Program-made: the position numbers and the translations under genes | Assembly (NCBI GenBank): GCA_965248925.1 | Contig: CBDFLE010000005.1 | Location: 128,001 to 192,000 of the forward strand | DNA from: Candidatus Multivoradales bacterium | GTDB taxonomy: Bacteria > Acidobacteriota > Thermoanaerobaculia > Multivoradales > J023 | Direction: 5' to 3' | DNA length: 64,000 bases | The notes under the pieces: model-generated | What the model was told of the DNA's origin: nothing | Seen by the model: the letters and a program-made list of their open reading frames with translations, nothing else | Databases searched by the model: none | In this document: positions 1 to 64,000 of the stretch, piece after piece | Layout of the letters: the number at the start of each line of letters is the position of its first letter | How positions within the stretch are numbered: the first letter of the stretch is position 1

Positions 1-381
1 CGAGATCTGGCGGCTCGCTATTTCGAAGTTTGGGCGCTGCGCCTGAGCGGCTTGTTCGCGCTGCCGACGCCCTGCCGCGACTGTGGTTGGTTGCTCGACA
101 CCGGTGCCGAGATGGTGAGCGAGCTGGCGCCGTCGCTCTGTCCTCGCTGTGGCGAGCTGGCCAGTCCAGCGCCGCCGCCGGGCTGGCCGGAGGGTCCTTC
201 GGCGGTGATGACTTTCTTGTTGCGCAGCGGCCGCCAGGGGCTGAGTGAAATGGCCCAAGAACTGCCACCGACGAGGGTCTTGCGGCAGGTCGAAGGGCTT
301 TGTCGGGAGATCCGTCGGGAGTTCTTGCAGCAAGAACTGAATAGCTACCGGGTGATGAGCCAAGTCTTGAAGCAGCTGTAG
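1..381 (+). CDS. recO: DNA repair protein RecO, C-terminal part (5' truncated by window)
   Basis: Frame open from position 1: ARYFEVWALRLSGL...CRDCG...LCPRC zinc-finger and ELNSY ending; lies upstream of glyQ, a common gene order. Confidence 0.75.
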   Translation, partial: RDLAARYFEVWALRLSGLFALPTPCRDCGWLLDTGAEMVSELAPSLCPRCGELASPAPPPGWPEGPSAVMTFLLRSGRQGLSEMAQELPPTRVLRQVEGLCREIRREFLQQELNSYRVMSQVLKQL

Positions 382-438
382 GACAGCGTTCTCGCCCGGC
401 ACTGGTCAGCAACGAATCGCGGTAAGACTGAGTTCCAA

Positions 439-1326
439 ATGACTAGTCTAGAGCAGATCATCCGTCGCCTGTCCGCCTTTTGGCGCGAGCGCGGTTGCGC
501 CTGGATCGCTCCTTGTGATCTACCTTTGCCGTTAGCGACCATGCATCCGCGAGCCTTCTTCGCCCTGCTGACGCCGGGATCCTGGCGTGCCGCCTATGCC
601 CAGCCGATTCGCCGGCCAGCCGATGGCCGGTTTGGCCAGCACCCTTTTCGCCTGGCTCGCCACCACCAATTCCAGGTGCTGCTGCAAGAGCCTCCAGAAG
701 ATCCCCTGGCGCTCTATCTGGAGACCCTCGAAGCGCTCGATATCGATCCGACGAAGCATGATTTACGCTTTGAGGAGTGGCGCTGGGAAGCCCGCACTCT
801 CGGTGCCCAGGGTCGTGGATGGCACGCCCGAATCGACGGCCTGGGGGTAACCCGGCTGACGGTTCTCGAAGAACTAGCCGGACATCGGCTGACACCCGCC
901 GCCTTGGAAATCAGCTACGGCCTCGAACGCTTGCTGATGGCGGCGATGGGCAGTCGCGATGTATTCCGCCTGCCGTGGAGCGAAGACATCGCCGACGGAG
1001 AGCAGCGGCGGCGCCATGAGCTTCAAGAGTCGCGCTGGGCTTTTGAGCTGGCGGACACCGAGCGCCTGCGCAGTCGCTTGCTCGACCTCGAGGCTGAGGC
1101 CCGGGTGTCGATCGAACACGGCCTGGAGCTGCGTGCCTACGAGCTGGCGATCGAATGTATGCCCCTGGTCGATGTGTTAGCAGCGCGCGATGAGTTGTTG
1201 GGTAAGGAGCGCTCGGCCTGGCTCGATCGGATCCGTCGATTGGTCGAAGCGAGTGCAGATCTACACCTCGCAGGGGTGGCCGCTACGGCGGTCGACACGC
1301 AGGCGGGGGGGGGCGAGGATGGCTGA
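439..1326 (+). CDS. glyQ: Glycine--tRNA ligase alpha subunit (divergent)
   Basis: AAYAQPIRRPADGRFG, HQFQV, EISYGLERL motifs; overlaps glyS start. Confidence 0.85.
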   Translation: MTSLEQIIRRLSAFWRERGCAWIAPCDLPLPLATMHPRAFFALLTPGSWRAAYAQPIRRPADGRFGQHPFRLARHHQFQVLLQEPPEDPLALYLETLEALDIDPTKHDLRFEEWRWEARTLGAQGRGWHARIDGLGVTRLTVLEELAGHRLTPAALEISYGLERLLMAAMGSRDVFRLPWSEDIADGEQRRRHELQESRWAFELADTERLRSRLLDLEAEARVSIEHGLELRAYELAIECMPLVDVLAARDELLGKERSAWLDRIRRLVEASADLHLAGVAATAVDTQAGGGEDG

Positions 1327-3502
1327 GTATCTGCTCGAACTATGCACCGACGAGCTTGCCGCCAGCCGCCTTGAAGCGATCTCCGAGGTCTTTGTGCGGC
1401 GGGTCTTCGAAGAATTGGTCGGCCGCGGCCTTGCCCCTGGCAAGGTGATCACTGGGGCCACCCCGCGACGACTGGTGCTGGCGCTCCAAGACCTGCCCGA
1501 GCATGAGCCCAGCGGCGAGCAGCAGCTGCTCGGACCGCCGGTGGCTGAATCTTGGGACGAAGCCGGCGAGCCGACCGCGGCGTTGGCTGGTTTCCTCGCC
1601 CGCGCCGCGTTACCGAGCGCCGATCGGCTGCGCCGCATTCGCACCGAAAAGGGCGAGTATCTAGGAGTCACTCGGCACGTCGAGGGGCGTCCCCTGGCGG
1701 CGGTGTTGGGCGAACTCGTGCCGCGCTTGCTGGCGGAAATGGGTTGGCGCGATTCGCCTCCCGCCGCCTTTCCGGCGCGGTTGCGCGGGGTCCTCTCGCT
1801 GCTCGATGGCAAGCTGCTGGAGTGGCGCCTGGGCACTTTGCGCGCCGGGCGCTCGACTGCCGGCCACCCGCGGCTCTCGCCGGGCACGTTCACCGTCAAG
1901 AGCTTTGCCGATTATCGCCGTCGCCTTGGCCGGCTGGGGATCGAGATCTCCTTCAGCCGGCGTCGCTCCAAGCTCGATAGGAAGCTGCGGGCCGCCGCCG
2001 CGGGACTAGGGGCCGAGCTGGTTGGCGGCGATCGGTTGCTCGATCGACTGAGCGCTAGCTGTGAGATCCCTGGAGTGGTGCAGGGCGACGTGGAGAGTGA
2101 TTTTCTAACCCTGCCGTCAGAGGTGGTCGTGGCGACCCTCAATCGGTTGGGCGCCTTCGCCCTGCGCGCCGAGGGTGAACTACTGGCCAATTTCTTGACT
2201 GTGATGGATCGCAGAGACGATCCACAAGGGCGGGTGCGGGAGGGCTGGCAGCGCACCGTCGCCGGCCATTTGATCGATGCCCGCTTTGCCGAACGGGCCG
2301 ACCGAAAGTTGCCGCTGGCCGAGCGGGCTCGCCGCCTCGGTGACCTGGTGTTGCATCCGCGCCTCGGTACCTACGCCCAGAAGAGCGAACGCTTGGTGGC
2401 CTTGGTGGAGCTGATCTGCAGCGAACTCGACTGGCCCGAGGAACTCGATGGGGCGCGCCAAGCGGCAACCCTGGCGAAGGCCGATTTGACCACCGCCATG
2501 GTGCGTCAGCACCCGACCTTGAGCGGCGTGGTGGGCGGTATCTATGCCCGTGGGGAGGGCTACGTGGAAGCGGTGTGGCAGGCGATCTACGATCAGAATC
2601 AGCCGCTCACCTGGGACGATCCGCCGCCCCGAGGTGCCGCTGGCCAAGTCCTGGCGGTGGCCGACCGAGTGGATACCTTGGTGGGCTTTCTCGGTATCGG
2701 CGAGCTGCCCTCCGGCAGCCGTGATCCGCAAGGCTTGAAACGGCTCACCCAGGGTCTGCTGCGGGTGGTCTTGGATGGCGGTTTGGAACTCGACTTGGAC
2801 TTGCTTGCTGCCAGGACGGTGCTGCTCTACGCTGGCGCGGGTACCGGGTCTCAAGAGGAGGGTGCGGCCAGCATCGAATTGCAATATGGCGCCGAAGAAC
2901 TGGTCGAGCTGCTGCGGCCCTTCCTGGCCGATCGCCTGCGCCATGTGCTCGGCCAGCGCGGCCATGCCCACGACGAGATCGAAGCGGTGATGGCGGTAGC
3001 GGGCAACAGCCTGCCGGATCTCGAAGCCCGGCTGTTCGCCCTGCGCAAGGTCAGGGGCGACCGGGCTTTTGCTTCATTGGTGCAGGCGGCCAAGCGAATC
3101 TCCAACATCATCTCCGCAGCTGATGAGCACCCGCTGCGGGTGGAACTGCTGACCGAGCCCGCCGAGCGGGAGCTCAACAAGGCCCTCGAAAAGGTGCGTG
3201 GCACCCTCGACCAGGCAGTCGCCAAGCGACTCTACGCCGAAGCCCTTCGCCGCATGGCGGCCCTAGCCCGCCGCCTCGACCAGTTCTTCAACGAGGTGCT
3301 GGTGATGGATGAAGATGAAGCTCTGCGGCACAATCGCCTGGCTCTCTTGCAGGCCACTCACAGGGTTTTTTGGCGGGTGGCTAGGCTGCAAGAGATGGCG
3401 GTGGAAGAGATGCCGGTGGGAGAGATGCCGGTGGGAGAGATGCCGGTGGAAGAGATGCCGGTGAAGGAGAAGTTCAAGCAGCGCAAGGAGGAGGGGTCAT
3501 GA
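1319..3502 (+). CDS. glyS: Glycine--tRNA ligase beta subunit
   Basis: MAEYLLELCTDEL, ATPRRL, KADLTTAMV, VADRVDTLVG, SRDPQGLKR, FFNEVLVM...NRLALL; ATG at 1319 after GAGG. Confidence 0.9.
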   Translation: MAEYLLELCTDELAASRLEAISEVFVRRVFEELVGRGLAPGKVITGATPRRLVLALQDLPEHEPSGEQQLLGPPVAESWDEAGEPTAALAGFLARAALPSADRLRRIRTEKGEYLGVTRHVEGRPLAAVLGELVPRLLAEMGWRDSPPAAFPARLRGVLSLLDGKLLEWRLGTLRAGRSTAGHPRLSPGTFTVKSFADYRRRLGRLGIEISFSRRRSKLDRKLRAAAAGLGAELVGGDRLLDRLSASCEIPGVVQGDVESDFLTLPSEVVVATLNRLGAFALRAEGELLANFLTVMDRRDDPQGRVREGWQRTVAGHLIDARFAERADRKLPLAERARRLGDLVLHPRLGTYAQKSERLVALVELICSELDWPEELDGARQAATLAKADLTTAMVRQHPTLSGVVGGIYARGEGYVEAVWQAIYDQNQPLTWDDPPPRGAAGQVLAVADRVDTLVGFLGIGELPSGSRDPQGLKRLTQGLLRVVLDGGLELDLDLLAARTVLLYAGAGTGSQEEGAASIELQYGAEELVELLRPFLADRLRHVLGQRGHAHDEIEAVMAVAGNSLPDLEARLFALRKVRGDRAFASLVQAAKRISNIISAADEHPLRVELLTEPAERELNKALEKVRGTLDQAVAKRLYAEALRRMAALARRLDQFFNEVLVMDEDEALRHNRLALLQATHRVFWRVARLQEMAVEEMPVGEMPVGEMPVEEMPVKEKFKQRKEEGS
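3391..3465 (+). repeat. Five 15-bp tandem units (AGAGATGCCGGTGGR) encoding EMPV(G/E) repeats in the glyS tail
   Basis: Units read directly at 3391, 3406, 3421, 3436, 3451. Confidence 0.9.
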
Positions 3503-5358
3503 ACCGGATTCATTTGCTCAACGAGCACTTGATCAGCCAGATCGCCGCCGGCGAGGTGGTGGAACGGCCGGCATCGGTGGTCAAGGAGTTGCTGGAGAAT
3601 AGCCTTGATGCCGGTGCCGGCGAGGTGCGGGTCGAACTCGAAGTTGGTGGCAAGCGGCGGCTGATGGTGAGTGACGACGGCAGCGGCATGGGTGGCGACG
3701 ACGCCCTGCTCGCTTTCGACCGCCACGCCACCAGCAAGATCGCCAGCTTTGCCGACTTGGAGCAGGTCTCGAGCCTGGGCTTTCGCGGCGAGGCATTGTC
3801 GTCGATCGCCGCTGTCGCAAGGGTCGATATGCGCACCGCCGAGCAGCCCGGTGATGGTTTCCTGGTGCGGATCGAAGGCGGCCGGATCAAGACCGCCGAG
3901 CCGGTGGCCCATCCCCGCGGTACTCGCGTCGAGGTGGCGTCGCTGTTCTACAACGTGCCGGCGCGGCGCAAGTTCCTCAAGCGTCCGCAGACCGAAATGC
4001 GGCGGGTGGTGGAGGTGGTGCAGGCCTACGCTCTGGCCCGCCCTGAAGTCAGCTTCTCGGTGTTTCACGAGGGGCGTCAAGTGGTCGACGCTCTGGCCTT
4101 GGAGAAGGGGGGGGAGGGCGCCTTGCGGGAGCGCATTGGTCAGTTGTTCGGCTCGGCTTTGGCGGACGATCTGGTGGCCATACCCGCTCCCATGTTGCCA
4201 GCCGGTGAGGCGGTGCGAGGCTTTGTCGGCAATCGCGACACCCGCCGTGGTCGGCGATACTTTGTCTATGTCAACGGTCGCCTGGTGCGCGATCGACAAG
4301 TCATGTCGCGCTTCTATCGAGCGGTGCGCGAAGAATGGAAGGGGGATGATTTTCCGGCCCTCTTCTTGTTTCTCGAATTGCCCCCCGAGCTGCTTGATGT
4401 CAACGTGCATCCGCAAAAGAACGAGGTGCGCTTCCGCGATCTGCGTTTTATGGAGCGGGTCCACGGCGCCTTGCGAGCCACCTTGGCGATGGCTCGGGGT
4501 GAGGAAGAGGCGCCTCTGCGAGAGCCCCTCTCATTACCCAGCGTGCCCGCGGTGTGGCAAGGTCTGGGCGGCAAGCAACGCCCAGACCCGGCGGCTGGGG
4601 AGCCCTGGCGGGCTTTGCCGGCGGCGTCCGGCGAGGGGGCGGAGGCGGCGTCCAGTGAGGAGATTCGTGAGCCTTCGCCGCTGCCTTATGGCGAGCCTGT
4701 CGGGCAGATCGCCCAGGCTACTTTCGCACCGCAAAAGCCCGCTGCGGTACCGCTCAGCGGCCGCTCTGGGCGCGCCCGGCCGTTTCGCTTGCTGGGTCAA
4801 TACAAGGGCACCTTGCTGCTACTCGAGGGTCCCGATGGTCTCTACTTGATCGATCAACATGTGGCCCACGAGCGTTTGCTCTACGAACGCTTGCGGCGGT
4901 CGTTGGATGAGCAGGCGGCGGCCAGTCAACAGCTGTTGCAGCCCTTGCTCCTGGAACTCAGCCCGGCAGAGGCCCTGCGTCTGGCCGAATTGGCGCCAGC
5001 GCTCGAAGGCTACGGCTTCGAAGTGGTCGAGATGTCCGGCGCCACGATGGCCTTGAAGGCCCTACCCACCATGTTGTCGGTGACGGAGGGAGAAGCTCTG
5101 TTGCAGGAGCTGGCTACTTCCACTGGCGAGGGGCTAGCTGAGGCCGAGGCCCTGGGGCAGGGTATTCTCGATGCCCTGGCGGCTTCGCTGTCTTGCCGCG
5201 GGGCAGTGAAGATGCACCATCCGCTGAGTGTCGAAGAAATGCAGAATCTAGTCGCCGAACTGTTCGAGGCCGAGCAGCCCTATGCCTGCCCCCACGGTCG
5301 ACCGGTAGTGTTGCAGATGACCGATGCTGAGCTTGAGCGCCGCTTTGGCCGGCGCTAA
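3499..5358 (+). CDS. mutL: DNA mismatch repair protein MutL
   Basis: QIAAGEVVERPASVVKELLENSLDAGA, HATSKI, GFRGEAL, DQHVAHER, CPHGRP. Confidence 0.97.
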   Translation: MNRIHLLNEHLISQIAAGEVVERPASVVKELLENSLDAGAGEVRVELEVGGKRRLMVSDDGSGMGGDDALLAFDRHATSKIASFADLEQVSSLGFRGEALSSIAAVARVDMRTAEQPGDGFLVRIEGGRIKTAEPVAHPRGTRVEVASLFYNVPARRKFLKRPQTEMRRVVEVVQAYALARPEVSFSVFHEGRQVVDALALEKGGEGALRERIGQLFGSALADDLVAIPAPMLPAGEAVRGFVGNRDTRRGRRYFVYVNGRLVRDRQVMSRFYRAVREEWKGDDFPALFLFLELPPELLDVNVHPQKNEVRFRDLRFMERVHGALRATLAMARGEEEAPLREPLSLPSVPAVWQGLGGKQRPDPAAGEPWRALPAASGEGAEAASSEEIREPSPLPYGEPVGQIAQATFAPQKPAAVPLSGRSGRARPFRLLGQYKGTLLLLEGPDGLYLIDQHVAHERLLYERLRRSLDEQAAASQQLLQPLLLELSPAEALRLAELAPALEGYGFEVVEMSGATMALKALPTMLSVTEGEALLQELATSTGEGLAEAEALGQGILDALAASLSCRGAVKMHHPLSVEEMQNLVAELFEAEQPYACPHGRPVVLQMTDAELERRFGRR

Positions 5359-5366
5359 GTAAGCCA

Positions 5367-6071
5367 ATGCCTGACATCTATTACACCGACGAGCTGCAAG
5401 AACTGCTCGACTATCAGTTTGACGATATGGGTCTGCTGCATTTGGCGCTGACCCATCGCTCCTACAGCAACGAGCGCGGTCAGCGAAAAAACTACGAGCG
5501 TTTGGAGTTCCTCGGCGATTCAGTGCTCGGCTTGATCACCAGCCATTGGCTGTACCAACGCTTCCCGCGTCAGCCCGAGGGTGAGTTAGCGCGCCTCAAG
5601 AGCTATTTGGTTAGTGCCACGGTTTTGGCCCAGATGGGCACGGATCTGGCGCTTGGAGCTTCGGTGCAATTGGGGGTCGGCGAGGAGCGTTCCGGGGGCC
5701 GTTCGAAGCAGTCGATCCTGGCCGACACTATGGAGTCAGTGTTCGGGGCCATCTACCTCGACGGCGGGCTTGAGGCGGCGCGAGAGGTTATTTGCCGCCT
5801 GTTGCAGCGGGCTTACGACGGCGCAGAAGAGCTGCGCCAAGGGGATCCCAAGACGGTGCTGCAAGAGCTGGCCCAGGGGCGTTCTTGGCGCCTGCCGGTC
5901 TACCGGTTGGTCGGGCAGGAAGGGCCGGACCATGACAAGACTTTCACCGTCGAATGCTGGCTCGAAGGCGAGCCAGCGGGTCAGGCCACCGGCGGTAGCA
6001 AGAAGATCGCCGAACGCCGCGCCGCTGCCATCACCCTCGAGCGGCTTGACCTCAGCGCCGAGCAAACCTAG
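5367..6071 (+). CDS. rnc: Ribonuclease III
   Basis: ALTHRS, NYERLEFLGDSVL, dsRBD DPKTVLQE. Confidence 0.97.
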   Translation: MPDIYYTDELQELLDYQFDDMGLLHLALTHRSYSNERGQRKNYERLEFLGDSVLGLITSHWLYQRFPRQPEGELARLKSYLVSATVLAQMGTDLALGASVQLGVGEERSGGRSKQSILADTMESVFGAIYLDGGLEAAREVICRLLQRAYDGAEELRQGDPKTVLQELAQGRSWRLPVYRLVGQEGPDHDKTFTVECWLEGEPAGQATGGSKKIAERRAAAITLERLDLSAEQT

Positions 6072-6123
6072 ACTTCAGCGCCTCGAATGACTTCCCAGGA
6101 CCCCTCAGTCGCAGGAGAAAGCC

Positions 6124-7413
6124 GTGACGGTCACCATTAGCCAGCTGCGCGAATACGAAGGACGGACAGTAACCCTGCGTGGGTGGCTGGCCAATAAGCG
6201 CTCCAGCGGCAAGCTGGGTTTTCTTCAGGTCCGCGACGGGACCGGTTACGCCCAAGCGGTGATCAGCCGCCAGGAGGTTTCCGAGGAAGCCTGGGAAGCG
6301 GTGAAAGAGGTCACTCAGGAGTCGACAGTGCGGGTCACTGGCATCGCGCGGGCCGACGAGCGGGCTCCGGGCGGGGTCGAGATCCAAGCCACGGATTTCT
6401 CGATCGAAGACTTGACCGAAGATTTTCCGATCACTAACAAGGAACACGGCACGGCGTTTCTAATGGAACAGCGCCATCTGTGGTTGCGCTCCCGTCGCCA
6501 ACGGGCGGCGATCAGGGTGCGCAGCGAGGTCTGCCAGGCGATTCGCGACTTCTACTACGAGCGCGATTTCGTGCTGATCGATTCGCCGATTCTGACCCCC
6601 AACGCCTGTGAAGGCACTTCGACTCTGTTCCAGACCGACTACTTCGGCGAGCCGGCTTACCTCAGCCAATCGGGCCAGCTTTATCTGGAGCCGGCCGCCG
6701 CGGCGCATGGCAAGGTCTACTGTTTCGGGCCGACATTTCGCGCTGAGAAGTCGAAGACCCGTCGCCATCTGATGGAGTTCTGGATGGTCGAGCCCGAGGT
6801 GGCGTTCCTCGAATTCGACGGTCTCAGCGAGTTGGCGGAGGAGTTTCTCTGCTACCTGGTCTCGCGCGTATTGGAGCGCTGCCAGGAGGAGCTAAGAACC
6901 CTCGAACGGGATGTTTCTCTGCTCGAGAAAGTGATACCACCTTTCCCCGAAATCACCTATCGCGAGGCCATCGAGAAGCTCAGCGAAGGCGGCTTCAAGG
7001 CCGCGTTCGGGGACGATTTCGGTGCCGAGGAAGAGACTTTCCTGGCCAGTCAATACGACCGGCCGCTGATGATCACCCGTTTTCCGACCTCGATCAAAGC
7101 CTTCTACATGCAGCCCGACCCGGAAGATCCCGAGGTGGTGCTGGGGCTCGACATCATCGCTCCCGAGGGCTATGGCGAGATCATCGGCGGCAGCCAGCGG
7201 ATCCACGACCACGAGCTGCTGCTGAGCCGCATCGAAGAGCACAAGTTGCCGCGAGAGGCTTTTCAGTGGTACCTCGACGTGCGCCGCTACGGCACTTTTC
7301 CGCACTCTGGCTTCGGCATGGGGATCGAGCGCTTCGTCGGCTGGATGACCGGGGTCAAACATCTGCGCGAGACCATTCCCTATCCGCGGCTGCTGTATCG
7401 GATCTATCCCTGA
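6124..7413 (+). CDS. asnS: Asparagine--tRNA ligase
   Basis: YLSQSGQLYLE, FGPTFRAEKSKTRRHLMEFWMVEPE, GEIIGGSQR, PHSGFGMGIER. Confidence 0.96.
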   Translation: MTVTISQLREYEGRTVTLRGWLANKRSSGKLGFLQVRDGTGYAQAVISRQEVSEEAWEAVKEVTQESTVRVTGIARADERAPGGVEIQATDFSIEDLTEDFPITNKEHGTAFLMEQRHLWLRSRRQRAAIRVRSEVCQAIRDFYYERDFVLIDSPILTPNACEGTSTLFQTDYFGEPAYLSQSGQLYLEPAAAAHGKVYCFGPTFRAEKSKTRRHLMEFWMVEPEVAFLEFDGLSELAEEFLCYLVSRVLERCQEELRTLERDVSLLEKVIPPFPEITYREAIEKLSEGGFKAAFGDDFGAEEETFLASQYDRPLMITRFPTSIKAFYMQPDPEDPEVVLGLDIIAPEGYGEIIGGSQRIHDHELLLSRIEEHKLPREAFQWYLDVRRYGTFPHSGFGMGIERFVGWMTGVKHLRETIPYPRLLYRIYP

Positions 7414-7482
7414 TGGCGGTGGCGTTGCAGATGCCTCGATCCGGGTCAGCGGCTGACTCTCGGCTGACCCTCGGGCGGTTCG

Positions 7483-8829
7483 ATGAGTGAATCCGAACAC
7501 GAGTTGCTGATCGGTCGCCTGGCGATCCACTACCAGCTGCTTGATAAGCAGCAAATGCAGGCTGCGAGGTTGCGCAAGCGGGATGCCGCCAGCCCCATCG
7601 AACTGGGCGACTTCCTGGTCGCCGAAGGGCTGCTCGACGCGGCTCAGTTGAGCCAGTTGCAGCGCGCTCGACAGCAGTACCTGGGCCGGCAAACGACAGG
7701 CGGCTCACCGGCCGCTGAGCCGCTCGCCACCGTCGAGCCAGTGGCGGTGGATAGGTTGGCGAATCTACGTTTTTCCACTGAGATTTCGTTGGCTGACCTA
7801 CTGCGAGAAGCCCACCGCGTCGGTGCCAGCGACTTGCATTTGCACAGTGGCTCGCCGCTTAAGGTGCGCCTTGATGGGGCGCTGAGCGAGGTCGAAGAGC
7901 GGCCGATCGAGGCGCCGGAGGCGGAGCGGTTGATCGCCGGCTTGCTCAGCACTGAGCAGCGCCAGGCTCTAGATCAGAATTTGCAGTTGGACCTGTCCTA
8001 CGAGATCGAAGACGTGGGCCGATTTCGCGCCAACATCTACCGTCAACGGCGCGGTCTCGACGCTGTTTTTCGCACCATCCCGCTGCAGCCGCCGAGCCTA
8101 GCGCAGCTTGGATTACCGGATCGGCTGGCCAAACTCACCGAATTCCACCAGGGAATGGTGCTGATTACCGGCCCGGCCGGCTGCGGCAAGTCCACCACCC
8201 TGGCGGCATTGGTCGATCTGATCAACCGCCAGCGCGCGGATCACATCATCACGATCGAAGATCCGATCGAGTTAGTACACCGCTCCAAGCGCTGCGTGGT
8301 CAACCAACGCGAGGTCGGTCCGCACACCGAGAGCTTTGCCCGCGCCCTGCGCGCCGCTTTGCGCGAAGATCCCGACGTCATCGCCATTGGCGAGTTGCGC
8401 GATCTGGAAACTATCTCCTTGGCTCTGACCGCTGCTGAGACCGGCCATTTAGTGTTGGGTACCCTGCACACGTCGAGCGCGGTGCGCACGGTCAATCGCT
8501 TGCTCGGCGTCTTTCCGCCCGAGCAGCAATCGCAGATCCGGACCATGGTGTCCGAATCGCTGCGGGCGGTGGTGTCGCAGCGGCTGCTGCCGCGGGCTGA
8601 TGGCGAGGGTCGAGTGGCGGCGCTCGAAGTGTTGATCAACAATCAGGCGGCGGGCAATCTGATCCGCGACAACAAGACCTTCCAGCTACAGTCGGTCATT
8701 CAGACTGGCAGCGAGCAGGGCATGTGCATGCTCGATGCCTCGTTGCAGCAGCTGCTCAAGCAGGGTGCTATCACCCTGGAGGTGGCGCTGGACAACGCCG
8801 AGGACCCCAAGCGCTTCAAAGATGCCTGA
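7483..8829 (+). CDS. pilT: PilT/PilU family type IV pilus retraction ATPase with N-terminal extension
   Basis: ASDLHL, GPAGCGKSTT, TIEDPIE, ALREDPDVIAIGELRD, AAETGHLVLGTLHT. Confidence 0.9.
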   Translation: MSESEHELLIGRLAIHYQLLDKQQMQAARLRKRDAASPIELGDFLVAEGLLDAAQLSQLQRARQQYLGRQTTGGSPAAEPLATVEPVAVDRLANLRFSTEISLADLLREAHRVGASDLHLHSGSPLKVRLDGALSEVEERPIEAPEAERLIAGLLSTEQRQALDQNLQLDLSYEIEDVGRFRANIYRQRRGLDAVFRTIPLQPPSLAQLGLPDRLAKLTEFHQGMVLITGPAGCGKSTTLAALVDLINRQRADHIITIEDPIELVHRSKRCVVNQREVGPHTESFARALRAALREDPDVIAIGELRDLETISLALTAAETGHLVLGTLHTSSAVRTVNRLLGVFPPEQQSQIRTMVSESLRAVVSQRLLPRADGEGRVAALEVLINNQAAGNLIRDNKTFQLQSVIQTGSEQGMCMLDASLQQLLKQGAITLEVALDNAEDPKRFKDA

Positions 8830-8847
8830 GCGGCGACGGGATAAGAG

Positions 8848-9933
8848 ATGGCAAGACTGCACCAACTATTCAGCCAGCTGAAAGACGATGGGGGATCGGA
8901 CCTGCATCTCACCGTCGGTCTACAGCCGCGCATGCGGATCGATGGTGAGCTGGCCGACGTGGCAGGTTGGCCGGAGTTGACGGCAGGGGAGCTGCTCGAC
9001 ATGATGCGCGAGTTGGTCAACGACGAGCAGTGGGACGACTATCAGCAATGCGGCGATTTGGATTTCGCCTACGGCTTCGAGGGGGTTGCCCGGTTCCGCG
9101 CCAACTACCTGCGCCAGCAGCGGGGCGCGGCGGCGGTCTTTCGCATCATTCCCGAGAAGATTCTCACCTTCGAGCAGCTCGGCATGCCGGCGGCGATTGC
9201 CGATTTGGCCAATTTGCACCGCGGCCTAGTGCTGATCACCGGGCCCACTGGCTCTGGCAAATCGACCACCTTGGCGGCGATCATCGATCACATCAACGCT
9301 ACCTACAGCAAGCACATCGTCACCATCGAGGATCCGGTGGAATTCGTTCACCCGAACAAACGGAGCGTGCTGTCACAGCGCGAGGTGGGTAGCGACGCGG
9401 TGAGTTTCGCGGCGGCGCTTAGGGTGGCGGTGCGCCAAGATGCCGATGTGGTGCTAGTTGGTGAGATGCGCGATCTGGAAACCATCGCTTTGGCGATCAC
9501 CGCCGCCGAGATGGGCGCGCTGGTTTTCGGCACCTTGCACACCAACAACGCCGCCAAGACCATCGACCGAATCATCGATGCCTTCCCGGCCAAAGAGCAG
9601 GCGCAGATCCGTACCACCTTGTCGGAATCGATCACCGCTATCGTTTCTCAGCTGCTGCTGCGCCGCCAAGGCGGCGGCCGGGTAGCGGCGCACGAGATCC
9701 TACTGCGCACCAGCGGGCTGCCCAATGTAGTGCGCGAGGGCAACACTTCGATGCTGCGCTCGATCATCCAGGGCGGTCGGGCGCGTGGCATGATCATGAT
9801 GGACGAATCGCTGATCGCCCTGGTCAAGAGCCAGCAGGTCAGTGCTGAGGAAGCCTACCTCAAGGCCGAAGATAAGCCACGTTTCCAGGCGTTGATGGAG
9901 AAAACACTTGGCACGGCAGACAGTGACCCCTGA
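8848..9933 (+). CDS. pilT: PilT family type IV pilus retraction ATPase (second copy)
   Basis: GSDLHL, GPTGSGKSTT, TIEDPVE, VGEMRD, FGTLHT. Confidence 0.92.
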   Translation: MARLHQLFSQLKDDGGSDLHLTVGLQPRMRIDGELADVAGWPELTAGELLDMMRELVNDEQWDDYQQCGDLDFAYGFEGVARFRANYLRQQRGAAAVFRIIPEKILTFEQLGMPAAIADLANLHRGLVLITGPTGSGKSTTLAAIIDHINATYSKHIVTIEDPVEFVHPNKRSVLSQREVGSDAVSFAAALRVAVRQDADVVLVGEMRDLETIALAITAAEMGALVFGTLHTNNAAKTIDRIIDAFPAKEQAQIRTTLSESITAIVSQLLLRRQGGGRVAAHEILLRTSGLPNVVREGNTSMLRSIIQGGRARGMIMMDESLIALVKSQQVSAEEAYLKAEDKPRFQALMEKTLGTADSDP

Positions 9934-9965
9934 ACCTCCTTTCCCAACCCCGATTTGGAGAGCCG

Positions 9966-11654
9966 ATGAGACATCTCTACCTTCCTATTCTGCTAACTCT
10001 CGCTGTTGTGCTGATGGCTTGCCAATCGCCCAGTGTAGACAGCCAAGGCGGCACCACCCATGAGGCCGAGCCGCGGCCTGGAGCGGCCCTGATGGAGAAA
10101 TACACCTCCTTCACCCTGAGCGCCGATCTAAGTGGCCTCAGCGACGCCCAGCGGCAAATGGTTCCGCTGTTGATCGAAGCCGCCGATGCCATGAACGAGG
10201 CCTTCTGGTTGCAGGCTTACGGCAATCGCGAGCGGCTGTTGAACTCGATCGACGATGCTGATCTGCGCCGTTTCGCCGAGATCAACTACGGTCCCTGGGA
10301 CCGGATCGACGACAACGCTCCCTTTGTCGAAGGTGCTGGCGAGAAGCCCGCCGGGGCCGGCTTCTATCCTGTTGACATGGACAAAGAGGAACTCGAAACA
10401 GCAGCCGCGCAATCGCCGGAGAAAGCCGAGCAGCTGCGTAGCCTCTACACTCTGGTGCAGCGCGACGAAGATGGCGGATTGCGTACCGTGCCCTATAGCG
10501 AAGCCTATGCCGGGCAATACGGCCGCGCTGCTGAGCGTTTGCGCGCCGCCGCCGAGTTGGCTGAGGATGCCGGCTTCAAGCGCTACCTGGAATTGCGCGC
10601 CGAAGCTCTGCTGTCGGACGACTACCTGGCCAGCGATCTAGCTTGGATGGAGATGAAGTCGAACACCCTCGACATCGTCATCGGCCCGATCGAAAGCTAC
10701 GAAGACGCCCTGTTTGGCGCCAAAGCATCGAACGAAGCCTACGTGCTGCTCAAAGATCGCGCCTGGAGTGATCGCCTGGCGCGCTACGCCACCTTCCTGC
10801 CCGAGCTTCAGCGCGGCCTGCCGGTAGTGGATGCCTACAAGCAAGAAACGCCGGGCAGTGATTCGGACCTCGGTGCCTACGACGCCCTGTACTACGCCGG
10901 TGATTGCAACGCCGGCTCCAAGACCATCGCTATCAACCTGCCCAACGACGAGCGGGTGCAATTGCAGAAAGGCACCCGGCGCTTGCAGTTGAAGAACTCC
11001 ATGCGGGCCAAGTTCGAGAAGATCTTGCAGCCGATCGCCGGTCTGCTGATCGATAGCGAGCAGCGCTCGAACATCACCTTCGATGCCTTCTTCGCCAACA
11101 CCATGTTCCACGAGGTTGCCCATGGCCTGGGGATCAAAGAAGTTATCGACGGTTCCGGGCAGACGGTTCGCAAGGCCTTGCAGAATCATGCTTCGGCCCT
11201 CGAAGAAGGCAAGGCCGACGTACTCGGCCTGTACATGATCAGCTCCCTCCACGATCGTGGTGAGCTTGGCGACGGTGCCGACTTGGCTGACAACTACGTC
11301 ACCTTCCTGGCCAGCGTCTTCCGCTCGATCCGCTTCGGCACCTCCAGTTCCCACGGCAAGGCCAACCTGATTCGTTTCAACTACTTCAAAGAACTCGGCG
11401 CCTTCACCCGCGACGCCGCAAGCGGCACCTACCGGGTCGATCAGCAGCAGATGCGGCAGGCGGCCGATGCCCTCTCCGAGCGCATTCTGACCCTGCAAGG
11501 CGACGGCGACTACCAGGCAGTTCAGGCTTTCGTTGACCAATACCTAGTGATGGGCGACGACCTGGCGGCCGATTTAGAGCGCCTGTCCGCCGAAGGGATT
11601 CCGGTCGACATCATCTTCGAGCAGGGCCTGGAGCAGCTCGGCTTGAGTGGTTAG
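9966..11654 (+). CDS. Peptidase M49 / dipeptidyl-peptidase III-like Zn hydrolase, probable lipoprotein
   Basis: Lipobox VLMAC; IGPIESYED, AINLPNDERV, FHEVAHGLG, LEEGKAD. Confidence 0.8.
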   Translation: MRHLYLPILLTLAVVLMACQSPSVDSQGGTTHEAEPRPGAALMEKYTSFTLSADLSGLSDAQRQMVPLLIEAADAMNEAFWLQAYGNRERLLNSIDDADLRRFAEINYGPWDRIDDNAPFVEGAGEKPAGAGFYPVDMDKEELETAAAQSPEKAEQLRSLYTLVQRDEDGGLRTVPYSEAYAGQYGRAAERLRAAAELAEDAGFKRYLELRAEALLSDDYLASDLAWMEMKSNTLDIVIGPIESYEDALFGAKASNEAYVLLKDRAWSDRLARYATFLPELQRGLPVVDAYKQETPGSDSDLGAYDALYYAGDCNAGSKTIAINLPNDERVQLQKGTRRLQLKNSMRAKFEKILQPIAGLLIDSEQRSNITFDAFFANTMFHEVAHGLGIKEVIDGSGQTVRKALQNHASALEEGKADVLGLYMISSLHDRGELGDGADLADNYVTFLASVFRSIRFGTSSSHGKANLIRFNYFKELGAFTRDAASGTYRVDQQQMRQAADALSERILTLQGDGDYQAVQAFVDQYLVMGDDLAADLERLSAEGIPVDIIFEQGLEQLGLSG

Positions 11655-11727
11655 GGCGATGCTAGGAGGCAGCAAGACGAGGCCACCGCGCCAGCTTGTT
11701 CTGCGGCGAGGACTGTGAGGCCCGCTG

Positions 11728-12639
11728 GTGCTGCTGGCCGCGAGTCTGGGTTGTCTCTCCTCGACGGCTGCGGTGGGGGAGCCGGTCGCGACCTATTTCG
11801 GTTTGCAACCGCCGGGGCTAGAGCCGCGCCTGTTCGCTCCGGCGCTGGTGTCGCAGCCCGACCGACATGAGTTTGGTTCCGTGCTCTCGGCCGATGGCAG
11901 CGAGTTGTACTTTGCCATCGACACCGAGGGCCGCTCCGAGATTTGGCAGGCGGTTCGTCACGGTGAGAGCTGGGGCGAGCCGAAGCGGTTGTTGTTCCAC
12001 GCGGAATTCAGTTTCAACGATCCTTTTCTGGCGCCCGATCAACAGCGCCTCTACTTCATTTCTGACCGGCCCTTAGAAACCGCTGGTGAGCAGAAAGACT
12101 TTGATATTTGGTATGCCGAGCGCCACCACACTGGCTGGTCGGCACCCATCAACCTGGGTCCGCCGGTCAATTCAGCCGCTGCCGAGTACTACATCTCGCT
12201 GACCGCCGAGGGTGATCTCTACTTCGCCTTCAACATCGAACCCCGCCAGGGAAGAACCTTCGACTTCGACATCTACGTCGCCTCTATGAGCGGCGGCCAG
12301 TTCGAAGCGCCGGTTCGCTTCGACGCCGCGGTCAATTCCCGCGGTTACGAAGCCGATGCTTTTGTTGCTGGCGACGGTTCCTACCTGATTTTCAGTTCCT
12401 CGCGTCGCGGTGGTCTGGGAAAGGGCGATCTCTACGTCAGCTTCCGCCAAGCAGATGGCAGTTGGAGTACAGCCAAGAACCTCGGACCGCCGATCAACAC
12501 CCCAGGGCACCAGCTGTGCCCGTTTGTGACTGCCGACGGCGAGTATTCGCTGTTTACCAGCGACCAGGACATCTACTGGGTCAAGGCTGCGGTGATCGGC
12601 CGCGCGCCGAGCGAAGAGAATCCAATCGGCGAGCATTGA
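11728..12639 (+). CDS. Secreted PD40/TolB-like beta-propeller protein (start uncertain)
   Basis: Repeats such as SADGSELYF, WSAPINLGPPVNS, GGLGKGDLYVS, NLGPPINT. Confidence 0.75.
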   Translation: MLLAASLGCLSSTAAVGEPVATYFGLQPPGLEPRLFAPALVSQPDRHEFGSVLSADGSELYFAIDTEGRSEIWQAVRHGESWGEPKRLLFHAEFSFNDPFLAPDQQRLYFISDRPLETAGEQKDFDIWYAERHHTGWSAPINLGPPVNSAAAEYYISLTAEGDLYFAFNIEPRQGRTFDFDIYVASMSGGQFEAPVRFDAAVNSRGYEADAFVAGDGSYLIFSSSRRGGLGKGDLYVSFRQADGSWSTAKNLGPPINTPGHQLCPFVTADGEYSLFTSDQDIYWVKAAVIGRAPSEENPIGEH

Positions 12640-12697
12640 ACTACGGCGACCCTTGCACGGCTTGCCGGTTGGCCCCGGCAACAATCACAATGCGGGG

Positions 12698-12955
12698 CTA
12701 TTCGCCGTCCAAGGTCTCGGCGAGGCTGTTGGCGGTCAAGATCCGCTTGGCCCAGCGCCGGAGTTGTTTGCTGTTCGCTGCTTCGATGCGCCGCCGAGTG
12801 ACCTCGTCGACGTCACCGAATCGACTCTCGACAAGGTCGATCAGCAGTTGTGCCTGCCCCTGCTTCCTGCCCTTCGTCAGGCCTTGTTTGAGGCCCTGCT
12901 CACGCCCTTCTCGGAGCCACTGTGCAGGCCATTGTGCGACGGTTTCACGGAGCAT
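12698..12955 (-). CDS. Putative intragenic small protein (RpnS-like antitoxin, 85 aa) in frame within rpn copy 1
   Basis: AGGAGGT-acgcaac-ATG inside the gene, just before the C-terminal domain MLRETVAQW...LDGE. Confidence 0.65.
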   Translation of the reverse strand: MLRETVAQWPAQWLREGREQGLKQGLTKGRKQGQAQLLIDLVESRFGDVDEVTRRRIEAANSKQLRRWAKRILTANSLAETLDGE

Positions 12956-13672
12956 GTTGCGTACCTCCTGCAAATCTTCAAGCACCGGTATCTCGGCGTC
13001 TGGGTAGCGAGCTGGCAGCAAAGAGTGCTGCAAGAAAGCCAAGAACGTGCGACTCAGCCGCGGATCGGCTATGGCCTTCAACCTCTCGACCAATCTTAGC
13101 GCATGGCGCCGCAACTGTCCCGCGCCGCTGCTGCGCTCCAGGTCGAAGAGGATCGACGCCAGGTTGTCGCTGGCTGCCGACGGCGAGGCGCGATGCTCGT
13201 CGATCAGCAAGTAGCGCAGCCGTGGCCGATAGTCGACGCAGTCGTCCGGACCGGGGGTGATCAGCTCGGCGACATCGCTGGGCGCGGTCCATGGCCGACT
13301 GCCATTGTAGATCACCAGCGGCACCACCGGGGGCAGGGTCTCTCCCGGCTTGACCTGGCCGCCGCGGAGTAGCCCTTCGTAGAACAGGCCGAGATAGGTC
13401 ATCAAGCGAAGAGCCATCCAGGGCTCGTTGCGCGACTGGAACTCGAACAACAGGTAGATGTAGATCCACCCCAGGCGGTGGCGCAATCGCCACAGCAGGT
13501 CCTTCTCACGCCGTGCCAGGCGATCGGAGATTTCTACTTCGGGGGCTTTCTCCAGCGTCGAGAAGTCGAGCCCCTGGATCCAATCCCCGCCGCCATGGGC
13601 GCGCAGCAAGTCTTCCACCATCGGTCGGTGAGAGAAAAGCAGGCGGTATGCGCTGTCGTGTTTTTCTGCCAC
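12698..13672 (-). CDS. Rpn family recombination-promoting nuclease (YhgA/Transposase_31, PD-(D/E)XK), copy 1
   Basis: HDSAYRLLFS, REKDLLWR, YIYLLFEFQS, MALRLMTY, LPPVVPLVIYNG; GTG start after AGGAGG; DUF4351-like C-terminus. Confidence 0.88.
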   Translation of the reverse strand: MAEKHDSAYRLLFSHRPMVEDLLRAHGGGDWIQGLDFSTLEKAPEVEISDRLARREKDLLWRLRHRLGWIYIYLLFEFQSRNEPWMALRLMTYLGLFYEGLLRGGQVKPGETLPPVVPLVIYNGSRPWTAPSDVAELITPGPDDCVDYRPRLRYLLIDEHRASPSAASDNLASILFDLERSSGAGQLRRHALRLVERLKAIADPRLSRTFLAFLQHSLLPARYPDAEIPVLEDLQEVRNMLRETVAQWPAQWLREGREQGLKQGLTKGRKQGQAQLLIDLVESRFGDVDEVTRRRIEAANSKQLRRWAKRILTANSLAETLDGE

Positions 13673-13844
13673 TGTCCCTGACCTCCTTTGGTCAAGGACA
13701 TAGACGCAAAACGTTGGTGGAATCTTGCAGGGATCTTGCGACAGGGCGTCGGAGCCTGCTCTAATCGGCTCAGTGGGTGGACTCTTCTGAGCCATTCGAG
13801 AGGGGGCTGGCACCGGCCGAGAAGCAGCCAGCGGGAGGGTAGCT

Positions 13845-16800
13845 ATGCACAAGATCTTCATCAGCTATAGCCGAAGCTCAGCCAGTGACGTGGCCCAAGA
13901 CCTGGACAGGCAGCTAAGCGCCGAGGGTTGTGAAGTTTTTCTCGATACCAAGATGCCGCCCGGCGCGATCTGGCCGACTGCACTGAAGGCAGCGATCGAC
14001 GCCGCCGATGCCATGATCCTGCTGCTGAGCGACGGGGTCGAGAACAGTGACTTCGTCAAATGGGAGGTCGATCATGCCCGCGGCCGTATGGGCCAGGGTG
14101 CGGCCTTGAGTCTGATTCCCATCGAGGTCGACTTTCAGGGGCAACTGGACCCGCGCTTGAAGGCCAGGCTGGGGAGCATCCAGACCTGCTCGTGGGGTCG
14201 TCAGCAGGGCTTCGATGTGCTGCTCGACTTGATCCGCTCCGGCCTTGGCATTCCGGAGGTAGATGCGGTCGCCGAGACCTACCGGGCATGGACACTCGCC
14301 AACCCGCAGCCGGTGCGCTTGATCGGGCTTGGCCCCGACACCAATCTACCTCTGGAGTCGATCTACGTGCCGCTGCGGGTTTCGAGGTGCGAGCGCGATG
14401 GTTTGCATCAGTTGGCGGGTGGTGCGATGTCTGGCCGCGATGTTCTTGGCCGCGGTGCAGAGGAGTTACAGGTTGATTCTCTCTTCCGTGAGGGTGTCAG
14501 CGCCAGTCGGCATACCCTGCTGCTCGGCGAACCCGGCTCCGGCAAGACCACGGCATTGATAAAACTCTATGCTCTGTGCCTCGAGGCGGCCGTTGAGAAT
14601 CTCGGCCTGGCTGGTGGTACATTGCCGGTACCTGTGCGCTTGCGCCACTTGAGCGCCGATGATCTTGGCCGGCCGCTGGGGGAAACCCTTGATCGGGCCC
14701 TGGGCAAACGCTTCACCAAGCCGCCGCTGCCCAGCACCCTCGATCGTCTGTGGCGCGCCGGTCGTCCCTTGCTGCTACTGCTCGATGGTCTCGATGAGAT
14801 CACCGACGACGCCTTGCGGACCGAGGTGTGCGACTATCTGGCATGCCAGCTTGGGGAGGCCGCCGGCAGCAGCGTCCGGGCGGTAGTGACTTGCCGTCGG
14901 GCCTATTCGCGATCAGTAGAGCTGGGCGCAGATTTTTGCACCTTGGAAGTGCGACCGCTCGGACCCAAAGAGGCCGACGACCTAGTTAAGTTGTGGTTCC
15001 GGGCGGCCTCCCACACCATGCCCGACTACTCAGCCCAGCGTGCCCTACGGCGCTCCCAACAGCTGCGCCGGGCGCTGCAAGACAGCGTCAACGAAGGAGC
15101 CCAACTGCGGGTGATCGCTGGCTGGCCACTGATGCTGACCCTGCTCTGTGTGGTGATGGCGAAGCGTGGTGAGATACCGCGCCGACGGGTGGAGTTCTAT
15201 CAACGCTGTGTGCGGCTGTTACTCGAAGAGTGGGGGCCACTCCAGGAGCGCGGTCACAAGGCACCCATCACTACCGATCGAGCGTTGCAGGCCCTGCGCC
15301 CATTGGCCTATGAACTGCGTTCCAATCCTCGCGGTGAGTTGCGCCGGCTACAGGTCGTGCGCTACATCCAGCAGGCTTTGCCGCGGGGTGCGGCGCTGCC
15401 AAGCCGAGTGCTCGAGTGGCTGCGTTGCGAGGCCGGCGTGCTCGATGAGCTGGCGCCACATCGCTTTGGTTTTACCCATCTGGCGCTCGAGGAGTACCTT
15501 GCAGCCGAGCACATCGCCGAGCAGCCCGATGATCAGTTGCTGCTGGACCTCGTCGGCCGCTTCGACGGTGAGCGCTGGTACGAGGTCGCTCAGCTACTGG
15601 TGGCACTGCCCGGCCGCGGCATGTTTGCCCGTCTGATGGAACAGCTGCTCGATGGACCAGCTCTGCTACAACAGGCAGACCTATTGAGACTCTGCATTGA
15701 AGAGGCCGACGAGGTCGATGTAACTCCATTCCTCAAGCGCCTGGCCGACCCAAATCTCGATGCCACTCGCCAGGCCGCCCTATTGCGGCTGATGAGTGGC
15801 CAGCGGGATCCGCGCCTGCTAGAGCAGGCGCGGGCCCTGGCCAGTGGCGAGAATGTTGCGGTAGTCGCTCTCGCCGAACGCTTGATGAATTTGGCTGAGC
15901 AGGCGACTGATGGGTCGACCGAGCGATGCGTTTACCTGGTAGCCCACTCAGCTGATGCAGAACCAGCGGCGGAGGTGGCCAAGGCTCTGCGCCGCGGCGG
16001 CGTGCGGATCTACGAGGTACCGCCCGATGAGCTGTGGTTGGACCATTTCGACCGCATCTGCGAAAACTGTGGTGGCGGCGTCGTGGTGTTGGTCAGCGGC
16101 GGCGAGCCGCCGTGGAGAGACCCCGACGTGGCCGATTTCCTGGAGATTTTCTCCAACCTCGAAGGGCGTGCGCTAACCCTGGCCCGGTTGCCCGGCGCAC
16201 CGTCAGGTTGGGAGCGACTAGAAGACGCTTGGGCCGAGCGTTGCGGCCCGGTGGTCGATCTAACCATCGCCTGTGGCCCAGAGCAGGTCATCGCCCTCGT
16301 TGCCTCTCTGGCTGGCACCGGTCGGCGGGCGCCCGAGACTTCCGTCGGGAGCAGCGATTCAGAGTTCCGTGCCAGGGCCGTCCAGCGGCTCTTGGTGGAG
16401 CCGGTCACCGGCATGCGTTTCCTGTGGGTTGATGGTGGCGAGTTGCGCATGGGTACAGACGAGGAGAGCTGGCCAGGTTTCGAAGATGAATTCTTCGCTG
16501 CCGCCCGGCCGGCCCATGGGGTAGAAGTGTCAGGTTTCTGGCTGGCGGAGACGCCGATGACTAACCGGCAGTACAAGTTTTTCATGGAAGCAGATGAGTT
16601 CGAAGGCAAGCCGCCCGGGCGGTGGACGGATAGGCGCTTCTCAGCCGAAGATCAACCGGTGGTGGGGGTGAGTTGGAGCGCGGCGAGGAGCTGCGCCGCT
16701 TGGCTAGGGCGACAGCTGGGGCAGGGGCGCGATGCTGATCTACCTAGTGAAGCGCAGTGGGAGTGGGCGGCTCGGGGCAAGGATGGGCGAATCTATCCTT

Positions 16801-17174
16801 GGGGTGATGCCGAGCCCACCAGCGAGTTGGCTTGTTTCGGGCTTGACTGGCAGGAGGATCGGCCAGCATCGGTCGGCTCATATCCGGCAGGCCGGGGCCC
16901 CTTCGGTCATCTCGATGTGGCTGGTCTGGTTTGGGAGTGGTGCCTCGATCACTTCGATGGAGGCACTTACAGTCAGCGGTATGGGGCCCCGCCAGAGCGT
17001 GATCCGATTGTCTGGGGCAAGATTGAAAATACTGACGAGGTACGTGTCCTCCGGGGCGGCGGCTGGCCCGATCCCGCGCCGGACCTGCGCTCTGCGATCC
17101 GCTTCAGGTTCCCGGCCAGGAGCCGGTACTCGGTTATCGGCTTTCGTGTGGCCGTCTCTCCCCCGAGCCTTTGA
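13845..17174 (+). CDS. DGR target 1: NLR-like TIR - NACHT - TIR-like - FGE-sulfatase/C-type-lectin-fold protein
   Basis: KIFISYSRS...FVKWEV TIR; Walker A GEPGSGKT; Walker B LLLLDGLDE; FGE motifs LPSEAQWEWAARG, YPWG, GLVWEWC, RVLRGGGW, IGFRV; 3' end is VR1. Confidence 0.9.
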   Translation: MHKIFISYSRSSASDVAQDLDRQLSAEGCEVFLDTKMPPGAIWPTALKAAIDAADAMILLLSDGVENSDFVKWEVDHARGRMGQGAALSLIPIEVDFQGQLDPRLKARLGSIQTCSWGRQQGFDVLLDLIRSGLGIPEVDAVAETYRAWTLANPQPVRLIGLGPDTNLPLESIYVPLRVSRCERDGLHQLAGGAMSGRDVLGRGAEELQVDSLFREGVSASRHTLLLGEPGSGKTTALIKLYALCLEAAVENLGLAGGTLPVPVRLRHLSADDLGRPLGETLDRALGKRFTKPPLPSTLDRLWRAGRPLLLLLDGLDEITDDALRTEVCDYLACQLGEAAGSSVRAVVTCRRAYSRSVELGADFCTLEVRPLGPKEADDLVKLWFRAASHTMPDYSAQRALRRSQQLRRALQDSVNEGAQLRVIAGWPLMLTLLCVVMAKRGEIPRRRVEFYQRCVRLLLEEWGPLQERGHKAPITTDRALQALRPLAYELRSNPRGELRRLQVVRYIQQALPRGAALPSRVLEWLRCEAGVLDELAPHRFGFTHLALEEYLAAEHIAEQPDDQLLLDLVGRFDGERWYEVAQLLVALPGRGMFARLMEQLLDGPALLQQADLLRLCIEEADEVDVTPFLKRLADPNLDATRQAALLRLMSGQRDPRLLEQARALASGENVAVVALAERLMNLAEQATDGSTERCVYLVAHSADAEPAAEVAKALRRGGVRIYEVPPDELWLDHFDRICENCGGGVVVLVSGGEPPWRDPDVADFLEIFSNLEGRALTLARLPGAPSGWERLEDAWAERCGPVVDLTIACGPEQVIALVASLAGTGRRAPETSVGSSDSEFRARAVQRLLVEPVTGMRFLWVDGGELRMGTDEESWPGFEDEFFAAARPAHGVEVSGFWLAETPMTNRQYKFFMEADEFEGKPPGRWTDRRFSAEDQPVVGVSWSAARSCAAWLGRQLGQGRDADLPSEAQWEWAARGKDGRIYPWGDAEPTSELACFGLDWQEDRPASVGSYPAGRGPFGHLDVAGLVWEWCLDHFDGGTYSQRYGAPPERDPIVWGKIENTDEVRVLRGGGWPDPAPDLRSAIRFRFPARSRYSVIGFRVAVSPPSL
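17053..17168 (+). repeat. DGR variable repeat VR1
   Basis: 116 bp colinear with TR 18310-18425; 14 mismatches, all at TR adenines. Confidence 0.96.
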
Positions 17175-17204
17175 TTCTTGTTCATTGGGTGTCTTTTCTG
17201 CGGG

Positions 17205-17227
17205 GTCCAGGGGCAGAGCCCCTGGAC
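17205..17227 (+). promoter_or_regulatory. GC-rich hairpin/cruciform downstream of VR1 (DGR target-recognition element)
   Basis: GTCCAGGGGC-AGA-GCCCCTGGAC, perfect 10-bp stem with 3-nt loop; near-identical hairpin follows VR2. Confidence 0.85.
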
Positions 17228-17303
17228 TCATTTGAAGCGGGTTGTCGACATATCTGGCGAAGTTTGTCAAAGAACTCTGCCAAAGTTGTAAGCTCGTTGC
17301 TCT

Positions 17304-17900
17304 ATGAAGCTCTCCATTCGCGAGACGGCGACCGTCCTGGGCAAGAGCGAGCGCCAGGTGCGCTACATGATCCAGCAAGGTGGGCTGAAGGCAGTCAAAC
17401 ATGGCTCTAGGTGGCGCATCGACGCCGATCACCTGCCTCTGGACGAAGCCCAGCGTCGGGCGCTGGCGCGGCGCATCGACTCGGCTCGGCAAGCCTTCGA
17501 GAAGGGCCTGGCGCCGGCCGAGAAAGCGGTCGGTGAAAGGCGCAAGACCTACACCTTGAACAACCTGGTGGCGTTCGGCACGGGGGCAGAGATTTATCGC
17601 GAGATGCTCTCTTCGCTGGGCTTTGGCGATGTTGCATGCGGCCGGCTGCACGAAGCTCTGATGCTGGTGAGTCGGGGCTTTCACAGCTTCCACCCCAAGG
17701 AGAAGGCGGCCTGTTATTGCGCGGCGCGCTGCGCCGCCGCCACGGCGGTGGGGGAACTTCTCCTGCGGGCGGCTGATGGGGTGGAGCACGGTTGGGCCAG
17801 GCGCCTGGAGGAGGAACTCATTCCCAAAATCGCTGGCCTGGTCGCGGCCAATGAAAAGCGCTCTCGTCGGCACCGCTTCGGCCGTCGCGACGAACTCTGA
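17304..17900 (+). CDS. DGR-associated protein: excisionase/MerR-like HTH fused to four-helix-bundle (IVP/Avd-like) domain
   Basis: LSIRETATVLGKSERQVRYMIQQGGLKAVKHGSRWRI HTH; C-terminal helical domain (LNNLVAF...SRGFHS...EKAACYCAAR). Confidence 0.7.
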   Translation: MKLSIRETATVLGKSERQVRYMIQQGGLKAVKHGSRWRIDADHLPLDEAQRRALARRIDSARQAFEKGLAPAEKAVGERRKTYTLNNLVAFGTGAEIYREMLSSLGFGDVACGRLHEALMLVSRGFHSFHPKEKAACYCAARCAAATAVGELLLRAADGVEHGWARRLEEELIPKIAGLVAANEKRSRRHRFGRRDEL

Positions 17901-17907
17901 GTGCTGC

Positions 17908-18246
17908 ATGGAGCACGCCCCTCTGCTCCGCTCTACCATGGGTCTGTGCGCAGATCTGTTGGAGAGCCTTGAAGCAATTTCCGGCTCGACTCCCCTGCGT
18001 CGCCACCTGGCCGAGGTGGTGCTGCGGTTGCTCGACCACGTGACCTTGGCTGTCGAGCGCCACGACCGGCTCGAAAGCCTGCGCGAGGCCGATGCGGCGC
18101 TAGCGGTGTTGCGGGTTCATCTGACCCTTGCGCTCGAGCTTGAGCTGCTCGATGAGGAAGCCTTCATCGAGCTTGTGGAGCAGGCCGATGGGATTGGACG
18201 GCAGATCGGCGGCTGGTTGCGCCAGCTCGGGCGGTACAGCGAATGA
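17908..18246 (+). CDS. avd: DGR accessory variability determinant Avd (four-helix bundle, 112 aa)
   Basis: L..AD..L..LR..L.LA.EL and IGRQIGGWL ending; immediately upstream of TR and RT. Confidence 0.85.
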   Translation: MEHAPLLRSTMGLCADLLESLEAISGSTPLRRHLAEVVLRLLDHVTLAVERHDRLESLREADAALAVLRVHLTLALELELLDEEAFIELVEQADGIGRQIGGWLRQLGRYSE

Positions 18247-18309
18247 GCGGCGGTGCGGTAAGCTGCGGCGGGCAGACCCGATATCCCGTTTTTGCTTTTG
18301 ATCTGCTCT

Positions 18310-18425
18310 GGGGCGGCGGCTGGAACAATCCCGCGCAGAACCTGCGCTCTGCGATCCGCAACAGGAACCCGGCCAGGAACCGGAACTCGAATATCGGCTT
18401 TCGTGTGGCCGTCTCTCCCCCGAAC
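18310..18425 (+). ncRNA. DGR template repeat (TR)
   Basis: AAC/AAT-rich copy (9 Asn codons, 23 A) of both VRs, located between avd and RT. Confidence 0.96.
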
Positions 18426-18552
18426 ACGCTGACCGCGAGGCACCGTGCAGGGTCTTGTCCTGATGTCTATCGAGGCGTCGAATATCTTGAGCCGGCCCGT
18501 TCTGGTAGGTCCGAAAAGGCCGAAGGTCCGGGTCGGCAACTATGAGTTGCCG

Positions 18553-19554
18553 ATGAGGCGTTGGGGCAACCTCTTCGCCGCAGTCGCCGCTCCGCTATTT
18601 CTGTGGAGGGCCTGGCGACGGTTCCGGCGCGGCAAGCGCAAGCGGCCCTCTGTGCTTGCCTTTGAGCAGCGCGCGGAGCGCGAGGTGTTGCTGTTGGCAC
18701 GGCAGCTCGATGCTGCTACTTATTGCCCTGGGCAGTTCCGCAAGCTCCTGCTACGGGAGCCCAAGCGGCGCTTGATCGCCGCCGCGCCAGTGCGTGACCG
18801 GGTAGTGCATCACGCGATCCACGGTGCCTTGGCGCCGCTTCTCGACCGAGGCCTTGTCGACTCGACCTTCGCCTGCCTGGAGGGCCGAGGTAGCCATCGC
18901 GCGGTGCTGGCCTGTTGGCAGAGCATGCGGCGTTGGCGCTATGTGCTGGCGCTCGACATTCGGCACTACTTTCTCAGCATCGACCGCGGGATTCTCTTGC
19001 ACGAGGTGATGGCACGGCGGATCAAGGACTGGCGGCTGCTGGAACTGCTCCGCACGGTGGCCGGGAGCGGCGCCGGGCTCTACCGCGGCCGCCAAGTCGT
19101 CGAGTTACTGCAACTGCCAGCAGGCTTTCCTCCCATCGGGTGCGGCTTGCCGATTGGCAACCTCACCAGTCAGTGGTGGGGTAATCACTACTTGTCGGGC
19201 CTCGATCACTACATCAAGCGGCAGCTGAAGGTGCCGGGCTACCAGCGCTACATGGACGATCTGACCCTCTTCGCCGACTCGCGTTCTCAGCTCCTGGAGG
19301 CACGGCAGGCGATCGCAGAATGGTTGCTTTGGCATCGCAAATTACTCCTCAAGCGGCCGGCCGCTGAGCCTCGTTCGACCCGCCGGCCGCTGAGCTATCT
19401 CGGCTACCGGGTGGGGCGCGGTGGAGTGGCGCCGCTCCGAGGGGTCCTGCAACGCCTGGAGAGGCGGGTGGCTGAGCGTCTGCACAGCGGTGATGCCGAG
19501 GCGGTGGAGAGGACTCTCGCGGCTTACAAAGGGGTGGTCACTTTTGTCGGTTGA
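18553..19554 (+). CDS. DGR reverse transcriptase (333 aa)
   Basis: EPKRRLIAAAPVRDRVVHHAI, LDIRHYFLSID, GLPIGNLTSQ, QRYMDD, YLGY; no maturase or endonuclease domain. Confidence 0.95.
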   Translation: MRRWGNLFAAVAAPLFLWRAWRRFRRGKRKRPSVLAFEQRAEREVLLLARQLDAATYCPGQFRKLLLREPKRRLIAAAPVRDRVVHHAIHGALAPLLDRGLVDSTFACLEGRGSHRAVLACWQSMRRWRYVLALDIRHYFLSIDRGILLHEVMARRIKDWRLLELLRTVAGSGAGLYRGRQVVELLQLPAGFPPIGCGLPIGNLTSQWWGNHYLSGLDHYIKRQLKVPGYQRYMDDLTLFADSRSQLLEARQAIAEWLLWHRKLLLKRPAAEPRSTRRPLSYLGYRVGRGGVAPLRGVLQRLERRVAERLHSGDAEAVERTLAAYKGVVTFVG

Positions 19555-19650
19555 AGATGACAATAGACTAATTATCGGAACTTATGTCGACAACAGATCG
19601 GTATTTGTCTACAACAAGCAGGGAGATGCTGAACTTGTTGACAAAAAGGG

Positions 19651-22600
19651 TCAAATTTCGTCCAAGAACACCGCCAGGGGCTCCGCCCCTGGACCCCGAA
19701 TGCACCGGAACAAGGCAGACAATGAGCAAGAATCAAAGGCTCGGGGGAGAGACGGCCACACGAAAGCCGATATTCGAGTTCCGGCTCCTGGCCGGGAGCC
19801 GGCGCGGATCGCAGAGCGCAGGCTCCGCGCGGGACTGCCCCAGCCGCCGCCCCGGAGGAACCTGGCATCACCCTCCTTCAGGTCAGGAAAGATCTCCCTG
19901 TACGCATCGTCCTTCTCGAACTCCCGAAGGTCGGGGTGGTCGCTATCGAGGCACCACTCCCACACGTTGCCGGCCAGGTCCAGGTGCCCATAGGGCCCGG
20001 CACCGGCCGGGTAGGCGCCTACGGGTGTGGGGTGTTCTTGGTGGTTGGCGAAGTTGGCCAGCTCGGGTGTGGGCTTGTCTTTCCCCCACGGGTAGTCACC
20101 TTTCGGTGCATCGGCTGCGGCTAGCCATTCGGCGCTGGTGGGCAGGTGGACCTGCTCGTGGCGCTGCTTGGCCAGCCAGGCGCAGTAGGCCATGGCCTCG
20201 AACCAGGACACGCCCACCACGGGTCGGTTGGGGGTGGTCAGCTGTGCCTGCCAGTTCTCGGGGGAGGTCCACTTCTCCTGCTGGCGTCGCTCCCAGCCAT
20301 CGTCGTCCCACCAGCGGCGGGATTCGTAGCCGCGCTCCTGGTCGACGAACACCAGATATTCATCCACCGTCACCGGATAGCGGCCCAGGCGCAGCCCCTC
20401 GACCGCAGAGACCGGTGGCCAGTCGGGGCGCCGCAGGCGTGGATCGCCGGCTCGGCCCAGGGCCGCCGCAACTTCGAGTCGCTTCTTGATGCCGATCTTG
20501 GCGGCGCCAGCCTTGGTGAAGATCTTGAGTGAGCGCTTCAGGGCCCGCTTGTATTCAGCGGTGACCGCCGACGGAGGCTGGTAGCCATAGGCTTTCACCG
20601 GCTCCAACATGGCACCGACCGCGGCCGCTACGCGGGCATCAGCGGCCAGGCTGGTGTCGTCGCCGCGAAGTGCCAGCAGTCTCCCGAGTAAACGGTCCAC
20701 CCGCCGGTCGCCGCCGCTGTCGAGCAGAGTGCCGGGGAGGATGGCCAGAGTCTCGCGCCATTGTGGATCTTCCAGGTGCTGCTCAACGATCGGCCACCAG
20801 TCGTCCTCGGGATTCTCGCTGCCATCGCCGAGCGAGGCGAGCTGCTTGGCTGCCAGAGCTTCCTGGAAAGTTAGATGCCAGAAACGCAGGTTGCGGCCGG
20901 CGAGTTCTTCGATAATGCCGCTGCTCGCGCACTCGAACTCCAGCCATCGCTTGGCCAGCTGGCGGCGGTCGGCGGTGGCCTTCAGCGCGGTGTAGAAGCG
21001 AAGCACCACCGGTTCGATGGCCAGCGCCGCGTCCTCGAGGCCGATCAATGACAGCTTGCCTCCCTCCTGATCCATCATCCGTAGTGCCAGCGCAGCCAAG
21101 GCGCTCCAGGCGAAGTGTTCCGTGAATCCTGCTGCCTTGCGCTGCTTGGCCCGCGCTTGGAGCAGCCAACGCAGCACCGCTGAGTAGACTCGCGAACGCC
21201 CTTCGGGTAGCTCTTGCTCGTTCCAGTGAATGACGCATAGGCAGGTCAGCATCACCGGGTTGGCGGCCAGGCGGCGTACTCGCGGGACGTCGATCATGGC
21301 GGAGCGCAGGGTCTCTTGGTAGCGCCTGACTTCACCGCTCAGCTGGGTGTGGATATCTAGACCGTGAAGAGCCTCTACCCACAGCTTCAGGAAGCGCCCG
21401 ATCTGGCCATCGTCGAAGGGCTGAATCTTGGCCACGGTGAAGCCCATGGCGAGGAGTTCGGCGGTCTGCACAGGACGACTGGCGACGGTGATCGGCCCCG
21501 GCCACTGAGCGGCGGCATCGGCCAGAACATCGAGCAAGCGGTGGCGCAGGCTCTGCTCGCCGACTTCGTCGAGACCATCGAGCAGAAGCCAGGCATCGCC
21601 CGCTTCGAGCAGCTGGCGCCAGGCTTGTCGCTGGCAATTGGCCGGGTTGGCGCGGGCGCTGGCGATCAGCAGGTCGAGCAGCCGGTCGCGGTCGTCACGG
21701 TGTCCGGGGGTGTCAGCCTGAGCGGTAAGGAGCTTCGCCAGCTGTGCGAAGCGTAGATAGATCGGTACTTTGGCTGGCTGGTCGGCGGGCAGAGCGAGAA
21801 AGTGCTGCCGCCAAGTGTTCCCACCAGGGCCCCGCAGGCCATGGCCGTCGCGGGCCAGCAGGGTGGCGGTGAGGCGCAAGAAGGTGGTCTTGCCGGCGCC
21901 AGGTTGGCCTTCGATCAGCAGCCGCGGGTGAGCGGCCAGCTGGTCTGCGAGGGGTTCGCCACCGGCACGCTCGAAATGCAGCAGTGCTACCTCCTGGTCC
22001 CGCTCGCTGGCCGTGGATCGGCTGAGCAGTGGGGTGTAGAGCTTCTCGATAGGACGAAGAATGGCCTTGCGGGCTTGGCCAGCTCGCGAGGCGATGCCGC
22101 GGATTTTGAGCAGGCCAAGGTCGGCGATGACCCCGTCGAGATAGCAAGGCAGATCGAGCCTGGGCGCGGGGCTCGGGCGGCGCCGTGAGCCGCGGGAAGA
22201 CTCGCTCGCACGGATTTCCACGCCAGCAGCACCTGGATCGGCGCCGAAGGTTGAGTTGTGCAGCAGCCGCATCTCGCCGCCGACCTGCGGCGTGCGCACT
22301 CGTGGCCAGATCCGCACTGCACCGTCCTCATCGATCTCCCCCCAGGTGTAACCCACCCGGCGTTCCTCTTGCTTGGAGCCGTAGTGCTCGAGACCGAAGA
22401 GCGACGGGGATTGGCAGGCGAGGCGTCCGCCGATGTCGCGCTCAATACCGGGCTGGTGCAGGTGGCCGTACAGGCATAGGGCAAATCTGTCGGGCGGACA
22501 GATACTGGCCTGAAACTCAGCACGGGCGGCTGGGGAGAACCAACCGGGCGGTTGGTGGAACATCAGCAGCGCCTGGGCGCAGTCGTCCAGCACGCTCAGC

Positions 22601-23274
22601 GGCGAGCTGCTGTTGGGTGGTGCCAGTGCGTGGTGGAGCTGCTCGACGGAGATCTCCAGGCGGTTAGCGAACTCGTCATCTGTCCTATTCTGCCGATACT
22701 GGCGCCAGGTGCTGTTGAGACCCACAACTGTCAGGGGAAATCCTGTGGGCGACACGGTGACTCGCAAGTCACCAAGGAAGTGCGAGAGGTGGAGCTCAGC
22801 CCATTTCGTGCTCACCACTGCCGGCACTAACCGCCGCTCTAGCCAGGCCAGGTACTCGGTGAAGAGAGGCTGCAGGAAGTCGGCATTGGGTTGCGACCCC
22901 CAGAGTTCGTCGTGCAAGCTGCGGAATGCCGGGCCATCATCATCCAACACTGAGAACTTGTAGACGGCGGTAGGCCTGGCGAGGTCGTGATTGCCTGGTA
23001 CCGGTACCACCAGCGGCCGGTCGCCGAAGGGTGCTAGCCAGCTGGTGACCTGATCGAGGAAAGCGTCAACCAGTTTGAACTGCTTCTGCTGGCCGGAGAA
23101 GCTGAGATCGCCGCTGAACAGCAGCAGATGAGGCGGGCCGAGCTGCTCGGCCATTGCGATCAGGTCGGCTTGTAGCTCGTGCTGAGCCTGCCACCAGTGC
23201 TCGCCACCGCGGCAGCCTGCGTGTAGATCTGAGAAGTGCAGCCAACGCACTGGCCGCGGTCGAGATCGGGGCAT
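19651..23274 (-). CDS. DGR target 2: NLR-like metallophosphoesterase - NACHT - FGE/CLec protein; frameshifted in VR2 (stop would be at 19733 without the deletion)
   Basis: WLHFSDLH, SGDL, PGNHD, GHLH calcineurin-like motifs; GQPGAGKT; LLLDGLDE; LAGNVWEWC, FLRGGGW; GGAGG RBS. Confidence 0.9.
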   Translation of the reverse strand: MPRSRPRPVRWLHFSDLHAGCRGGEHWWQAQHELQADLIAMAEQLGPPHLLLFSGDLSFSGQQKQFKLVDAFLDQVTSWLAPFGDRPLVVPVPGNHDLARPTAVYKFSVLDDDGPAFRSLHDELWGSQPNADFLQPLFTEYLAWLERRLVPAVVSTKWAELHLSHFLGDLRVTVSPTGFPLTVVGLNSTWRQYRQNRTDDEFANRLEISVEQLHHALAPPNSSSPLSVLDDCAQALLMFHQPPGWFSPAARAEFQASICPPDRFALCLYGHLHQPGIERDIGGRLACQSPSLFGLEHYGSKQEERRVGYTWGEIDEDGAVRIWPRVRTPQVGGEMRLLHNSTFGADPGAAGVEIRASESSRGSRRRPSPAPRLDLPCYLDGVIADLGLLKIRGIASRAGQARKAILRPIEKLYTPLLSRSTASERDQEVALLHFERAGGEPLADQLAAHPRLLIEGQPGAGKTTFLRLTATLLARDGHGLRGPGGNTWRQHFLALPADQPAKVPIYLRFAQLAKLLTAQADTPGHRDDRDRLLDLLIASARANPANCQRQAWRQLLEAGDAWLLLDGLDEVGEQSLRHRLLDVLADAAAQWPGPITVASRPVQTAELLAMGFTVAKIQPFDDGQIGRFLKLWVEALHGLDIHTQLSGEVRRYQETLRSAMIDVPRVRRLAANPVMLTCLCVIHWNEQELPEGRSRVYSAVLRWLLQARAKQRKAAGFTEHFAWSALAALALRMMDQEGGKLSLIGLEDAALAIEPVVLRFYTALKATADRRQLAKRWLEFECASSGIIEELAGRNLRFWHLTFQEALAAKQLASLGDGSENPEDDWWPIVEQHLEDPQWRETLAILPGTLLDSGGDRRVDRLLGRLLALRGDDTSLAADARVAAAVGAMLEPVKAYGYQPPSAVTAEYKRALKRSLKIFTKAGAAKIGIKKRLEVAAALGRAGDPRLRRPDWPPVSAVEGLRLGRYPVTVDEYLVFVDQERGYESRRWWDDDGWERRQQEKWTSPENWQAQLTTPNRPVVGVSWFEAMAYCAWLAKQRHEQVHLPTSAEWLAAADAPKGDYPWGKDKPTPELANFANHQEHPTPVGAYPAGAGPYGHLDLAGNVWEWCLDSDHPDLREFEKDDAYREIFPDLKEGDARFLRGGGWGSPARSLRSAIRAGSRPGAGTRISAFVWPSLPRAFDSCSLSALFRCIRGPGAEPLAVFLDEI
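19674..19692 (-). promoter_or_regulatory. GC-rich hairpin/cruciform downstream of VR2
   Basis: Minus strand CCAGGGGC-GGA-GCCCCTGG, 8-bp stem with 3-nt loop. Confidence 0.85.
19739..19853 (-). repeat. DGR variable repeat VR2 (carries a 1-nt deletion)
   Basis: 115 bp vs 116-bp TR; 11 substitutions plus 1 deletion, all at TR adenines. Confidence 0.95.
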
Positions 23275-23325
23275 ATTCTTGTTCCTCCCAGTGGATCAGA
23301 GAGGATTGTAGCCGATCAAGTCTTG

Positions 23326-23571
23326 CTATTCGCCGTCCAAGGTCTCGGCCAAGCTCGTGGCGGTCAAGATTCGTCTGGCCCAGCGCCTGAGCTGTCCGCT
23401 GTCCGCGGCCGCGATGCGCCGCCGAGAGACTTCGTCGACGTCACCGAAGCGGCTCTCGATGAGATCGATCAACAGTTGCGACTGCCCTTGCTTCAAGCCT
23501 TGCTTGAGTCCCTGCTCACGCCCTTCTCGGAGCCACTGTGCAGGCCATTGTGCGACGGTTTCGCGGAGCAT
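23326..23571 (-). CDS. Putative intragenic RpnS-like small protein (81 aa) in rpn copy 2
   Basis: AGGAGGT-acgaaac-ATG internal in-frame start, conserved with copy 1. Confidence 0.65.
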   Translation of the reverse strand: MLRETVAQWPAQWLREGREQGLKQGLKQGQSQLLIDLIESRFGDVDEVSRRRIAAADSGQLRRWARRILTATSLAETLDGE

Positions 23572-24288
23572 GTTTCGTACCTCCTGCAAATCTGTGAGCG
23601 CCGGTATCTCGGCGTCTGGGTAGCGAGCTGGCAGCAAAGAGTGCTGCAAGAAAGCCAAGAACGTGCGACTCAGCCGCGGATCGGCTATGGCCTTCAACCT
23701 CTCGACCAATCTTAGCGCATGGCGCCGCAACTGTCCCGCGCCGCTGCTGCGCTCTAGATCGAAGAGGATCGACGCCAGGTTGCCGCGGGTTGGCGACGGT
23801 GAGGCGCGGTGTTCGTCGATTAGCAGGTAGCGCAGCCGTGGCCGATAGTCGTCGCAGCCATCTGGACCTGGAGTGATTAGCTCGGCGACATCGGTGGGCG
23901 CGGTCCAGGGTCGACTGCCATTGTAGATCACCAGCGGTACCACCGGAGGCAGAGTCTCTCCTCGCTTGATCTGGCCGGCGCGGAGTAGCCCTTCGTAGAA
24001 GAGGCCGAGATAGGTCATCAAGCGAAGAGCCATCCAGGGCTCGTTGCGCGACTGGAACTCGAACAACAGGTAGATGTAGATCCACCCCAGGCGGTGGCGC
24101 AATCGCCAAACCAGGTCTTTCTCGCGCCGTGTCAGGCGATCGGAGATTTCTACTTCGGGGGCTTTCTCCAGGGTGGAGAAGTCGAGCCCCTGGATCCAAT
24201 CCCCGCCGCCATAGGCGCGCAGCAGGTCTTCCACCATCGGTCGGTGGGAGAAAAGCAGGCGATATGCGCTGTCGTGTTTTTCTGCCAC
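23326..24288 (-). CDS. Rpn family recombination-promoting nuclease, copy 2
   Basis: Near-identical paralog of 12698-13672; GTG start after AGGAGG. Confidence 0.88.
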   Translation of the reverse strand: MAEKHDSAYRLLFSHRPMVEDLLRAYGGGDWIQGLDFSTLEKAPEVEISDRLTRREKDLVWRLRHRLGWIYIYLLFEFQSRNEPWMALRLMTYLGLFYEGLLRAGQIKRGETLPPVVPLVIYNGSRPWTAPTDVAELITPGPDGCDDYRPRLRYLLIDEHRASPSPTRGNLASILFDLERSSGAGQLRRHALRLVERLKAIADPRLSRTFLAFLQHSLLPARYPDAEIPALTDLQEVRNMLRETVAQWPAQWLREGREQGLKQGLKQGQSQLLIDLIESRFGDVDEVSRRRIAAADSGQLRRWARRILTATSLAETLDGE

Positions 24289-24385
24289 TGTCCATGACCT
24301 CCTTTGGTCATGAACAGGGACGGAAAACTGTGACGGGATCTTGCGGGAGATCGGCGACAGGGCGTCAGAGCCTGCTCTACTCGGC

Positions 24386-24865
24386 TCAGTTGGCGGTCTT
24401 TTTCGGCCCGTCGCCGCCGCTTTTTGCCTCGCTCGCCGCCGCGTCGCCAAACACTTCGCGGGCTTTGTTCTTGAGCCGCTGCTGCGCGGCCTCGACTTCG
24501 CGTAGGGCGTCGCGTAGTTGCTCGAGTTCGTCGGCGCGGACCTCCAGACCTTCGCGGATAAACAGAGCAGCAGCCTCGGAACGGCTCTTGACGGCGCCGA
24601 TCGCCACCCAATCGTCGAGTCGCTTCAGAGTATCTCCGTCGACCCGCACCATCACCACCTGATCGCGCTGTTTCTTGCCCATCTTCTCGACGCTGTCTTT
24701 GAGGTCGGGGGAGACACAGACTACTTTTACCCTGGCACCTTCGCCGAGGTCGAAGCCGAGGTCGAGGTCGGCGAGGTCGTGCTCTAAGTCGATGCCGTGA
24801 TGGGAGAGACGTTCCGAGATGCGTTGCAGGATGCTGCCGAGGTCGAAGTGAATCTTGTTGGCCAT
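24386..24865 (-). CDS. Ribbon-helix-helix (CopG-like) domain protein with coiled coil
   Basis: VVMVRVDGDTLKRLDDWVAIGAVKSRSEAAALFIREGL; AAGGAG RBS. Confidence 0.7.
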   Translation of the reverse strand: MANKIHFDLGSILQRISERLSHHGIDLEHDLADLDLGFDLGEGARVKVVCVSPDLKDSVEKMGKKQRDQVVMVRVDGDTLKRLDDWVAIGAVKSRSEAAALFIREGLEVRADELEQLRDALREVEAAQQRLKNKAREVFGDAAASEAKSGGDGPKKTAN

Positions 24866-24894
24866 TTGAGTCTCCTTAATTTCGTCTTTACCGT

Positions 24895-24918
24895 ATCACT
24901 GTAATTATATTACGTGAT
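24895..24918. promoter_or_regulatory. Imperfect palindrome upstream of the RHH gene, candidate operator
   Basis: ATCAC-T-GTAAT-TAT-ATTAC-GTGAT in an AT-rich intergenic region. Confidence 0.45.
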
Positions 24919-24971
24919 CCTCTCAAGGATGTTTCCTTTTTCTTTTGAGCTCCGGTCGGAGCCAATTCTGC

Positions 24972-25006
24972 TTGAGTGATCGAATCGAGTTAGCTAGAAT
25001 AGCTAA
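24972..25006 (+). promoter_or_regulatory. Sigma70-type promoter with overlapping palindromic operator of the TA operon
   Basis: TTGAGT-17 bp-TAGAAT; TTAGCTA-GAA-TAGCTAA (24990-25006) ends directly at the ATG. Confidence 0.7.
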
Positions 25007-25306
25007 ATGAAAACAGCTACTCTTACTGAAACCAAGAATCGACTCAGTGCTCTTGTGGATCAGGTGCGGCAGGGAGTGGAAGTGCTGATTCTCGATCGCG
25101 GCCGGCCGGTTGCCCGATTGGCGCCGGTCACGGGTGAAGATAGTGCGGTCTCGGAGGGCCGGGTAGCCCGTTTAGAGCGGCAAGGGGTGTTGCGCCGAGG
25201 TAGTGCAGCGCGGCGATCTGACCTGTTCGACCGGCCTCGGCCACGGCCGCGAAACGAGGCTAGCGTGGTGCAGGTGCTCCTGGATGAGCGGCGGGGTGGG
25301 CGGTGA
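25007..25306 (+). CDS. Phd/YefM family antitoxin
   Basis: MKTATLTETKNRLSALVDQVRQGVEVLILDRGRPVARL. Confidence 0.9.
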   Translation: MKTATLTETKNRLSALVDQVRQGVEVLILDRGRPVARLAPVTGEDSAVSEGRVARLERQGVLRRGSAARRSDLFDRPRPRPRNEASVVQVLLDERRGGR

Positions 25307-25755
25307 GGTTCTGGGACAGCTCGGCCTTGGTCCCGCTGATCGTCGAAGAAGAGACTTCCCGGTTGCTAGAAGTGCTGTTTCAGGATCCACAGAGCACCGC
25401 GGTTTGGTGGGCCACTGAAATTGAATGTGCTTCTGCGGTGGCGCGGCTTGAACGAATGGCTCATCTCAGCGTGTCGGAGGCGCAAACCGCTTTCGAACTG
25501 CTAACGGATCTTGCGCGGGTTTGGCATCGGGTTGATCCGGTTGCGGCGGTTCACTCTTCCGCCCGCCGTTTTCTTAGGGTCCATGACCTGCGGGCCGCCG
25601 ATGCTCTGCAGCTAGCCGCCGCCTACGTGGCCGCGGAAGGGCGTCCTGAGAGTTTGCAGCTTGTTTGCCTGGATGCTCGACTGGGCATCGCCGCTCAGCG
25701 AGAGGGCTTCCGCATCATTGACGCGGTTGCTTTGGCGCGGATGGAAGCTGAGTAA
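25303..25755 (+). CDS. vapC: VapC family PIN-domain toxin
   Basis: FWDSSALVPL..EE, LRAADALQLAAA, CLDARL..AA..EG; GTGA overlap with antitoxin. Confidence 0.9.
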   Translation: MRFWDSSALVPLIVEEETSRLLEVLFQDPQSTAVWWATEIECASAVARLERMAHLSVSEAQTAFELLTDLARVWHRVDPVAAVHSSARRFLRVHDLRAADALQLAAAYVAAEGRPESLQLVCLDARLGIAAQREGFRIIDAVALARMEAE

Positions 25756-25984
25756 CCTGGCCTGGCCAAATCTGGGCTGATGTTAGATCTGTGCAGACAA
25801 TGGTCAAGCCTGTACGTTGATTGCTCCTGGCAGGTTTGGAGTGCTCACTTCACCCATTGATGTTGATCTAGATAACCTCCTTTGAGACAGTGCTTTACGT
25901 CAGCACTCAGACTCCACTTAAGGGCTTGGCATAAGCCTCGCTATGGCTCTTTCTCCTGAACGACCTAATTCCAGGAGATTGATC

Positions 25985-28111
25985 ATGCACATACCACGTT
26001 CTCGCACCCGTTCACCGCACTCCGCTCAGCAGCCGGGGTCTCTATTCCGTCAGGCAATTTGGATTCTGCTGCTGGCCGCTTTGGGCCCGGCGATGGCCAG
26101 CGCGGCGGGCCTGCTGGTCGCCGAGGGAGGCTTTGGCGGCGTGTTGGAGATCGAAGAGCACGATGTCCAGGTGACGATCAACAACGGCGTCGCGGTGACC
26201 ACGGTGGAGCAGGTGTTCCGCAACTTGGAGGATCGCCAGGTCGAGGCTCTCTACACTTTTCCAGTGCCCAAGGGCGCCTCGGTGGCCAACTTCAGTATGT
26301 GGATCGGCGGCAAGGAAATGGTCGGCGAGGTGCTGGAGAAGGAGCGCGCGCGGCAGATATACGATAGCTACAAACGTCAGCGCCGAGATCCTGGCCTGCT
26401 TGAGCAGGTGGATTTCAAGACCTTCGAGATGCGCATCTTCCCCATTGCCGCGCGAGCCGAGCAGCGTATCGAGATTACCTATTACCAAGAACTACAGGTC
26501 GACGATCATTGGGCCACCTATGTCTATCCGCTGGCCACTGTGGCCCACGAAGGGCGCGGCTCGGCTACTCGCGGCAGCTTTGCGGTCAATTTCGAGGTGC
26601 TTTCTGAGATTCCGATTGCCGAGATGATGAGCCCTAGCCACGGTGGGGATTTTGTTGTCGCCGAGCATGATCCGAGTCTCTGGCAGGCTTCTCTCGAAAC
26701 CCAAGGCGGCGATCTCAACCGCGATGTGGTGCTGGCTTACCGGCTGGCGCGACCGGTGACTGGCATCAATTTGGTGGCCTCGCGGGCCAATCCGCAGGAA
26801 GACGGTTTCTTTTTGCTCACCCTGACCACCGGTGAGAATCTGGACGCCAAGGTGGAGAGAGGTTCGGACTATGTCTTTGTCTTGGATATCTCGGGCTCGA
26901 TGGACAACGACGGCAAGCTGGCCTTGTCGCGGCGCTCGCTCGGCGCTTTCATCGACGTGCTGGCGGCAGAGGACCGCTTCGAGGTCATCACCTTCAATGT
27001 CTCTGCCAATGCCCTATTTGGCGATCTGCGGCCGGGCGATGCGCGCAGCAAGCAGCTGGCGAACGAGTTTCTCGACTCGCAGAAGGCTCGTGGTGGCACC
27101 ATGCTGGAGCCGGCGATTCGCGGTGCCTATAACTACAAAGCAGCCGATCGTCCGCTCAATGTGGTGATTCTCTCGGATGGCATGACCGAGGCCGGTGAAC
27201 GTGCCACTTTGCTGGCATTGGCCGCTGAGCGCCCCGCCGGCAGTCGCCTATTTACCATCGGCGTGGGCAATGAGGTCAACCGGCCGCTGTTGGAGCAGTT
27301 GGCTGAGGATGCAGGCGGACTGGCGGCTTTCGTCTCGCGCGGGGCTGACTTCGCTCGCCAAGCGCAGGCTTTCCGCCGCAAGTTGATGCGGCCAGTGGCG
27401 ACCAACGTGTCGATCGATCTCGAAGGGGCGGAGGTTAGCGGATTGGCTCCCGAGGGGCTGCCGAATCTCTACCACGGGGTGCCGCTGCGGCTCTACGGTC
27501 GCTATCGCAAGGCTGGGCCGGTGCGGGTGCGGCTGGCGGCGGCGATCGGCGGCGAGGAGTTCGAGCAGGTGGTCGAGTTCGACCTGCCGCAGCGAGCTGA
27601 CAATCCGGAAATCGAACGCATGTGGGCCTTCGAGCGCATCGACGATCTGCTCGCCGAGGGGGATCGTCGGGGTTCTCGCCGCTCGGTGATCGATGAAGTG
27701 GTACGGCTCGGCGAGGCTTTCTCGATCGTCACCGAGTACACCTCCTTTATCGTGCTCGAGAACGACGCCGAGTACCAACGATGGAAGATCGAACGGCGCA
27801 ACGTTCTGCGGCTGGCCCGCGACCGGTCTCGCCAAGCTGAAGTCCGCCAGCGCATCGAAACTCTGCGCCGCGGGGTGTCCGCTGATCTCGGGCCGGTACG
27901 TCCAGGAACGAAAGCGAAGACCGCGCCGCAGCTGGCTGCTGCCAACAAGCCGCTGCCGACCCCGAGCGCCGGCGGACCTGCGAGTAACCGACCCACCCGC
28001 CGGAACCGTGGCGACCTGCCGAGTTTCGGGGGTGGTGCCTTTGATTCGCTGACCGCGCTTGTGGTGTTAGCCATGGGGATGCTGTTCTGGTGGGGCCGGC
28101 GGTGGAATTGA
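25985..28111 (+). CDS. Secreted VIT + vWA domain protein with GlyGly-CTERM-like sorting signal
   Basis: Signal peptide; VIT (EALYTFPVPKGA, DPGLLEQ); vWA MIDAS FVLDISGSM, ILSDG; C-terminal FGGGAFD-TM-GRRWN. Confidence 0.85.
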   Translation: MHIPRSRTRSPHSAQQPGSLFRQAIWILLLAALGPAMASAAGLLVAEGGFGGVLEIEEHDVQVTINNGVAVTTVEQVFRNLEDRQVEALYTFPVPKGASVANFSMWIGGKEMVGEVLEKERARQIYDSYKRQRRDPGLLEQVDFKTFEMRIFPIAARAEQRIEITYYQELQVDDHWATYVYPLATVAHEGRGSATRGSFAVNFEVLSEIPIAEMMSPSHGGDFVVAEHDPSLWQASLETQGGDLNRDVVLAYRLARPVTGINLVASRANPQEDGFFLLTLTTGENLDAKVERGSDYVFVLDISGSMDNDGKLALSRRSLGAFIDVLAAEDRFEVITFNVSANALFGDLRPGDARSKQLANEFLDSQKARGGTMLEPAIRGAYNYKAADRPLNVVILSDGMTEAGERATLLALAAERPAGSRLFTIGVGNEVNRPLLEQLAEDAGGLAAFVSRGADFARQAQAFRRKLMRPVATNVSIDLEGAEVSGLAPEGLPNLYHGVPLRLYGRYRKAGPVRVRLAAAIGGEEFEQVVEFDLPQRADNPEIERMWAFERIDDLLAEGDRRGSRRSVIDEVVRLGEAFSIVTEYTSFIVLENDAEYQRWKIERRNVLRLARDRSRQAEVRQRIETLRRGVSADLGPVRPGTKAKTAPQLAAANKPLPTPSAGGPASNRPTRRNRGDLPSFGGGAFDSLTALVVLAMGMLFWWGRRWN

Positions 28112-28731
28112 CCGTCCAGCGACTGCTGATACCTAGCAGGCAGACGGCCGAACTCGCGGCGGTGCGGTTCGGCCGTTGGCCTTGGGCGACTCTGTTCTTG
28201 GCCGCCGCCGCCCTGCTCGCCCATCTGCAGCCGACGACCACTCTCGCCTGGCAGTGGCAGCGGGATCTGCTGGCTACTCAGCCGTGGCGCTTGCTGACCG
28301 GCCATCTCACCCATTGGGGTGCTGAGCATCTGTTCTGGGACTTGCTGATCTTGCTGGTGGCGGGTGCAGCCTTGGAGCGGATCAGTCGCCGCCGTTGGCT
28401 GTTCACGATGGTCTTGGCGGCGCCGCTGATCTCTGTGGGCTTATGGCTGTGGCAACCGCAGTTGGCGGTGTATCGCGGTTTGTCGGGAATTGATAGCGCT
28501 CTGGTCGCCGCCTGGTGTGCCAGCTGGGTGGTCGAGGGGCGTCGGCGTGGCTCGGTGCAGCAAGTCGCCTTGGGCTTGATCGGCCTTGCTGGCCTGTTCG
28601 CCAAGCTACTCTTTGAGACCGCCAGTGGTGATGCCCTCTTCGTGGCCACCGCTGCGGCTGGTTTTGTCGCTGTGCCCTTCGCTCATGTCCTCGGTGGTCT
28701 TTGTGGTTTGGGGGGCAATGTTCTTCGGTGA
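28108..28731 (+). CDS. Rhombosortase (rhomboid family intramembrane protease)
   Basis: QPWRLLTGHLTH, HLFWD, YRGLSG, AHVLG; TTGA overlap with upstream stop. Confidence 0.85.
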   Translation: MTVQRLLIPSRQTAELAAVRFGRWPWATLFLAAAALLAHLQPTTTLAWQWQRDLLATQPWRLLTGHLTHWGAEHLFWDLLILLVAGAALERISRRRWLFTMVLAAPLISVGLWLWQPQLAVYRGLSGIDSALVAAWCASWVVEGRRRGSVQQVALGLIGLAGLFAKLLFETASGDALFVATAAAGFVAVPFAHVLGGLCGLGGNVLR

Positions 28732-28786
28732 GGGATGAATATCTGCCGGGGGCAACCGTAAAGCTCCGGCAGGAGGACACCCCGCA

Positions 28787-29500
28787 ATGCAAAACAACAG
28801 CCTGGGTCGCTTGCTCTCTGTTTTCGTGCAGCCGACCCAGACGTTCCAATCGATCGCTGCCCGGCCAACCTGGATAATCGCCTTGATCGTCACTTCGTTG
28901 CTGTCGCTGGCGGCGATGGCGGTGATTGTGCCGAAGATCGATTGGGAGCAGAATATCCGCAAATCCTTGGCCGAAAGCGCGGTCGAACTCGACGCCGAGC
29001 AGATCGAGAGCCAAATCGAGGTCGTTGAGAAGTTCGGCGGGGCTACAGCCTATGTTTGGTCGGGAATGGCCCCTTGGCTGTTCTTCCCGATCGTCGCACT
29101 GCTTTTCTGGGGTCTATTCAGGATGGTCGGTGGGCAGTTGAGTTTTAGCCAGAGTCTGGCGGTGACTGCCCATGGCTATCTTCCCGGATTGCTCAAGCTG
29201 CTGCTTAGCTTGCCGGTGGTCTGGCGGATGTCGACTCTCGATGTGGACGCCTTCCAAAGCGGCGGTTTCCTACTCTCAAATCTCGGCTTCCTGGCTGGCG
29301 ATGAGGCTACTGACGTGGTCCGAGCCTTGCTGACGAGCGCCGACGTTTTCAGCCTGTGGACCCTTGTTTTGTTGGTGATCGGTTTTACCATCACCGCTAA
29401 AGTTTCGCGAGGTACCGCGGTGCTCTGTGTCGGTTGCTTGTGGTCGGTGGGTGTTGGGCTCAAGGTGGTTTTGGCGCTGGTTGGCCAAGTCTTCGGCTAG
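28787..29500 (+). CDS. Yip1 family membrane protein
   Basis: VFVQPTQTFQSIAARPTW, multiple TM helices, DVFSLW; upstream of exporter genes. Confidence 0.75.
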   Translation: MQNNSLGRLLSVFVQPTQTFQSIAARPTWIIALIVTSLLSLAAMAVIVPKIDWEQNIRKSLAESAVELDAEQIESQIEVVEKFGGATAYVWSGMAPWLFFPIVALLFWGLFRMVGGQLSFSQSLAVTAHGYLPGLLKLLLSLPVVWRMSTLDVDAFQSGGFLLSNLGFLAGDEATDVVRALLTSADVFSLWTLVLLVIGFTITAKVSRGTAVLCVGCLWSVGVGLKVVLALVGQVFG

Positions 29501-29514
29501 CAGCCGGTGGAGAG

Positions 29515-30756
29515 ATGACGGCAATGAAGAAAGTCTTTTTGATCGGAGTGATAGTTCTAGGGCTAGGAGCGCTGGTGTTCTTTAGCATCCATTCATCGGG
29601 CGGCGGCGGCAAGAGCATCAAAGTCTATGCTCACCCGGCGGAGCAGCGGCGGATCTCGCAAGTGGTCAAGGCCGGGGGCCAGTTGACGCCGCGGGTGAAG
29701 GTCGATATCTCGGCCCACGTGGTGGCCAAGATTGAGCATCTCTATGTCAAGGAAGGCGATGAACTGGTGGTTGGTCAGCCCTTTCTCGACTTGGAGAAGA
29801 AGGCTTTTCTGGCGGCTCGCGATCGAGCGGAGGCCCAGTTAGCGATCAGTCGGGTGCAGTTGCGTGAGCGCGAGGTCGACCTCACCGATGCGAAGCTAAA
29901 ACTGCGGCGAGTGCGACGCCTCGCCGCGGCTGGCATTGCCTCGGCCGAGCAGGTCGAAGACGGTGAGCTGCGGCGAAGTTCGGCTGAGCTGCGCTTGGAA
30001 CAGTTGCAGGAGGAGATTCGCCGTGCCGAGGCGGATCTCGGTAAGGCTAACGACGACCTGGAGAAAACTACTATCTACTCGCCCCTCAGCGGTCGGCTGA
30101 TTGCGCTCAACGCGGAAGCCGGCGAAGTGGTGGTCTCCGGCACGATGAACAACTCCGGCTCAGTGATCGGCACGGTGGCGGATCTCTCTGAGATTTTGCT
30201 CGAAGTGGATGTTGACGAGACTGAGATTGTCGAGTTGGCGATTGGTCAGCCGGCCAAGGTACTAGTCGATGCCCTACCCAACAGAGAAATGAAGGGTCGG
30301 GTGGTGGAGATTGGCAGCTCGGGCTATGAACGTTCGCAGCAGCGCGACGTAGTGTTCTTCAAGGTCAAAGTGCTGCTCGAAGACCCTGATCCGCGACTCA
30401 AACCGAGCATGTCGGCGCGGGCCGAGATCGAGGTGGCGAGGCGCGACTCGGTGCTGGTAGTGCCGATTCAATCGGTGGTCGAGCGGCCACCGGCACAGGC
30501 TGTCGAACAGGACGGGGGGGCCAGCGAGGAAGGCGAGCAGCAGCTAGTGCGCGTTGCTTTGTTGATCGAAGATGGCAAAGTAGTCGAGCGGCCGGTGGAA
30601 CTCGGTCTCGCCGATGCCACCGACGTCGAGGTGATCACGGGCGTAGAACTGGGTGAGCAGGTAATTACCGGACCCTATCGGGCATTGCGTGACTTGCAGG
30701 CTGGAGACTCGGTGGACATTCGTAGCGAGGACTCGGCAGCGAGCACCGCCGACTAG
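29515..30756 (+). CDS. Efflux transporter periplasmic adaptor (MacA/HlyD-like)
   Basis: N-terminal TM, VKEGD, coiled-coil hairpin, [22 protein letters not shown]. Confidence 0.88.
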
Positions 30757-30784
30757 ACTCGGCGAAAGGACTCAAGAATACAAC

Positions 30785-31498
30785 ATGCCACTCATCCAAC
30801 TCAGCGCGGTAGAAAAAGTCTACGACATGGGGGTGGAGCAAGTTCGTGCCCTCGATGGTATCGATCTCAACATCGAGCAGGGCGACTATGTTGCCATTAT
30901 GGGCGCTTCTGGCAGCGGCAAGTCGACGCTGATGAATCTGCTCGGCTGTCTCGATACGCCGACCGCTGGCTCCTACGTGCTCAACGAGCAGGCGGTGGAG
31001 AAGCTCGATGATGAAGAGCTGGCGCGAATTCGCAATCGCGAGATCGGCTTCGTCTTTCAAACCTTCAATCTGTTGGCTCGCACTAGTGCCTTGGCCAATG
31101 TGGAGTTGCCGTTGATCTACGCTGGTGAGGGGCGGCGGCAACGGCGGGAGAAGGCCCGCCGCGCGCTCGACAGAGTTGGCCTTGGTGATCGCATCAGCCA
31201 TCAACCGAATGAACTCTCCGGTGGCCAGCGCCAGCGAGTGGCGGTGGCGCGGGCATTGGTCAACGAACCGTCGATCCTGCTGGCCGACGAACCCACGGGC
31301 AATCTCGACTCGACCACCTCGGCCGAGATTTTGGAACTTTTCGACGAGCTGCACCGAGCCGGCAATACGGTGATTTTGGTCACCCATGAGGTCGATGTGG
31401 CGGTGCATGCCCGCCGCCGCATAACCCTGCGCGACGGCAAGATTGTTGGCGACCTGACGGACTCGCCGGGCGCATTGGCAGTCAGCGAATCAGCTTAG
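30785..31498 (+). CDS. ABC transporter ATP-binding protein (MacB/LolD-like)
   Basis: [33 protein letters not shown]. Confidence 0.95.
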
Positions 31499-31513
31499 GT
31501 AGGGAGCTGCACC

Positions 31514-32734
31514 ATGCTGATATTCGAGAATTTTCGGGTCGCGCTGCAGGCCCTGCAGGCCAATAAGATGCGCTCGCTGCTCACCGTTTTGGGCATCATC
31601 ATTGGTTCGGCGGCGGTGATTGCGGTAGTTTCCATCGTCCAGGGATTGCAGCACATGATTACTCAGCAGCTGCAGGAGGTCGGCGCTACCTATGTCATGG
31701 TGTTGCCCGATTTCAGCCGCCAAGATGATCAGGTAGTCCGTCAAGTCAAGCTGACTTGGAACGATGGCGAAGCCCTGGCGCAGCAGGTGAGGGGAATACG
31801 GAACATTACCCCGGTAGTGCTCGGCGGCGGCGTGCTCAAGCATCGCGACCGCCAACATCAGGCGACCGCCGTGTTGGGAGTCAACGAGCAGTGGCCGGAA
31901 GTCAACAACTATGTCGTCGAGCGTGGTCGCTTTTTCAACCGTATCGACATGGAACGCCGTCGCAAAGTGGCGGTGGTCGGTATGACGGTGATCGAAGAAC
32001 TAGAACTCGGTCCCCAGCCAGTGGGCCAGGAAATCTATCTCGGCAGCATGCCGATGACAGTCATCGGGGTCATGGAAGAGCGCGGCCAAGTCCTGGGTCA
32101 GGACTCTGACGACTTTGTGTTCATTCCCTTTGACACCTCGCTCAGCCTGTTTGGCCGTCACAGCGGTGATTCAGTGCAGCTGCGCATGCAGGTGGTCAAC
32201 GCGGAGCAGGTGGAGGAGGTCAAAGACGGTATTCAGCGGGTCCTACGCCAGCGTCACGGCCTGGAGGCCGGGCAGAGTGACGATTTCATCGTGGTGCTGC
32301 AGGACGAGATTCTGCAAACGGTCAACCGCATCATCGGTGGGGTGACCGCTGGCGTGTCGGCGATTGTTGGAGTGGCATTGCTGGTGGCCGGCATTGGCAT
32401 CATGAACATCATGTTGGTGTCGGTGACCGAGCGCACTCGCGAGATCGGACTGCGCAAGTCTCTCGGGGCGCGGCGCAAGGACATCATGTTGCAATTCCTC
32501 GTCGAGGCAGTGGCCCTGGCCCTGGTGGGCGGCGCCCTCGGCCTGGCCCTGGGCTATGGCATTGGCGCGGTGGTCTCCAACATGCTGCCGGGCGAATGGC
32601 CGCCGGCCCACGTGCCGCTGTGGGCGGCGGTTTTGGCCTTCGGTTTCTGCGGTCTGGTGGGGGTGGTGTTCGGTATCTACCCTGCTTCACGGGCGGCCCG
32701 GCTCGACCCGATCGAGGCCTTGCGTTTCGAGTAA
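31514..32734 (+). CDS. ABC transporter permease (MacB/FtsX family)
   Basis: NKMRSLLTVLGIIIG, GIGIMNIMLVSVTERTREIG, YPASRAARLDPIEALR. Confidence 0.95.
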   Translation: MLIFENFRVALQALQANKMRSLLTVLGIIIGSAAVIAVVSIVQGLQHMITQQLQEVGATYVMVLPDFSRQDDQVVRQVKLTWNDGEALAQQVRGIRNITPVVLGGGVLKHRDRQHQATAVLGVNEQWPEVNNYVVERGRFFNRIDMERRRKVAVVGMTVIEELELGPQPVGQEIYLGSMPMTVIGVMEERGQVLGQDSDDFVFIPFDTSLSLFGRHSGDSVQLRMQVVNAEQVEEVKDGIQRVLRQRHGLEAGQSDDFIVVLQDEILQTVNRIIGGVTAGVSAIVGVALLVAGIGIMNIMLVSVTERTREIGLRKSLGARRKDIMLQFLVEAVALALVGGALGLALGYGIGAVVSNMLPGEWPPAHVPLWAAVLAFGFCGLVGVVFGIYPASRAARLDPIEALRFE

Positions 32735-33943
32735 CTCGGCCAGCGCACCGCTCAGGCTGTCGACTTCTTGCTCGGTGTTGAAGTAGTGAGGTGAGGCCCG
32801 CAGCACCCAGGCGACGCCTTTGCTATCGAAGTCGAGTAGGGCGGAGGAGCGTTCGGTGATGCTGACGTTGATCTTGCGCTGGCGTAGCCTGCGTTGCAGA
32901 TCGTAGCCGTCTGGCCAAGGGATCGAGGCGGTGACGATGGCGCAGCGCTGGCGACCACGGTCGAGCACCCGGACGCCGGGCAATGCGGCCAGGCGCTGGC
33001 GCAGCAGGTCGGCCAAGCGGCTGCTGCGGCGAGCGATCCGCTCGAGTCCCACCGCCTGGGCATAGCGGGCTGCCGTGCCGCTGGCCATCACCAGGGCATA
33101 TGCAAATTCCCAGTTCTCGAAGCGTCGCGCGTCGGCCCGTGGCCGATAGCTGTCGGGGCCGAGCCACTCGGCACCTCGCAGGTCGGGCAAGAGGGGCTCC
33201 CAGCCCGCTGCCAAGATCCGGTCCGAAGCATAGAGAAAGCCGGTGCCGCGAGGGCCACGGAGAAACTTGCGACCGGTGGTGCTGAGAAAGTCGCAGCCGA
33301 GGGCCTCGACATCGAGGGGCATCTGACCGACGGTCTGGCAGGCGTCTAGCAGGAAAGGCACTTCGGCCTCGCGGCACAGGCGACCGATCTCCGCCGCCGG
33401 TTGCACCAGGCCGGAGCTGGTGGGCACATGGGTCACCGCTGCTAGCCGCGGGCGTTTGTCGAGCAACAAACGGCGGAAGACCTCAAGATCGACCTCGCCA
33501 TCGTCGGTGTCCGGTGGGTAGAGGATCTCGATGCCGAAGCGTCGCCGCAGGGCCAGGTAGGCGAGCTGATTGGAGACATAGTCATTGCGGGTGCTCAACA
33601 GGCAGTCGCCAGCTTGCCAAGACACTGCCGTGAGCACCAGATTGAAGGCGGCGGTGGCATTCTCAACCAGTGCGATGTTGCGAGCTTGGGCGCCGATCAA
33701 GCGACCTAGATCGACATAACACTCCTCGATCTGCTGCGCCATCAGCGCCGCTGCTTCGTAGCCTCCGACACGGGTCTCTAGATGCAAATACTGCTCGATC
33801 GCCATCAGCACGGGGCGTGGCATCAGGCTGGACCCGGCGTTGTTCAGATGTACCAGGTTGGCGCAGCCGGGAGTGTCGTCGCGTAGAGCGTCGAGGTCGA
33901 AGGCGGTGGTTTCGGCGGCGGCGGAATCGATAAAGTCAAGCAT
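32687..33943 (-). CDS. Class V PLP-dependent aminotransferase (cysteine desulfurase/EgtE-like)
   Basis: HLNNAGSS, LDACQTVGQ, TGRKFLRGPRGTG, RASPHYFNT. Confidence 0.88.
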   Translation of the reverse strand: MLDFIDSAAAETTAFDLDALRDDTPGCANLVHLNNAGSSLMPRPVLMAIEQYLHLETRVGGYEAAALMAQQIEECYVDLGRLIGAQARNIALVENATAAFNLVLTAVSWQAGDCLLSTRNDYVSNQLAYLALRRRFGIEILYPPDTDDGEVDLEVFRRLLLDKRPRLAAVTHVPTSSGLVQPAAEIGRLCREAEVPFLLDACQTVGQMPLDVEALGCDFLSTTGRKFLRGPRGTGFLYASDRILAAGWEPLLPDLRGAEWLGPDSYRPRADARRFENWEFAYALVMASGTAARYAQAVGLERIARRSSRLADLLRQRLAALPGVRVLDRGRQRCAIVTASIPWPDGYDLQRRLRQRKINVSITERSSALLDFDSKGVAWVLRASPHYFNTEQEVDSLSGALAELLETQGLDRVEPGRP

Positions 33944-34036
33944 AGGCGTCCTTCCCAAGGGGATGAGCAAAAGAGATGCTGGAGACGTTATCATCGTCAG
34001 GCCGGCATTCAGGCGAGTCCGAAGAGAGTCAAACTC

Positions 34037-35200
34037 ATGCCAACCATCGATCACACCTTTATCACCGAGACCCTGCAACAGCTAGTGCGGATCAACTCGG
34101 TCAACCCCAGTTTGTCTACCGCCGGGCCAGGCGAGGCCGAGATCGCCGCCTATGTCGAGCCGCTGATGGCGGCGATCAGTTTGCGGGCTCGGGTCCACAC
34201 CGCGGCGCCGGGGCGTTTGAGCGTGGTCGGTCGCCGGGTGGGTCGTGGTGGTGGCCGTTCGCTGATGCTCAATGCTCACTACGACACCGTGGGCGTGGAG
34301 GAGATGCCTGAGCCCTTCTCGGCTGAGATTCACGACGATTGCCTGTGGGGCCGCGGTGCCTACGACATGAAGGGCAGCCTGGCGGCTTGCCTGGGGGCTG
34401 CCAAGGCACTGGCCGACGCTGGTATCGAATTGGCCGGAGACCTGTTGATCGCCGCAGTGGCCGACGAAGAGCATGCCAGCCTGGGGACGATCGACTTGCT
34501 GCCGCGCTATCCGGTTGATGGGGCGATTGTTACTGAACCCAGTGCTCTGGGACTGTGTCGGGCGCATAAGGGTTTTGTGTGGTTGCAGATCGAGATCGCC
34601 GGCCGCGCCGCCCATGGCAGCCAGTGGCAGCTGGGGTTGGATGCCAACCTGAAGATGGGTCGGGTGCTGGTCGGGCTCGAAGAGTTGTCGGCCGAGATCA
34701 GCCGGCAGCAGCATCCCCTACTTGGTGGCGCCAGCCTGCATGTCGGCCTGCTCGAAGGTGGCACCGCGCCGAGTGTTTATGCGGCAAACTCCCGGCTTAC
34801 CGTCGAACGGCGGACCTTGCCGGGCGAAACGGAAGCACTGGCGATGAGGGAGGTCGAGGGGCTGCTGGCGCGGCTGCGAGACGAAGACTCAGAGTTGGTA
34901 GCCACGGTGCGTCCGCTGTTGACCCGAGAACCGTTTGAGGTCGCCGCCGACTCACCCATCGTGTTGGCGACCGCCGCCGCCGGCCAGCGGGTGAGGGGTG
35001 AGCCGCTCGCCCATGTTGGCGAGGGGCCGTGGATGGACTCGGCGCTGCTGGCCGCCGCCGGCGTCGATACAGTGGTGCTGGGGCCAGCGGGCGGCGGGGC
35101 GCATTCGCGGCGGGAGTGGGTTGAGTTGGAGTCTGTCTTCACCCTGGCCGAGATCCTCGCCGAGACGGCCATCGAATACTGCGGTACCAGCAGCCGCTGA
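34037..35200 (+). CDS. M20 family ArgE/DapE-like deacylase
   Basis: LNAHYDTV, GRGAYDMKG, ADEE, VTEP, GRAAHGS, GAH. Confidence 0.9.
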   Translation: MPTIDHTFITETLQQLVRINSVNPSLSTAGPGEAEIAAYVEPLMAAISLRARVHTAAPGRLSVVGRRVGRGGGRSLMLNAHYDTVGVEEMPEPFSAEIHDDCLWGRGAYDMKGSLAACLGAAKALADAGIELAGDLLIAAVADEEHASLGTIDLLPRYPVDGAIVTEPSALGLCRAHKGFVWLQIEIAGRAAHGSQWQLGLDANLKMGRVLVGLEELSAEISRQQHPLLGGASLHVGLLEGGTAPSVYAANSRLTVERRTLPGETEALAMREVEGLLARLRDEDSELVATVRPLLTREPFEVAADSPIVLATAAAGQRVRGEPLAHVGEGPWMDSALLAAAGVDTVVLGPAGGGAHSRREWVELESVFTLAEILAETAIEYCGTSSR

Positions 35201-35216
35201 GCGGCCCGAGCGAACC

Positions 35217-35912
35217 ATGCGCCGCGCCGATCGTCTATTTCAGATCGTCCACAAACTGCGCCGCAATCGGGTGTTGACCGCCAGTCGCTTGGCCGCCGAG
35301 CTGGAAGTCTCCGAGCGTACTATTTACCGCGACCTGCGAGTGCTGTCGTCGAGCGGGCTTCAGATCGAGGGTGAGGCAGGGGTGGGCTACCGGTTGCGGG
35401 ACTGGGATCTGCCGCCACTGATGTTCGATCGCGAGGAAATCGAAGCCTTGGTCTTCGGCGTGCGGATCGTGCGCAGTTGGGCGGATCCAGATCTCGCGGA
35501 GGCAGCCCAGAGGGTGTTGTCGAAGGTCGAAGCGGTGTTGCCGGACGAACGCGAAGCGGATCTCCGGGAGACCGCTCTATTCGCACCACGCCTGGTCCCT
35601 GGGCCGCCGATAGCAGAAAACCTGGTGCGACTGCGCGGGGCTATTCGCGAGCGTCGCAAAGTGCGTTTCGCCTATTTCGATGCTCAGGGTGAAGGCAGTG
35701 AGCGAGTGGTCTGGCCGCTGGGGATGGTGTTCTATGGTCCCACCTGGAACGTCGCTAGCTGGTGTGAGCTGCGTCTCGCCTTTCGCGCTTTCAGACCCGA
35801 TCGCATGCGCCGCCTAGAGGTGCTCGGCGAGCACTTCGAGGCGACCGCGGGTCGCACCATGGACGACTATCTCAAGTTGGTGGGCTGCGATGAAAGAGGA
35901 CACTTGTCCTGA
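35217..35912 (+). CDS. YafY family HTH-WYL transcriptional regulator
   Basis: MRRADRLFQI, LEVSERTIYRD, GEAGVGY, WCELRLAFRAFRPDRM. Confidence 0.92.
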   Translation: MRRADRLFQIVHKLRRNRVLTASRLAAELEVSERTIYRDLRVLSSSGLQIEGEAGVGYRLRDWDLPPLMFDREEIEALVFGVRIVRSWADPDLAEAAQRVLSKVEAVLPDEREADLRETALFAPRLVPGPPIAENLVRLRGAIRERRKVRFAYFDAQGEGSERVVWPLGMVFYGPTWNVASWCELRLAFRAFRPDRMRRLEVLGEHFEATAGRTMDDYLKLVGCDERGHLS

Positions 35913-35942
35913 GCCTCAGCTTGCGGAGTCGCGCTCCAGGGT

Positions 35943-36428
35943 TCAGGCCGTGGCTTCGGTTGCCTCCATGTAAGGCATCGCTGGCTGGCGGCCGCACAAC
36001 CGCGAATAGACGGTCAGAGCTCCTCGGTGGTGAGCGCTGTGGTCGACGATTGCGCCCACCACTGCCGCCCGTGGTAGGCCGCCCATGATCGGACCCTCGG
36101 GCAGGGGGGCCGCCAAGTCTTCATCGCTCAAGTCTCTCAGCTGCTCGCTCCAAGCGGCGAAAGCACGCTCAACCCATGCCCGAGCCTCCTTCAAGGTCTC
36201 TATCTTGGCGATCAACTTGCCGTGCTCTGCGAAGTTCATGTCGAAGCCCTCGGCGCCAAAAGCACCGTCGCGGAACCAATCCAAGGTGTGAGCGACGTGC
36301 TGCGCGGCGGTCATCATGCCGGGAGCTGGCGCGAAAGCGGCGTCAGCCTCCTGCAAGCAGCGGCTTGAGCGTTCGAAGTAGTCCTGAGTGACCTGTAGCT
36401 CGGCGAGTGACGCTGGGCGAGTGCTCAT
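35943..36428 (-). CDS. DinB family protein
   Basis: FAPAPGMMTAAQHVAH, DHSAHHRGALTVYSRL; AGGAG RBS. Confidence 0.85.
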   Translation of the reverse strand: MSTRPASLAELQVTQDYFERSSRCLQEADAAFAPAPGMMTAAQHVAHTLDWFRDGAFGAEGFDMNFAEHGKLIAKIETLKEARAWVERAFAAWSEQLRDLSDEDLAAPLPEGPIMGGLPRAAVVGAIVDHSAHHRGALTVYSRLCGRQPAMPYMEATEATA

Positions 36429-36497
36429 GGTGAGAGTTTCTCCTGTCATCAGTGGATAGTCGGCCAGTGGTCCGAGGTGTAAGTGTGGCATGAGTAC

Positions 36498-36517
36498 CCT
36501 GACAGCGTGGTGTCAGG
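36498..36517. promoter_or_regulatory. Perfect inverted repeat CCTGACA-N6-TGTCAGG, candidate WYL-regulator binding site upstream of the DinB-family gene
   Basis: Read directly; ~70 bp upstream of the DinB start; WYL regulator gene adjacent. Confidence 0.7.
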
Positions 36518-36540
36518 AGAGGTTCGGCGATGGCCAGGAG

Positions 36541-37308
36541 TCAAGAGGTTTGGATGGCTTTGACGACCCGATCTACCAGGCCGGTCGCCGAGGGTGCCGC
36601 AGCTTGGTAGCAGTGGCTAACACCCAAAGAGCGAAGCTCACCGCTAGTCACCGGGCCGATCGATGCTGCTTTCAAGCTTCGCACCCTGGCTTGCCAGGAT
36701 GAACCAAAAAGCTGGCGGAAATGGCGTGCGATGCGCGGGCTGGTGAAGGTCACCCATCCCAGGTTGCCGGCGCCAAAAATTTGCTCCGCTTGCTGCTGCG
36801 CCGCAGCTGGTACTCGTTTGTCGTAAGCGGTCACGGTTTCTACCATAGCGCCGCCGCTGGTCAGTGCCGCGGCTAGATCGGGCCGAGCGTCAGCCGCTTG
36901 CGGGATGAGCACCCGCTGGCCACTGACTCGCGGCCCGAGCAGCTTGGCCAAGCCTGCGGCCGAGGCGATGCGGGGGATCAGGGCGGCGGGGTGGCCACGC
37001 TCAGCGAGGGCCGCGGCGGTCGCCGGACCGACGGCGGCTAGCGGCGGCAGCTGAGTGGCTGCTGAGTGGTTGAAGAATGCTACCACCGCGTTGCTGGAGG
37101 TGAAAGCGATCCAGCTGAACTCACCCGTCCGGGCGGCGGCAGCCCGTAACCGCGCCGGATCTTCAGGTTCAACAACTACCAATAGGGGCAAGCAGACCAC
37201 CTCGGCGCCCGCATCTCGAAATGCGCGCCGCATGGGCTCTGCTTGTCTCGCCGCGCGGGTGAGAACTACTCTTTGTCCGCTCAGCGGTAGAAGACTGCCA
37301 GGACTCAT
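36541..37308 (-). CDS. hemD: Uroporphyrinogen-III synthase
   Basis: VVLTRA, FTSSNAV, AVGPATA, FTSP, SIGPVTS; downstream of hemC. Confidence 0.9.
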   Translation of the reverse strand: MSPGSLLPLSGQRVVLTRAARQAEPMRRAFRDAGAEVVCLPLLVVVEPEDPARLRAAAARTGEFSWIAFTSSNAVVAFFNHSAATQLPPLAAVGPATAAALAERGHPAALIPRIASAAGLAKLLGPRVSGQRVLIPQAADARPDLAAALTSGGAMVETVTAYDKRVPAAAQQQAEQIFGAGNLGWVTFTSPRIARHFRQLFGSSWQARVRSLKAASIGPVTSGELRSLGVSHCYQAAAPSATGLVDRVVKAIQTS

Positions 37309-37336
37309 TTGTTCGCTCCAAGGAGCCCATGGGCCG

Positions 37337-38275
37337 CTACAGAGCCGCCAGCACTCGATCGGCGCCGTCGGCGCGCATTGCATCTACGCAAGCACGGGCC
37401 AAGTCCTCGCCAGCGGTGCCACGAACCTCACCCACTGCTGCTCGCTTGCCGTCGGCGGTGCTCAGCAAGCCGCGCAAGCGGGTTTGGCCATCCTCGGTGG
37501 GTTCAGCAAAGGCCGCCAGCGGTAGCGTACAGTCACCGCCGAAGGCCCGTACCAGATATCTTTCCAGGTCAGCCTCCAGGCGGGTTTCGGCATGGTCTAG
37601 AGCGCGGCAGAAAGGCGTGGCGCGGCCCTTCCGCAGAACTTGTAGTGCCAAGATGCCCTGCCCTGGCGCCGGCAACATTTGCTCGGTCGGCAAAGGGTAG
37701 GCGGGCAGGTCGCAGAGGTTCAGGCGGGCCAGTCCAGCGGCGGCCAGGATGACTCCGGCGGCGCCACTTTCGCGCCATTTTCTCAGCCGGGTATCGACGT
37801 TGCCGCGGATCGATTCGACTTTGAAATCAATGCGGTGGCGGAGGATCTGCGCGCCACGGCGTAGGGAACCGGTGAGCAGGGTCGAGCCCATGGGTAGGTC
37901 GCCCAAGTGACTGCCGACGGCTGAAACCAGTGAATCCCGTGGATCGACCCGGCGCGGATAAGCAGCGATGCTCAGGCCATCGGCAACGGTGACCGGTAGA
38001 TCTTTGAGACTGTGGACCGCCAGGTCGATCGATCCATCGAGCAAGCCTGCTTCCAGCTCTTCGGTGAACAGGCCTTTGCCGCCAATTTTGGCCAGGTCGC
38101 CGGGGGTGGTGTCGCCGCGGGTGGTGATCGGCACCAGTTCTACCTGCAGGCCGCGATGGGCGCGGCGCAGGGCCTCGGCCACCTGGCCACTCTGCGCCAG
38201 GGCTAGCTGGCTGGCGCGGGTACCCAGGCGTAGAGGCGAGGTCGGCAAGGTGGTTGCATCGCTGGCCGGGCTCAT
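37337..38275 (-). CDS. hemC: Hydroxymethylbilane synthase
   Basis: LGTRASQLALAQ, GKGLFTEELE, AVHSLKDLP, RGNVDTRL, PAPGQG. Confidence 0.96.
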   Translation of the reverse strand: MSPASDATTLPTSPLRLGTRASQLALAQSGQVAEALRRAHRGLQVELVPITTRGDTTPGDLAKIGGKGLFTEELEAGLLDGSIDLAVHSLKDLPVTVADGLSIAAYPRRVDPRDSLVSAVGSHLGDLPMGSTLLTGSLRRGAQILRHRIDFKVESIRGNVDTRLRKWRESGAAGVILAAAGLARLNLCDLPAYPLPTEQMLPAPGQGILALQVLRKGRATPFCRALDHAETRLEADLERYLVRAFGGDCTLPLAAFAEPTEDGQTRLRGLLSTADGKRAAVGEVRGTAGEDLARACVDAMRADGADRVLAAL

Positions 38276-39597
38276 TTCTTGCGGCTCTCACTCTTTTCAT
38301 CGTCGAGTTGGAAGAGGTGGCGGGCGAGGCTCAAGGTCGAGGTATCGTCCGCTTCGAGTTTTCGCATCCGCTGGCTTGGGTGGTGCAGCAGTTTACGCAC
38401 CAAGGCGCGGGTCAGCCGGTCGAGTTCCTCATGGGTGTGCTCGGGAAAACGCTCCCGGGCGGTCTCGATTTCGCCGCGGCGCAGCAATTCGGCACGGCGG
38501 AAAAGACTGGCCACAAGGGGCTCGGCGTCGAGTCCGCGAATCCAGCCTTCGAGTAAGCGCAGCTCGTGGTCAAGGATCTCCTGCACTCGCGGAATCTCGG
38601 CTCGCCGGCGCACCAAATTCTGTGAGATCAGCCGTTCTAGGGAATCGATATCTTGGAGAAAGGCGTTCTCCAGTTCGCCAGCGCCAGGGTCGATGTTGCG
38701 CGGTACGCCGAGATCCACCAGCAGCAGGGGTCGGCGTCGGCCAGTACCGAGAGCCGACTCCAAGTCGCCGCGGGTCAGTACCGGTTCGTTGGCGCCGGTG
38801 GAGGCCACCACGACATCGGCTTGGGCTGCCGCGGCGACTCGCTGGTCCCAGGCGACGGTGTGGGCGCTGCCGAGGCGTTGGGCGAAGCTAGTGGCGCGTT
38901 CGGCGGTGCGGTTGGCGATGCTCAGTTGGCTAGCCCCTTGCTCGGACAGGGCCCGGGCCACTTGCATCGAGATTTCACCCACTCCGAGCAACAGTACGCG
39001 GCAGCTGCCGAGGTCGCGAAAGATGCTGCGCGCCAGGTCGACCACGGCGTAGCCGAAGGATACCGAGCCGCTGGTAATTGCGGTTTCGGCCCGCGCCCGA
39101 CCGCCGCAGCTGATCGCCACCCGCAGCAGGCGTTGGATCAGCGGCCCGGCGGCCTGGTTGCCAGTGGCCCGTTCAGCGGCCTTCTTAACCTGGCCCAAGA
39201 TCTCTGGTTCGCCGAGCACCATCGACTGTAGGCCACTAGCGACCTCGAGCAGGTGCCGGGCGACCTCGCCGCCGTGTTTGACGTAGAAGCGCCCCTCGCG
39301 CTCGATCTCTGGCGCCCGCTCGAGGAAAGCGATTTCGAGGCCATTGCGGTAGGCCTGCTCTTCTCGGTGCGGCCGCAAGTAGAGCTCGGTGCGATTGCAG
39401 GTCGACAGCAGGCAAGCTTCAGCGATCGCCTCGTCGGCCAGCAGTCGGCTGAGTAGCTGGTCACCTTCCTCGTCGCCGTAGGTCACTTTCTCGCGCAGAG
39501 CCAAGGGTGCCGAGCGATGGTCGATGCCGATCAGCAGCAGCTGCGGCTCTCGCCGGCGGCGGTCGCCGAGGTCGAGATTTAAGTGGCTGGGATTCAC
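38272..39597 (-). CDS. hemA: Glutamyl-tRNA reductase (start uncertain)
   Basis: LSTCNRTELY, SGLQSMVLGEPEILGQ, DLGVPRNID, KLLHHP. Confidence 0.95.
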   Translation of the reverse strand: MNPSHLNLDLGDRRRREPQLLLIGIDHRSAPLALREKVTYGDEEGDQLLSRLLADEAIAEACLLSTCNRTELYLRPHREEQAYRNGLEIAFLERAPEIEREGRFYVKHGGEVARHLLEVASGLQSMVLGEPEILGQVKKAAERATGNQAAGPLIQRLLRVAISCGGRARAETAITSGSVSFGYAVVDLARSIFRDLGSCRVLLLGVGEISMQVARALSEQGASQLSIANRTAERATSFAQRLGSAHTVAWDQRVAAAAQADVVVASTGANEPVLTRGDLESALGTGRRRPLLLVDLGVPRNIDPGAGELENAFLQDIDSLERLISQNLVRRRAEIPRVQEILDHELRLLEGWIRGLDAEPLVASLFRRAELLRRGEIETARERFPEHTHEELDRLTRALVRKLLHHPSQRMRKLEADDTSTLSLARHLFQLDDEKSESRKK

Positions 39598-40412
39598 GGC
39601 AGGTGGCTGGATTGAAGATTGATCGCGAAGATCGAGCATATTATCGCTGCCAGCCCGACAAGGCTGGCAAAAGCTGTTTGTCGGCCACCCCAGCCGCGCA
39701 CCTGCCGTAAGGTCAGCGCCAGTCCGTAGAAACCCCAGGTGGCGAGCGAAAAGAGGATCTTGCTGTCGGTCAGCCAGGGTTGCTGGTAGACCTGCACCGC
39801 CCAAACCACGCCTGAGATCACCACCCCGGTCAGCGACAAGAAGCCCACCAGCAGAGCGCCAGCCATCATTCTCTCGAGCACTTCGAGGGGAGGTAGCTTG
39901 CCGAAGAAGTTGGAGAATCGGCTGCGCTTGATCTCAGCGTAGAGGCGGAGAAAGAGGAAACCATAGCCGGCGCCGACGACGAAGGCGGCATAGCCGATCA
40001 ATCCCATGGCTACATGAATGGCAAACAGGGGGTGGGAGAGAATCGCTCGTTGTGGCGAAAGATCTGCGGTCAAGAACGAACTCAGCAGTTGCAGGATGAA
40101 GGCCAGAGTCAGCATCCAGAAGCCGGTGGCTTGTTCGCGGCTGGTCCACTCAACCAAGGCATAGACCACCGCCACCGCGAAAGCCAGGGCGCCGAGCATC
40201 TGCGAGATCGTAGCGGCCGGGAACTGCCCCGACTCTAGAGTCAGCATCACCAAGTGAACCAAGTGCAGGCCAAGGACGGTGGTAAACAGGCCACGCGCCC
40301 AGGTCTGCGCCCGGACGCTGCCGGCGAAGAACCAGAAGCCATAGCCCGCCGTAGCCCCTAAATAGAGGAGCGGCAGCAGTACAGTGGTGATTTTCAGGGC
40401 TATATTCATCAA
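39594..40412 (-). CDS. Cytochrome c assembly family protein (CcsA/HemX-like)
   Basis: Multiple TM helices, LPPLEVLE, GVVWA...W..DSK; upstream of hemA. Confidence 0.8.
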   Translation of the reverse strand: MMNIALKITTVLLPLLYLGATAGYGFWFFAGSVRAQTWARGLFTTVLGLHLVHLVMLTLESGQFPAATISQMLGALAFAVAVVYALVEWTSREQATGFWMLTLAFILQLLSSFLTADLSPQRAILSHPLFAIHVAMGLIGYAAFVVGAGYGFLFLRLYAEIKRSRFSNFFGKLPPLEVLERMMAGALLVGFLSLTGVVISGVVWAVQVYQQPWLTDSKILFSLATWGFYGLALTLRQVRGWGGRQTAFASLVGLAAIICSIFAINLQSSHLP

Positions 40413-40579
40413 AGCACACCGGAGCCGATCGGGGGCTGGAGTCTAGCAGGCTAGGAGTCCGGGCAACCCTCCCCGGGCTGGGCAGTAGGCTTGGCGGTTC
40501 GCGCCTGGAGCTGAACAGATAGAATCCGCTTCGAACTCCACATTCTCTGCTTAGATCTTGAAGTGAGCCATCCAGAGTC

Positions 40580-43500
40580 ATGAGTCAAATCGATCCCTAT
40601 CAGCCGAAGCACATCGTGCGCATCATCACCGCCACTTCGCTCTACGATGGCCACGACGCATCGATCAACATCATGCGCCGTATTTTGCAAGCCTCGGGAG
40701 CGGAGGTCATTCATCTGGGGCATAACCGCAGCGTGGCGGAAATCGTCAATGCCGCGGTCCAGGAAGACGTCCAGGGGGTGGCGGTTACCAGCTACCAGGG
40801 TGGCCACATGGAGTTCTTCACCTATTTGCGCGAGATGCTCGACCAGCGCGGTGCTGGCCTGGTGAAGATCTTTGGCGGTGGCGGTGGCACCATCGTGCCG
40901 CGGGAGATCGAGCAGTTGCACGCCGCCGGCATCGACCGAATCTTCTCTCCCGACGACGGCAGGGCGCTCGGTCTTCAAGGGATGATCGACATCGTCCTGA
41001 GGGGTTGTGATTTCGACCTCACCGAGTTGCCGGTCGACAGCGGCCACCCTGACCAGCAGCTGGCCCGTCGGATCTCCCGCGCCGAGGCCGGCTTGACCAC
41101 CGAGCGGCCGACCGCCAGCGCCTCGTGGCGGGCGCCGGTGGTGGGCATCACCGGCACTGGCGGAGCTGGCAAGTCGAGCCTCACCGACGAATTAGTGCGG
41201 CGCTTTTTGGCCGATTTTGACCACCAGCGGGTGGCGGTGCTGTGTGCCGATCCGACCCGTCGTCGCACCGGTGGCGCCTTGCTCGGCGATCGGATTCGCT
41301 TCAATACGTTGAAGAACGAGCGGCTGTTCATGCGCTCCCTCGCCACCCGCGGCGCCAAGGGCGAGCTTGCCGAGTCGATTGGCCGGGTGGTGGAGGAGGT
41401 GTGCGGCGAATTCGATCTGGTGATCGTCGAGACCGCCGGTATCGGCCAGGGCGACAGCTCGATCACCGACATCGCCGACCTCACTCTCTACGTCATGACC
41501 AGCGAGTACGGCGCCCCGAGTCAGCTCGAGAAAATCGAGATGTTGGACTATGCCGATCTGGTGGCGATCAATAAATACACCCGCCGCGGTTCTGAGGACG
41601 CCCTGCGCGATGTGCGCAAGCAGGTGCAGCGCAACCGTCAGCTGTGGGATACCCCCCCTGAGCAGCTGCCGGTGTTTGGCACCAGCGCGGCGCACTTCAA
41701 CGATGCCGGGGTCAACGCCCTTTATGCCGAGCTCGTTCAGCTGCTCGCTAGTCGCCTAGAGCTTGACTGGCAGAGCAAATTCGCAGCAACCGACCAGCGG
41801 GTGACGGACACCGTCGCATCGGTAATCCCCGCCGGTCGCGAACGCTACCTCAGCGAAGTGGCGGCGAGCTGTCGCGACTATCGGCGTCGGGCCGAGCAGC
41901 AAGCCGCAGTGGCCCGCCGGGTGGAAGCACTGCGCCTGGCCCTTGAGGAACTAGGAGAGAAGCCCCTCGACAGCTGGCACGAGCTGGGTCGAGAGACCGG
42001 TACCTACGGTCCTGCCGCCACTGCGATGTTCAAATGCCACGATGGTCTGCTCGCTGAACTAGATAGCCGTAGCCGAGAAATCCTCGGCGGCTGGCATAGT
42101 TGGCGTCAACGCTACGATGGTGACACCTTCTCCTACCCGGTTCGGGGCCGGCAGATTGAAGTGACTAATACTCGCCAAACTCTGTCCGGCAGCCTGGTGC
42201 GCAAAGTGGCTCTGCCGCGCTTCGAGGCCGCTGCCGAGCGCCTGCGCTGGCGGCTGTTGGAGAATGTGCCGGGGGAGTATCCCTACACCGCTGGAGTGTT
42301 TCCGTTCAAACGTCAGGCCGAGGATCCGACGCGGATGTTCGCTGGCGAAGGAGATGCGGCGCGCACCAATCGCCGATTTCATCTCCTTGCCGACCCGCAG
42401 CCGGCAAAGCGCTTGTCGACCGCCTTTGATTCCCTGACCTTGTATGGCGAGGATCCCGGCCGCCGGCCCGATGTTTACGGCAAGATTGGCGAGAGCGGCG
42501 TCTCGGTTTGGAGCGCCGAGGAAGCGGAGCAGCTCTATGCCGGCTTCGACCTCTGTGATCCCAAAACCTCGGTGTCGATGACCATCAACGGCCCGGCGCC
42601 GACGATCCTGGCCTTCTTTCTCAACACCGCCATCCGCCAGCAATGCCGCCGCTTCTTGCGCCAGGCTGGTCGCTTGGAGATTAGCGAGGCTGAAGAGCTA
42701 CAGCCCGACTCTTTCCGGGGCTCGAGTTGGCTCGAGGTGCGAGCCTTGCTCACCGAAGAGGAGTACGAGACGGTTGCCTGCGCCGCCCAACAGGAAGTTC
42801 GCGGCACGGTGCAGGCCGACATTCTCAAGGAGGACCAGGGCCAGAACACTTGCATCTTCTCGACCGAGTTCGCCTTGCGGATGATGGGCGACGTGCAGCA
42901 GTACTTCATCGACCAGGGGGTGCGCAATTTCTACAGCGTGTCGATTTCTGGCTACCACATCGCCGAGGCTGGGGCCAATCCCATCCACCAGCTGGCCTTC
43001 ACTCTGGCCAATGGCCTGACTTACATCGAGTACTACCTGTCGCGGGGCATGGCGATCGACGATTTTGCCGCCAATTTGAGCTTTTTCTTCAGTAACGGCA
43101 TGGACGCCGAATACTCGGTCATCGGTCGGGTGGCGCGGCGCATCTGGGCGGTGACCTTGCGCCAGCGCTATGGCGCCAACGACCGCAGCCAGAAGCTGAA
43201 GTACCATATCCAGACCAGTGGCCGCTCACTGCACGCGCAAGAGATCCAGTTCAACGACATCCGCACCACTCTGCAAGCGCTGCTGGCCACCTATGACAAC
43301 GCCCAGAGTCTGCATACCAACGCCTATGACGAAGCCATCACCACCCCGACGGAGGAGTCGGTGCGGCGAGCGATGGCGATTCAGCTGATTATCAACCGCG
43401 AGTTCGGCCTCACTTTCTGTGAGAACGCCACCCAGGGCAGTTTCATCATCGAGCAGCTCACCGATCTGGTGGAGGAGGCGGTGTTGGCCGAGTTCGACCG

Positions 43501-43906
43501 CTTGACCGAGCGCGGCGGGGTGCTCGGGGCGATGGAGTTGCAGTATCAGCGCGGTACTATCCAAGAGGATTCGCTGCATTACGAGCACCTCAAACACAGC
43601 GGCGAGCTGCCGCTGATCGGTGTCAACACCTTCCTACCCGACAATCGGGAAGCAGCCGAGACGCCGCGTGAGATCGACTTGACCCGGGCGACGCCGGAAG
43701 AGAAGCAAGGCGCGGTCTCGCGTTTGGCCGACTTCCATAAGCGCCACCAGGATACGGCCGAACACGCCCTGGCCGAGTTGCGGCGGGCAGCGCTCGACGG
43801 CGGCAATATCTTCGCCGCGCTGATGCGGACCGTGGAGAGTTGCTCGCTGGGCCAGATCACCGCCGCGCTGTATCAAGTCGGCGGTGAGTACCGGCGCAAT
43901 CTGTAG
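40580..43906 (+). CDS. icmF: Fused isobutyryl-CoA mutase/GTPase IcmF
   Basis: DGHDASINIMRR B12-binding domain; GTGGAGKSS; EDPTRMFAGEG; RGTVQADILKE. Confidence 0.95.
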   Translation: MSQIDPYQPKHIVRIITATSLYDGHDASINIMRRILQASGAEVIHLGHNRSVAEIVNAAVQEDVQGVAVTSYQGGHMEFFTYLREMLDQRGAGLVKIFGGGGGTIVPREIEQLHAAGIDRIFSPDDGRALGLQGMIDIVLRGCDFDLTELPVDSGHPDQQLARRISRAEAGLTTERPTASASWRAPVVGITGTGGAGKSSLTDELVRRFLADFDHQRVAVLCADPTRRRTGGALLGDRIRFNTLKNERLFMRSLATRGAKGELAESIGRVVEEVCGEFDLVIVETAGIGQGDSSITDIADLTLYVMTSEYGAPSQLEKIEMLDYADLVAINKYTRRGSEDALRDVRKQVQRNRQLWDTPPEQLPVFGTSAAHFNDAGVNALYAELVQLLASRLELDWQSKFAATDQRVTDTVASVIPAGRERYLSEVAASCRDYRRRAEQQAAVARRVEALRLALEELGEKPLDSWHELGRETGTYGPAATAMFKCHDGLLAELDSRSREILGGWHSWRQRYDGDTFSYPVRGRQIEVTNTRQTLSGSLVRKVALPRFEAAAERLRWRLLENVPGEYPYTAGVFPFKRQAEDPTRMFAGEGDAARTNRRFHLLADPQPAKRLSTAFDSLTLYGEDPGRRPDVYGKIGESGVSVWSAEEAEQLYAGFDLCDPKTSVSMTINGPAPTILAFFLNTAIRQQCRRFLRQAGRLEISEAEELQPDSFRGSSWLEVRALLTEEEYETVACAAQQEVRGTVQADILKEDQGQNTCIFSTEFALRMMGDVQQYFIDQGVRNFYSVSISGYHIAEAGANPIHQLAFTLANGLTYIEYYLSRGMAIDDFAANLSFFFSNGMDAEYSVIGRVARRIWAVTLRQRYGANDRSQKLKYHIQTSGRSLHAQEIQFNDIRTTLQALLATYDNAQSLHTNAYDEAITTPTEESVRRAMAIQLIINREFGLTFCENATQGSFIIEQLTDLVEEAVLAEFDRLTERGGVLGAMELQYQRGTIQEDSLHYEHLKHSGELPLIGVNTFLPDNREAAETPREIDLTRATPEEKQGAVSRLADFHKRHQDTAEHALAELRRAALDGGNIFAALMRTVESCSLGQITAALYQVGGEYRRNL

Positions 43907-44035
43907 ATCTCAATTCCGGGTGCGCTAGAACGCATGCGGCCATGTTAGCGTCCGCTTTGAGCATTGCCTTGAGCATTGTCACGCCACTACCCACTTGACT
44001 CTAGAGAATCGATCACTTCCGAAGGAGGACACCGT

Positions 44036-44479
44036 ATGTCAACCCTACGTCATTGGGCGCTGCTAGCCCTGCTGAGCCTACTCCTGACTTCCGCTGCCAC
44101 CGCCGCCACGATCAACAAGGACTTTCCCTTCGAGGTCGACAAATGGTACGACCTCGATGTGGTCGACGGTGAGGTCACCATCCACCGCGTGCGGATCGAG
44201 GTGCAGAGTGGCAACGTCAAGTCGCGGATTTTCCGCCCGTCCAATAGCGAGTTCTCGACCACCGTCCAGATCCAGGTCGCTTACACCAACGACAGATCAC
44301 GGGAGGTCGAAGCCGATATCGACATTGTTTGGCTCGACAAGGCTGGCAAGGAGATCGATGGTTACCGTGACGAGGAAGATATGGATGAGGACGAATCCGA
44401 CAAGATGACCATGACCTTCTCGACCTCGAAATACGGCCTGGAAGTTGCCCAGACGCTGCGAGTTCGGATCGACTTCTGA
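44036..44479 (+). CDS. Secreted hypothetical protein
   Basis: AAGGAGG RBS, signal peptide, typical codon usage. Confidence 0.7.
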   Translation: MSTLRHWALLALLSLLLTSAATAATINKDFPFEVDKWYDLDVVDGEVTIHRVRIEVQSGNVKSRIFRPSNSEFSTTVQIQVAYTNDRSREVEADIDIVWLDKAGKEIDGYRDEEDMDEDESDKMTMTFSTSKYGLEVAQTLRVRIDF

Positions 44480-44554
44480 GCGCCCCGCATAGCGGCACAC
44501 CGCCTCTATTGAGACCCGCAGTCTAACGGTAAGATCGAGCGCTGACACCGCACG

Positions 44555-44800
44555 ATGCGCTTTCCCAACGACGACTGGCAGCAGGTTTTCGCAGCCACAC
44601 CGAGCTTGTTGGCAGAGCAGTTGAGAATGGTCGCTCGTGGAGAGGTGGCTCAGCTGTTGATCCAAGGCGGGCTGCACGAACCAAGGTTGGGTCGGCAGCC
44701 CTCGGTGGTGGCCAGCATCAGGCTCGGCGATCCTCTAGGTGGCAGCACGCCAGTTTTTTTCTGGAATGCCACGCCGTCGGTGCCGCGGGCTGCTCCCTGA
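44555..44800 (+). CDS. Small hypothetical protein
   Basis: 81-aa ORF filling an intergenic gap; no motif recognised. Confidence 0.35.
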   Translation: MRFPNDDWQQVFAATPSLLAEQLRMVARGEVAQLLIQGGLHEPRLGRQPSVVASIRLGDPLGGSTPVFFWNATPSVPRAAP

Positions 44801-44824
44801 GCGGATCGCGGCGGCCTCCAGGAA

Positions 44825-45697
44825 TCAGCCGCCGAAGGTGTCGCAGACCCGCGGGTCGCCGTTCTCCAGGCCGCGGCGGAACCAGCTGATACGGTGCTCG
44901 GCGGAGCCGTGGGTGAAGGCGTCGGGGTGGATCGAACGCCCCGACATGCGGGCGATGCGGTCGTCGCCGATCGAACCAGCGGCGCGCAGGCCCTCGTCCA
45001 AGTCGCCACGCTCGAGCTTGCCCCGTTGGGCCGCCGAATGGCCCCAGACGCCGGCGTAACAATCAGCTTGCAGCTCCATTGCCACTTGGATTTGATTGGC
45101 TTCGCGCTTGCTTGCTCGCTGCTTGGCGCGGCGTACTTGATCGCTGATCCCGAGCAAAGTCTGGACATGGTGGCCGATCTCGTGGGCCAAGACGTAGGCC
45201 TGGGCGAAATCACCAGGAGCACGGAAACGATCGCTGAGTTCGCGATAGAACACCAGATCGATGTAGACCTTGCGGTCGGCCGGGCAGTAGAACGGGCCGC
45301 TGGCGGCCTGGGCGTAGCCGCAGCCGGAGCGATCGAAGTCGCGAAACAGCACCAAGGTGGTTTCTTCGTAGCGTTGGCCTAGCTGCGGTAGCAACTGCTG
45401 CCATACCGCTTGGATATCGTCGAGCTGATAGCCGATGAACTCGACCATTGCCTGCTCCGGATCGTCCGCCAAGGATCCGGGCTGCTGGTATTGCTGCGGC
45501 GCCGGACTCGTCGGACTCTGCCCCCCATCCATGCCACCAACCAGCTGGAAGAAATCCTGGCCAAAGACCAAGCTCAGCACGCCGAGCAGCAGGATGGTGC
45601 CGCAGCCCATCTGCGACCCTCGGCCCATTGGAATCCGGCCTTGTTTGTGCCGCCTATCTTCGATATTCCTGCTCTTATGTCCCCGTGTCCAACGCAC
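44825..45697 (-). CDS. Neutral zinc metallopeptidase (YpfJ-like)
   Basis: SRNIEDRR, GPFYCPAD, YVLAHEIGHHVQ, ELQADCYAG, FTHGS. Confidence 0.9.
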   Translation of the reverse strand: MRWTRGHKSRNIEDRRHKQGRIPMGRGSQMGCGTILLLGVLSLVFGQDFFQLVGGMDGGQSPTSPAPQQYQQPGSLADDPEQAMVEFIGYQLDDIQAVWQQLLPQLGQRYEETTLVLFRDFDRSGCGYAQAASGPFYCPADRKVYIDLVFYRELSDRFRAPGDFAQAYVLAHEIGHHVQTLLGISDQVRRAKQRASKREANQIQVAMELQADCYAGVWGHSAAQRGKLERGDLDEGLRAAGSIGDDRIARMSGRSIHPDAFTHGSAEHRISWFRRGLENGDPRVCDTFGG

Positions 45698-46012
45698 CAC
45701 AACACTCCTACCTTCGCCGTTATCTCTTCGTCCGGCTGTGGGACTTTCCCGCGCCGTACCCGCCACCGAACGCTGCTAGCGCAGCGGAATCTCGCTCTCG
45801 GTAGCCCGCGTGGCGAGAAAACTATCACGCAGGACCCCGCGAACGGCCCGAGTTGCCTTTTTCTCCGATAGAATTGCGAGTCGGTGGAGAGCCCGCAGGG
45901 GCTTTGACTCTACTGAGGCGCGGTGCTAGCGTGCCGAATCCCGCGCAGCCCTCCCGCCTTGGCGAGAGGCTTGCCGCACCAGCACACCCGAATGAAATGG
46001 GAGATGGAGTCG

Positions 46013-47077
46013 ATGGCCAAGACGATCCTACTCGCGGACGACAGCATTACCATCCAGAAAGTGGTCGAACTCACCTTCATGGACGAGGACTACCAGATCA
46101 TGGCGGTCAGCGATGGTACTGCCGCGCTGGCCAAGCTGGACGAAAATATTCCAGATCTGGTGATCGCCGATGTCCACATGCCTGGGGCTGATGGCTACGA
46201 GGTGTGTCGTACTGTCAAGCAGCGCGCACCCGAGGTGCCGGTGGTCTTGCTAGTCGGGACGTTCGAACCTTTCGATGCCGACCAGGCGGCCAGCGCTAAC
46301 GCCGATGGACATCTGAAGAAGCCCTTCGACTCTCAAGACTTGCTGCAGTTAGTCGAGCAGCTGATCGGTAGTGAGGCGACGGCGGAGGAGCAGGCTGCCG
46401 AGGAGCCAGCTGTTGCGGAATCGGAGCTTCCCTCACCGACGTTTGGCGCGGTGGATGCGGCGCCAAGCGTGGGCACCGAGGACGAGACTCTGATTGGCAG
46501 CGCGACCGACTTCGCGCTGGCCGATGGCCTGGGTACGCCGCGGATTCATGCGTTGATGGACGACGCGCCCTCGATTCCGGTCGTCGAGGTGGAAGCGGCA
46601 GCTGCCAGCGAAGCCACGACGGTTGCCGGCGGTACTTGGGACGGCTCTCAGTCGGTGACTGAGGAAGCTGAGGAAGCGATCGAAGATACTAACGAAGCGG
46701 TGCTGGACGCCGCCGACAGCGTGGTAAGCGCAGCCGATGACCTTGACCTCGAACTAGCCGGCGCCACCGGTTTAACCGCCAGTGCCGAGGACCAGGTTAC
46801 TGAGCTGGTGGCTTCGGCTCCGGAGGCCGACACTCGTCCGACATTGGCCCGCTCCATGGACACCTCCGAAGACACTTCGGAGGTCGCCGAAGAGTCCGCT
46901 GCCAGCGACAATGGGCACTTGACATTGTCCGACAGTGATCTCGAGCGAGTTGCCAAGAGGGTGGTCGAGCTGATCAGCGACAAGGTCTTGCACGACGTGG
47001 CCTGGGAAGTTGTTCCAGATCTTGCCGAACTGGCGATCAAGGAGCGCATTCGCGACTTGGAGAGTCAGGTCGAGTAG
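46013..47077 (+). CDS. Response regulator with acidic linker and RomR-like C-terminal domain
   Basis: ILLADDSITIQKVV, ADVHMP, KPF; C-terminal VAWEVVPDLAELAIKERI. Confidence 0.8.
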   Translation: MAKTILLADDSITIQKVVELTFMDEDYQIMAVSDGTAALAKLDENIPDLVIADVHMPGADGYEVCRTVKQRAPEVPVVLLVGTFEPFDADQAASANADGHLKKPFDSQDLLQLVEQLIGSEATAEEQAAEEPAVAESELPSPTFGAVDAAPSVGTEDETLIGSATDFALADGLGTPRIHALMDDAPSIPVVEVEAAAASEATTVAGGTWDGSQSVTEEAEEAIEDTNEAVLDAADSVVSAADDLDLELAGATGLTASAEDQVTELVASAPEADTRPTLARSMDTSEDTSEVAEESAASDNGHLTLSDSDLERVAKRVVELISDKVLHDVAWEVVPDLAELAIKERIRDLESQVE

Positions 47078-47874
47078 TGGTGGTGGATTTTCGCGCCTTC
47101 GCCGACCGGCTGAGGTCCCGGCGGGTGGGTCCATCCGCCGCCCTGGTGCTCGCGGAAACCGTCGGCTCAACTCATGTCTTGGGGCAGCGCCTACTCGAAG
47201 CGTACGCCTGCGACAGCTGCGAGACCCCGGCGATCGACCTCATTGCTTGGCAGCAACTGGCCGGTCGTGGGCGCCACCAACGGCGTTGGGCAAGTCCGCC
47301 CGGACAAGGAATCTACGTTTCTCTAGTACGAGATCTACCCAGCGCCAAGTGCTTGCAAGGCTTGCCGCTAGTGGTGGCGGTGGTGCTGTGCCGTCAGCTG
47401 CGACTCTATCTCGGCGCACGCTGCAGATTGAAGTGGCCCAACGATCTCATGGTGCAAGAGCGCAAGCTTGGCGGCATTCTGATCGAGGCCAAGACGGCCA
47501 GCGAGCGGGCTCGGGTGGTGATCAGCTTTGGCATCAACTATGGCCTGCTAAACTCTTTCGCCGAAGTGGGCGCGACGTCTCTTGCACAAGAGTTGGAAAG
47601 CGCTGTGCCGCTGGCCTCGCTGCCGAGTTTGGCAGATCTCGCTGCCGAGTTGCTGACCGCGGTCGAAGGGGCGCTGCGGCGACCGAACGATCAGCTGTTG
47701 CTGGCTCAATACAGCCGTTTCTCGGCGCATCGTCCGGGTGATTCGATGCATTGTCGGATGACCGCCGAAGAAGTGTCTGGCACTTTTGTCGGTTTCGATG
47801 ATCGCGGCTTTCTCCGCTTGCAGGTGGCGGGCAAGGAACGGTCGATAAGCGTTGGCGAGGTGATGGGTGGCTGA
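47077..47874 (+). CDS. birA: Biotin--protein ligase
   Basis: QLAGRGR...W.SP, LKWPNDL, KLGGILIE. Confidence 0.9.
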   Translation: MVVDFRAFADRLRSRRVGPSAALVLAETVGSTHVLGQRLLEAYACDSCETPAIDLIAWQQLAGRGRHQRRWASPPGQGIYVSLVRDLPSAKCLQGLPLVVAVVLCRQLRLYLGARCRLKWPNDLMVQERKLGGILIEAKTASERARVVISFGINYGLLNSFAEVGATSLAQELESAVPLASLPSLADLAAELLTAVEGALRRPNDQLLLAQYSRFSAHRPGDSMHCRMTAEEVSGTFVGFDDRGFLRLQVAGKERSISVGEVMGG

Positions 47875-48673
47875 TTCTAGAAGTGGGCAACTGGTGGTGG
47901 TCGATGCCGGCAACACCAACACCGTCTTCGGCATCTTCCGTGGCGGTGAGTTGGCGACAGACTTTCGCCTATCCACCGATCCCGAGCGCACTGCCGACGA
48001 ATACACCGCTTTGCTCTCGCCACTTTTCTCGGCAGCAGGCTTAGATCCGCGGCAGACGGATGCGCTGCTAGTGTCGTCGGTGGTTCCGCGTCTGCGGCAA
48101 ATCCTGGAGCGTCTCGGCCGGCGATACTTCGCTGCCGACCCTGTCTTCGTCGGGCCGGCCCTCGACACCGGGCTGGAGATCCGCCATCTGGATCCCGCCG
48201 AGGTCGGTGCCGACCGGGTAGTCAATTCGCTGGCGGCGCGAAATCTCTATGGCGCGCCGCTGGTGGTGGTCGATTTCGGCACCGCCACCACCTTTGACGT
48301 CTTGGCGCCTGACGGTGCCTATGTTGGAGGGTTGATCGCGCCGGGGCCGGAGATTTCCGCCGAGGCCCTGTTCTCCCATGCTTCTCGGCTCTACCGAGTA
48401 GATCTGAGAAAGCCCCAACGCCTGATCGGGCGCGACACCGCCGGGGCCATGCGGTCGGGAATCTACTACGGCTATTTGGGACTGGTGGACGGCATCCTCG
48501 AACGCCTGTTGGCCGAGCTGGGCGAACTGCGCACGGTGGTGGCCACCGGCGGACAAGCACGGTGGATCGCTGAAGGTTCTCGCTTCATTCGCCATGTCGA
48601 GCCCTTGCTCACCCTCTATGGACTGCGGCAGATCCACGAGTATCAGCATGAGCAAAGAGCGGCCCGAGACTGA
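47867..48673 (+). CDS. coaX: Type III pantothenate kinase
   Basis: VDAGNTN, VGADRVVN, VDFGTATTFD, GGLIAPG, ATGG, LTLYGL. Confidence 0.94.
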   Translation: MADSRSGQLVVVDAGNTNTVFGIFRGGELATDFRLSTDPERTADEYTALLSPLFSAAGLDPRQTDALLVSSVVPRLRQILERLGRRYFAADPVFVGPALDTGLEIRHLDPAEVGADRVVNSLAARNLYGAPLVVVDFGTATTFDVLAPDGAYVGGLIAPGPEISAEALFSHASRLYRVDLRKPQRLIGRDTAGAMRSGIYYGYLGLVDGILERLLAELGELRTVVATGGQARWIAEGSRFIRHVEPLLTLYGLRQIHEYQHEQRAARD

Positions 48674-49331
48674 GTCCGGGCAACCGCCGGCAAATCCGGT
48701 CGCGGGCGCAGACCACAGCTATTTCCAAGCGATCGAAAGCACCTTTATCGAACTGCGAGGAGCGCCCTTGCTGTTGTCGCCAGCAGATTGGCAAGTTGCT
48801 CAAAGCTGGCATCAGCAGGGTATTTCCCTGCGCTTGGTCGAGAGTACCTTGCGCGAGATCTTCGAGCATCGCCAGGCGGTGCCGCAGGACAAAGTGCTGA
48901 CCCTGCGCTTCTGCCGCTCAGCGGTGGAGAAGGCCTTCAAGCGAGAGCAGGAACTGAGCCTGGGCGCCGATCGCCAAACCACTGTTCCAGGTCTCGATCT
49001 AGCGCAGATCCTGGGCCGGCTGGCCGATTCTCTTCCCGACCAGATGGCTGACCTCAGCTGGCGTTTGCGGCAGCTCGAAGGCGATGCCGAGCATCTCGAG
49101 AAACAACTCGGTGACCTGGATCACGAACTGATGGAGCGAGCTTCGAGCCTGCTAGACGAAGACAGTCGCCAGCAGCTCGACGCTGCCTTGGCCGAATCCC
49201 TCGCCTCCCTCGGCCGCCGCCTATCCCGAGCCGAGCTCGAACAAGCCGCGCCACGGTTGCGCAACAGTTTGCTACGGCGCCAGCTAGAGCTACCCATCCT
49301 GTCGTTGTTTTCATTGCCAGACAGTGAGTAG
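48648..49331 (+). CDS. Hypothetical protein
   Basis: YFQAIESTFIELRGAPLLLSPADW; overlaps coaX end, in operon. Confidence 0.7.
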   Translation: MSKERPETESGQPPANPVAGADHSYFQAIESTFIELRGAPLLLSPADWQVAQSWHQQGISLRLVESTLREIFEHRQAVPQDKVLTLRFCRSAVEKAFKREQELSLGADRQTTVPGLDLAQILGRLADSLPDQMADLSWRLRQLEGDAEHLEKQLGDLDHELMERASSLLDEDSRQQLDAALAESLASLGRRLSRAELEQAAPRLRNSLLRRQLELPILSLFSLPDSE

Positions 49332-49891
49332 TAGTGAACGCTACCCACACAAAGTGTTGTAGCGCCAGAATAGATGCTTGGAAGGATCCACGATTTGCAC
49401 ACCTTACGGCGGCAGCTTCAACTACTCCCGCGGCATCTCCCTCGACCGTCTCCCAACATACTGGCCTGGTGCCGTTCTGGTGCCACCCTAGTCGTGCCCT
49501 CTTGTTTTCTGTAGCTTACGTCACGTTGGTGTTCGCTCGTGCAGCCTGCCTGTTGCCAAGGCAACTGCATCGATCGTCTCTTTCACGGCGGCAAGCCACG
49601 CCGGTTAATAGCGGCGGCTAGGTACCGCACTTCTGTTCTCGCCCTGGCCGATTGCGACATCTCTGCGGAAATCGCTCTGGCGGCGGCTAGCCGCCACGGA
49701 CTTGGATGGCCTCGGTGATCTCGATGCTTGATTCCAGGCATCGCCCAGCAGAGGTCAGATTTACTACTCGGCTCGTGAGGCTCGCTCTCACCAGCGGCGC
49801 CAGCAGCTGACCTTCGGTCTCGCGTGCGAGCCTGGCGAGAAAGTCTTTTTTCCTTGCAAGATAGCCCGGTGGCTTCGCGTCTCTGGGGGGT

Positions 49892-52165
49892 ATGGAATCT
49901 AAGACTCGTATTTTGGGATCGGCGCCAGCGCTGCCGTGGGCGATTGCGTTTCTTGTCGGCGTGGTGCTGGTACCTGCTCTGGGAGACGCGCCGCTCGGCC
50001 TGGCGATGGCTTTAATTGGCCTGGGAGTGGCCTCGGGCCGCACCTTGGGCCGTGGACTGGCGGTACTGGCCTTGGGCTTGGTACTCGGTAGTTTGGACGC
50101 GAGCGAGCAACGCCTCGGTTGGCGGGGCTTTGTGCCAGCTCGGCCAGTGGAGCTGTTGGTGCGAACGGTCAGCCATGTCCAATTGGGCAAGGAAGGGGAG
50201 CGGCGTCTGTGGGTGGAGATCGAGCGTTGGCGGCAGGGTCGCCGAGCTGGTGGGGGAGGGCGTTCAGCTCATTTGACCCTGCCGGCCGCGGTGCAGCCGC
50301 CTTCGCGCGGTGCGTTGCTCAGGGTCCGAGGCTATCTACGTCAGTCACGGGGCTTTTGGAATGGAGTAACGACCGCCGCCTCGAGCTGGCGGATGTGGGT
50401 CGCAAGCCCGCGGCTCTACGCTCTGGAGCAGCCCCCATCCTGGCGGGCGCGGCCAGCTGCCGCTCTCCGTCGCTGGGCGGATAGCGCCTGGCAGGATGCG
50501 GCGGGCCCCGGAGTGGAACTGGCTCGGACCCTATTGCTGGGAGATCGGTCTGCTCTGGATGAGGACTGGCAGCGGGCTTTGCGGCGCGCCGGGTTGCAGC
50601 ATTTGCTGGCGGTTTCTGGTTTACATGTCGGCATAGTGGCCTGGATGCTGCTGAGCGTCGCCGGGCGCTGGTGGCGGCTGCCGCGATATCTACTGGCGGC
50701 TTTGGGTGTGGTTGCCTATCTGGCCTTGGTCGGGCCGCGGCCCTCGGTGTTGCGGGCGGTGTTGATGGGGTTGTGGGCTCTACTGGCTAGGGTAGCAATG
50801 CGGCCACCGGCGGCGCGTAACTCGTTGGCGTTGGCAGCGGCGGTGTTGGTGGCGGTGCAGCCGACGCTGATCAACGATCTGGGCTTTCGCCTCAGTTTCC
50901 TGGCAACTCTTGGCATTCTGTTTCTTGGGCCGCGCCTGGCGAAGCGCTGGGTTTTACTTCCTGGCCCGCTGGCCGAGGGACTGGCTGCCAGCACTGCCGC
51001 TCAGTTAACTACTTGGTGGTTGACCGTTCCCTTGGCTGGTGGCATTGCCGGTGCCGCCTGGTTGCTCAATCTGCTGGCCGTGCCCTGGCTGGCGGTGTTC
51101 CTGGGGCTGGCGGTGGTTTGGCTGCTGCTTGCCGCCTGCGGGTTACCTGGGGCCGAGACGCTGGCGGCTGGGCTCGACATGCTCAGTGTTCCCCTAGATT
51201 GGTTGGCGGCGCTACCGGCGGCCTCCTCGCTGCGTTGGAACCTGCCGCCGGTACCCTGGTTGGGAGCCTTCCTCGGGCTGTTCCTGGCCGTGTTTCTTCT
51301 TTCGCCAGCAATGCTCCGGCGTGGCTTGGGGCTAGGCGCTCTGCTGTTGTTGACTGTACCGCCAGTGCAGCGGCCGATAGTGCCGACGGTGACAATGCTC
51401 GATGTTGGCCAGGGGGATGCCCTGCTGCTGCGCGATGGCCAGCGGGTAATACTGGTGGATGGGGGAGGGTGGCGGCGGGGTGATATCGCCGCTCGAGTCT
51501 TGTTGCCGGCGTTGGCGGCGGCTGGAGTAAGCCGCCTCGATGCGGTGGTTCTCACCCACCCCGATAGTGACCACTGCCACGGTCTCAGAGATCTGATCCA
51601 CTATTTGGTGGTCAAAGAGGTGTGGATGTCGCCCGGCTGGCTGCGTTCGCCTTGTGCCGCGGGTTTGGCCAGCGTGGGGAGGAGCCGCTGGCGCCCCTTA
51701 TGGCGCGGTGACCGGCTGCGAGTCGGGCGTTGGCGGCTGCGGGTGCTGCATCCACCGCCGGGCCAGCGAGGTGGCAAAGCCAACGATCGTTCGCTGGTGC
51801 TGCTGGCCGAGGTCCATGGTCGGCGTCTGCTGCTGACCGGGGATATCGAAGCCGCTACCGAGGCGCGCTTGCTACGGCAGTCGCGAGAGGAGCTCCGGGC
51901 GGATTTGCTGAAGGTGGCGCATCATGGTAGCAAGAGCTCGACCTCGGCCTCCTTTCTCAAAGCTGTATCGCCCCGCTTGGCGCTGATTTCGGCAGGTCGT
52001 GGCAACCGCTTCGGACACCCATCGTCGACCGTGCTGAAGCGACTTGCCGGGCGCGGCATACGGCACTGGTCTACTTCCTCGTCGGGGGCGCTGACGGTGC
52101 ATTTTCGGGCCGACGGCAGTCTACGCTTAGGACAGCCCGGCGTCGGCGGGAAGGAGCCTCGATGA
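49892..52165 (+). CDS. comEC: DNA internalization competence protein ComEC/Rec2
   Basis: HLLAVSGLHV, GFRLSF, LDVGQGD, THPDSDH, TGDIE, KVAHHGS. Confidence 0.93.
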   Translation: MESKTRILGSAPALPWAIAFLVGVVLVPALGDAPLGLAMALIGLGVASGRTLGRGLAVLALGLVLGSLDASEQRLGWRGFVPARPVELLVRTVSHVQLGKEGERRLWVEIERWRQGRRAGGGGRSAHLTLPAAVQPPSRGALLRVRGYLRQSRGFWNGVTTAASSWRMWVASPRLYALEQPPSWRARPAAALRRWADSAWQDAAGPGVELARTLLLGDRSALDEDWQRALRRAGLQHLLAVSGLHVGIVAWMLLSVAGRWWRLPRYLLAALGVVAYLALVGPRPSVLRAVLMGLWALLARVAMRPPAARNSLALAAAVLVAVQPTLINDLGFRLSFLATLGILFLGPRLAKRWVLLPGPLAEGLAASTAAQLTTWWLTVPLAGGIAGAAWLLNLLAVPWLAVFLGLAVVWLLLAACGLPGAETLAAGLDMLSVPLDWLAALPAASSLRWNLPPVPWLGAFLGLFLAVFLLSPAMLRRGLGLGALLLLTVPPVQRPIVPTVTMLDVGQGDALLLRDGQRVILVDGGGWRRGDIAARVLLPALAAAGVSRLDAVVLTHPDSDHCHGLRDLIHYLVVKEVWMSPGWLRSPCAAGLASVGRSRWRPLWRGDRLRVGRWRLRVLHPPPGQRGGKANDRSLVLLAEVHGRRLLLTGDIEAATEARLLRQSREELRADLLKVAHHGSKSSTSASFLKAVSPRLALISAGRGNRFGHPSSTVLKRLAGRGIRHWSTSSSGALTVHFRADGSLRLGQPGVGGKEPR

Positions 52166-52204
52166 TCGGCGGTCGGCCAGACCGTGGTCGGCTAGAATCG
52201 GCGG

Positions 52205-53164
52205 ATGGAAGAGCTTTGTGTGGGAAGGTTGGGTGATTGCGAAGCTCTGGTGGTGGTCGGCCCGACGGCTAGCGGCAAGAGCCGGCTGGCGGTGGAACTC
52301 TGCCAGCTGGTGGATGGCGAGATCATCAACGCGGATGCTCTGCAGGTCTACCGGGGCCTCGATATCGGCACTGCCAAGCCGCCAGCTGAGATGCAGGCGG
52401 TAGTGCCTCATCACTTGATCGATATCCTAGAACCAACCGAGGTCTATTCAGCGGGTGAGTTTGCCCGCCGCGCCCATCTGGCGATTGCCGATATCCATCG
52501 CCGTGGCCGGTTACCGGTGGTGGTCGGCGGCAGTGGCTTCTATGTCCGCGCTCTACTGCAGGGACTGAGCCCTATTCCACCCATCGATCCGCGCTGTCGC
52601 CTGGAGCTTTTCGAAGTCCTCTCCCGCGACGGTTTGGGGGTTCTGTGGAAAGAGCTGCAGGAGGTCGATCCTGAGACCGCCGGACGCTTGCATCAGGGAG
52701 ATCGGCAACGCATCTTGCGAGCCCTGGAAGTGGCACGATCTAGCGGTCGTCCGCTGTCGGATTGGATTCGTGGCAAACCGACCCAACGGCCTCTGCGAGC
52801 GGTGACAATCGGATTGACGCTGCCGAGGACCATCCTGTACGATCGCATCTCCGGACGCATACGGGAAATGGTCGCGCAAGGCTGGGTTGACGAGGTCTCC
52901 GGGCTGCTCGCCAGAGGGATTGAACCGGCCGCGGCGGCGTTTCAAGCGATCGGATACAGACAGATGGTCCGCCATGTAGCTGGCGAGTGGAGTTTGGAAC
53001 AAACCATTGCCGATATCTCCACAGCTACTCGGCGTTATGCCAAGAGACAGCTTACGTGGTTTAGAAAAGAGGCCGGCATCCGTTGGCTGCCAGCTTCGAT
53101 ACAGGTGGATCTATCCTTGTTGCACCAGCTCAGGAGTGGTGGAGGAAGAAGGCTGAATGAGTAG
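52205..53164 (+). CDS. miaA: tRNA dimethylallyltransferase
   Basis: GPTASGKS, DALQVYRGLDIGTAKP, QAIGY, TRRYAKRQLTWF. Confidence 0.96.
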   Translation: MEELCVGRLGDCEALVVVGPTASGKSRLAVELCQLVDGEIINADALQVYRGLDIGTAKPPAEMQAVVPHHLIDILEPTEVYSAGEFARRAHLAIADIHRRGRLPVVVGGSGFYVRALLQGLSPIPPIDPRCRLELFEVLSRDGLGVLWKELQEVDPETAGRLHQGDRQRILRALEVARSSGRPLSDWIRGKPTQRPLRAVTIGLTLPRTILYDRISGRIREMVAQGWVDEVSGLLARGIEPAAAAFQAIGYRQMVRHVAGEWSLEQTIADISTATRRYAKRQLTWFRKEAGIRWLPASIQVDLSLLHQLRSGGGRRLNE

Positions 53165-53369
53165 ACACAACATCAACATCCAGGATGGATTTCTTTTCCA
53201 GAGCCTTAAAGAAGCGCGGCAGATGTCGTTCGAGCTTGTCACCGGCAAGCAGATCGATGGTCGGCTCAAGCGTTTCGATCGGTTCGCGGTCGTGGTCGAT
53301 ACCGGCGAGGCTGAGATCCTGCTCTACAAGCACGCGATTGCAACCATCATGGAGGCCAGCCGCGGCTGA
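53157..53369 (+). CDS. hfq: RNA chaperone Hfq
   Basis: NIQDGFL, FDRF, LLYKHAIATI; follows miaA. Confidence 0.9.
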   Translation: MSRHNINIQDGFLFQSLKEARQMSFELVTGKQIDGRLKRFDRFAVVVDTGEAEILLYKHAIATIMEASRG

Positions 53370-53451
53370 TATTCGCCCGCGGGCCAAGACTGGACTCAGA
53401 CAACCAGAGGGTGCCGAGAGCAGTGACTCGGTACCGTGCCCACTCGGCGCC

Positions 53452-54870
53452 GTGGTTAACAGAACGGCATTTCTTAGAAAGGCTTGGCGATGGCGATTGT
53501 TGCCGCGCCAGGTTGTTCTGTGTTTGCCGGTTTTTGGGCTGCTGACGCTGAGTGCTTGCAGCTCAGCGCCAACGGTGCCAGGCCCAGCAACGACACCCGA
53601 TCTGGAGGAACCGAGGGGCGGCGAGTGGATCTCGCCCCTCGATGGCTATCCCTGGACCTTGCCCGCGGGGATTGAGCAACGCTTGAGCGAGGCCTTTGGT
53701 GTCTTGCGGACGATGGACGATCCGGCCCCTGCGGCGGCTGTCGCCGAGACCCTGTTGGCCGCTGATCCCAGTTTGCACCCGGCAGCCGTGCTATTGGCGC
53801 AGATCGAGCTCAATAACGGTTCCGCCGCGGCTGCTCGACAGCGGCTGGAGCCAATTGCGACTGAGCTGCCCACCTATCGTGCTTGCCAGCTCTTGCTAGC
53901 TGTTGCTGCTGAACAGCTCGGCGACATAGCAACGGCGTATCTTTCCCTGCGGCGGATCGCCGCTGGCGATGCCGAGATCGCTGGTCGAGCCGAGACTCTC
54001 AAAGTGGCTGCCGTGCAGCAGGTTGGGGAGCGTCTGAGTGAGGATCTGGGGCGCGGTCACTTGGAAGAGGCGGAAGCCAGGTTGAGCCTTCTCGAAAGCT
54101 GGGAGCCGACGGCAGATATCACTGTTGCAGCCGCTTGGCGGGTGGCCGCAGCTGCCAGCGACAGCCAGCGTGAGTTGCTCGCCGCGCGTGAACTCTGGTT
54201 TCTTCAGACCTCGGCTGGCGTCCGGGCTTTTGCCCCGTGGATATCGACTCCTGAATTGCTCGCTCGGTTGGCTGATCTCGAGGTTGAAGTAGGTGACCTG
54301 CGAACCGGCATGAACCACCTCTCGGCCTTGGTTGCGGAGGCGCCTGAGGATAGCGGTCTGCGGGATCGGGCTGAGCATGCCAAATTTCTCTGGCGCTTGC
54401 GTTCGTTGCCGCAAGCGGTGCAGGCATTGGCGGGTAGTAGCGAACTCAGCCGGGCCGATTTCGCTACCTTGGTCTATTGGCTAGTGCCCCGGGTCCGCTA
54501 TGCCGTCCTCAACCAGCCGCCGATTGCCTCGGACATTCTCGACCACCCGCGTCGGGATGAGATCGTCAGAGTGTTGAATCTTGATCTATTACGGATCGAC
54601 GAAACGCTGCACCGCTTCAGCCCGCAGCGCCGCTTGACCCGCTCGGCGGCGTTGAACGCCCTGATAGTGCTGCTCAGCCATGGCGGTAGCGAAGCTGCCT
54701 GTCTGGCGGACGCCGGATCAGGTTGGCGCTCCGCCTATGCCATCTGCGAGATCGCGGCCCGCTGTCGGTTGATCGCCGAAGCGGCCGCCTGCTTGCCCCA
54801 AGCCGGAGTCGCGGGGGCCGAGCTGATGGATCTGCTGCGCCGGGCCCTCGATCTCGAGGCTAGCCGATGA
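53452..54870 (+). CDS. Helical-repeat (TPR-like) lipoprotein with SLH-like C-terminus (start uncertain)
   Basis: Lipobox LTLSAC; LSRADFA, SDILDHP, FSPQRRLTR. Confidence 0.55.
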   Translation: MVNRTAFLRKAWRWRLLPRQVVLCLPVFGLLTLSACSSAPTVPGPATTPDLEEPRGGEWISPLDGYPWTLPAGIEQRLSEAFGVLRTMDDPAPAAAVAETLLAADPSLHPAAVLLAQIELNNGSAAAARQRLEPIATELPTYRACQLLLAVAAEQLGDIATAYLSLRRIAAGDAEIAGRAETLKVAAVQQVGERLSEDLGRGHLEEAEARLSLLESWEPTADITVAAAWRVAAAASDSQRELLAARELWFLQTSAGVRAFAPWISTPELLARLADLEVEVGDLRTGMNHLSALVAEAPEDSGLRDRAEHAKFLWRLRSLPQAVQALAGSSELSRADFATLVYWLVPRVRYAVLNQPPIASDILDHPRRDEIVRVLNLDLLRIDETLHRFSPQRRLTRSAALNALIVLLSHGGSEAACLADAGSGWRSAYAICEIAARCRLIAEAAACLPQAGVAGAELMDLLRRALDLEASR

Positions 54871-54883
54871 GTCGGGTGCCGGC

Positions 54884-55510
54884 ATGAGTCTCACGGTGCC
54901 GAATCTGCTGTCTGTGTTACGGTTGGCGCTGATTCCGGTGTTTATTATCTCGCTCATCGATGGCCATGCGGGCACTGCGCTGGCGGTGTTTGGGGTGGCC
55001 GGCATCACTGATTTGTTGGACGGCTTCATCGCCAGGGTTTACAATCAGCAATCGACCTTGGGCGCCTATCTCGATCCGATGGCCGACAAGCTGCTGCTGA
55101 CCGCCGCCTACATCTTGTTGGCTCTCGAGCCGACTACCGGGGCGGCGGTGATGACCATTCCCTGGCAGGTTTCGGTCCTTGTGATCACCCGCGATGTGGT
55201 GATTGTACTGATGGCTTTGGTGCTCTATCTGGCGTTGGGAATTTCGAAGTTTCCGCCGAGCAGGGTTTCGAAATGGAATACGGCGTTTCAGATCATCGCT
55301 GTTTACATGGTGCTCTTGACACGCATTTGGGCGATGCTGGAAGGGATCGCCTTGGGGACCATCGCGGTGATGGTGGCGCTGACTTTCTTCTCTGGTCTCG
55401 AGTACGCCTATCGCTTTATCTACAAGGCAAATGAGCTCGATGCCAAGGGCGAGGGTAAAGCCGGCGGCGGCCCGGCGACGGAGACCGGGGCGGGAGAGGA
55501 TGGTCGATGA
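54884..55510 (+). CDS. CDP-alcohol phosphatidyltransferase (PgsA/cardiolipin synthase-like)
   Basis: PNLLSVLR, TDLLDGFIAR...LGAYLDPMADK. Confidence 0.92.
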   Translation: MSLTVPNLLSVLRLALIPVFIISLIDGHAGTALAVFGVAGITDLLDGFIARVYNQQSTLGAYLDPMADKLLLTAAYILLALEPTTGAAVMTIPWQVSVLVITRDVVIVLMALVLYLALGISKFPPSRVSKWNTAFQIIAVYMVLLTRIWAMLEGIALGTIAVMVALTFFSGLEYAYRFIYKANELDAKGEGKAGGGPATETGAGEDGR

Positions 55511-56202
55511 GTCCCTCCGGGTTGGGGGTAGGCGGCAGACGCTGGCCGCGATGGACATTCCTGCCCGTGTTGCTGGTGCTGGCGATCGGCGTCTTGGAGC
55601 CGAGTTCCCAAGAGCGCGATGACCGCAGCCGGGAGTTGTTCTTTTATCGCTGTGTCAACGACCTTGGCCGGCGCGAAATAACCTTTTTTGCCAATGGTAC
55701 GATCCGCTTGCGTGAGGGGCTTTATGAGAGTGAAGTCATGTACTTGGCTGAGCTTGGCCGCGACGAGCTAGCCGCTGCCGTTGTCCGCTTGCGGCCCGCG
55801 GAGAGCAGGCGACTGCCGACGGTGGAGTTTCGTTCAGGGCCAGTCGCTGGGCGTTTTGTCGAGAGCTGTGAATTGCGCCTTGAGCTTCCGCAGGAGCCTC
55901 CCGAAAACTACAGCTTCACCCGTTGGGATGTGCCGCCACTGCGGGTTGCGAGGTTGATTCAACAGGCTGAAGAGTTGGCCGCGTTGACCCGACCGCCGCT
56001 GCCCCCTGACCGCCTGCCAGCGGACTATGAGCCGCGTCGCGGCGATGTCTTGCTCAATGCTCAGCACGAGCGTTACGAAGTTCGGGGATTGACCTCCGAC
56101 GGCAAGGCGGTCGAGTTGGTGGGGCTCGACTCGCCGTTGCGCATCTACATTGAGCTTGAGGATCTGGGCAAGAATTTCGTCAGCCTCGAGGAGGATCGTT
56201 GA
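55507..56202 (+). CDS. Hypothetical exported protein
   Basis: ATGA overlap with upstream gene; N-terminal hydrophobic segment. Confidence 0.65.
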   Translation: MSPSGLGVGGRRWPRWTFLPVLLVLAIGVLEPSSQERDDRSRELFFYRCVNDLGRREITFFANGTIRLREGLYESEVMYLAELGRDELAAAVVRLRPAESRRLPTVEFRSGPVAGRFVESCELRLELPQEPPENYSFTRWDVPPLRVARLIQQAEELAALTRPPLPPDRLPADYEPRRGDVLLNAQHERYEVRGLTSDGKAVELVGLDSPLRIYIELEDLGKNFVSLEEDR

Positions 56203-56766
56203 GTGGCTGGGGGAGTGCGCATTCTGGGTGGTGAGCTGCGCGGTCGGCGGTTGAGTGTGCCGTCGGGGGTGCGGCCTAGCGAAGGGCGTTTACGCGAGGC
56301 GCTGTTCTCGATTTGGGGCTCCTCATTGCCCGACTGCCGGTGGCTCGACCTTTTCGCCGGTAGCGGCGCGGTGGGGCTCGAAGCGGTGAGCAGGGGAGCT
56401 CGGTGGGCGTCCTTGGTCGAGGGCTCGGCGAAGGTGGCGGGCGAGTTGGTGGAGCGTTGCCGGCGGCTAGCGCCGGACCGGACCGAAGTCGTGTACCGCC
56501 GGTTGCCGAAGGGGCTAAAACGCCCTTTGGCTGACCCTTTCGATCTCGCCTTTGCCGATCCGCCTTACGATTTTTCGGCCTACGACGAGCTGCTGGCTGG
56601 TCTCGACGGTTGGCTGGCAGCTGCTGGTGAGATCGCCGTGGAGCACTCGCGACGGCAACAGCCGATCGCCCAGCACCGCGCCTGGCAGCTATATGACAAA
56701 CGAACCTATGGCGACAGCGAACTCAGCTTCTTTCGCCGTGTAACGAGTGCCGAGGTTATTTGCTGA
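56203..56766 (+). CDS. rsmD: 16S rRNA m2G966 methyltransferase
   Basis: RILGGELRGRRL, LREALFS, LDLFAGSGAVGLEA, FADPPY. Confidence 0.9.
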   Translation: MAGGVRILGGELRGRRLSVPSGVRPSEGRLREALFSIWGSSLPDCRWLDLFAGSGAVGLEAVSRGARWASLVEGSAKVAGELVERCRRLAPDRTEVVYRRLPKGLKRPLADPFDLAFADPPYDFSAYDELLAGLDGWLAAAGEIAVEHSRRQQPIAQHRAWQLYDKRTYGDSELSFFRRVTSAEVIC

Positions 56767-58418
56767 TGGCTCTGTTGCGAGTAGAAAAAGGCGAAGGGGC
56801 GCCGTTCGAGATCGCCCTGAAGAACCATGCATTGAGCATCGGCCGTGGTGTTTCTAACGACCTCTCCTTCAGCAATCCCTGGTTGTCGCGTCTGCACGCC
56901 CGAGTAACGCCACGCGCGGGACGTTTCTTTGTGCAAGACCTGGGTAGCCGCAACGGCACTTTTGTCAACGGCCAAGAACTCCAGGGCGAGTACGAGTTGC
57001 GCCATGGCGATACCATCGAGCTGGGTGAGGTGGTGTTGAGTCTAGAAGTAGATACAGCGTTCCTGCAGGTTGCCCCGACTGCTCAGCCGCTGAGCGGCCA
57101 GGGCACGGTAGTTCTGCGTTCAGAAGAACTGTCTTTGGATCGGTTTCGCGAGGCCCAGCCGGCTAGCGGGCGGGTGGACAGCCTGTGGCCGGCCCTCAAC
57201 GCCGCGGCTGCGGCCCTTCTGCACCATTACCCGCTAGATGAGCTGGTGGAGGTGGCCCTCGATCGGGTCCTGGCGGCCGTTGCAGCCGACCGAGCAGCGC
57301 TGCTGCTGCGCAGCGGCGCCGAGCAAGAACCGCAAGTACGCGCGGTGCGCGGATTTGCGGCTGGTGAAGAGCTACGCCTCAGCCGGACCATCATCGACGC
57401 CGTCCTCGAACGGCACGAAGCGGTGCTGACGATCGATGCACAGAGCGACGAGCGTTTCGATCAGGCGCAGAGCATCCTGCTTCAGGGCATTCGCTCGATC
57501 ATCTGCGTGCCGCTGTGGAATGACGGCCGAGTCGATGGGCTGATCTATCTTGACCACCGCTTCGCTGGGCGAAATTTTGGTGAGCATGAGCTGCGCTTGG
57601 TCGGGCTGATCGCGAATATGTTGGCGATCAAGGTGCAAAACGCCATGCTGTGGCAGGCGCAAATTGAGAAGCAGCGCTTCGAGGAGCAGCTAGCCGTGGC
57701 GGCTGAGATCCAACGCAAGCTACTGCCCGACGCGGACCCAGAGGTGGCGGGCTACGATATCGGCGGGGCGAGCAGCTCCTGTTACGAGATCGGCGGTGAT
57801 TACTTCGACTTCTGTGCCCACGACGATGGCCGTTGGTCGGTAGTCATCGCCGATATTTCCGGTAAGGGGGTCGGCGCGGCGTTGTTGATGGCTTCGTTGC
57901 AGGCCTCGCTTCGCACCTTGACTCATCACATCGACGATCCAGCAGAACTGGTCCACGCCCTCAATCGTGCGCTTGTGGAGAGCTCGCCGTCCAACAAATT
58001 CGCCACCCTGTTCTACGCTGAACTCGATCCGCGCCAGAACCTGCTGCGATACGTCAACGGGGGCCACAATCCAGCTTTCTGGGCCCATGGCCAAGAGGTC
58101 ACAGCGCTTGGCTCAACCGGCCCGATTGTCGGTATCGTACCGCTGGCTCGCTTCGAATGCCGGCAGATCGAACTCGCTCCGGGCGACCGGGTGCTGCTTT
58201 ACACCGATGGCATCAGCGAACTCAATAACCCTGCGGGTGAGGAGCTGGGCGAAGCTCCCTTGGCAGAACTGATGGCCGTCGATCCGCGGGAAGACTCGCG
58301 AGCCTTGATGGCTCGGGTGCGTCGCACCATGGACGACTTTCGCGCCGGCGGCAAAGTGGGTGACGACCAGACCTTGGTGGTGATTCGCCGCCTCCCTTTA
58401 GCAGCCGAGTCGTGTTAG
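56760..58418 (+). CDS. FHA - GAF - SpoIIE/PP2C phosphatase
   Basis: IGR...SRLHA...DLGSRNGTFVNG; IGGDYFD, IADISGKG, YTDG, DDQT. Confidence 0.92.
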   Translation: MLMALLRVEKGEGAPFEIALKNHALSIGRGVSNDLSFSNPWLSRLHARVTPRAGRFFVQDLGSRNGTFVNGQELQGEYELRHGDTIELGEVVLSLEVDTAFLQVAPTAQPLSGQGTVVLRSEELSLDRFREAQPASGRVDSLWPALNAAAAALLHHYPLDELVEVALDRVLAAVAADRAALLLRSGAEQEPQVRAVRGFAAGEELRLSRTIIDAVLERHEAVLTIDAQSDERFDQAQSILLQGIRSIICVPLWNDGRVDGLIYLDHRFAGRNFGEHELRLVGLIANMLAIKVQNAMLWQAQIEKQRFEEQLAVAAEIQRKLLPDADPEVAGYDIGGASSSCYEIGGDYFDFCAHDDGRWSVVIADISGKGVGAALLMASLQASLRTLTHHIDDPAELVHALNRALVESSPSNKFATLFYAELDPRQNLLRYVNGGHNPAFWAHGQEVTALGSTGPIVGIVPLARFECRQIELAPGDRVLLYTDGISELNNPAGEELGEAPLAELMAVDPREDSRALMARVRRTMDDFRAGGKVGDDQTLVVIRRLPLAAESC

Positions 58419-58595
58419 GATGGCGCTACAGCATGATCCTCGCCAGCTAGTCGGGGAGGGAGGGCAGCGGGGCCAGTGATCAGGCAGCAGCGAGGTGATT
58501 TCGTCGCCGCGGATCTCACTGGAAGCAACTCAACTGGAAGTAGCTCAGCGGGAAGCAATCACTCGTTTGAGCCGAAGACCCAAGGAGGCGCGCCG

Positions 58596-61500
58596 ATGCG
58601 CGAATCTGCCGCCCAGCACCGACCCACATCGTGGGCGCCTGGGGTGCTCTCGGTGCTCTTGTTGGCCTTGCTGCTGGCCCAGTCGGCGGTGGCCGATACG
58701 CCAATGCCCAGTCAGCAGCGCGGCACTAGCGCCGATACCGCCTACCAAGTTGGCCAACTCGATCAGGTCAATCTCTTCAACGGCAATCTGACGGTTCGTT
58801 TGCCCCTCGGCCTCACTTATCCGCTGGGGCCCGAACTGTCCTATGGTTTGGCGCTGGCCTACAACTCGAATGGCTGGGACTCACAGCGCGACTCCTGTCC
58901 CCAGTTGGGTGGCCATGGGGTGGTGAGCTACAACTTCCCGGTTGCCGATGCTAATGCCAATGCTGGCTTTGGCTGGCACTTGCATCTTGGGCGGTTGCTA
59001 GCCTCGGAGCCGGTGCCGGGAGTGCCACAGAATTGGGGCTATTTGAGTCCGGACGGTGGCCAACATACGTTTTACGATTCTCTGCATCCGGGCCCAGAGG
59101 GCAGTTTGTTGCCGTCTGCTGGCGCGCAGCCCGGAGTTCGCTTCACCAAAGACGGCACCTATCTGCGCCTGCGGGAGCACCCTCAGAGTTCTACCTTCTG
59201 CACCACCCCGGTTGGCTTCGCTGGCAGTTGCCGAACGGTGGAGTTCCCCGACGGACGGGTCCATGAGTTTCACAATTTCGGCGATGCGGTGGCCAGCGAT
59301 TGGCGGGTCACCCGGCAGCGCGATCGCTTCGCCAACTTCCTCGACATCCGCTATCCGTCGGACGACCTCTGGCGGCTGACCGATTCATCGGGGCGCCGGC
59401 ACCTGGTCGAGCTAGCCGACGGACGGGTCGAGCGTCTGCTGCTCAGCGCGTTTGGTGGCCAGACGGCGGTGATCGACCTGCAGTACCGCCAGCAGTCGAT
59501 CGATCGGCACGCCTACCACCCGCCCGATTGTCTAGGGGTGCCTTCGGCGGCGATCGAGGTGGATCTTCTGCAGCGGGTGGTGCTGCCCGATGGCTCGTTT
59601 CTCGAGTTTGACTACTTTACTAGCGGCGGTCCGGGCGAAGTTCTCTCTGGCGCCCTGGCCGAGCTGCGGCTACCGACCGGCGGTGGTTTTCGCTGGACTT
59701 ATCAGGGCATTGATTTTCGCGCTCAAGCACCGCAAGTTCCGGGGGGTGCCGAGCAATCGCAGATTGTCTATGGCATTCGCTCGAAAGAGGTCTTCAGTGA
59801 CTTGCAGCGACCCGCGGATGCGGTTTGGCGCTATGACTATGAGACCGTTGGCAATCCTTCGGCACCAGGCGAGGAACTGTTCGCCCCCTGTTTTCACACC
59901 CTCACCTTGACTGATCCACTGGGCAACGACACCCAGCACTTCTTTTCCACCGCAAACCGCTTGGGGTGGAAATTCGGCCTGCCGTTTACCGCTTGCGACC
60001 CAACCCGCCCAGGCTCGTTCTCACTCGACGGCCCCTACTTGTCGCAGCGGCTCTATGCCGGCGCGGTGGCGAATGGCGCTGTGCTGCGCTCGGTGTGGGT
60101 AGATTACGCCAGTGATGGTGCCAACACCGGCCAGCACCAAGACCGCAACTACCGGCTGAACTACCGCAAGGTGGTCTACCACGACGACGACGGGCGGTAC
60201 AAGGAGGTCACTTACTCCGACTTTGATGGTCTCGGTAACTTCAGGATCGCTACCACCGGCGGTAACTTCGGCAGCGGAGACCAGAAGACTACGACCACTG
60301 CCTACAACCCTGGCCGTGGCAGCTACCGCTTGCTCAGTGAGTTCCCTGTGGTGGTGGATGCCACTACCGACCTTGAGATCCCCTTGGCCGATCAGCCCTG
60401 GTTGTTACAGCTCTACGATCAGCGTCGAGTGGCGGAAGGTTCGCGGGTTCAGGTCACTGAGCAATGCCTCGATCCAGCTACCGGCTTTCTCCTTCGGCTA
60501 CGGCAGCTGGCTGGCGATCGGCAAGCGAGTCATGACGTGATCACGGAGTTCAGATCCGAGATGGTCGGTCCGCGGGCGACCGGTTGGCCCGCTCGGGAGT
60601 TGACCTATGGCGGCGATGACCAGGCGCAATTGGCAAGCGGTAGCTTGTGCCAGTTGCGCTTGCCTCAGAGGCCGCGCTACGAGCGTCGACAGAAGTATCA
60701 ATTTGGTGCCCGGGCGCGGGTTAGCGCCATTGATTCGAGCACTGGCGGAGAAGTGCTGGTGCTGGAGGATCAGCAGATCGATCGCTCAAGTGGTTTGCCG
60801 GCCTTGCTCCGCGACTCGGCTGGAGTTGAGACTGAATTGGTTTGGGATGCTCTCGGTCGGCAGCTCGCCGAGCGGGAGGAAGACGGTGTTTGGACCTCGT
60901 ATGAGTATCGCCTGCCGACGGTCGAACGTCCCTTGTTACAGCCTTGGCTAACCATCAGGGATTGCCGCCCTGGGCTGTCCACTTGCGAGAATGCCGATCA
61001 GCTTGGCTGGCGCCGGCACCGTTTCGACGGCCTTGGCCGGCCGGTGATGGAAGAGGTGCGGATCCCGGAAGACAACGACATCGTGATTCACTCACGCCAG
61101 CTGACCTTCAATCCGATGGGGTGGAAACTCGGCGAGTCGGCCTGGGATCAGCCGGACTTGGTGACTGCCTACTCCGCCTACGACCGCTTCGGACGAGTGG
61201 GCAGAGTCAAACCGCCGGCATCGCCAGCGATGCGTTTTACCTACCGCGGCGATCGGCTGAAGACCACGGAACACCAGGTGATGCTGCCGGGAAACTCACA
61301 GCAGCCGTCTTTCACCACCCGCCAGTTTGACCGCCAAGGACGCTTGGTAGAGGTGTGCGAAGGTGACGATCAACCTTGGCAAGGAGCCTGTGGCAGAGGA
61401 GTTAAGACCCGCTATGGCTGGGATGCCGGGCGCCACCTGAGCTGGGTCTGTAGCGCTGCTCAGGGCCAGGATTGCGCTCAGCGGCGGGACTTCGTCTACG

Positions 61501-63704
61501 ACGGACGAGGTTTCTTGGTCGCCGACCGGCAGCCGGAAGTCGGCCCTAGTGGTAACGGCTGGACCACCTTTGCCTATGACGCCAAGGGCCATATTTTGGG
61601 CCGGCGGATCGAAGCTGCCTCGCAGCTCGACTTGAGTTGGACCTACGACAGCGCCGGTCGACTGCTGAAGGTCGAGGGAGTCGCTGCCGACGGCTCGGCC
61701 CGGCCGCTCAAGGGCTGGCGTTACGGTGGGCAGAATGGGTCGGGTGATCTGCGCCGCGGCAAGCTGATCGAAGCGAGCCGCTACAACTGGCTCAGCGACT
61801 CCGATCCCGTGGCGAGTCCACTGGCGGGCAGCTTGTTGGCGACGGTGATCGAGACCTATGTCTACGGCGGCCGCGGTGGTCGCATGTCGAGCCGGCGCAC
61901 GCGCTATGTTGGCACCCGGATGGAGGTGGAGTTCGAGCTCGGTCTGCACTATGACGAACTCGGCCTGCCGGCCACTCTCGACTACCCAGCTTGCACCTTG
62001 GGCTGCTCCGAGGTGGCACCGGCTCGGCGACTGGAGATCCGTCGATTGCTCGGTTTCAGCCGCCAGATTCCAGGTTTTGCCGATTCGATTTCTTACCAGT
62101 CGGGGGGGATGGTGCGGCGGGTGGCGCATGCCAACGGGGTCGCTTGGACTCTCGAGGTGGACCCCAACAACGGCCTGCGGCGGCCCTCGCGCATCGCCAC
62201 CGACCGCGGCTGGGACACCGGCACCTACGACTATGACGGGATGGGCAACATCCACCGCATCGGTTCCCGCACCTTCCGCTACGACCGTCTCGGCCGGCTA
62301 TTGTCCGGGCAAGCTCGGGCAGCTTCCGGCGACCGCCACCAGAACTTCTCCTACGACGATTTCGGCAACCTGACCCAGATGGTGACCGACGGTGTCGAGC
62401 TCCGATTGGAGGTCGATCCGTCCTCCAATCGGCTGGCCGGCGCCGAGACCCGCTACGACGCTGCTGGCAATATGACCGAGCGTGCCTTGACCCCCGAGGC
62501 CACGCCAGCCGTCGCCCATAAGGTGCGCTACAGCTTTGATGCCTTGGGCATGTTGCGGCAGGAGTTGGCCGACAGCGGGGGCTTGCGTTGGCATGTTTAC
62601 GGCATCGACGACGAGCGTTTGCTGTCGGTCGATTGCCAACACGGTAGCTTCAGTAGCTGTCTGGCTGGTGGCCGCCAGACTTGGAGTCTCCGTGGTAAGG
62701 ACAGCGAAGTTCTGCGGGTCTTGGATTTTCAGCCTTCGGCGAGCGGCGGCAGGTGGCGCTGGCAGCAAGACTATGTTTATCGAGATCAACAGCTGCTGGC
62801 GGCGGTGGAGAATGACGGCCGGGGAGGCGAGGCAACCTACCATCTGCACATCGATCATCTCGGCACTCCGCGGCAGATCACCGATCGCTGGGGGCGTACG
62901 GTGAGTGAGCACGCCTTTCTGCCATTTGGCGAGCAGACTCTGGGGGCGGAAGATGGAGGATTCAGTTTGCGCTTCACCGGCCATGAGCGTGATCAAGGTG
63001 TGTTGCAGCTGGACTACATGCACGCGCGCTTCTGCAGCTCAGATTTAGGACGTTTCCTCAGTGTCGATCCAGTGGCTGGCGATCCGGCGACCCCGCAGTC
63101 GTGGAATCGCTACGCCTACGCGCGCAACAACCCACTGCGCTATATCGATCCCAACGGCCGCGATACCGCTCAGGTCTATCTCGACCAAGAGGTGCTCGAT
63201 TTCCTCGAAAAGGGGGATGATCCGGGCTTCCTTGACCCGACTCTGCAAGCCGCGGCGGCCCTTGGTGTGACCTTGATCACCCCAGGGCCCGACGAGTTAC
63301 TGCTCGGTGCCGCGCTCAAGGGAGCACTCAACGGGGCGCGCGCGGGTGGTGCCGTGGCTCGCGGCGGGGCGGCGCTGAAGCGGGTCGCGGCGCGGGTCAA
63401 GAAGGGCGACAAGGCGAGCGATGCCAAAAGCGCGGCCAATGCCCAGCGGTTGCGCAAGGACCTGGCCAATCGACAGCAGGTCGGCGAGTTGCGTAGCAAT
63501 GCCGAGGCCTACGCGGGGGCCGGCACCAAGACGCCGATTCGCGATGCCGACCGCCTGGTTCGTCAGCACGGCGGCCATGCCGATGATTGGGCCAAAGTGC
63601 GCTCCAGCCCGCACAAAGGGGCCGATGGCCGGACCTATGAAGTTCATGCTTACAAGAATGTTCGCACTGGCGAGATCGTCGAGATGCGCACGGCGATTCA
63701 CTGA
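58596..63704 (+). CDS. Rhs/YD-repeat polymorphic toxin with signal peptide and C-terminal toxin domain
   Basis: AAGGAGG RBS, signal peptide, VNLFNGNL, YD repeats, DHLGTPR, FTGHERD, GRFLSVDP, NNPLRYIDPNG. Confidence 0.92.
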   Translation: MRESAAQHRPTSWAPGVLSVLLLALLLAQSAVADTPMPSQQRGTSADTAYQVGQLDQVNLFNGNLTVRLPLGLTYPLGPELSYGLALAYNSNGWDSQRDSCPQLGGHGVVSYNFPVADANANAGFGWHLHLGRLLASEPVPGVPQNWGYLSPDGGQHTFYDSLHPGPEGSLLPSAGAQPGVRFTKDGTYLRLREHPQSSTFCTTPVGFAGSCRTVEFPDGRVHEFHNFGDAVASDWRVTRQRDRFANFLDIRYPSDDLWRLTDSSGRRHLVELADGRVERLLLSAFGGQTAVIDLQYRQQSIDRHAYHPPDCLGVPSAAIEVDLLQRVVLPDGSFLEFDYFTSGGPGEVLSGALAELRLPTGGGFRWTYQGIDFRAQAPQVPGGAEQSQIVYGIRSKEVFSDLQRPADAVWRYDYETVGNPSAPGEELFAPCFHTLTLTDPLGNDTQHFFSTANRLGWKFGLPFTACDPTRPGSFSLDGPYLSQRLYAGAVANGAVLRSVWVDYASDGANTGQHQDRNYRLNYRKVVYHDDDGRYKEVTYSDFDGLGNFRIATTGGNFGSGDQKTTTTAYNPGRGSYRLLSEFPVVVDATTDLEIPLADQPWLLQLYDQRRVAEGSRVQVTEQCLDPATGFLLRLRQLAGDRQASHDVITEFRSEMVGPRATGWPARELTYGGDDQAQLASGSLCQLRLPQRPRYERRQKYQFGARARVSAIDSSTGGEVLVLEDQQIDRSSGLPALLRDSAGVETELVWDALGRQLAEREEDGVWTSYEYRLPTVERPLLQPWLTIRDCRPGLSTCENADQLGWRRHRFDGLGRPVMEEVRIPEDNDIVIHSRQLTFNPMGWKLGESAWDQPDLVTAYSAYDRFGRVGRVKPPASPAMRFTYRGDRLKTTEHQVMLPGNSQQPSFTTRQFDRQGRLVEVCEGDDQPWQGACGRGVKTRYGWDAGRHLSWVCSAAQGQDCAQRRDFVYDGRGFLVADRQPEVGPSGNGWTTFAYDAKGHILGRRIEAASQLDLSWTYDSAGRLLKVEGVAADGSARPLKGWRYGGQNGSGDLRRGKLIEASRYNWLSDSDPVASPLAGSLLATVIETYVYGGRGGRMSSRRTRYVGTRMEVEFELGLHYDELGLPATLDYPACTLGCSEVAPARRLEIRRLLGFSRQIPGFADSISYQSGGMVRRVAHANGVAWTLEVDPNNGLRRPSRIATDRGWDTGTYDYDGMGNIHRIGSRTFRYDRLGRLLSGQARAASGDRHQNFSYDDFGNLTQMVTDGVELRLEVDPSSNRLAGAETRYDAAGNMTERALTPEATPAVAHKVRYSFDALGMLRQELADSGGLRWHVYGIDDERLLSVDCQHGSFSSCLAGGRQTWSLRGKDSEVLRVLDFQPSASGGRWRWQQDYVYRDQQLLAAVENDGRGGEATYHLHIDHLGTPRQITDRWGRTVSEHAFLPFGEQTLGAEDGGFSLRFTGHERDQGVLQLDYMHARFCSSDLGRFLSVDPVAGDPATPQSWNRYAYARNNPLRYIDPNGRDTAQVYLDQEVLDFLEKGDDPGFLDPTLQAAAALGVTLITPGPDELLLGAALKGALNGARAGGAVARGGAALKRVAARVKKGDKASDAKSAANAQRLRKDLANRQQVGELRSNAEAYAGAGTKTPIRDADRLVRQHGGHADDWAKVRSSPHKGADGRTYEVHAYKNVRTGEIVEMRTAIH

Positions 63705-63719
63705 GCGGCGGCGGATCGA

Positions 63720-64000
63720 ATGAAAGTCCGCTGTCTCAGCCGGCGCCCTACTCCGGAGCAGATGCGTCGGTTGGGTTTCGACCGCCGCCAACGCAACGAG
63801 TTCGCGGTGACACCGGGAAGGCTCTACACCGTCCTCGGCCTGACCTTCATCGCCAAGTCGGGATTCTTTGGCAGCGGCGTTACCCTGCAGCTGATCGATG
63901 ACTTGGAGCGCTGGTCTCTCAAGCCACTGTGCATTTTCGATATCGAAGATCCACGACCCTCGGGGCTGTGGACTGCCGGGATGCTCGACGACACGGATAT
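63720..64000 (+). CDS. Putative immunity protein (3' truncated; absent from ORF track)
   Basis: ATG 15 nt after the Rhs stop, open to the window end: MKVRCLS...TPGRLYTVLGL...PLCIFDIEDPRPSGLW. Confidence 0.65.
   Translation, partial: MKVRCLSRRPTPEQMRRLGFDRRQRNEFAVTPGRLYTVLGLTFIAKSGFFGSGVTLQLIDDLERWSLKPLCIFDIEDPRPSGLWTAGMLDDTD

What the first reader, a model, noticed from the sequence alone, without database searches (positions are those of the whole stretch)
13845..23274. One DGR diversifies the sensor domains of two NLR-like (NACHT) proteins that carry different effectors
Seen: a single avd-TR-RT core lies between two convergent ~1100-1200 aa genes, and both 3' ends are TR copies differing only at adenines. 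Target 1 is TIR-NACHT-TIR-like-FGE/CLec. Target 2 is calcineurin-like phosphoesterase-NACHT-FGE/CLec. Established: effector-NACHT-sensor is the NLR/STAND architecture; bacterial NACHT proteins and TIR NADases act in antiphage defence; DGRs mutate CLec-fold binding pockets. DGR-targeted NLR-like proteins have been reported in some multicellular bacteria, so the concept is not wholly new. Inference: this is a self-contained, hypermutating innate-immune receptor cassette in which one template produces up to 4^21 core DNA variants for two different outputs. The paired, convergent, Rpn-flanked layout may be undescribed.
Basis: partly seen in the sequence, partly recalled or inferred. Interest (0 to 1): 0.95.

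Follow-up and report, generated by a model that had tools for sequence, protein, structure and literature searches.

The report
Hypermutating retroelement serving two NLR-like sensors
A bacterial mutagenic retroelement rewrites the ligand-binding tips of two neighbouring immune-receptor-like proteins, one of which is at present knocked out of frame; cassettes of this kind have already been described in multicellular bacteria, so this is a good new example rather than a new principle.

Summary
A complete diversity-generating retroelement (DGR: HTH accessory, Avd, TR, RT) lies between two convergent NACHT/STAND genes whose FGE-type C-lectin ends are copies of one template repeat. In the 114-nt core, 24 of 24 differences fall on template adenines and 0 of 184 non-adenine positions differ.

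The correction concerns VR2. It is 1 nt shorter than the TR because an adenine of an AAC codon is missing. Target 2 (metallophosphoesterase-NACHT-FGE) is therefore frameshifted and loses the conserved GFRVA end. Contigs from four runs of one sample show the same deletion. Target 1 (TIR-NACHT-TIR-like-FGE) is intact.

Fold searches match FGE enzymes, the DGR target TvpA, and NOD2/NLRP3. The RT's nearest relatives are DGR RTs, including BPP-1 brt.

Doré et al. [quoted passage not shown] Wu et al. 2018 (PMC5758913) describe frameshifting indels next to AAC.

Modestly new points: the two targets belong to two distinct chassis lineages that recur as a pair in related cassettes, effectors are swapped on both, and related cassettes have often lost the DGR core. 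The Rpn flanks are not a general feature.

Verdict: new member of a known kind.

The parts
12698..13861 (-). RpnA: Transposase_31 / Rpn-type PD-(D/E)XK gene, left flank, divergent from target 1
   Evidence: Pfam PF04754 E 1.7e-22. Nucleotides 12697-13786 are 90% identical to 23325-24402. These are the only two copies in the genome.
13845..17174 (+). Target 1, 1109 aa, intact: TIR - NACHT module - helical region - TIR-like domain - FGE/C-lectin sensor
   Evidence: ORF. Pfam. AF2 model mean pLDDT 84.5, pTM 0.73. Foldseek matches to FGE, TvpA, NOD2 and NLRP3.
13854..14192 (+). Target 1 N-terminal TIR domain (res 4-116)
   Evidence: PF13676 E 2.6e-18. PADLOC TIR models. Weak SARM1 TIR match, E 0.018. 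Candidate catalytic Glu74 identified by eye only.
14514..15005 (+). Target 1 NACHT NTPase (res 224-387)
   Evidence: PF05729 E 6.7e-10. Walker A GEPGSGKT at 228. Walker B LLLLDGLDE at about residues 310-318; D314, L316 and E318 invariant in 41 sequences.
15927..16310 (+). Target 1 internal TIR-like alpha/beta domain (res 695-822)
   Evidence: Five beta-alpha units in the model. The best Foldseek hits are TIR domains: RRS1 4c6t, E 3e-4, TM 0.67-0.70. Pfam TIR_2 hits the equivalent domain of the G010 homologue at E 3.5e-6. No Pfam hit in target 1 itself.
16419..17153 (+). Target 1 FGE-sulfatase / C-lectin-fold sensor domain (res 859-1103)
   Evidence: PF03781 E 3.2e-40, profile positions 5-254 of 255. 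Foldseek: ToxD, PvdO, FGE, and TvpA 2y3c at E 1.3e-11.
17053..17166 (+). VR1, in frame
   Evidence: 13 differences from the TR, all at TR adenines. They fall in 9 of the 13 codons that carry a TR adenine, within residues 1075-1098.
17203..17229 (+). GC-rich hairpin downstream of VR1 (12-bp stem, 3-nt loop). It follows a 29-nt flank shared with VR2 but not with the TR.
   Evidence: Fold z-score -2.25. Flank alignment.
17304..17900 (+). HTH_17 accessory protein, 198 aa
   Evidence: PF12728 E 3.1e-9. Homologues or remnants sit beside the RT in L020, L021, L022, L023, L025, L038 and L052.
17908..18246 (+). Avd accessory protein, 112 aa
   Evidence: PF22296 bAvd 41.9 bits, cut-off 40. NF033474 45 bits, below its cut-off of 80.
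18310..18423 (+). Template repeat (TR): 21 mutable adenines, 8 AAY codons, A-free 3' end
18445..19554 (+). DGR reverse transcriptase, 369-aa ORF (an ATG lies at 18463)
   Evidence: RVT_1. 8ub7_A E 1e-34. BPP-1 brt E 8e-22. IGNLTSQ and YMDD motifs read by eye in the sequence.
19651..23274 (-). Target 2, frameshifted allele: metallophosphoesterase (22450-23244) - NACHT (21385-21921) - FGE (19792-20406, truncated)
   Evidence: Pfam: the FGE match stops at profile position 240 of 255. Metal-binding motifs DxH, GD, GNHD and GHxH, and Walker A GQPGAGKT, read by eye. The conserved GFRVA end is lost, whereas T1 and 10 of 10 homologues keep G-F-R (9 of 10 the full GFR[VL]A).
19741..19853 (-). VR2, 113 nt. 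One TR adenine is missing within 19794-19806. The in-frame stop would be 19733-19735.
   Evidence: The other frame encodes RLPARSRNSNIGFRVAVSPPSL*. Contigs of 4 runs cover 19755-20100 with 0 differences.
19674..19692 (-). GC-rich hairpin downstream of VR2 (8-bp stem)
   Evidence: Fold z-score only -0.43.
23326..24450 (-). RpnB: second Transposase_31 gene, 51 nt upstream of and co-directional with target 2
   Evidence: PF04754 E 5.1e-22. 89% amino-acid identity to RpnA.

Best explanation
This is a complete chromosomal diversity-generating retroelement (DGR) that serves two convergent, cytoplasmic NLR-like (STAND/NACHT) proteins.

Diversification:
- Shown by sequence: one 114-nt template repeat has been copied, with adenine-specific errors, into the last roughly 40 codons of both targets' FGE-type C-lectin domains.
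- Inferred mechanism: the RT-Avd complex, with a lineage-specific HTH accessory protein, reverse-transcribes TR RNA and misincorporates opposite adenine. The cDNA then replaces the VR, guided by the A-free 3' homology, the shared flank and the GC hairpin.
- This resamples about 1.5e12 protein variants at 13 codons.

Output (inferred from the families):
- The variable lectin surface binds an intracellular ligand, such as a phage or other invader protein.
- Binding releases NACHT oligomerisation.
- Oligomerisation switches on the N-terminal effector: a TIR NADase in target 1 and a calcineurin-like metallophosphoesterase in target 2. The result is growth arrest or death of the infected cell.

Present state:
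- Target 1 is intact.
- Target 2 is an OFF allele. A 1-nt deletion at a TR AAC codon most likely arose by RT slippage during a retrohoming event. It removes the last strands of the sensor domain.
- Because the TR and RT are intact, a later retrohoming event could overwrite the deletion.

The two targets are not recent duplicates. They belong to two chassis lineages that occur together around DGRs in related genomes, with the N-terminal effectors exchanged freely.
For: DGR:
- 24 of 24 TR/VR differences are at adenines and 0 of 184 non-A positions differ.
- AAY codon design with no stop reachable.
- Avd.
- RT nearest to 8ub7_A at E 1e-34 and to BPP-1 brt at E 8e-22.
- Shared post-VR flank and hairpins.
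- No other copy of this TR in the 7.98-Mb genome.

NLR-like targets:
- Pfam domains.
- Walker A and B motifs and phosphoesterase motifs.
- AF2 model pLDDT 84.5, matching FGE/TvpA and NOD2/NLRP3.
- No transmembrane segment.

Frameshift:
-, reproduced in contigs of 4 runs.
- The position next to AAC fits Wu et al. 2018, where 25 of 372 DGRs have indels, 11 of them frameshifting, and 74% of the indels lie next to AAC (passages read).

Family context:
- The 65 best target 2 homologues all carry Metallophos + FGE (63 of them also NACHT) at 42-49% identity.
- At least 10 other clusters are TIR-NACHT-FGE.
- In a quick ML tree of 31 chassis, the T1-type and T2-type clades each have SH-aLRT 99. The pairs in G000, G010:C433 and L021 each hold one of each type.
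- Effector swaps.

Literature: Doré 2024 and Kaur 2020 propose the same sensor role.
Against: - No activity was observed. The only public runs are contigs of one sample. They show a single sequence at each VR, and contigs drop rare variants.
- No defence, NADase or phosphoesterase activity has been tested.
- The TIR catalytic Glu was identified by eye only; the tool alignment to SARM1 stops at residue 65.
- One of the two receptors is broken.
- Related cassettes have often lost the DGR core: RT or HTH remnants only in G010:C433, G021:C6, G009:C35 and G009:C59. This locus may therefore also be on the way to decay.
- The RT was not placed in a reference phylogeny (Roux/Doré clades).
- The VR2 hairpin is not better than shuffled sequence.
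Confidence: 0.7

Rival explanations
1. The cassette is a decaying relic. The DGR last acted some time ago, target 2 is a pseudogene, and the locus is following its relatives towards loss of the RT core, leaving 'frozen' receptors.
For: - Target 2 is frameshifted.
- No 100%-identical entry for target 2 appeared among its 120 listed hits, whereas target 1 found itself.
- A single sequence per VR in the contigs.
- Four related cassettes keep only RT or HTH remnants.
- Doré 2024 also report 'degenerate' loci.
Against: - The RT (369 aa), Avd, HTH protein and TR are all open and complete.
- 0 of 184 non-adenine positions have drifted between the TR and the two VRs.
- The deletion itself lies at a TR adenine, as expected of an RT error rather than random decay.
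Confidence: 0.2
2. The hypervariable receptors do not defend against phages. They serve another conflict or social function, such as kin or non-self recognition, sensing of toxins delivered by neighbours, or regulated cell death during multicellular development.
For: - RT and target relatives carry names of Myxococcota-type MAGs and Haliangium/Nannocystis.
- Doré 2024 link this DGR lineage to multicellular bacteria, 128 of 156 described species.
- No phage or defence-island genes were seen next to the cassette. Neighbours are a peptidase, a PD40 protein, a Phd/YefM pair and a VIT-vWA protein.
Against: - TIR and NACHT modules of this build are, where tested, antiphage. This comes from literature cited in Doré 2024, not from any test here.
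- NCBIfam and PADLOC give weak partial hits to antiphage TIR and phosphoesterase models.
- The proteins lack export signals, so any ligand must be intracellular.
Confidence: 0.2
3. The 1-nt deletion in VR2 is a sequencing or assembly error, and target 2 is really intact.
For: All evidence comes from one sample. The four runs are not independent and may be the data the genome was built from.
Against: - The same 3785-nt contig with 0 differences across 19755-20100 was assembled separately from each of 4 runs, at word depth 6.5-15.
- The context (CGCGCCGGCTCCC) is not a long homopolymer.
Confidence: 0.08

Closest known systems
Clade 5D cellular DGRs with two STAND-NTPase/CLec targets (Thiohalocapsa sp. 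PB-PSB1 DGR 3 and DGR 6; Doré et al. 2024, PMC10907252; abstract, sections 6 and 7, and passages read)
   Same: - One RT/TR serves two targets with a central NACHT or nSTAND1 and a C-terminal CLec/FGE VR.
- Some relatives have N-terminal TIR or peptidase effectors.
- Several DGRs per genome.
- Degenerate sister loci.
- Mobile elements at the loci.
- A proposed antigen-sensor role.
   Different: - Here the two targets carry two different enzymatic effectors (TIR and metallophosphoesterase) fused directly to them.
- They belong to two distinct chassis lineages rather than being duplicates.
- An HTH_17 accessory gene is present.
- The RT was not placed in the clade 5 tree.
- The paper's supplementary figures S10/S11, which could not be opened, may already show such pairs.
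Bordetella phage BPP-1 DGR (brt, avd, TR, mtd)
   Same: - RT homologous to brt: E 8e-22, 29.8% identity.
- Avd, adenine-specific TR-to-VR transfer, a VR at the 3' end of a C-lectin-fold gene, and a GC hairpin after the VR.
   Different: - Chromosomal rather than phage-borne.
- Two targets.
- The targets are intracellular NTPase switches, not a tail-fibre receptor-binding protein.
- An extra HTH accessory protein.
Treponema denticola TvpA (PDB 2y3c), an FGE-type DGR variable protein
   Same: The modelled C-terminal domain of target 1 matches it: E 1.3e-11, TM 0.69 on the target.
   Different: TvpA is a surface lipoprotein without NTPase or effector domains (recalled).
Antiviral STAND proteins (Avs, bNACHT) and eukaryotic NLRs
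   Same: - Effector-NTPase-sensor order.
- The model matches NOD2 (E 3.4e-13) and NLRP3.
- FGE-sulfatase sensors on STANDs are noted in a 2026 preprint (10.64898/2026.01.04.697583; one figure-legend passage read).
   Different: - The sensor is a hypermutated lectin domain rather than TPR, LRR or WD40 repeats.
- No member with this sensor has been tested, as stated in Doré 2024.
FGS-domain/DGR-linked NTP-dependent conflict systems (Kaur, Burroughs, Iyer, Aravind 2020, PMC7159879; passages read)
   Same: FGE ('FGS') domains always sit C-terminal to variable effector and NTPase modules, are diversified by DGRs, and occur in multicellular bacteria. TIR and calcineurin-type phosphoesterases are among the effectors.
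   Different: Those passages concern mainly vWA-MoxR ternary systems. That is the build of this genome's second DGR (L020), not of the cassette in the window.
VR indels next to AAC (Wu et al. 2018, PMC5758913; passages read)
   Same: [quoted passage not shown]
   Different: None of substance; this is another instance.

Membership tests
Diversity-generating retroelement | TR/VR pair whose differences are confined to template adenines | tested here: met
   24 of 24 differences at TR adenines and 0 of 184 non-A positions, for two VRs.
Diversity-generating retroelement | Reverse transcriptase of the DGR type | tested here: met
   Best solved relative 8ub7_A at E 1e-34, against 1.4e-14 for a group II intron RT and 4.8e-5 for a retron-type RT. 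BPP-1 'brt' hit at E 8e-22. IGNLTSQ and YMDD motifs read by eye. No reference phylogeny was built. That 8ub7 is the Bordetella phage RT is recalled, not shown by a call (one search found no paper).
Diversity-generating retroelement | Accessory protein (Avd) | tested here: met
   PF22296 41.9 bits, cut-off 40. The NCBIfam Avd model scores 45 bits, below its cut-off of 80. No PDB sequence match.
Diversity-generating retroelement | IMH-like constant 3' end and GC-rich inverted repeat after the VR | tested here: inconclusive
   An A-free 3' homology and a 29-nt flank are shared by both VRs only. The hairpin after VR1 has z -2.25; the one after VR2 has z -0.43.
Diversity-generating retroelement | Ongoing diversification in a population | tested here: inconclusive
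   Only contigs of one sample were available, and no variant contig was seen at either VR. Raw reads were not available.
Clade 5D DGRs of Doré et al. 2024 | RT falls in clade 5D of the Roux/Doré RT tree | not tested
   Reference RT sequences and the supplementary datasets were not available. Only the architecture matches.
STAND / NACHT NLR-like NTPases | NACHT P-loop NTPase with Walker A and B, followed by helical and winged-helix modules | tested here: met
   PF05729 in both targets. GxxGxGKT and hhhhDGLDE motifs. G228, G231, G233, K234, T235, D314 and E318 are invariant in 41 sequences. Foldseek matches NOD2 at 3.4e-13 and NLRP3.
STAND / NACHT NLR-like NTPases | Tripartite effector-NTPase-sensor order | tested here: met
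   Target 1 has an extra TIR-like domain before the sensor.
Antiphage defence system | Protection against phage | not testable with these tools
   Only weak partial hits to antiphage models, all far below cut-offs.
TIR NADase | TIR fold with a catalytic glutamate | tested here: inconclusive
   PF13676 E 2.6e-18. Glu74 in the motif VKWE was identified by eye. The SARM1 alignment ends at residue 65.
Calcineurin-like metallophosphoesterase | Metal-binding motifs DxH, GD, GNH(D/E), H, GHxH | tested here: met
   PF00149 E 2.1e-8 over profile positions 3-191 of 191. SDLH(15-18), SGDL(54-57), GNHD(94-97) and GHLH(270-273) read by eye in the sequence. No PDB sequence match.
FGE-sulfatase / C-type-lectin-fold DGR variable domain | FGE fold with the VR at its C-terminal end | tested here: met
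   Target 1: PF03781 over positions 5-254 of 255, and Foldseek to FGE and TvpA. Target 2: the fold is present but cut at profile position 240 by the frameshift.
Rpn / YhgA-like (Transposase_31) | PF04754 domain | tested here: met
   80.4 and 78.9 bits, cut-off 21. NCBIfam RpnA and Rpn subfamily models score far below their cut-offs, so these are family members, not RpnA orthologues.

The most novel reading that the evidence does not exclude
The T1-type and T2-type receptors may be an obligate heterotypic pair, kept together around a DGR across genomes (G000, G010:C433, L021, and in pieces G021:C6). One template-coded repertoire would be wired to two different death effectors, so that a phage inhibitor of one output does not blind the cell. 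RT slippage at AAC codons would provide a reversible on/off switch for each receptor (DGR-driven phase variation) that limits autoimmunity from self-reactive variants. The internal non-catalytic TIR-like domain of the T1 type, whose best structural match is the RRS1 TIR of a plant paired NLR, could be the pairing surface.
Probability: 0.12. Interest if true: 0.7.

Novelty: new member of a known kind. Interest (0 to 1): 0.4.

Why it matters
DGR-diversified NLR-like proteins are the closest thing known in bacteria to a somatically diversified antigen receptor, and none has been tested experimentally.

This locus is a compact, complete candidate of about 9.4 kb: all DGR parts are open, one target is intact, and there are two enzymatic outputs that can be assayed.

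It also offers a natural example of a DGR-inflicted frameshift and a conserved pairing of two receptor lineages.

It does not change the concept, which is in print (Doré 2024; Kaur 2020).

Tried and rejected
- **RNA genes:** Rfam at gathering threshold on 11000-27000 found no family, and ARAGORN found no tRNA or tmRNA in the window. There is no sign of integration at an RNA gene.
- **Composition:** the cassette (62-67% GC) is not set apart from its surroundings.
- **Promoters and terminators:** the scan gave counts at the shuffle level and was uninformative.
- **Sequencing runs:** no RNA holder was listed. All four holders are contigs of one sample, so neither expression nor minor VR variants could be judged. 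A low-depth contig in X1 with one base left out at 17160 was not pursued.
- **Pfam on linker pieces:** at E up to 1, nothing was found for the inter-domain pieces of T1 and T2 or for the C-terminal half of the HTH protein.
- **PDB sequence searches:** Avd gave nothing significant. The T2 N-terminus gave nothing relevant. The T1 TIR gave only a weak SARM1 match.
- **Paper searches:**
  - '8UB7': 0 papers.
  - 'diversity-generating retroelement' + 'recombination-promoting nuclease': 0 papers.
  - DGR + STAND + TIR + defense from 2022 on: no primary study beyond Doré 2024.
- **Close copy or empty site in 30 related genomes:** no match above 85% identity outside G000, and no contig holds both flanks. 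G000 is the only member of its genus searched.
- **Rpn as part of the system:** rejected as a general rule.
  - No Rpn homologue in L020-L025 or L036-L038.
  - Of 82 contigs with Rpn hits in 14 other genomes, only G009:C35 also has a listed DNA match to the cassette (31 matches of that call were not listed, so this is a rough count).
- **Tree:** the careful search did not finish, so the quick tree (SH-aLRT only) is reported. Three ORFs without a Walker A motif were dropped. The broken T2-like pieces and the 598-aa SEFIR-FGE protein of G021 were not included.
- **L021:** no TR was found by blastn at E 1e-6, so it counts as a paired layout, not as a proven active DGR.
- **Locus 3:** this genome's third DGR locus was not checked for adenine specificity.

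Full report
**What is there**

The window is G000:C5:128001-192000 of a 7.98-Mb, 62% GC genome in 6 contigs. The gene order between 12.7 and 24.5 kb is:

| Element | Coordinates | Strand |
|---|---|---|
| RpnA | 12698-13861 | - |
| Target 1 | 13845-17174 | +, 1109 aa |
| HTH_17 protein | 17304-17900 | + |
| Avd | 17908-18246 | + |
| TR | 18310-18423 | + |
| RT | 18445-19554 | + |
| Target 2 | 19651-23274 | -, 1207-aa ORF |
| RpnB | 23326-24450 | - |

Repeat finding recovers the TR/VR1 direct repeat. It recovers the TR/VR2 inverted repeat in two blocks, whose spacing differs by one base.

**Check of the repeat**

- The core TR is 114 nt long and has 22 adenines. The last one sits at the constant 3' edge, which leaves 21 mutable.
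- VR1 differs at 13 positions. VR2 differs at 11 (10 substitutions and 1 deletion). All 24 differences are at TR adenines.
- None of the 92 non-adenine positions differs in either VR.
- The adenines sit in 13 codons, 8 of them AAY. No stop codon can arise. The space is 4.4e12 DNA variants and about 1.5e12 protein variants per target.
- Both VRs share a T-to-C difference at 18309, which marks the 5' edge of homology.
- Downstream of the homology, both VRs share a 29-nt flank that the TR lacks. A GC hairpin follows. The one after VR1 has a 12-bp stem and z -2.25. The one after VR2 has 8 bp and is no better than shuffled sequence.
- No further copy of this TR exists in the genome.

**The correction: VR2 is frameshifted**

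- VR2 lacks one adenine of the TR stretch CGC-AAC-AGG.
- Upstream of that point the target 2 frame is the FGE frame (...FLRGGGWGSPARSLRSAIR). Downstream it is out of frame for about 50 residues and reads through the hairpin to 19651.
- The other frame encodes RLPARSRNSNIGFRVAVSPPSL and a stop at 19733-19735.
- Target 1 and 10 of 10 aligned homologues keep the conserved G-F-R of the GFR[VL]A motif near the end (9 of the 10 the full motif; P0169 ends GFRVCC), and the target 2 ORF does not.
- The target 2 Pfam FGE match stops at profile position 240 of 255, whereas target 1 reaches 254.
- An in-frame product would be 1180 aa, within the 1145-1195 aa range of most of its homologues.
- Contigs assembled separately from each of four public runs cover 19755-20100 with no difference. 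All four runs come from one sample and one study. The deletion is therefore not a quirk of one assembler, but the evidence is not independent of the source sample.
- No variant contigs were seen at either VR. Contigs cannot show rare variants.
- Wu et al. 2018 (passages read) report TR/VR length differences in 25 of 372 DGRs, 11 of them frameshifting, with 74% of the indels next to AAC. They attribute these to RT slippage. This case fits that description.

**The DGR core**

- The RT's best solved relative is 8ub7_A at E 1e-34, against 1.4e-14 for a group II intron RT and 4.8e-5 for a retron-type RT.
- Among phage genomes it hits 125 records. These include Bordetella phage BPP-1 'brt' at E 8e-22 and other phage RTs.
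- Avd passes Pfam's cut-off narrowly but not NCBIfam's.
- The HTH_17 protein is a lineage-specific accessory. Homologues or remnants lie beside the RT in L020, L021, L022, L023, L025, L038 and L052. In L021 it is fused to a PDDEXK_3 domain.

**The targets**

Target 1:
- TIR_2 (4-116), NACHT (224-387) and FGE-sulfatase (859-1103).
- An AF2 model built on 41 sequences has mean pLDDT 84.5 and pTM 0.73.
- Foldseek matches its C-terminus to ToxD, PvdO, formylglycine-generating enzymes and the DGR target TvpA (2y3c, E 1.3e-11). It matches its centre to NOD2 (E 3.4e-13) and NLRP3.
- Residues 695-822 form five beta-alpha units. A sub-model (pLDDT 73) finds TIR domains first (RRS1 4c6t, E 3e-4, TM 0.67-0.70, then BtTir, BtpA and AbTir). 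Flavodoxin- and CheY-like folds follow closely.
- Pfam TIR_2 hits the equivalent domain of the G010 homologue at E 3.5e-6.
I see no conserved glutamate in this domain (by eye).

Target 2:
- Metallophos (11-275) with all metal-binding motifs present by eye, NACHT (452-630), and the truncated FGE domain.

Neither protein has a hydrophobic segment that suggests export.

**Relatives**

- Homologue counts:
  - The 65 best-scoring homologues of target 2 (of 225 found, 120 listed) all carry Metallophos + FGE at 42-49% identity, and 63 of them also NACHT. Named sources include Magnetococcales, Thermoanaerobaculia and Acidobacteriota MAGs.
  - Target 1 has 116 other homologues. At least 10 are TIR-NACHT-FGE.
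- Effector swaps:
  - Others carry PF13289 (SIR2_2, name recalled), Metallophos, kinase + Metallophos (Haliangium ochraceum), DUF4062 or CHAT on the same chassis.
- Chassis lineages:
  - A quick ML tree of 31 NACHT-to-FGE chassis splits them into a T1-type and a T2-type clade, each with SH-aLRT 99. N-terminal effectors are mixed within both clades.
  - In each of the three complete pairs examined (G000, G010:C433, L021), one partner is T1-type and the other T2-type (rows dropped are listed under Tried and rejected).
  - By tblastn, G021:C6 holds an intact TIR-NACHT-FGE T1-like gene (the only G021 row in the tree, where it falls in the T1-type clade) facing Metallophos and T2-like pieces in different frames.
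  - The two targets are thus not duplicates: 38% identity in FGE and 23% in NACHT. They are a recurring heterotypic pair.
- Decay of the DGR core:
  - An RT remnant of 58 aa in G010:C433.
  - An HTH remnant in G021:C6.
  - An RT remnant of 93 aa in G009:C35.
  - An HTH remnant in G009:C59.
  - G017:C692 keeps an RT of 64% identity at a contig end.

**Other DGRs in the genome**

- A second DGR at C6:4814719-4817372 has two convergent VRs with adenine-only differences. It has the ternary-system build: a TIR protein, a MoxR-like AAA protein, a 946-aa target, HTH, Avd, RT, a short TM-FGE target, and a CHAT protease nearby.
- A third DGR at C6:1659719-1665168 has two co-directional targets. Adenine specificity was not checked there.
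- Several DGRs per genome and two targets per DGR match Doré et al. 2024.

**The Rpn flanks**

- The two genes are 89% identical at the protein level and are the only copies in G000.
- The shared DNA (12697-13786 and 23325-24402, 90% identity) is coding sequence only.
- They are direct repeats, so recombination between them could excise the cassette. That is inference.
- The family is multi-copy in 13 of 18 same-family genomes, and copies often sit at contig ends.
- None is present in nine related cassette loci.
- One further case exists: in G009:C35 an Rpn gene lies upstream of, and on the same strand as, a T1-type target next to an RT remnant.
- I read the Rpn genes as mobile or recombination genes that travel near these loci. 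This parallels 'Transposons shape the evolution of ... DGR loci' in Doré 2024 (section 7 read). I do not read them as a component of the system.

**Mechanism, and what is shown versus inferred**

- Shown by sequence:
  - Adenine-specific transfer of one template into two genes.
  - An intact DGR core.
  - NLR-like build and folds.
  - The frameshift at an AAC codon.
- Inferred from families:
  - RT-Avd mutagenic retrohoming.
  - Ligand binding by the variable lectin surface.
  - NACHT oligomerisation.
  - TIR NADase and phosphoesterase outputs.
  - Abortive infection.
- Not shown:
  - Any current activity.
  - Expression.
  - A ligand.
  - Defence.

**Novelty**

- The concept, the two-target STAND-CLec layout, TIR effectors, Metallophos and NACHT domains in DGR targets, degenerate loci and transposon involvement are all in Doré 2024.
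- FGE-DGR conflict systems are in Kaur 2020.
- AAC-linked frameshifts are in Wu 2018.
- In the passages I read, and in my searches, I did not find the following points described:
  - that the two targets belong to two conserved chassis lineages;
  - that the pair carries two different fused enzymatic effectors.
- The supplementary figures that could settle this were closed.
- I therefore file this as a new member of a known kind, with interest of about 0.4.

Noticed in passing
G000:C6:4806000-4825999 (L020), DGR at L020:5984-12312: A second DGR in the same genome, with two convergent VRs that differ from their TR only at adenines. It sits in a ternary-type conflict locus: a TIR protein (830 aa), a MoxR-like AAA_5 ATPase, a 946-aa FGE target, HTH, Avd, RT, a short TM-FGE target (347 aa), a CHAT protease and a BTRD1-repeat protein.
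   Followed up: partly
G000:C6:1659719-1665168: A third RT locus, all on the minus strand: 913-aa target, RT, TR (1660772-1660900), 302-aa target. The VR-like repeats are 86-91% identical to the TR. Adenine specificity was not checked.
   Followed up: partly
L036 (G010:C433:7252-14606), L038 (G021:C6), L051 (G009:C35), L052 (G009:C59): Related NACHT-FGE pairs whose DGR core has shrunk to a remnant (RT pieces of 58 and 93 aa, HTH pieces of 76-93 aa). In effect these are 'frozen' receptors. In G010 both partners carry DUF4062 in place of TIR or Metallophos.
   Followed up: partly
L051 (G009:C35), Rpn at locus 13317-14312 (-): An Rpn homologue (36% identity) lies just upstream of, and on the same strand as, a T1-type target next to an RT remnant. 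It is one of only two Rpn copies found in that genome, and the arrangement echoes RpnB-target 2 here.
   Followed up: partly
window 24386-24865 (-): A 159-aa ORF with no Pfam family. It is 76-80% identical at the DNA level over about 260 nt in at least seven same-family genomes, with variation at third codon positions. It is a conserved unknown protein bordering the cassette.
   Followed up: partly
window 25007-25755 (+): A Phd/YefM antitoxin gene (99 aa) overlapping a 150-aa ORF without a Pfam hit. This is probably a toxin-antitoxin pair just right of RpnB.
   Followed up: no
window 25943-28111 (+): A VIT + vWA protein of 722 aa.
   Followed up: no
window 7483-9933 (+): Two adjacent T2SSE/PilT-like secretion ATPases (448 and 361 aa), followed by an M49-like peptidase and a PD40-repeat protein.
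   Followed up: no
L021:8846-9742 (+): In the closest RT relative (50% identity), the HTH accessory protein is fused to a PDDEXK_3 nuclease-family domain, and no Avd or TR was found.
   Followed up: partly
window 17134-17190: In run X1, a 56-nt contig at depth 3.5 lacks one base at 17160, in the C5 run at the constant end of VR1. This could be an error or a minor variant.
   Followed up: no
window 13845-13861: The annotated starts of RpnA (-) and target 1 (+) overlap by 17 nt. Homology between RpnA and RpnB ends at 13786, so the real RpnA start is probably further in.
   Followed up: no

Follow-up and report, generated by a model that had tools for sequence, protein, structure and literature searches.

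The prototype DGR is that of the Bordetella phage BPP-1, mtd-avd-TR-brt (Guo 2011, PMC3240598; Handa 2018, PMC6182149). In this element the VR is placed at the 3' end of a gene with a CLec fold, a GC-rich inverted repeat comes after a 3' element that only the VR has, and about 50% of the adenines are changed (PMC3240598, PMC6182149). The BPP-1 DGR has one target, a tail-fibre receptor-binding protein. A second group, the clade 5D DGRs, commonly has two targets that combine CLec and STAND domains (Doré 2024, PNAS, PMC10907252). Insertions and deletions are also on record. Of 372 DGRs, 25 have them, with 11 frameshifting and 74% adjacent to AAC (Wu 2018, NAR, PMC5758913). The cDNA made by bRT-Avd carries single-bp indels at 0.1% (Handa 2018, PMC6182149), and a DGR repaired a reporter VR that had an 18-nt gap (PMC12875486).

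The locus described here lies in a window of 64,000 nucleotides from Candidatus Multivoradales bacterium, the whole stretch of DNA that was analysed. It is very probably a complete chromosomal DGR, in which a block formed by HTH_17, avd, TR and RT is placed between two convergent NLR-like (STAND) sensor genes whose C-terminal FGE-type C-lectin-fold domains end in VRs, both overwritten from the TR separately (Table 1). The architecture is already published (Doré 2024, PMC10907252), as are AAC-adjacent indels (Wu 2018, PMC5758913).

Table 1. Features of the locus, in window coordinates
Feature	Position	Strand	Description
YhgA-like (Transposase_31) gene, left cassette flank	12698..13861	-	
Target gene 1	13845..17174	+	1109 aa, intact; TIR_2 (4-116), NACHT (224-387), FGE-sulfatase/CLec (859-1103)
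VR1	17053..17168	+	14 differences from TR, every one at a TR adenine
VR-only 3' flank (IMH-like)	17167..17195	+	common to VR2, absent after TR; holds the target 1 stop codon (17172-17174)
GC-rich hairpin after VR1	17203..17229	+	perfect 10-bp core (17205-17214/17218-17227), 3-nt loop AGA
HTH_17 (excisionase-type helix-turn-helix) gene	17304..17900	+	198 aa; first gene of the core block
Avd accessory gene	17908..18246	+	112 aa; Pfam bAvd match
Template repeat (TR)	18310..18425	+	116 nt, adjoins RT and Avd
Reverse transcriptase (RT)	18445..19554	+	369 aa, intact; alternative in-frame ATG at 18463
Target gene 2	19651..23274	-	1207 aa as it stands; Metallophos (11-275), NACHT (452-630), FGE-sulfatase/CLec (957-1161); frameshifted in VR2
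GC-rich hairpin after VR2	19674..19692	-	8-bp core, loop GGA
VR2	19739..19853	-	115 nt; 11 substitutions at TR adenines and a 1-nt deletion
Second YhgA-like (Transposase_31) gene, right flank	23326..24450	-	same orientation as the left copy

Core genes and targets

The RT matches RVT_1 (E 3e-11), and its best solved relative is 8ub7 (E 1e-34, at low identity), which we take to be the BPP-1 enzyme. The RT segments RYMDD and PIGNLTSQ align with the corresponding motifs of 8ub7, and both the YMDD and the I/LGxxxSQ motifs are intact. The SQ motif marks the RTs of DGRs. The Avd protein reaches 41.9 bits with Pfam bAvd (cut-off 40) and 45 bits with NCBIfam DivGenRetAVD (E 1.1e-11), the latter under the curated cut-off of 80, a weak point of the DGR reading. 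The HTH_17 gene keeps its position in related DGRs. In the Atlas search its protein matched HTH_17 clusters only, and the PDB sequence search gave a single weak match, 4j2n (E 0.031). Sites of the TGTCGACA type at 17230-17300 and 19555-19650 are putative HTH_17 binding sites. A promoter scan of positions 17100-19800 returned no sigma-70-like site, none for the core block, which is a further weak point. Rfam gave no match in positions 13000-24000.

Each target has an effector-type domain at its N-terminus, a STAND NTPase in the centre and one CLec domain at the C-terminus, in the arrangements TIR_2-NACHT-FGE and Metallophos-NACHT-FGE. The VRs are placed at the 3' ends of these FGE-fold genes, the FGE-sulfatase match reaching the C-terminus in target 1 and the frameshift point in target 2. 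The C-terminal domain of target 1 matches the Treponema denticola variable protein 1 TvpA (2y3c, E 2.4e-5, over query residues 115-257), which shares with the targets the FGE-type CLec fold and DGR-variable residues in its C-terminal part. TvpA is a surface lipoprotein; at this locus the fold serves TIR- or phosphoesterase-NACHT proteins as sensor module. Anti-phage models matched the targets as TIR-like and phosphoesterase; PADLOC found no complete defence system, only a TIR-like, an RT and one PDC-S60 domain match.

The order Avd, TR, RT is shared with BPP-1, as are the VR at the 3' end of a CLec-fold gene and the VR-only element followed by the GC-rich inverted repeat (PMC3240598, PMC6182149). 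On the other hand, the present element resides in a chromosome and not in a phage, its two targets lie on opposite strands and are cytoplasmic NLR-like proteins, and the block includes the extra HTH_17 gene. The hairpin also differs from that of BPP-1 in starting about 35 nt past the end of the TR homology and in its 3-nt loop. As here, the DGRs of clade 5D have two targets with a single C-terminal FGE-type CLec domain and a central NACHT-type STAND NTPase (PMC10907252), and the legend of Fig. 2 in Doré 2024 lists TIR and PF00149 metallophosphoesterase, both present at this locus, among the N-terminal effector-type domains. Several DGRs per large genome and mobile-element genes at the locus borders are likewise common to both (PMC10907252). 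It is by its target architecture that the locus resembles clade 5D (PMC10907252). The accessible text of Doré 2024 makes no mention of an HTH_17 gene in the core block for clade 5D (PMC10907252). The convergent two-target layout was found in 7 of the 12 related loci examined and in a second DGR of the same genome.

The two flanking YhgA-like genes encode proteins with 89% identity. The case for such genes as regular partners of DGRs is weak, with PF04754 lying within 10 kb of a DGR-type RT in 4 of 65 matches across 24 genomes of the family, two of the four coming from this window.

Adenine-restricted differences between the TR and the VRs

The TR contains 23 A, 41 C, 35 G and 17 T over 18310-18425. 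All 23 adenines are placed at codon positions 1 or 2, nine codons are AAY, the last of them on the boundary at 18423, and mutation cannot turn any TR codon into a stop codon. The number of possible variants is 1.48e12; with the adenines so placed and stop codons out of reach, each VR can encode about 1.5e12 peptides.

The ungapped alignment of VR1 (17053-17168) with the TR (18310-18425) contains 14 mismatches in 116 nt, all 14 at TR adenines (hypergeometric P = 2.0e-12), exactly as the original prediction had it; the peptide strings it gave for TR and VR1 are also the translations of these segments. For VR2 the same prediction of adenine-only change holds for the substitutions, 11 of 11 at TR adenines, and missed a 1-nt deletion that makes the repeat 115 nt and not 116. 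When the deleted A is counted as a twelfth changed site, P is 2.0e-10. One listed change, AAC>GCC, was a misreading of AAC AGG AAC becoming -GC CGG CTC, and AAC>AGC at 18340 had been left out. Altogether 14 of the 23 TR adenines are changed in VR1 and 12 of 23 in VR2 (deletion included), to be compared with about 50% in BPP-1 (PMC3240598, PMC6182149).

The positions that are not A in the TR are identical in 93 of 93 cases in each VR, that is, no substitution in 186 sites. The statement that no such position differs is therefore correct for substitutions within 18310-18425, but not once 4 further nt upstream, from 18306, are included: at 18309, on the edge of the repeat, T in the TR stands against C in both VRs. 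At the other end an A>G at 18424 is common to VR1 and VR2; TR and VR diverge completely there, and the change could reflect the repeat boundary instead of mutagenesis. The 8-Mb genome contains no further VR of this TR.

Repeats of this kind could in principle be ordinary paralogous sequence kept alike by gene conversion at the DNA level, with an adenine bias due to chance or composition. Nothing beyond the presence of the repeats speaks for this, and its probability is negligible. The probabilities for all differences falling on A (2e-12 for VR1, 2e-10 for VR2) rule it out; the direction is fixed, as only the non-coding copy beside RT and Avd keeps the adenines; and the same pattern is found in two other DGRs of the genome, while related loci show it in 20 TR-VR pairs.

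A DGR that homes into both targets fits the distribution of the changes. Nine TR adenines are altered in both VRs, five in VR1 only, three in VR2 only and six in neither. At the nine common sites the new base is the same in three, close to the one third expected by chance. Directly upstream of the VRs the two target proteins are 38% identical, which together with the full match to the TR at positions other than A indicates homing driven by the TR and not a recent gene duplication. The data support that both VRs were overwritten from TR 18310-18425 in separate events. The original prediction had called this overwriting independent and recent; the shared bases and the upstream identity bear out the first, and the second does not follow, as zero changes in 186 sites are not convertible into time.

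The similarity of the two targets extends past the VRs, with 91% complementarity between 17107-17195 on the VR1 side and 19712-19800 in the repeat search. Both VRs are followed by a conserved target-only (IMH-like) flank of about 29 nt and then by a GC-rich inverted repeat, neither of which follows the TR. By homology to BPP-1, the TR would be transcribed, and RT and Avd would copy the TR RNA into cDNA with misincorporation opposite the template adenines. The cDNA would then replace the VR of either target, guided by the VR-only flank and the GC hairpin.

The deletion in VR2 and the frameshift of target 2

In the gapped alignment VR2 lacks 1 nt at TR 18360/18361, the AA of the AAC codon 18360-18362, so that TR and VR2 differ in length at an AAC codon. 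The missing base falls between window positions 19803 and 19804, and in the repeat search the two halves of the TR/VR2 repeat pair in different registers. The resulting frameshift replaces the last conserved strands of target 2 by an unrelated out-of-frame tail of 50 residues. The FGE match ends at profile position 240 of 255 in target 2 vs 254 of 255 in target 1, and the open reading frame now reads through the hairpin on the VR2 side. The canonical C-terminus and its stop codon are preserved in the other frame, which makes the deletion young relative to decay by point mutation.

The source is a draft assembly of 6 contigs, and for some long-read methods no consensus error is commoner than the single-base indel, so that the deletion might have arisen in sequencing or assembly, with target 2 really intact. 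This is very unlikely: each of 4 runs yields the same 3785-nt contig with no differing letter and no gap across 19755-20200, and the site is not a homopolymer. The 4 runs come from one sample, possibly the assembly's own data, and are therefore not fully independent.

Taken as genuine, the deletion probably makes target 2 a null allele, the frameshift leaving a lectin fold without its last conserved strands. Wu 2018 (PMC5758913) suggests that frameshifts may add diversity; the shift in VR2 removes conserved FGE/CLec C-terminal strands and shortens the Pfam match, so loss of function is the likelier outcome. As in that study's indel DGRs with two targets (PMC5758913), only one of the two is hit. 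The main text of Doré 2024 mentions no frameshift, indel or pseudogene, and its SI may show indels or the exact architecture (PMC10907252). The DGRec preprint (10.1101/2025.03.24.644984) has nothing on indels.

Most likely, one of the two adenine-templated bases of the AAC codon would have been lost by a slip or skip of the RT during the last homing; from a single sequence, RT slip, an error of cDNA integration and an unrelated mutation cannot be told apart. A further round of homing could in principle repair the frameshift. In one relative, L034, deletions of 1 nt and of 13 nt disrupt the two VRs. The convergent target of L034 also has its 1-nt deletion at an AAC codon, and in both this case and VR2 the canonical C-terminus is intact in the other frame. 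These two independent cases point toward a systematic loss of single bases at AA dinucleotides. That such loss is a regular error mode of this DGR clade, which switches NLR-like sensors off by frameshift and reversibly at the next homing, is unlikely.

Possible present activity and significance of the element

The original prediction went on to call the element probably still active. With RT, Avd and TR intact, it is plausible, as far as the sequence can tell, that the element is still diversifying. The Logan contigs (4 runs, 1 sample) contain exactly one allele each of VR1 and VR2, deletion included, and no variant contigs; rare variants are lost from contigs of this type, and the assembly itself may derive from this sample. 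In Doré 2024 diversification in situ was shown from 184 metagenomes, whereas the present data are contigs of one sample only (PMC10907252). The only additional contig on the TR, of 1234 nt and with 6 differing letters, was judged by eye to be the TR of the genome's second DGR and not a variant. No near-identical locus was found among the metagenome contigs (best RT 46-50% identical) or in the family, where the best RT from 24 genomes is 64% identical, and the 23-nt stretch invariant between TR and VRs had no exact match in the genome contigs, where the best RT is 50% identical.

The single allele per VR would also be expected of a genuine DGR that has fallen quiet or is decaying in the population that was sampled, its adenine-only pattern a trace of past homing and target 2 a pseudogene on the way out. 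We regard this as a serious possibility, somewhat on the improbable side. The frameshift of VR2 has not been overwritten, which argues against frequent homing at target 2; the two broken VRs of L034 indicate that such loci do decay; and Doré 2024 describes one locus without detectable diversification as well as unequal activity of the targets within a locus (PMC10907252). Against it stand the intact reading frames and motifs of RT, Avd, HTH and TR, the absence of any non-A substitution in the 186 VR sites, and the canonical C-terminus and stop of target 2, still intact in the shifted frame.

For annotation, the locus carries a warning: an ungapped comparison of TR and VR conceals the deletion, and target 2 would be given a false C-terminus of 50 residues. 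The frameshifted VR2 is also a natural experiment on whether homing corrects the errors it makes. Should single-base loss indeed be systematic, the element would create, next to binding diversity, immune sensors that vary reversibly between on and off, which might for example silence self-reactive variants.

To our knowledge, the class of DGR-diversified NLR-like sensors has had no bench test yet. The locus is a compact candidate for reconstitution: it combines an intact RT and Avd with an additional HTH gene, a single TR and two targets whose target-site elements are clear. It adds another well-preserved DGR to the class, described in 2024, that diversifies NLR-like immune sensors.

Adenine-specific change in the variable repeats

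A repeat search returned a sequence of about 116 nt in three copies. The middle copy is the template repeat (TR) of a diversity-generating retroelement (DGR), with 23 A, 41 C, 35 G and 17 T. The variable repeat of target 1 (VR1) aligns with the TR without gaps and carries 14 mismatches, 14/14 at TR adenines (hypergeometric P 2.0e-12). This bears out the original observation that VR1 changes at A alone, and the peptides first derived for TR and VR1 agree with the translations. The same strictness had been claimed for VR2, in target 2, where it holds for the substitutions while a frameshifting 1-nt deletion was missed, so that the observation as a whole is partly confirmed. Inverted repeats and a shifted alignment pair the two halves of VR2 with the TR in registers one base apart, and the gapped alignment shows that VR2 lacks one base of the AA in TR codon AAC (18360-18362). 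Apart from this gap, VR2 differs from the TR at 11 positions, each of them a TR adenine (P 2.0e-10, the deleted A being counted as a changed A site). The AAC>GCC change originally read in VR2 is an artefact of reading across the gap, since TR AAC AGG AAC becomes -GC CGG CTC. The sole non-A substitution near the repeats lies at 18309 (T in the TR, C in both VRs), one base outside the TR as first delimited.

The 23 TR adenines divide into nine changed in both VRs, five in VR1 only, three in VR2 only and six in neither; the nine shared sites carry the same new base in only three cases. Just upstream of the VRs the targets share 38% protein identity, and therefore the VRs were written separately from the TR and not copied from each other.

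Deletion in VR2 and possible present activity

Target 2 keeps the expected frame as far as '...LRSAIR' and continues with 50 out-of-frame residues, reading through the terminal hairpin until a stop at 19651. Its FGE-sulfatase match extends to residue 1161 and covers the profile up to position 240 of 255, compared with 254 of 255 in target 1. The alternative frame still encodes the canonical C-terminus and reaches its stop where target 1 does, and the deletion is therefore young compared with ordinary decay. Four public runs each supply a 3785-nt contig that carries the deletion and shows neither a differing letter nor a gap; the runs represent one sample, which may be the source of the assembly. 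The identical contigs argue against a consensus error, and as one sample they are not independent biology.

VR1 changes are evenly spread along the repeat, unlike those of VR2, where 10/13 TR-A sites 5' of TR position 18368 differ (counting the deleted one) versus 1/9 in 18375-18423 (Fisher p 0.0075, with the split point picked after seeing the data). This lopsidedness may stem from a subsequent partial 3' conversion tract, from selection or from chance.

The original interpretation is partly supported: independent overwriting stands, and present activity is unproven. The core genes are all intact and 0 non-A substitutions occur over 186 VR sites, both of which speak for activity. On the other hand, the still uncorrected VR2 frameshift and the single allele per VR in the contigs of the four runs count against frequent activity, although such contigs lose rare variants. 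Metagenome contigs, genome contigs and 24 family genomes yielded no near-identical strain of the locus, and the listing of sequencing runs contained none of RNA.

Components and surroundings of the cassette

Coordinates of the DGR locus and of features compared with it (G000, genome of the window; G009, another genome; L numbers, related DGR loci)
Feature	Position	Strand	Remarks
YhgA-like copies	12698-13861; 23326-24450	-; -	89% protein, 90.5% DNA identity over 1079 nt
Target 1	13845-17174	+	TIR_2, NACHT, FGE-sulfatase (domain matches)
VR1	17053-17168	+	repeat copy
11-mers with palindrome	17241-17251; 19584-19594	+; -	
HTH_17 gene	17304-17900	+	198 aa; domain match
Avd	17908-18246	+	domain match
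TR	18310-18425	+	middle repeat copy
Reverse transcriptase (RT)	18445-19554	+	domain match
Target 2	19651-23274	-	Metallophos, NACHT, FGE-sulfatase (domain matches)
VR2	19739-19853	-	repeat copy
Second DGR	G000:C6:4814692-4817399		same layout, two VRs; differences 11/11 and 16/16 at A
Third DGR	G000:C6:1659740-1662689 plus 1847039-1847164		three VRs, one 186 kb from the rest
L034 broken VRs	G009:C84 3233-3373 and 6396-6517		draft MAG, so assembly error possible
Palindrome, L041	227-234		
Palindrome, L044	254-261 and 318-325		
Palindrome pairs, L040	5620-5637 and 8395-8412		

The best solved relative of the RT is 8ub7 (E 1e-34, YMDD and IGxLTSQ motifs aligned), presumably the enzyme of the Bordetella phage BPP-1. 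At its C-terminus, target 1 has a domain that matches the Treponema denticola DGR variable protein (2y3c, E 2.4e-5). All 23 TR adenines occupy codon positions 1 or 2, and nine of the adenine-holding codons are AAY, the last at the 18423 boundary. Mutation can reach a stop from no TR codon, and about 1.5e12 peptides are computed to be reachable per VR. Both VRs are followed by about 29 nt of conserved flank and by a GC-rich hairpin whose loop is 3 nt long, neither of which is present after the TR; an arrangement of this kind directs homing in BPP-1 (PMC3240598). A search of the 7.98-Mb genome found no further VRs of this TR. The genome holds two other DGRs, the second being a paralogue of the window cassette (RT 40-42% identical, HTH and Avd present).

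Between target 1 and avd lies a gene for a protein with an N-terminal, excisionase-type HTH_17 domain and a helical C-terminal part without family assignment. Homologues 32-43% identical are found at the equivalent place in the second DGR and in L010, L031, L032, L034, L012, L041 and L044, with partial matches in L035 and L040. The gene is not named among the four accessory classes listed in Wu 2018 (PMC5758913); it could correspond to the 'MSL' class of that paper. The window has exactly two occurrences of an 11-mer with the palindrome TGTCGACA, one past each VR hairpin, at either edge of the HTH-avd-TR-RT block. L041 and L044 carry the palindrome a short way upstream of their HTH_17 homologues, and L040 has tandem pairs of it that flank the core inside target coding sequence, about 50 nt upstream of the expected start of each VR. 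The palindrome is a candidate operator for the HTH_17 protein.

On either side of the cassette stands a direct copy of a YhgA-like gene (Transposase_31, PF04754), and the 8-Mb genome contains no others. Homologues lie close to the DGRs of L034, L035 (two, one per side) and L010. Of 65 PF04754 matches in 24 family genomes, only 4 have a DGR-type RT within 10 kb. The two genes may delimit a composite mobile unit or offer a route to cassette loss by recombination.

Related loci and published systems

RT homologues at E <= 1e-20 occur in 12/24 family genomes, the best foreign match being 64% identical. Twelve related loci were examined, and repeat pairs were kept only if at least 75% of mismatches fell on one of A or T. 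Eleven loci gave 20 TR-VR pairs, strictly A-only in 10/20, a sample enriched for the A pattern because the filter selects for such pairs. The window-like layout, with an upstream target on the same strand and a convergent downstream target, is found in 7 of the 12. A further set of loci, in which L042 is a repeat of L012, added two pairs. In L034 the convergent target lacks 1 nt at an AAC codon, again a frameshift, and the other VR lacks 13 nt between CTTCCG direct repeats near its 3' end.

Wu 2018 (PMC5758913) reports TR-VR indels in 25/372 DGRs, 11 of them frameshifting and 74% adjoining AAC, and gives template slippage as their source. The adenines changed here, 14/23 in VR1 and 12/23 in VR2, compare with the roughly 50% of adenines substituted in cDNA synthesised in vitro, in which single-bp indels amount to 0.1% (Handa 2018, PMC6182149). 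A reconstituted DGR fills an 18-nt gap in a reporter VR (2026 study, PMC12875486), and therefore a frameshifted VR is repairable in principle. The boldest reading of the data, and an improbable one, is that adenine-linked single-base loss serves as a regular, reversible off-switch of DGR-diversified sensors.

Targets such as these NLR-like (STAND) genes were proposed as antigen sensors of conflict systems, with in situ diversification demonstrated in one organism (Doré 2024, PMC10907252). The window locus stays wholly within the DGR descriptions of Doré, Wu, Handa and the 2026 study, and is a further example of an already described DGR class.

Follow-up and report, generated by a model that had tools for sequence, protein, structure and literature searches.

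A single base is missing from VR2, the repeat at the end of the second target gene of a two-target DGR whose remaining parts are intact. With a probability of about 0.6, we read this as a real deletion that was most likely born in, or as a result of, the last mutagenic retrohoming, and as a tolerated by-product of that process rather than a designed switch.

The DGR cassette

The DGR is complete within the window (the whole stretch of 64,000 nucleotides that was analysed) and consists of target 1 with VR1, avd, the template repeat (TR), the reverse transcriptase (RT) and an inverted target 2 with VR2. DGRs of this kind diversify the lectin-fold (FGE/CLec) sensor tip at the C-terminus of NACHT (NLR-like) proteins. 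The features up to and including the RT are the following, with the basis of each assignment in brackets.

13845..17174, + strand: DGR target 1, 1109 aa, TIR_2, NACHT and C-terminal FGE-sulfatase/CLec (ORF, translation)
17049..17166, + strand: VR1, 118 nt, 88% identity to TR, no indel (TR/VR alignment)
17204..17228, + strand: GC-rich hairpin 3' of VR1, 11-bp stem, AGA loop (DNA fold -12.6 kcal/mol, z -3.9)
17776..18246, + strand: avd accessory gene, start codon uncertain (Pfam bAvd match, residues 74-150)
18306..18423, + strand: TR, 22 adenines, mostly in AAC/AAT codons (repeat alignment)
18445..19554, + strand: DGR reverse transcriptase, ORF open from 18445 (translation, Pfam RVT_1 3e-11)

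The element is recognisable as a DGR by an RT with a YxDD catalytic motif and an SQ-containing motif, by an Avd gene that adjoins TR and RT, by a TR that differs from the VRs almost solely at template adenines, and by lectin-fold targets with VRs at their 3' ends, each followed by a putative IMH and a GC-rich inverted repeat. The RT motifs are YMDD and IGNLTSQW, and the SQ dipeptide is a mark of the DGR clade according to the available text of PMC3521204. Among the closest relatives, IGNLTSQW and Y[QL]RYMDD are invariant in an RT alignment of 5 sequences. Since relatives align from residue 37, the true start of the RT is probably near 18553. No DGR-specific RT model of NCBIfam matched the RT at its cut-off, and PADLOC returned no model for target 2 and only generic TIR and RT matches for target 1 and the RT. 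The avd product is above the cut-off for Pfam bAvd (41.9 bits, cut-off 40) and below that for NCBIfam DivGenRetAVD (43.8 bits, cut-off 80).

Mismatches between the repeats are concentrated at TR adenines, with 13 of 14 in VR1 (13 of the 22 adenines substituted) and 10 of 11 in VR2 (10 of 22 substituted, plus one adenine deleted). The one non-adenine mismatch in each VR is located at the 5' border, and VR2 is otherwise without such a change inside the repeat. VR and TR part directly past ...CCCCCGA, and from this alignment alone a putative IMH can be placed there. Both targets end in an FGE-sulfatase domain in Pfam. For target 1, the matches are to TIR_2 (2.6e-18), NACHT (6.7e-10) and FGE-sulfatase (3.2e-40, profile 5-254 of 255); its terminus is in frame with the homologous stop present, and solved structures of FGE/CLec proteins, among them T. 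denticola TvpA (2y3c), align with its extreme C-terminus.

A missing base takes target 2 out of frame

The inverted target and its VR2 region comprise the following features.

19651..23274, - strand: DGR target 2 as now read, 1207 aa, Metallophos, NACHT and truncated FGE-sulfatase/CLec plus out-of-frame tail (ORF, Pfam)
19741..19857, - strand: VR2, 117 nt, 90% identity to TR (TR/VR alignment)
19800..19801, - strand: missing base, opposite TR motif AAC-A-GG (three-way alignment, contig comparison)
19733..19735, - strand: template-frame TGA after ...IGFRVAVSPPSL, now out of frame (sequence read-out, homologous stop of target 1)
19674..19692, - strand: GC-rich hairpin 3' of VR2, 8-bp stem, GGA loop (DNA fold -10.9 kcal/mol, z -2.2)

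TR CGC-AAC-AGG-AAC appears as CGC-GCC-_GG-CTC in VR2, and this is the sole gap in the three-way alignment of TR, VR1 and VR2. An earlier reading made without database searches (the sequence-only reading) had placed a 1-nt deletion between 19801 and 19800 at a TR adenine, and the alignment bears this out for an adenine-rich motif; the exact position is ambiguous, with A1, A2 and A4 of AACA being equally parsimonious and each an adenine. Translation agrees with the consequence that had been described: target 2 leaves frame, loses its conserved end NIGFRVAVSPPSL with the stop at 19733, and runs on to 19651. The protein reads ...LRSAIRA and then continues as an unrelated 49-residue tail, and the 3' part of VR2, when read by hand in the TR frame, encodes ...NIGFRVAVSPPSL followed by the TGA at 19735-19733. 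The FGE-sulfatase match of target 2 ends at profile position 240 of 255, compared to 254 of 255 in target 1. The frameshift costs the sensor domain its last 38 codons, in which the conserved GFRV strand and half of the variable codons lie, and the present VR2 allele is therefore probably null for ligand sensing. The remainder of target 2 is an unbroken frame of 1158 codons, and relatives align to almost all of it.

As had been pointed out, the tail does match the shifted frame of VR1 (58% over 57 aa), but the likeness is a trivial consequence of shared nucleotide sequence. The VR2 hairpin, whose sequence shares 96% complementarity with the hairpin region of VR1, now lies within the run-on ORF. 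In other genomes, all 9 homologous targets (L007-L015) have the canonical in-frame end, with GFR[VL] and a stop close by. We considered a conserved shifted frame, given tblastn and HMMER matches into the tail with "1 TGA" inside, and rejected it because the relatives end in frame; the matches that reach the tail come from the post-VR hairpin element, which is conserved in relatives and can be read as RGPGAEPL past their stop codon. Programmed ribosomal frameshifting or transcriptional slippage that would restore the frame was likewise rejected, as there is no slippery sequence at the site: ...CGC GCC GGC TCC... contains neither an X XXY YYZ heptamer nor a run of A/T.

The deletion is reproduced in independent contigs

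The VR2 deletion is present in 4 of 4 public runs, in an independently built 3785-nt contig that has 0 differences across the site. Over positions 19755-20300, this contig is free of other letters and of gaps, at depths of 15.3, 12.3, 10.7 and 6.5. The four runs represent one sample from one study, probably the source of the assembly, so that they test the assembler and not other populations. No alternative VR2 allele was found at the contig level in the 4 runs (no other letters or indel at a 1% threshold). The frameshifted allele is hence alone in the contigs, with no coexistence of ON and OFF forms seen there, and since contigs lose rare variants, an in-frame minority allele is possible in this one sample. 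At 151 letters each, the unassembled records suggest that the data are short reads. Parts of 16800-18320 are without cover in X1, which proves nothing.

These contigs bear directly on the proposal, also made in the sequence-only reading, that the missing base is an artefact of a hypervariable region. A sequencing or consensus error, with the true gene in frame, would be favoured by a genome assembly of 6 contigs, suggestive of long reads, which can miscount short runs, and by the position of the missing base between CC and GG. Against this, independent contigs from all four runs cross the site with neither differences nor gaps at depths of 6.5-15.3, and the short-read-like data yield no alternative contig at the 1% threshold. 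Assembly error is thus refuted at the contig level, and a consensus error of any kind is hardly credible.

No near-identical protein that would allow a comparison of alleles was found for the targets in a collection of 15 billion sequences. In exact-sequence clusters, target 1 and target 2 are each on a single contig; two further "members" of the target 2 cluster were discarded as 42-53-aa fragments of an unrelated protein.

Indels in related DGRs

Across this RT clade, our survey found frame-breaking indels in 10 of 104 other VRs, at 9 of 79 loci. For VRs of ~120 nt, such a share is far above that of ordinary coding DNA. An RT-only search of genome contigs came to 5 loci, and a phylum-wide RT search gave matches in 10 of 401 genomes, 6 of them new, i.e., outside the survey. 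As many as 14 of 15 indel events are at or adjoin a TR adenine, against an expected fraction of 0.39 (binomial P 2e-5), a count that is possibly inflated because the gap placement of the aligner may favour adenine mismatches. Several of the surveyed indels sit in G or T runs, where slippage during replication could have produced them, as could sequencing error in the case of MAGs.

The comparison with related genomes that had been suggested as a check shows the 9 homologous targets above in frame and a -1 in the closest full relative, G168:C121. This locus has the same architecture (RT 59% identical) and the same two-target NACHT-CLec layout, with SIR2 N-termini, and its deletion lies in the same motif, AAC-A-GG-AAC, of the same inverted target. 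In the window as well as in L026 and L040, the other target of the cassette is still in frame, and in L036 both VRs are broken. The second VR of L036 has lost 13 nt between GCTTCC direct repeats, an adenine-independent product of classical slippage, and L051 has a -1 at a non-adenine position. A dedicated hot spot at AACAGGAAC was rejected: the motif accounts for 4 of 10 events in the TRs that bear it, compared to its 19% share of adenines, which is not significant (P ~0.1).

Origin of the deletion

The deletion could have arisen from mutagenic retrohoming in either of two ways. During cDNA synthesis, the RT may slip out of register where it copies a template adenine or a neighbouring base; alternatively, an A-to-G/C change may produce three consecutive G or C bases, and a polymerase may subsequently slip in this run. 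The first corresponds to the skip at a template A put forward in the sequence-only reading. It fits the 14 of 15 events in the survey and the indels described by Wu et al. 2018, and an RT slip is plausible; a slip in a 3-base run made by an A-to-G/C change accounts for the deletion equally well. Given that indels at adenines were negligible when the BPP-1 DGR was rebuilt in E. coli, according to the available portion of preprint 10.64898/2026.07.21.739853, RT-made indels are not a general high-rate outcome.

The same short run would also serve an origin apart from the DGR, in which a replication slip or random deletion occurred once the last retrohoming was over, with target 2 becoming a pseudogene: an adenine first changed to G or C would give a 3-base run (GCC-GGG or GCC-CGG). 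Such spontaneous decay has parallels in the adenine-independent loss in L036 and the non-adenine -1 in L051. Moreover, 38% of random positions in this TR are at or next to an adenine, making position alone a weak argument, and the sample shows no VR diversity in its contigs. The 1158 unbroken codons of target 2 that align with relatives speak against a decaying gene, as does the lack of any non-adenine change inside VR2. The relatives also point towards the DGR, both by the association of their indels with template adenines and by the number of other VRs that are frame-broken, and we regard decay as unlikely.

Since TR, avd, RT and the post-VR2 hairpin are all intact, the lesion could be overwritten by a later full-length retrohoming, and repair of VR2 as envisaged in the sequence-only reading is mechanistically possible. 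That reading went on to propose an on/off switch for a potentially toxic receptor. In its adaptive form, +/-1 slips would silence one costly or self-toxic NLR-like sensor in a reversible OFF state, and retrohoming would restore the ON state. The intact repair machinery fits this proposal, as do the frequency with which other VRs of this RT clade are frame-broken (10 of 104), the in-frame state of the other target in the window, L026 and L040, and the -1 in the same target of G168:C121; a literature search found no publication proposing a DGR frameshift switch. Within the available text of PMC7826257, 10.1101/2025.03.24.644984, 10.1101/2024.11.15.621889, PMC8008677 and PMC3521204, there is nothing on VR frameshifts as switches. 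The proposal is weakened by the single allele visible at the contig level, where an ON/OFF mixture might be looked for, by L036, whose two broken VRs resemble decay, and by the motif, which is no demonstrable hot spot. In addition, under neutrality the share of broken VRs would reflect the per-event indel rate, so that frequency alone does not show selection, and the toxicity of the receptor is a premise only. Neither regulated or selected switching nor toxicity is in evidence, the switch claim is not supported, and we consider an adaptive OFF state very doubtful. We give similarly little credence to its extension to the NACHT-CLec DGR lineage as a whole, in which template-adenine slips would act as a switch in addition to a diversifier, with one sensor parked OFF and re-armed by retrohoming to limit cost or autoimmunity. 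A tolerated by-product of retrohoming is our preferred reading of the VR2 deletion.

Significance

VR2 provides a clean, contig-checked example of the cost of DGR mutagenesis, in which some rewritten alleles are frameshifted nulls. It also indicates that, in nature, a frameshifted allele can become the predominant one of a population with an intact cassette capable of its repair still present. The rough load in this RT clade, with about 1 in 10 VRs frame-broken, bears on estimates of DGR repertoire size. Automated annotation is affected as well, since such targets will be called pseudogenes or be given wrong C-termini. If the frequency reflected selection rather than error, an on/off layer would be added to a putative bacterial antigen-sensor system, which the present data do not show.

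Comparison with known systems

Frameshifting DGR indels are already known, and VR2 is a real but ordinary case. In the available text of Wu et al. 2018 (PMC5758913), TR and VR are of unequal length in 25 of 372 DGRs, with a frameshift in 11 of these, and 74% of the indels adjoin AAC and are ascribed to RT slippage. The -1 within AAC-A-GG-AAC in VR2 is of this noncanonical, frameshifting kind. Compared to their 11 of 372 DGRs, the share here is larger in a smaller sample (10 of 104 VRs, from 9 of 79 loci), and the VR2 allele has in addition been checked against independent contigs.

The targets resemble those of clade 5D DGRs, which, as described in the available text of Dore et al. 2024 (PMC10907252), diversify STAND/NACHT-CLec putative antigen sensors, e.g., in Thiohalocapsa PB-PSB1 DGR 3. 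In both, a cassette serves two paralogous targets, each with a NACHT NTPase in the centre, one VR-bearing CLec at the C-terminus and effector-type domains (TIR, metallophosphoesterase) at the N-terminus. The likeness is one of target layout, and by Pfam both targets in the window have the central NACHT and the single C-terminal CLec. The main text of that paper, as far as it was available, nowhere contains the strings "Acidobacteri", "frameshift" or "indel".

With the prototype, the BPP-1 DGR (mtd-avd-TR-brt), the cassette shares the grouping of avd, TR and RT, adenine-specific mismatches, and a VR at the 3' end of a lectin-fold gene followed by a GC-rich hairpin (available text of PMC12875486). 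It differs from BPP-1 in being chromosomal and in having two targets, one of which is inverted downstream of the RT. Its targets are cytoplasmic-type NLR-like proteins, as opposed to a phage tail fibre.

In classical phase variation, slipped-strand mispairing produces a +/-1 change in a short run that switches a surface or sensor gene off, in principle reversibly. The VR2 deletion is similar in being a +/-1 frameshift in a sensor gene that could in principle be reversed. By contrast, there is no long homopolymer or tandem repeat here and no mixed ON/OFF state in the contigs, and reversal would occur by template-driven rewriting and not by back-slippage.

A two-target retroelement with a frameshifted variable region

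The window holds a 118-nt direct repeat (17049-17166 versus 18306-18423, 88% identity) and an inverted copy of it at 19741-19857. In the three-way alignment, every difference except one border position falls on an adenine of the middle copy, which identifies this copy as the template repeat (TR) of a diversity-generating retroelement (DGR) and the other two as its variable regions, VR1 and VR2. The features of the cassette are:

13845-17174, plus strand: target 1, TIR-NACHT-FGE-sulfatase, with VR1 at its end
17049-17166, plus strand: VR1, 118-nt repeat pairing with the TR
17204-17228 and 19674-19692: GC-rich hairpins, one 3' of each VR
17776-18246, plus strand: avd, bAvd match
18306-18423, plus strand: TR, the middle repeat copy
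18445-19554, plus strand: reverse transcriptase (RT), YMDD and IGNLTSQW present
19651-23274, minus strand: target 2, Metallophos-NACHT-FGE-sulfatase, with VR2 at its end
19741-19857, minus strand: VR2, the inverted repeat copy

VR2 lacks one base opposite TR AAC-A-GG-AAC, with the minus-strand gap between 19801 and 19800. In the alignment, adenines 1, 2 and 4 of AACA are equally parsimonious placements for the missing base, which is an adenine every time. After the deletion, the target 2 ORF runs on for 49 more open codons to a stop at 19651; when the template frame is applied to the 3' portion of VR2, it continues to encode ...NIGFRVAVSPPSL, followed by TGA at 19735-19733. Of the 255 profile positions of the Pfam FGE-sulfatase model, the match extends to 240 in target 2 and to 254 in target 1. 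The position and nature of the deletion were given correctly in the sequence-only reading. That reading had also likened the aberrant tail to the shifted frame of VR1; the resemblance is there, but is explained by the DNA that the two regions share.

A pair of YhgA/Transposase_31 (Rpn-like) genes (12698-13861 and 23326-24450, both minus strand) flanks the whole cassette in direct orientation, with 89% protein identity and up to 95% DNA identity over 300 nt, and recombination between them could excise it. No such gene was found on the examined flanks of the closest related cassette (genome and contig G168:C121). A 722-residue VIT-vWA protein is encoded 2.7 kb from target 2 (25943-28111, plus strand); according to the available text of Dore et al. 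(PMC10907252), vWA proteins are parts of ternary conflict systems linked to DGR targets. The RT search of the host genome (7.98 Mb, 6 contigs) gave at least two more DGR-like RTs, and the VRs adjoining these (loci L030 and L064) are in frame.

The deletion is the majority allele in the reads

Window DNA is present in four public runs (X1-X4), all from one sample and one study and probably the source of the assembly; we used their per-run assembled contigs, of which many records have 151 letters and so look like short-read data. A 3785-nt contig found in all four runs (depths 15.3, 12.3, 10.7 and 6.5) spans 19755-20300 with no other letters and no gaps, and at a 1% threshold no other letter and no indel is listed anywhere in VR2 in the contigs of the four runs. 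Since the deletion is reproduced in 4/4 runs without differences, a consensus error, which had been suggested for this hypervariable site, is refuted at the contig level, and the deletion is the majority allele in the reads of these runs. This applies to one sample and no other populations, and as contigs drop rare variants, an in-frame minority allele is possible. A large protein collection contained no near-identical protein for allelic comparison.

In the 3'-terminal C5 run of VR1 (17160-17164), a 56-nt contig of run X2 only (depth 3.5) has one C fewer. It could be a sequencing error or stem from a minor VR1 allele with a frameshift; single contigs below depth 5 call for caution. Over 43 nt (18326-18368), the TR is matched with 6 differences by a 1234-nt contig of X1, X3 and X4 (depths 6.6-12) that continues unlike the window; this contig is probably the TR or VR of another DGR, of the host genome or of another organism in the sample.

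Relatives retain the end that target 2 has lost

A target 2 search of 41 related genomes matched 23, the window's own genome included. In this comparison with related genomes, a check proposed in the sequence-only reading, an in-frame GFR[VL] end with a stop within a few codons is present in 9/9 best loci of other genomes (L007-L015). Alignments with FGE/CLec proteins of solved structure, among them TvpA (2y3c), itself a DGR target, extend to the very end of target 1. Together, these data indicate that the segment lost from target 2 belongs to the fold, and we infer that the frameshifted allele is null for sensing.

We also considered a conserved shifted frame, as some matches seem to reach into the tail; these proved to be the conserved hairpin, translated past the stop codon of the relatives. 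The post-VR hairpin is conserved across genera at the nucleotide level (L011-L013; 17204-17228 and 19674-19692 in the window), and its translation, RGPGAEPL or RGPGAQPL, produces misleading protein-level extensions past the stop in homology searches.

An independent deletion in the same motif

The closest full relative, G168:C121 (locus L026), has an RT with 59% identity to that of the window, the order target-VR1, TR, RT, inverted target-VR2, and two SIR2-NACHT-FGE targets. Its inverted target, 47% identical to window target 2 over residues 374-1181, carries, within 9230-9350 (minus strand), a -1 deletion in the same CGC-AAC-A-GG-AAC motif, so that the shifted tails align too. The non-adenine positions of each VR match its own TR (18/18 mismatches on adenines in L026, one border mismatch in the window), and between the two aligned TRs there are many non-adenine differences; hence, the deletions arose independently. 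The motif AACAGGAAC occurs in the TR of 60/109 pairs, where it makes up 19% of the adenines. We considered it as an indel hot spot, but with 4 of the 10 indel events in TRs carrying it located within the motif (binomial P ~0.1), this is not borne out statistically. Other close relatives, L066 and L011-L013, are in frame.

Indels in variable regions recur, mostly at or beside template adenines

To survey VR lesions, we collected DGR loci around relatives of the RT, namely 45 loci (set 1: 5 GenBank MAG contigs and 40 stretches around RT matches in 27/251 genomes of the order, the host's other DGRs included) and 80 metagenome contigs (set 2), and retained self-BLAST repeat pairs that were 60 nt or longer and had 4 or more mismatches, with A in one copy at 75% or more of these. 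In set 1, 33/45 loci contained pairs, corresponding to 50 distinct VRs without one ambiguous pair (L045). Six have a net non-3n length difference (L026 -1, L036 -1, L040 +2, L051 -1, L057 +1, L059 +1), and the in-frame GFRV end is absent from all six; a seventh broken VR is the second one of L036. In L025, three insertions of one base each add up to +3. Pairs were present in 46/80 loci of set 2 (54 VRs), with net non-3n differences in three (L090 +2, L128 +1, L130 +1; judged by length alone) and net 3n differences in three. Thus, 10/104 other VRs are frame-broken, a rough figure because most are from MAGs without read-level checks, kin are non-independent and the filter may miss indel-split VRs.

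In L036 (G017:C84; VRs 3233-3373 and 6396-6517), one VR has its -1 within an AAC codon and the other has a 13-nt deletion between GCTTCC direct repeats, directly past GFR; the RT ORF keeps its YxDD motif. L053 (G008:C233, 1314-1428) is an adenine-mutagenised VR with an intact end (...GFRLCAAPLDS, then stop), only ~20 codons past a stop and behind a small unrelated ORF, a detached remnant adjoining an RT of which only the C-terminal half is left.

For 14/15 indel events, the window's included, a TR adenine lies at or directly beside the indel, versus 39% expected by position (binomial P 2e-5), although gap placement by the aligner may drift towards adenine mismatches.

Origin and meaning of the frameshift

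Most likely, the cDNA that entered VR2 in the last retrohoming was missing one base at the AAC-A-GG site. At a template adenine, the RT may have gone out of register, e.g., if the adenine bulged out and the C after it was copied, or an A-to-G/C change may have created a run of 3 bases prone to slippage, be it while the cDNA was made, on integration or in a later round of replication; both fit the data alike. The product of target 2 would keep its effector and NACHT parts and lack the end of the sensor fold, and the allele has persisted, perhaps owing to the intact paralogous target 1 or to intermittent selection on such sensors. Since TR, avd, RT and hairpin are intact, a later full-length retrohoming event would be expected to restore the frame.

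Could DGR-made frameshifts serve as an on/off switch for sensor targets, as had been proposed for this allele? The survey frequency of broken VRs is compatible with this, as is the combination of one broken and one intact target in the window, L026 and L040. However, the same pattern is equally expected if, with selection weak, the broken share just follows the rate of indels per event, and the two broken VRs of L036 look like decay; we consider a switch improbable. The DGR literature searched contained no such proposal. We favour the frameshift as a tolerated by-product of DGR mutagenesis. The survey points to a rough 1-in-10 load of broken VRs in this RT clade, and the lesion recurs independently at the same motif.

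Comparison with known DGRs

The VR2 frameshift in an intact DGR is real and read-checked, and is a known kind of noncanonical outcome in a known DGR class. The available text on the BPP-1 DGR rebuilt in E. coli calls indels negligible (10.64898/2026.07.21.739853), and that on bRT-Avd describes deletions produced at abasic template sites (PMC7826257). In the accessible part of Wu et al. 2018 (PMC5758913), TR and VR differ in length in 25/372 DGRs, 11 of them frameshifting, and 74% of indels adjoin AAC, which those authors explain by RT slippage; the window and survey indels show the same pattern. Likewise, the cassette shares its two-target NACHT-CLec layout with cellular DGRs, as far as these are described in the portion available of Dore et al. 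2024 (PMC10907252).
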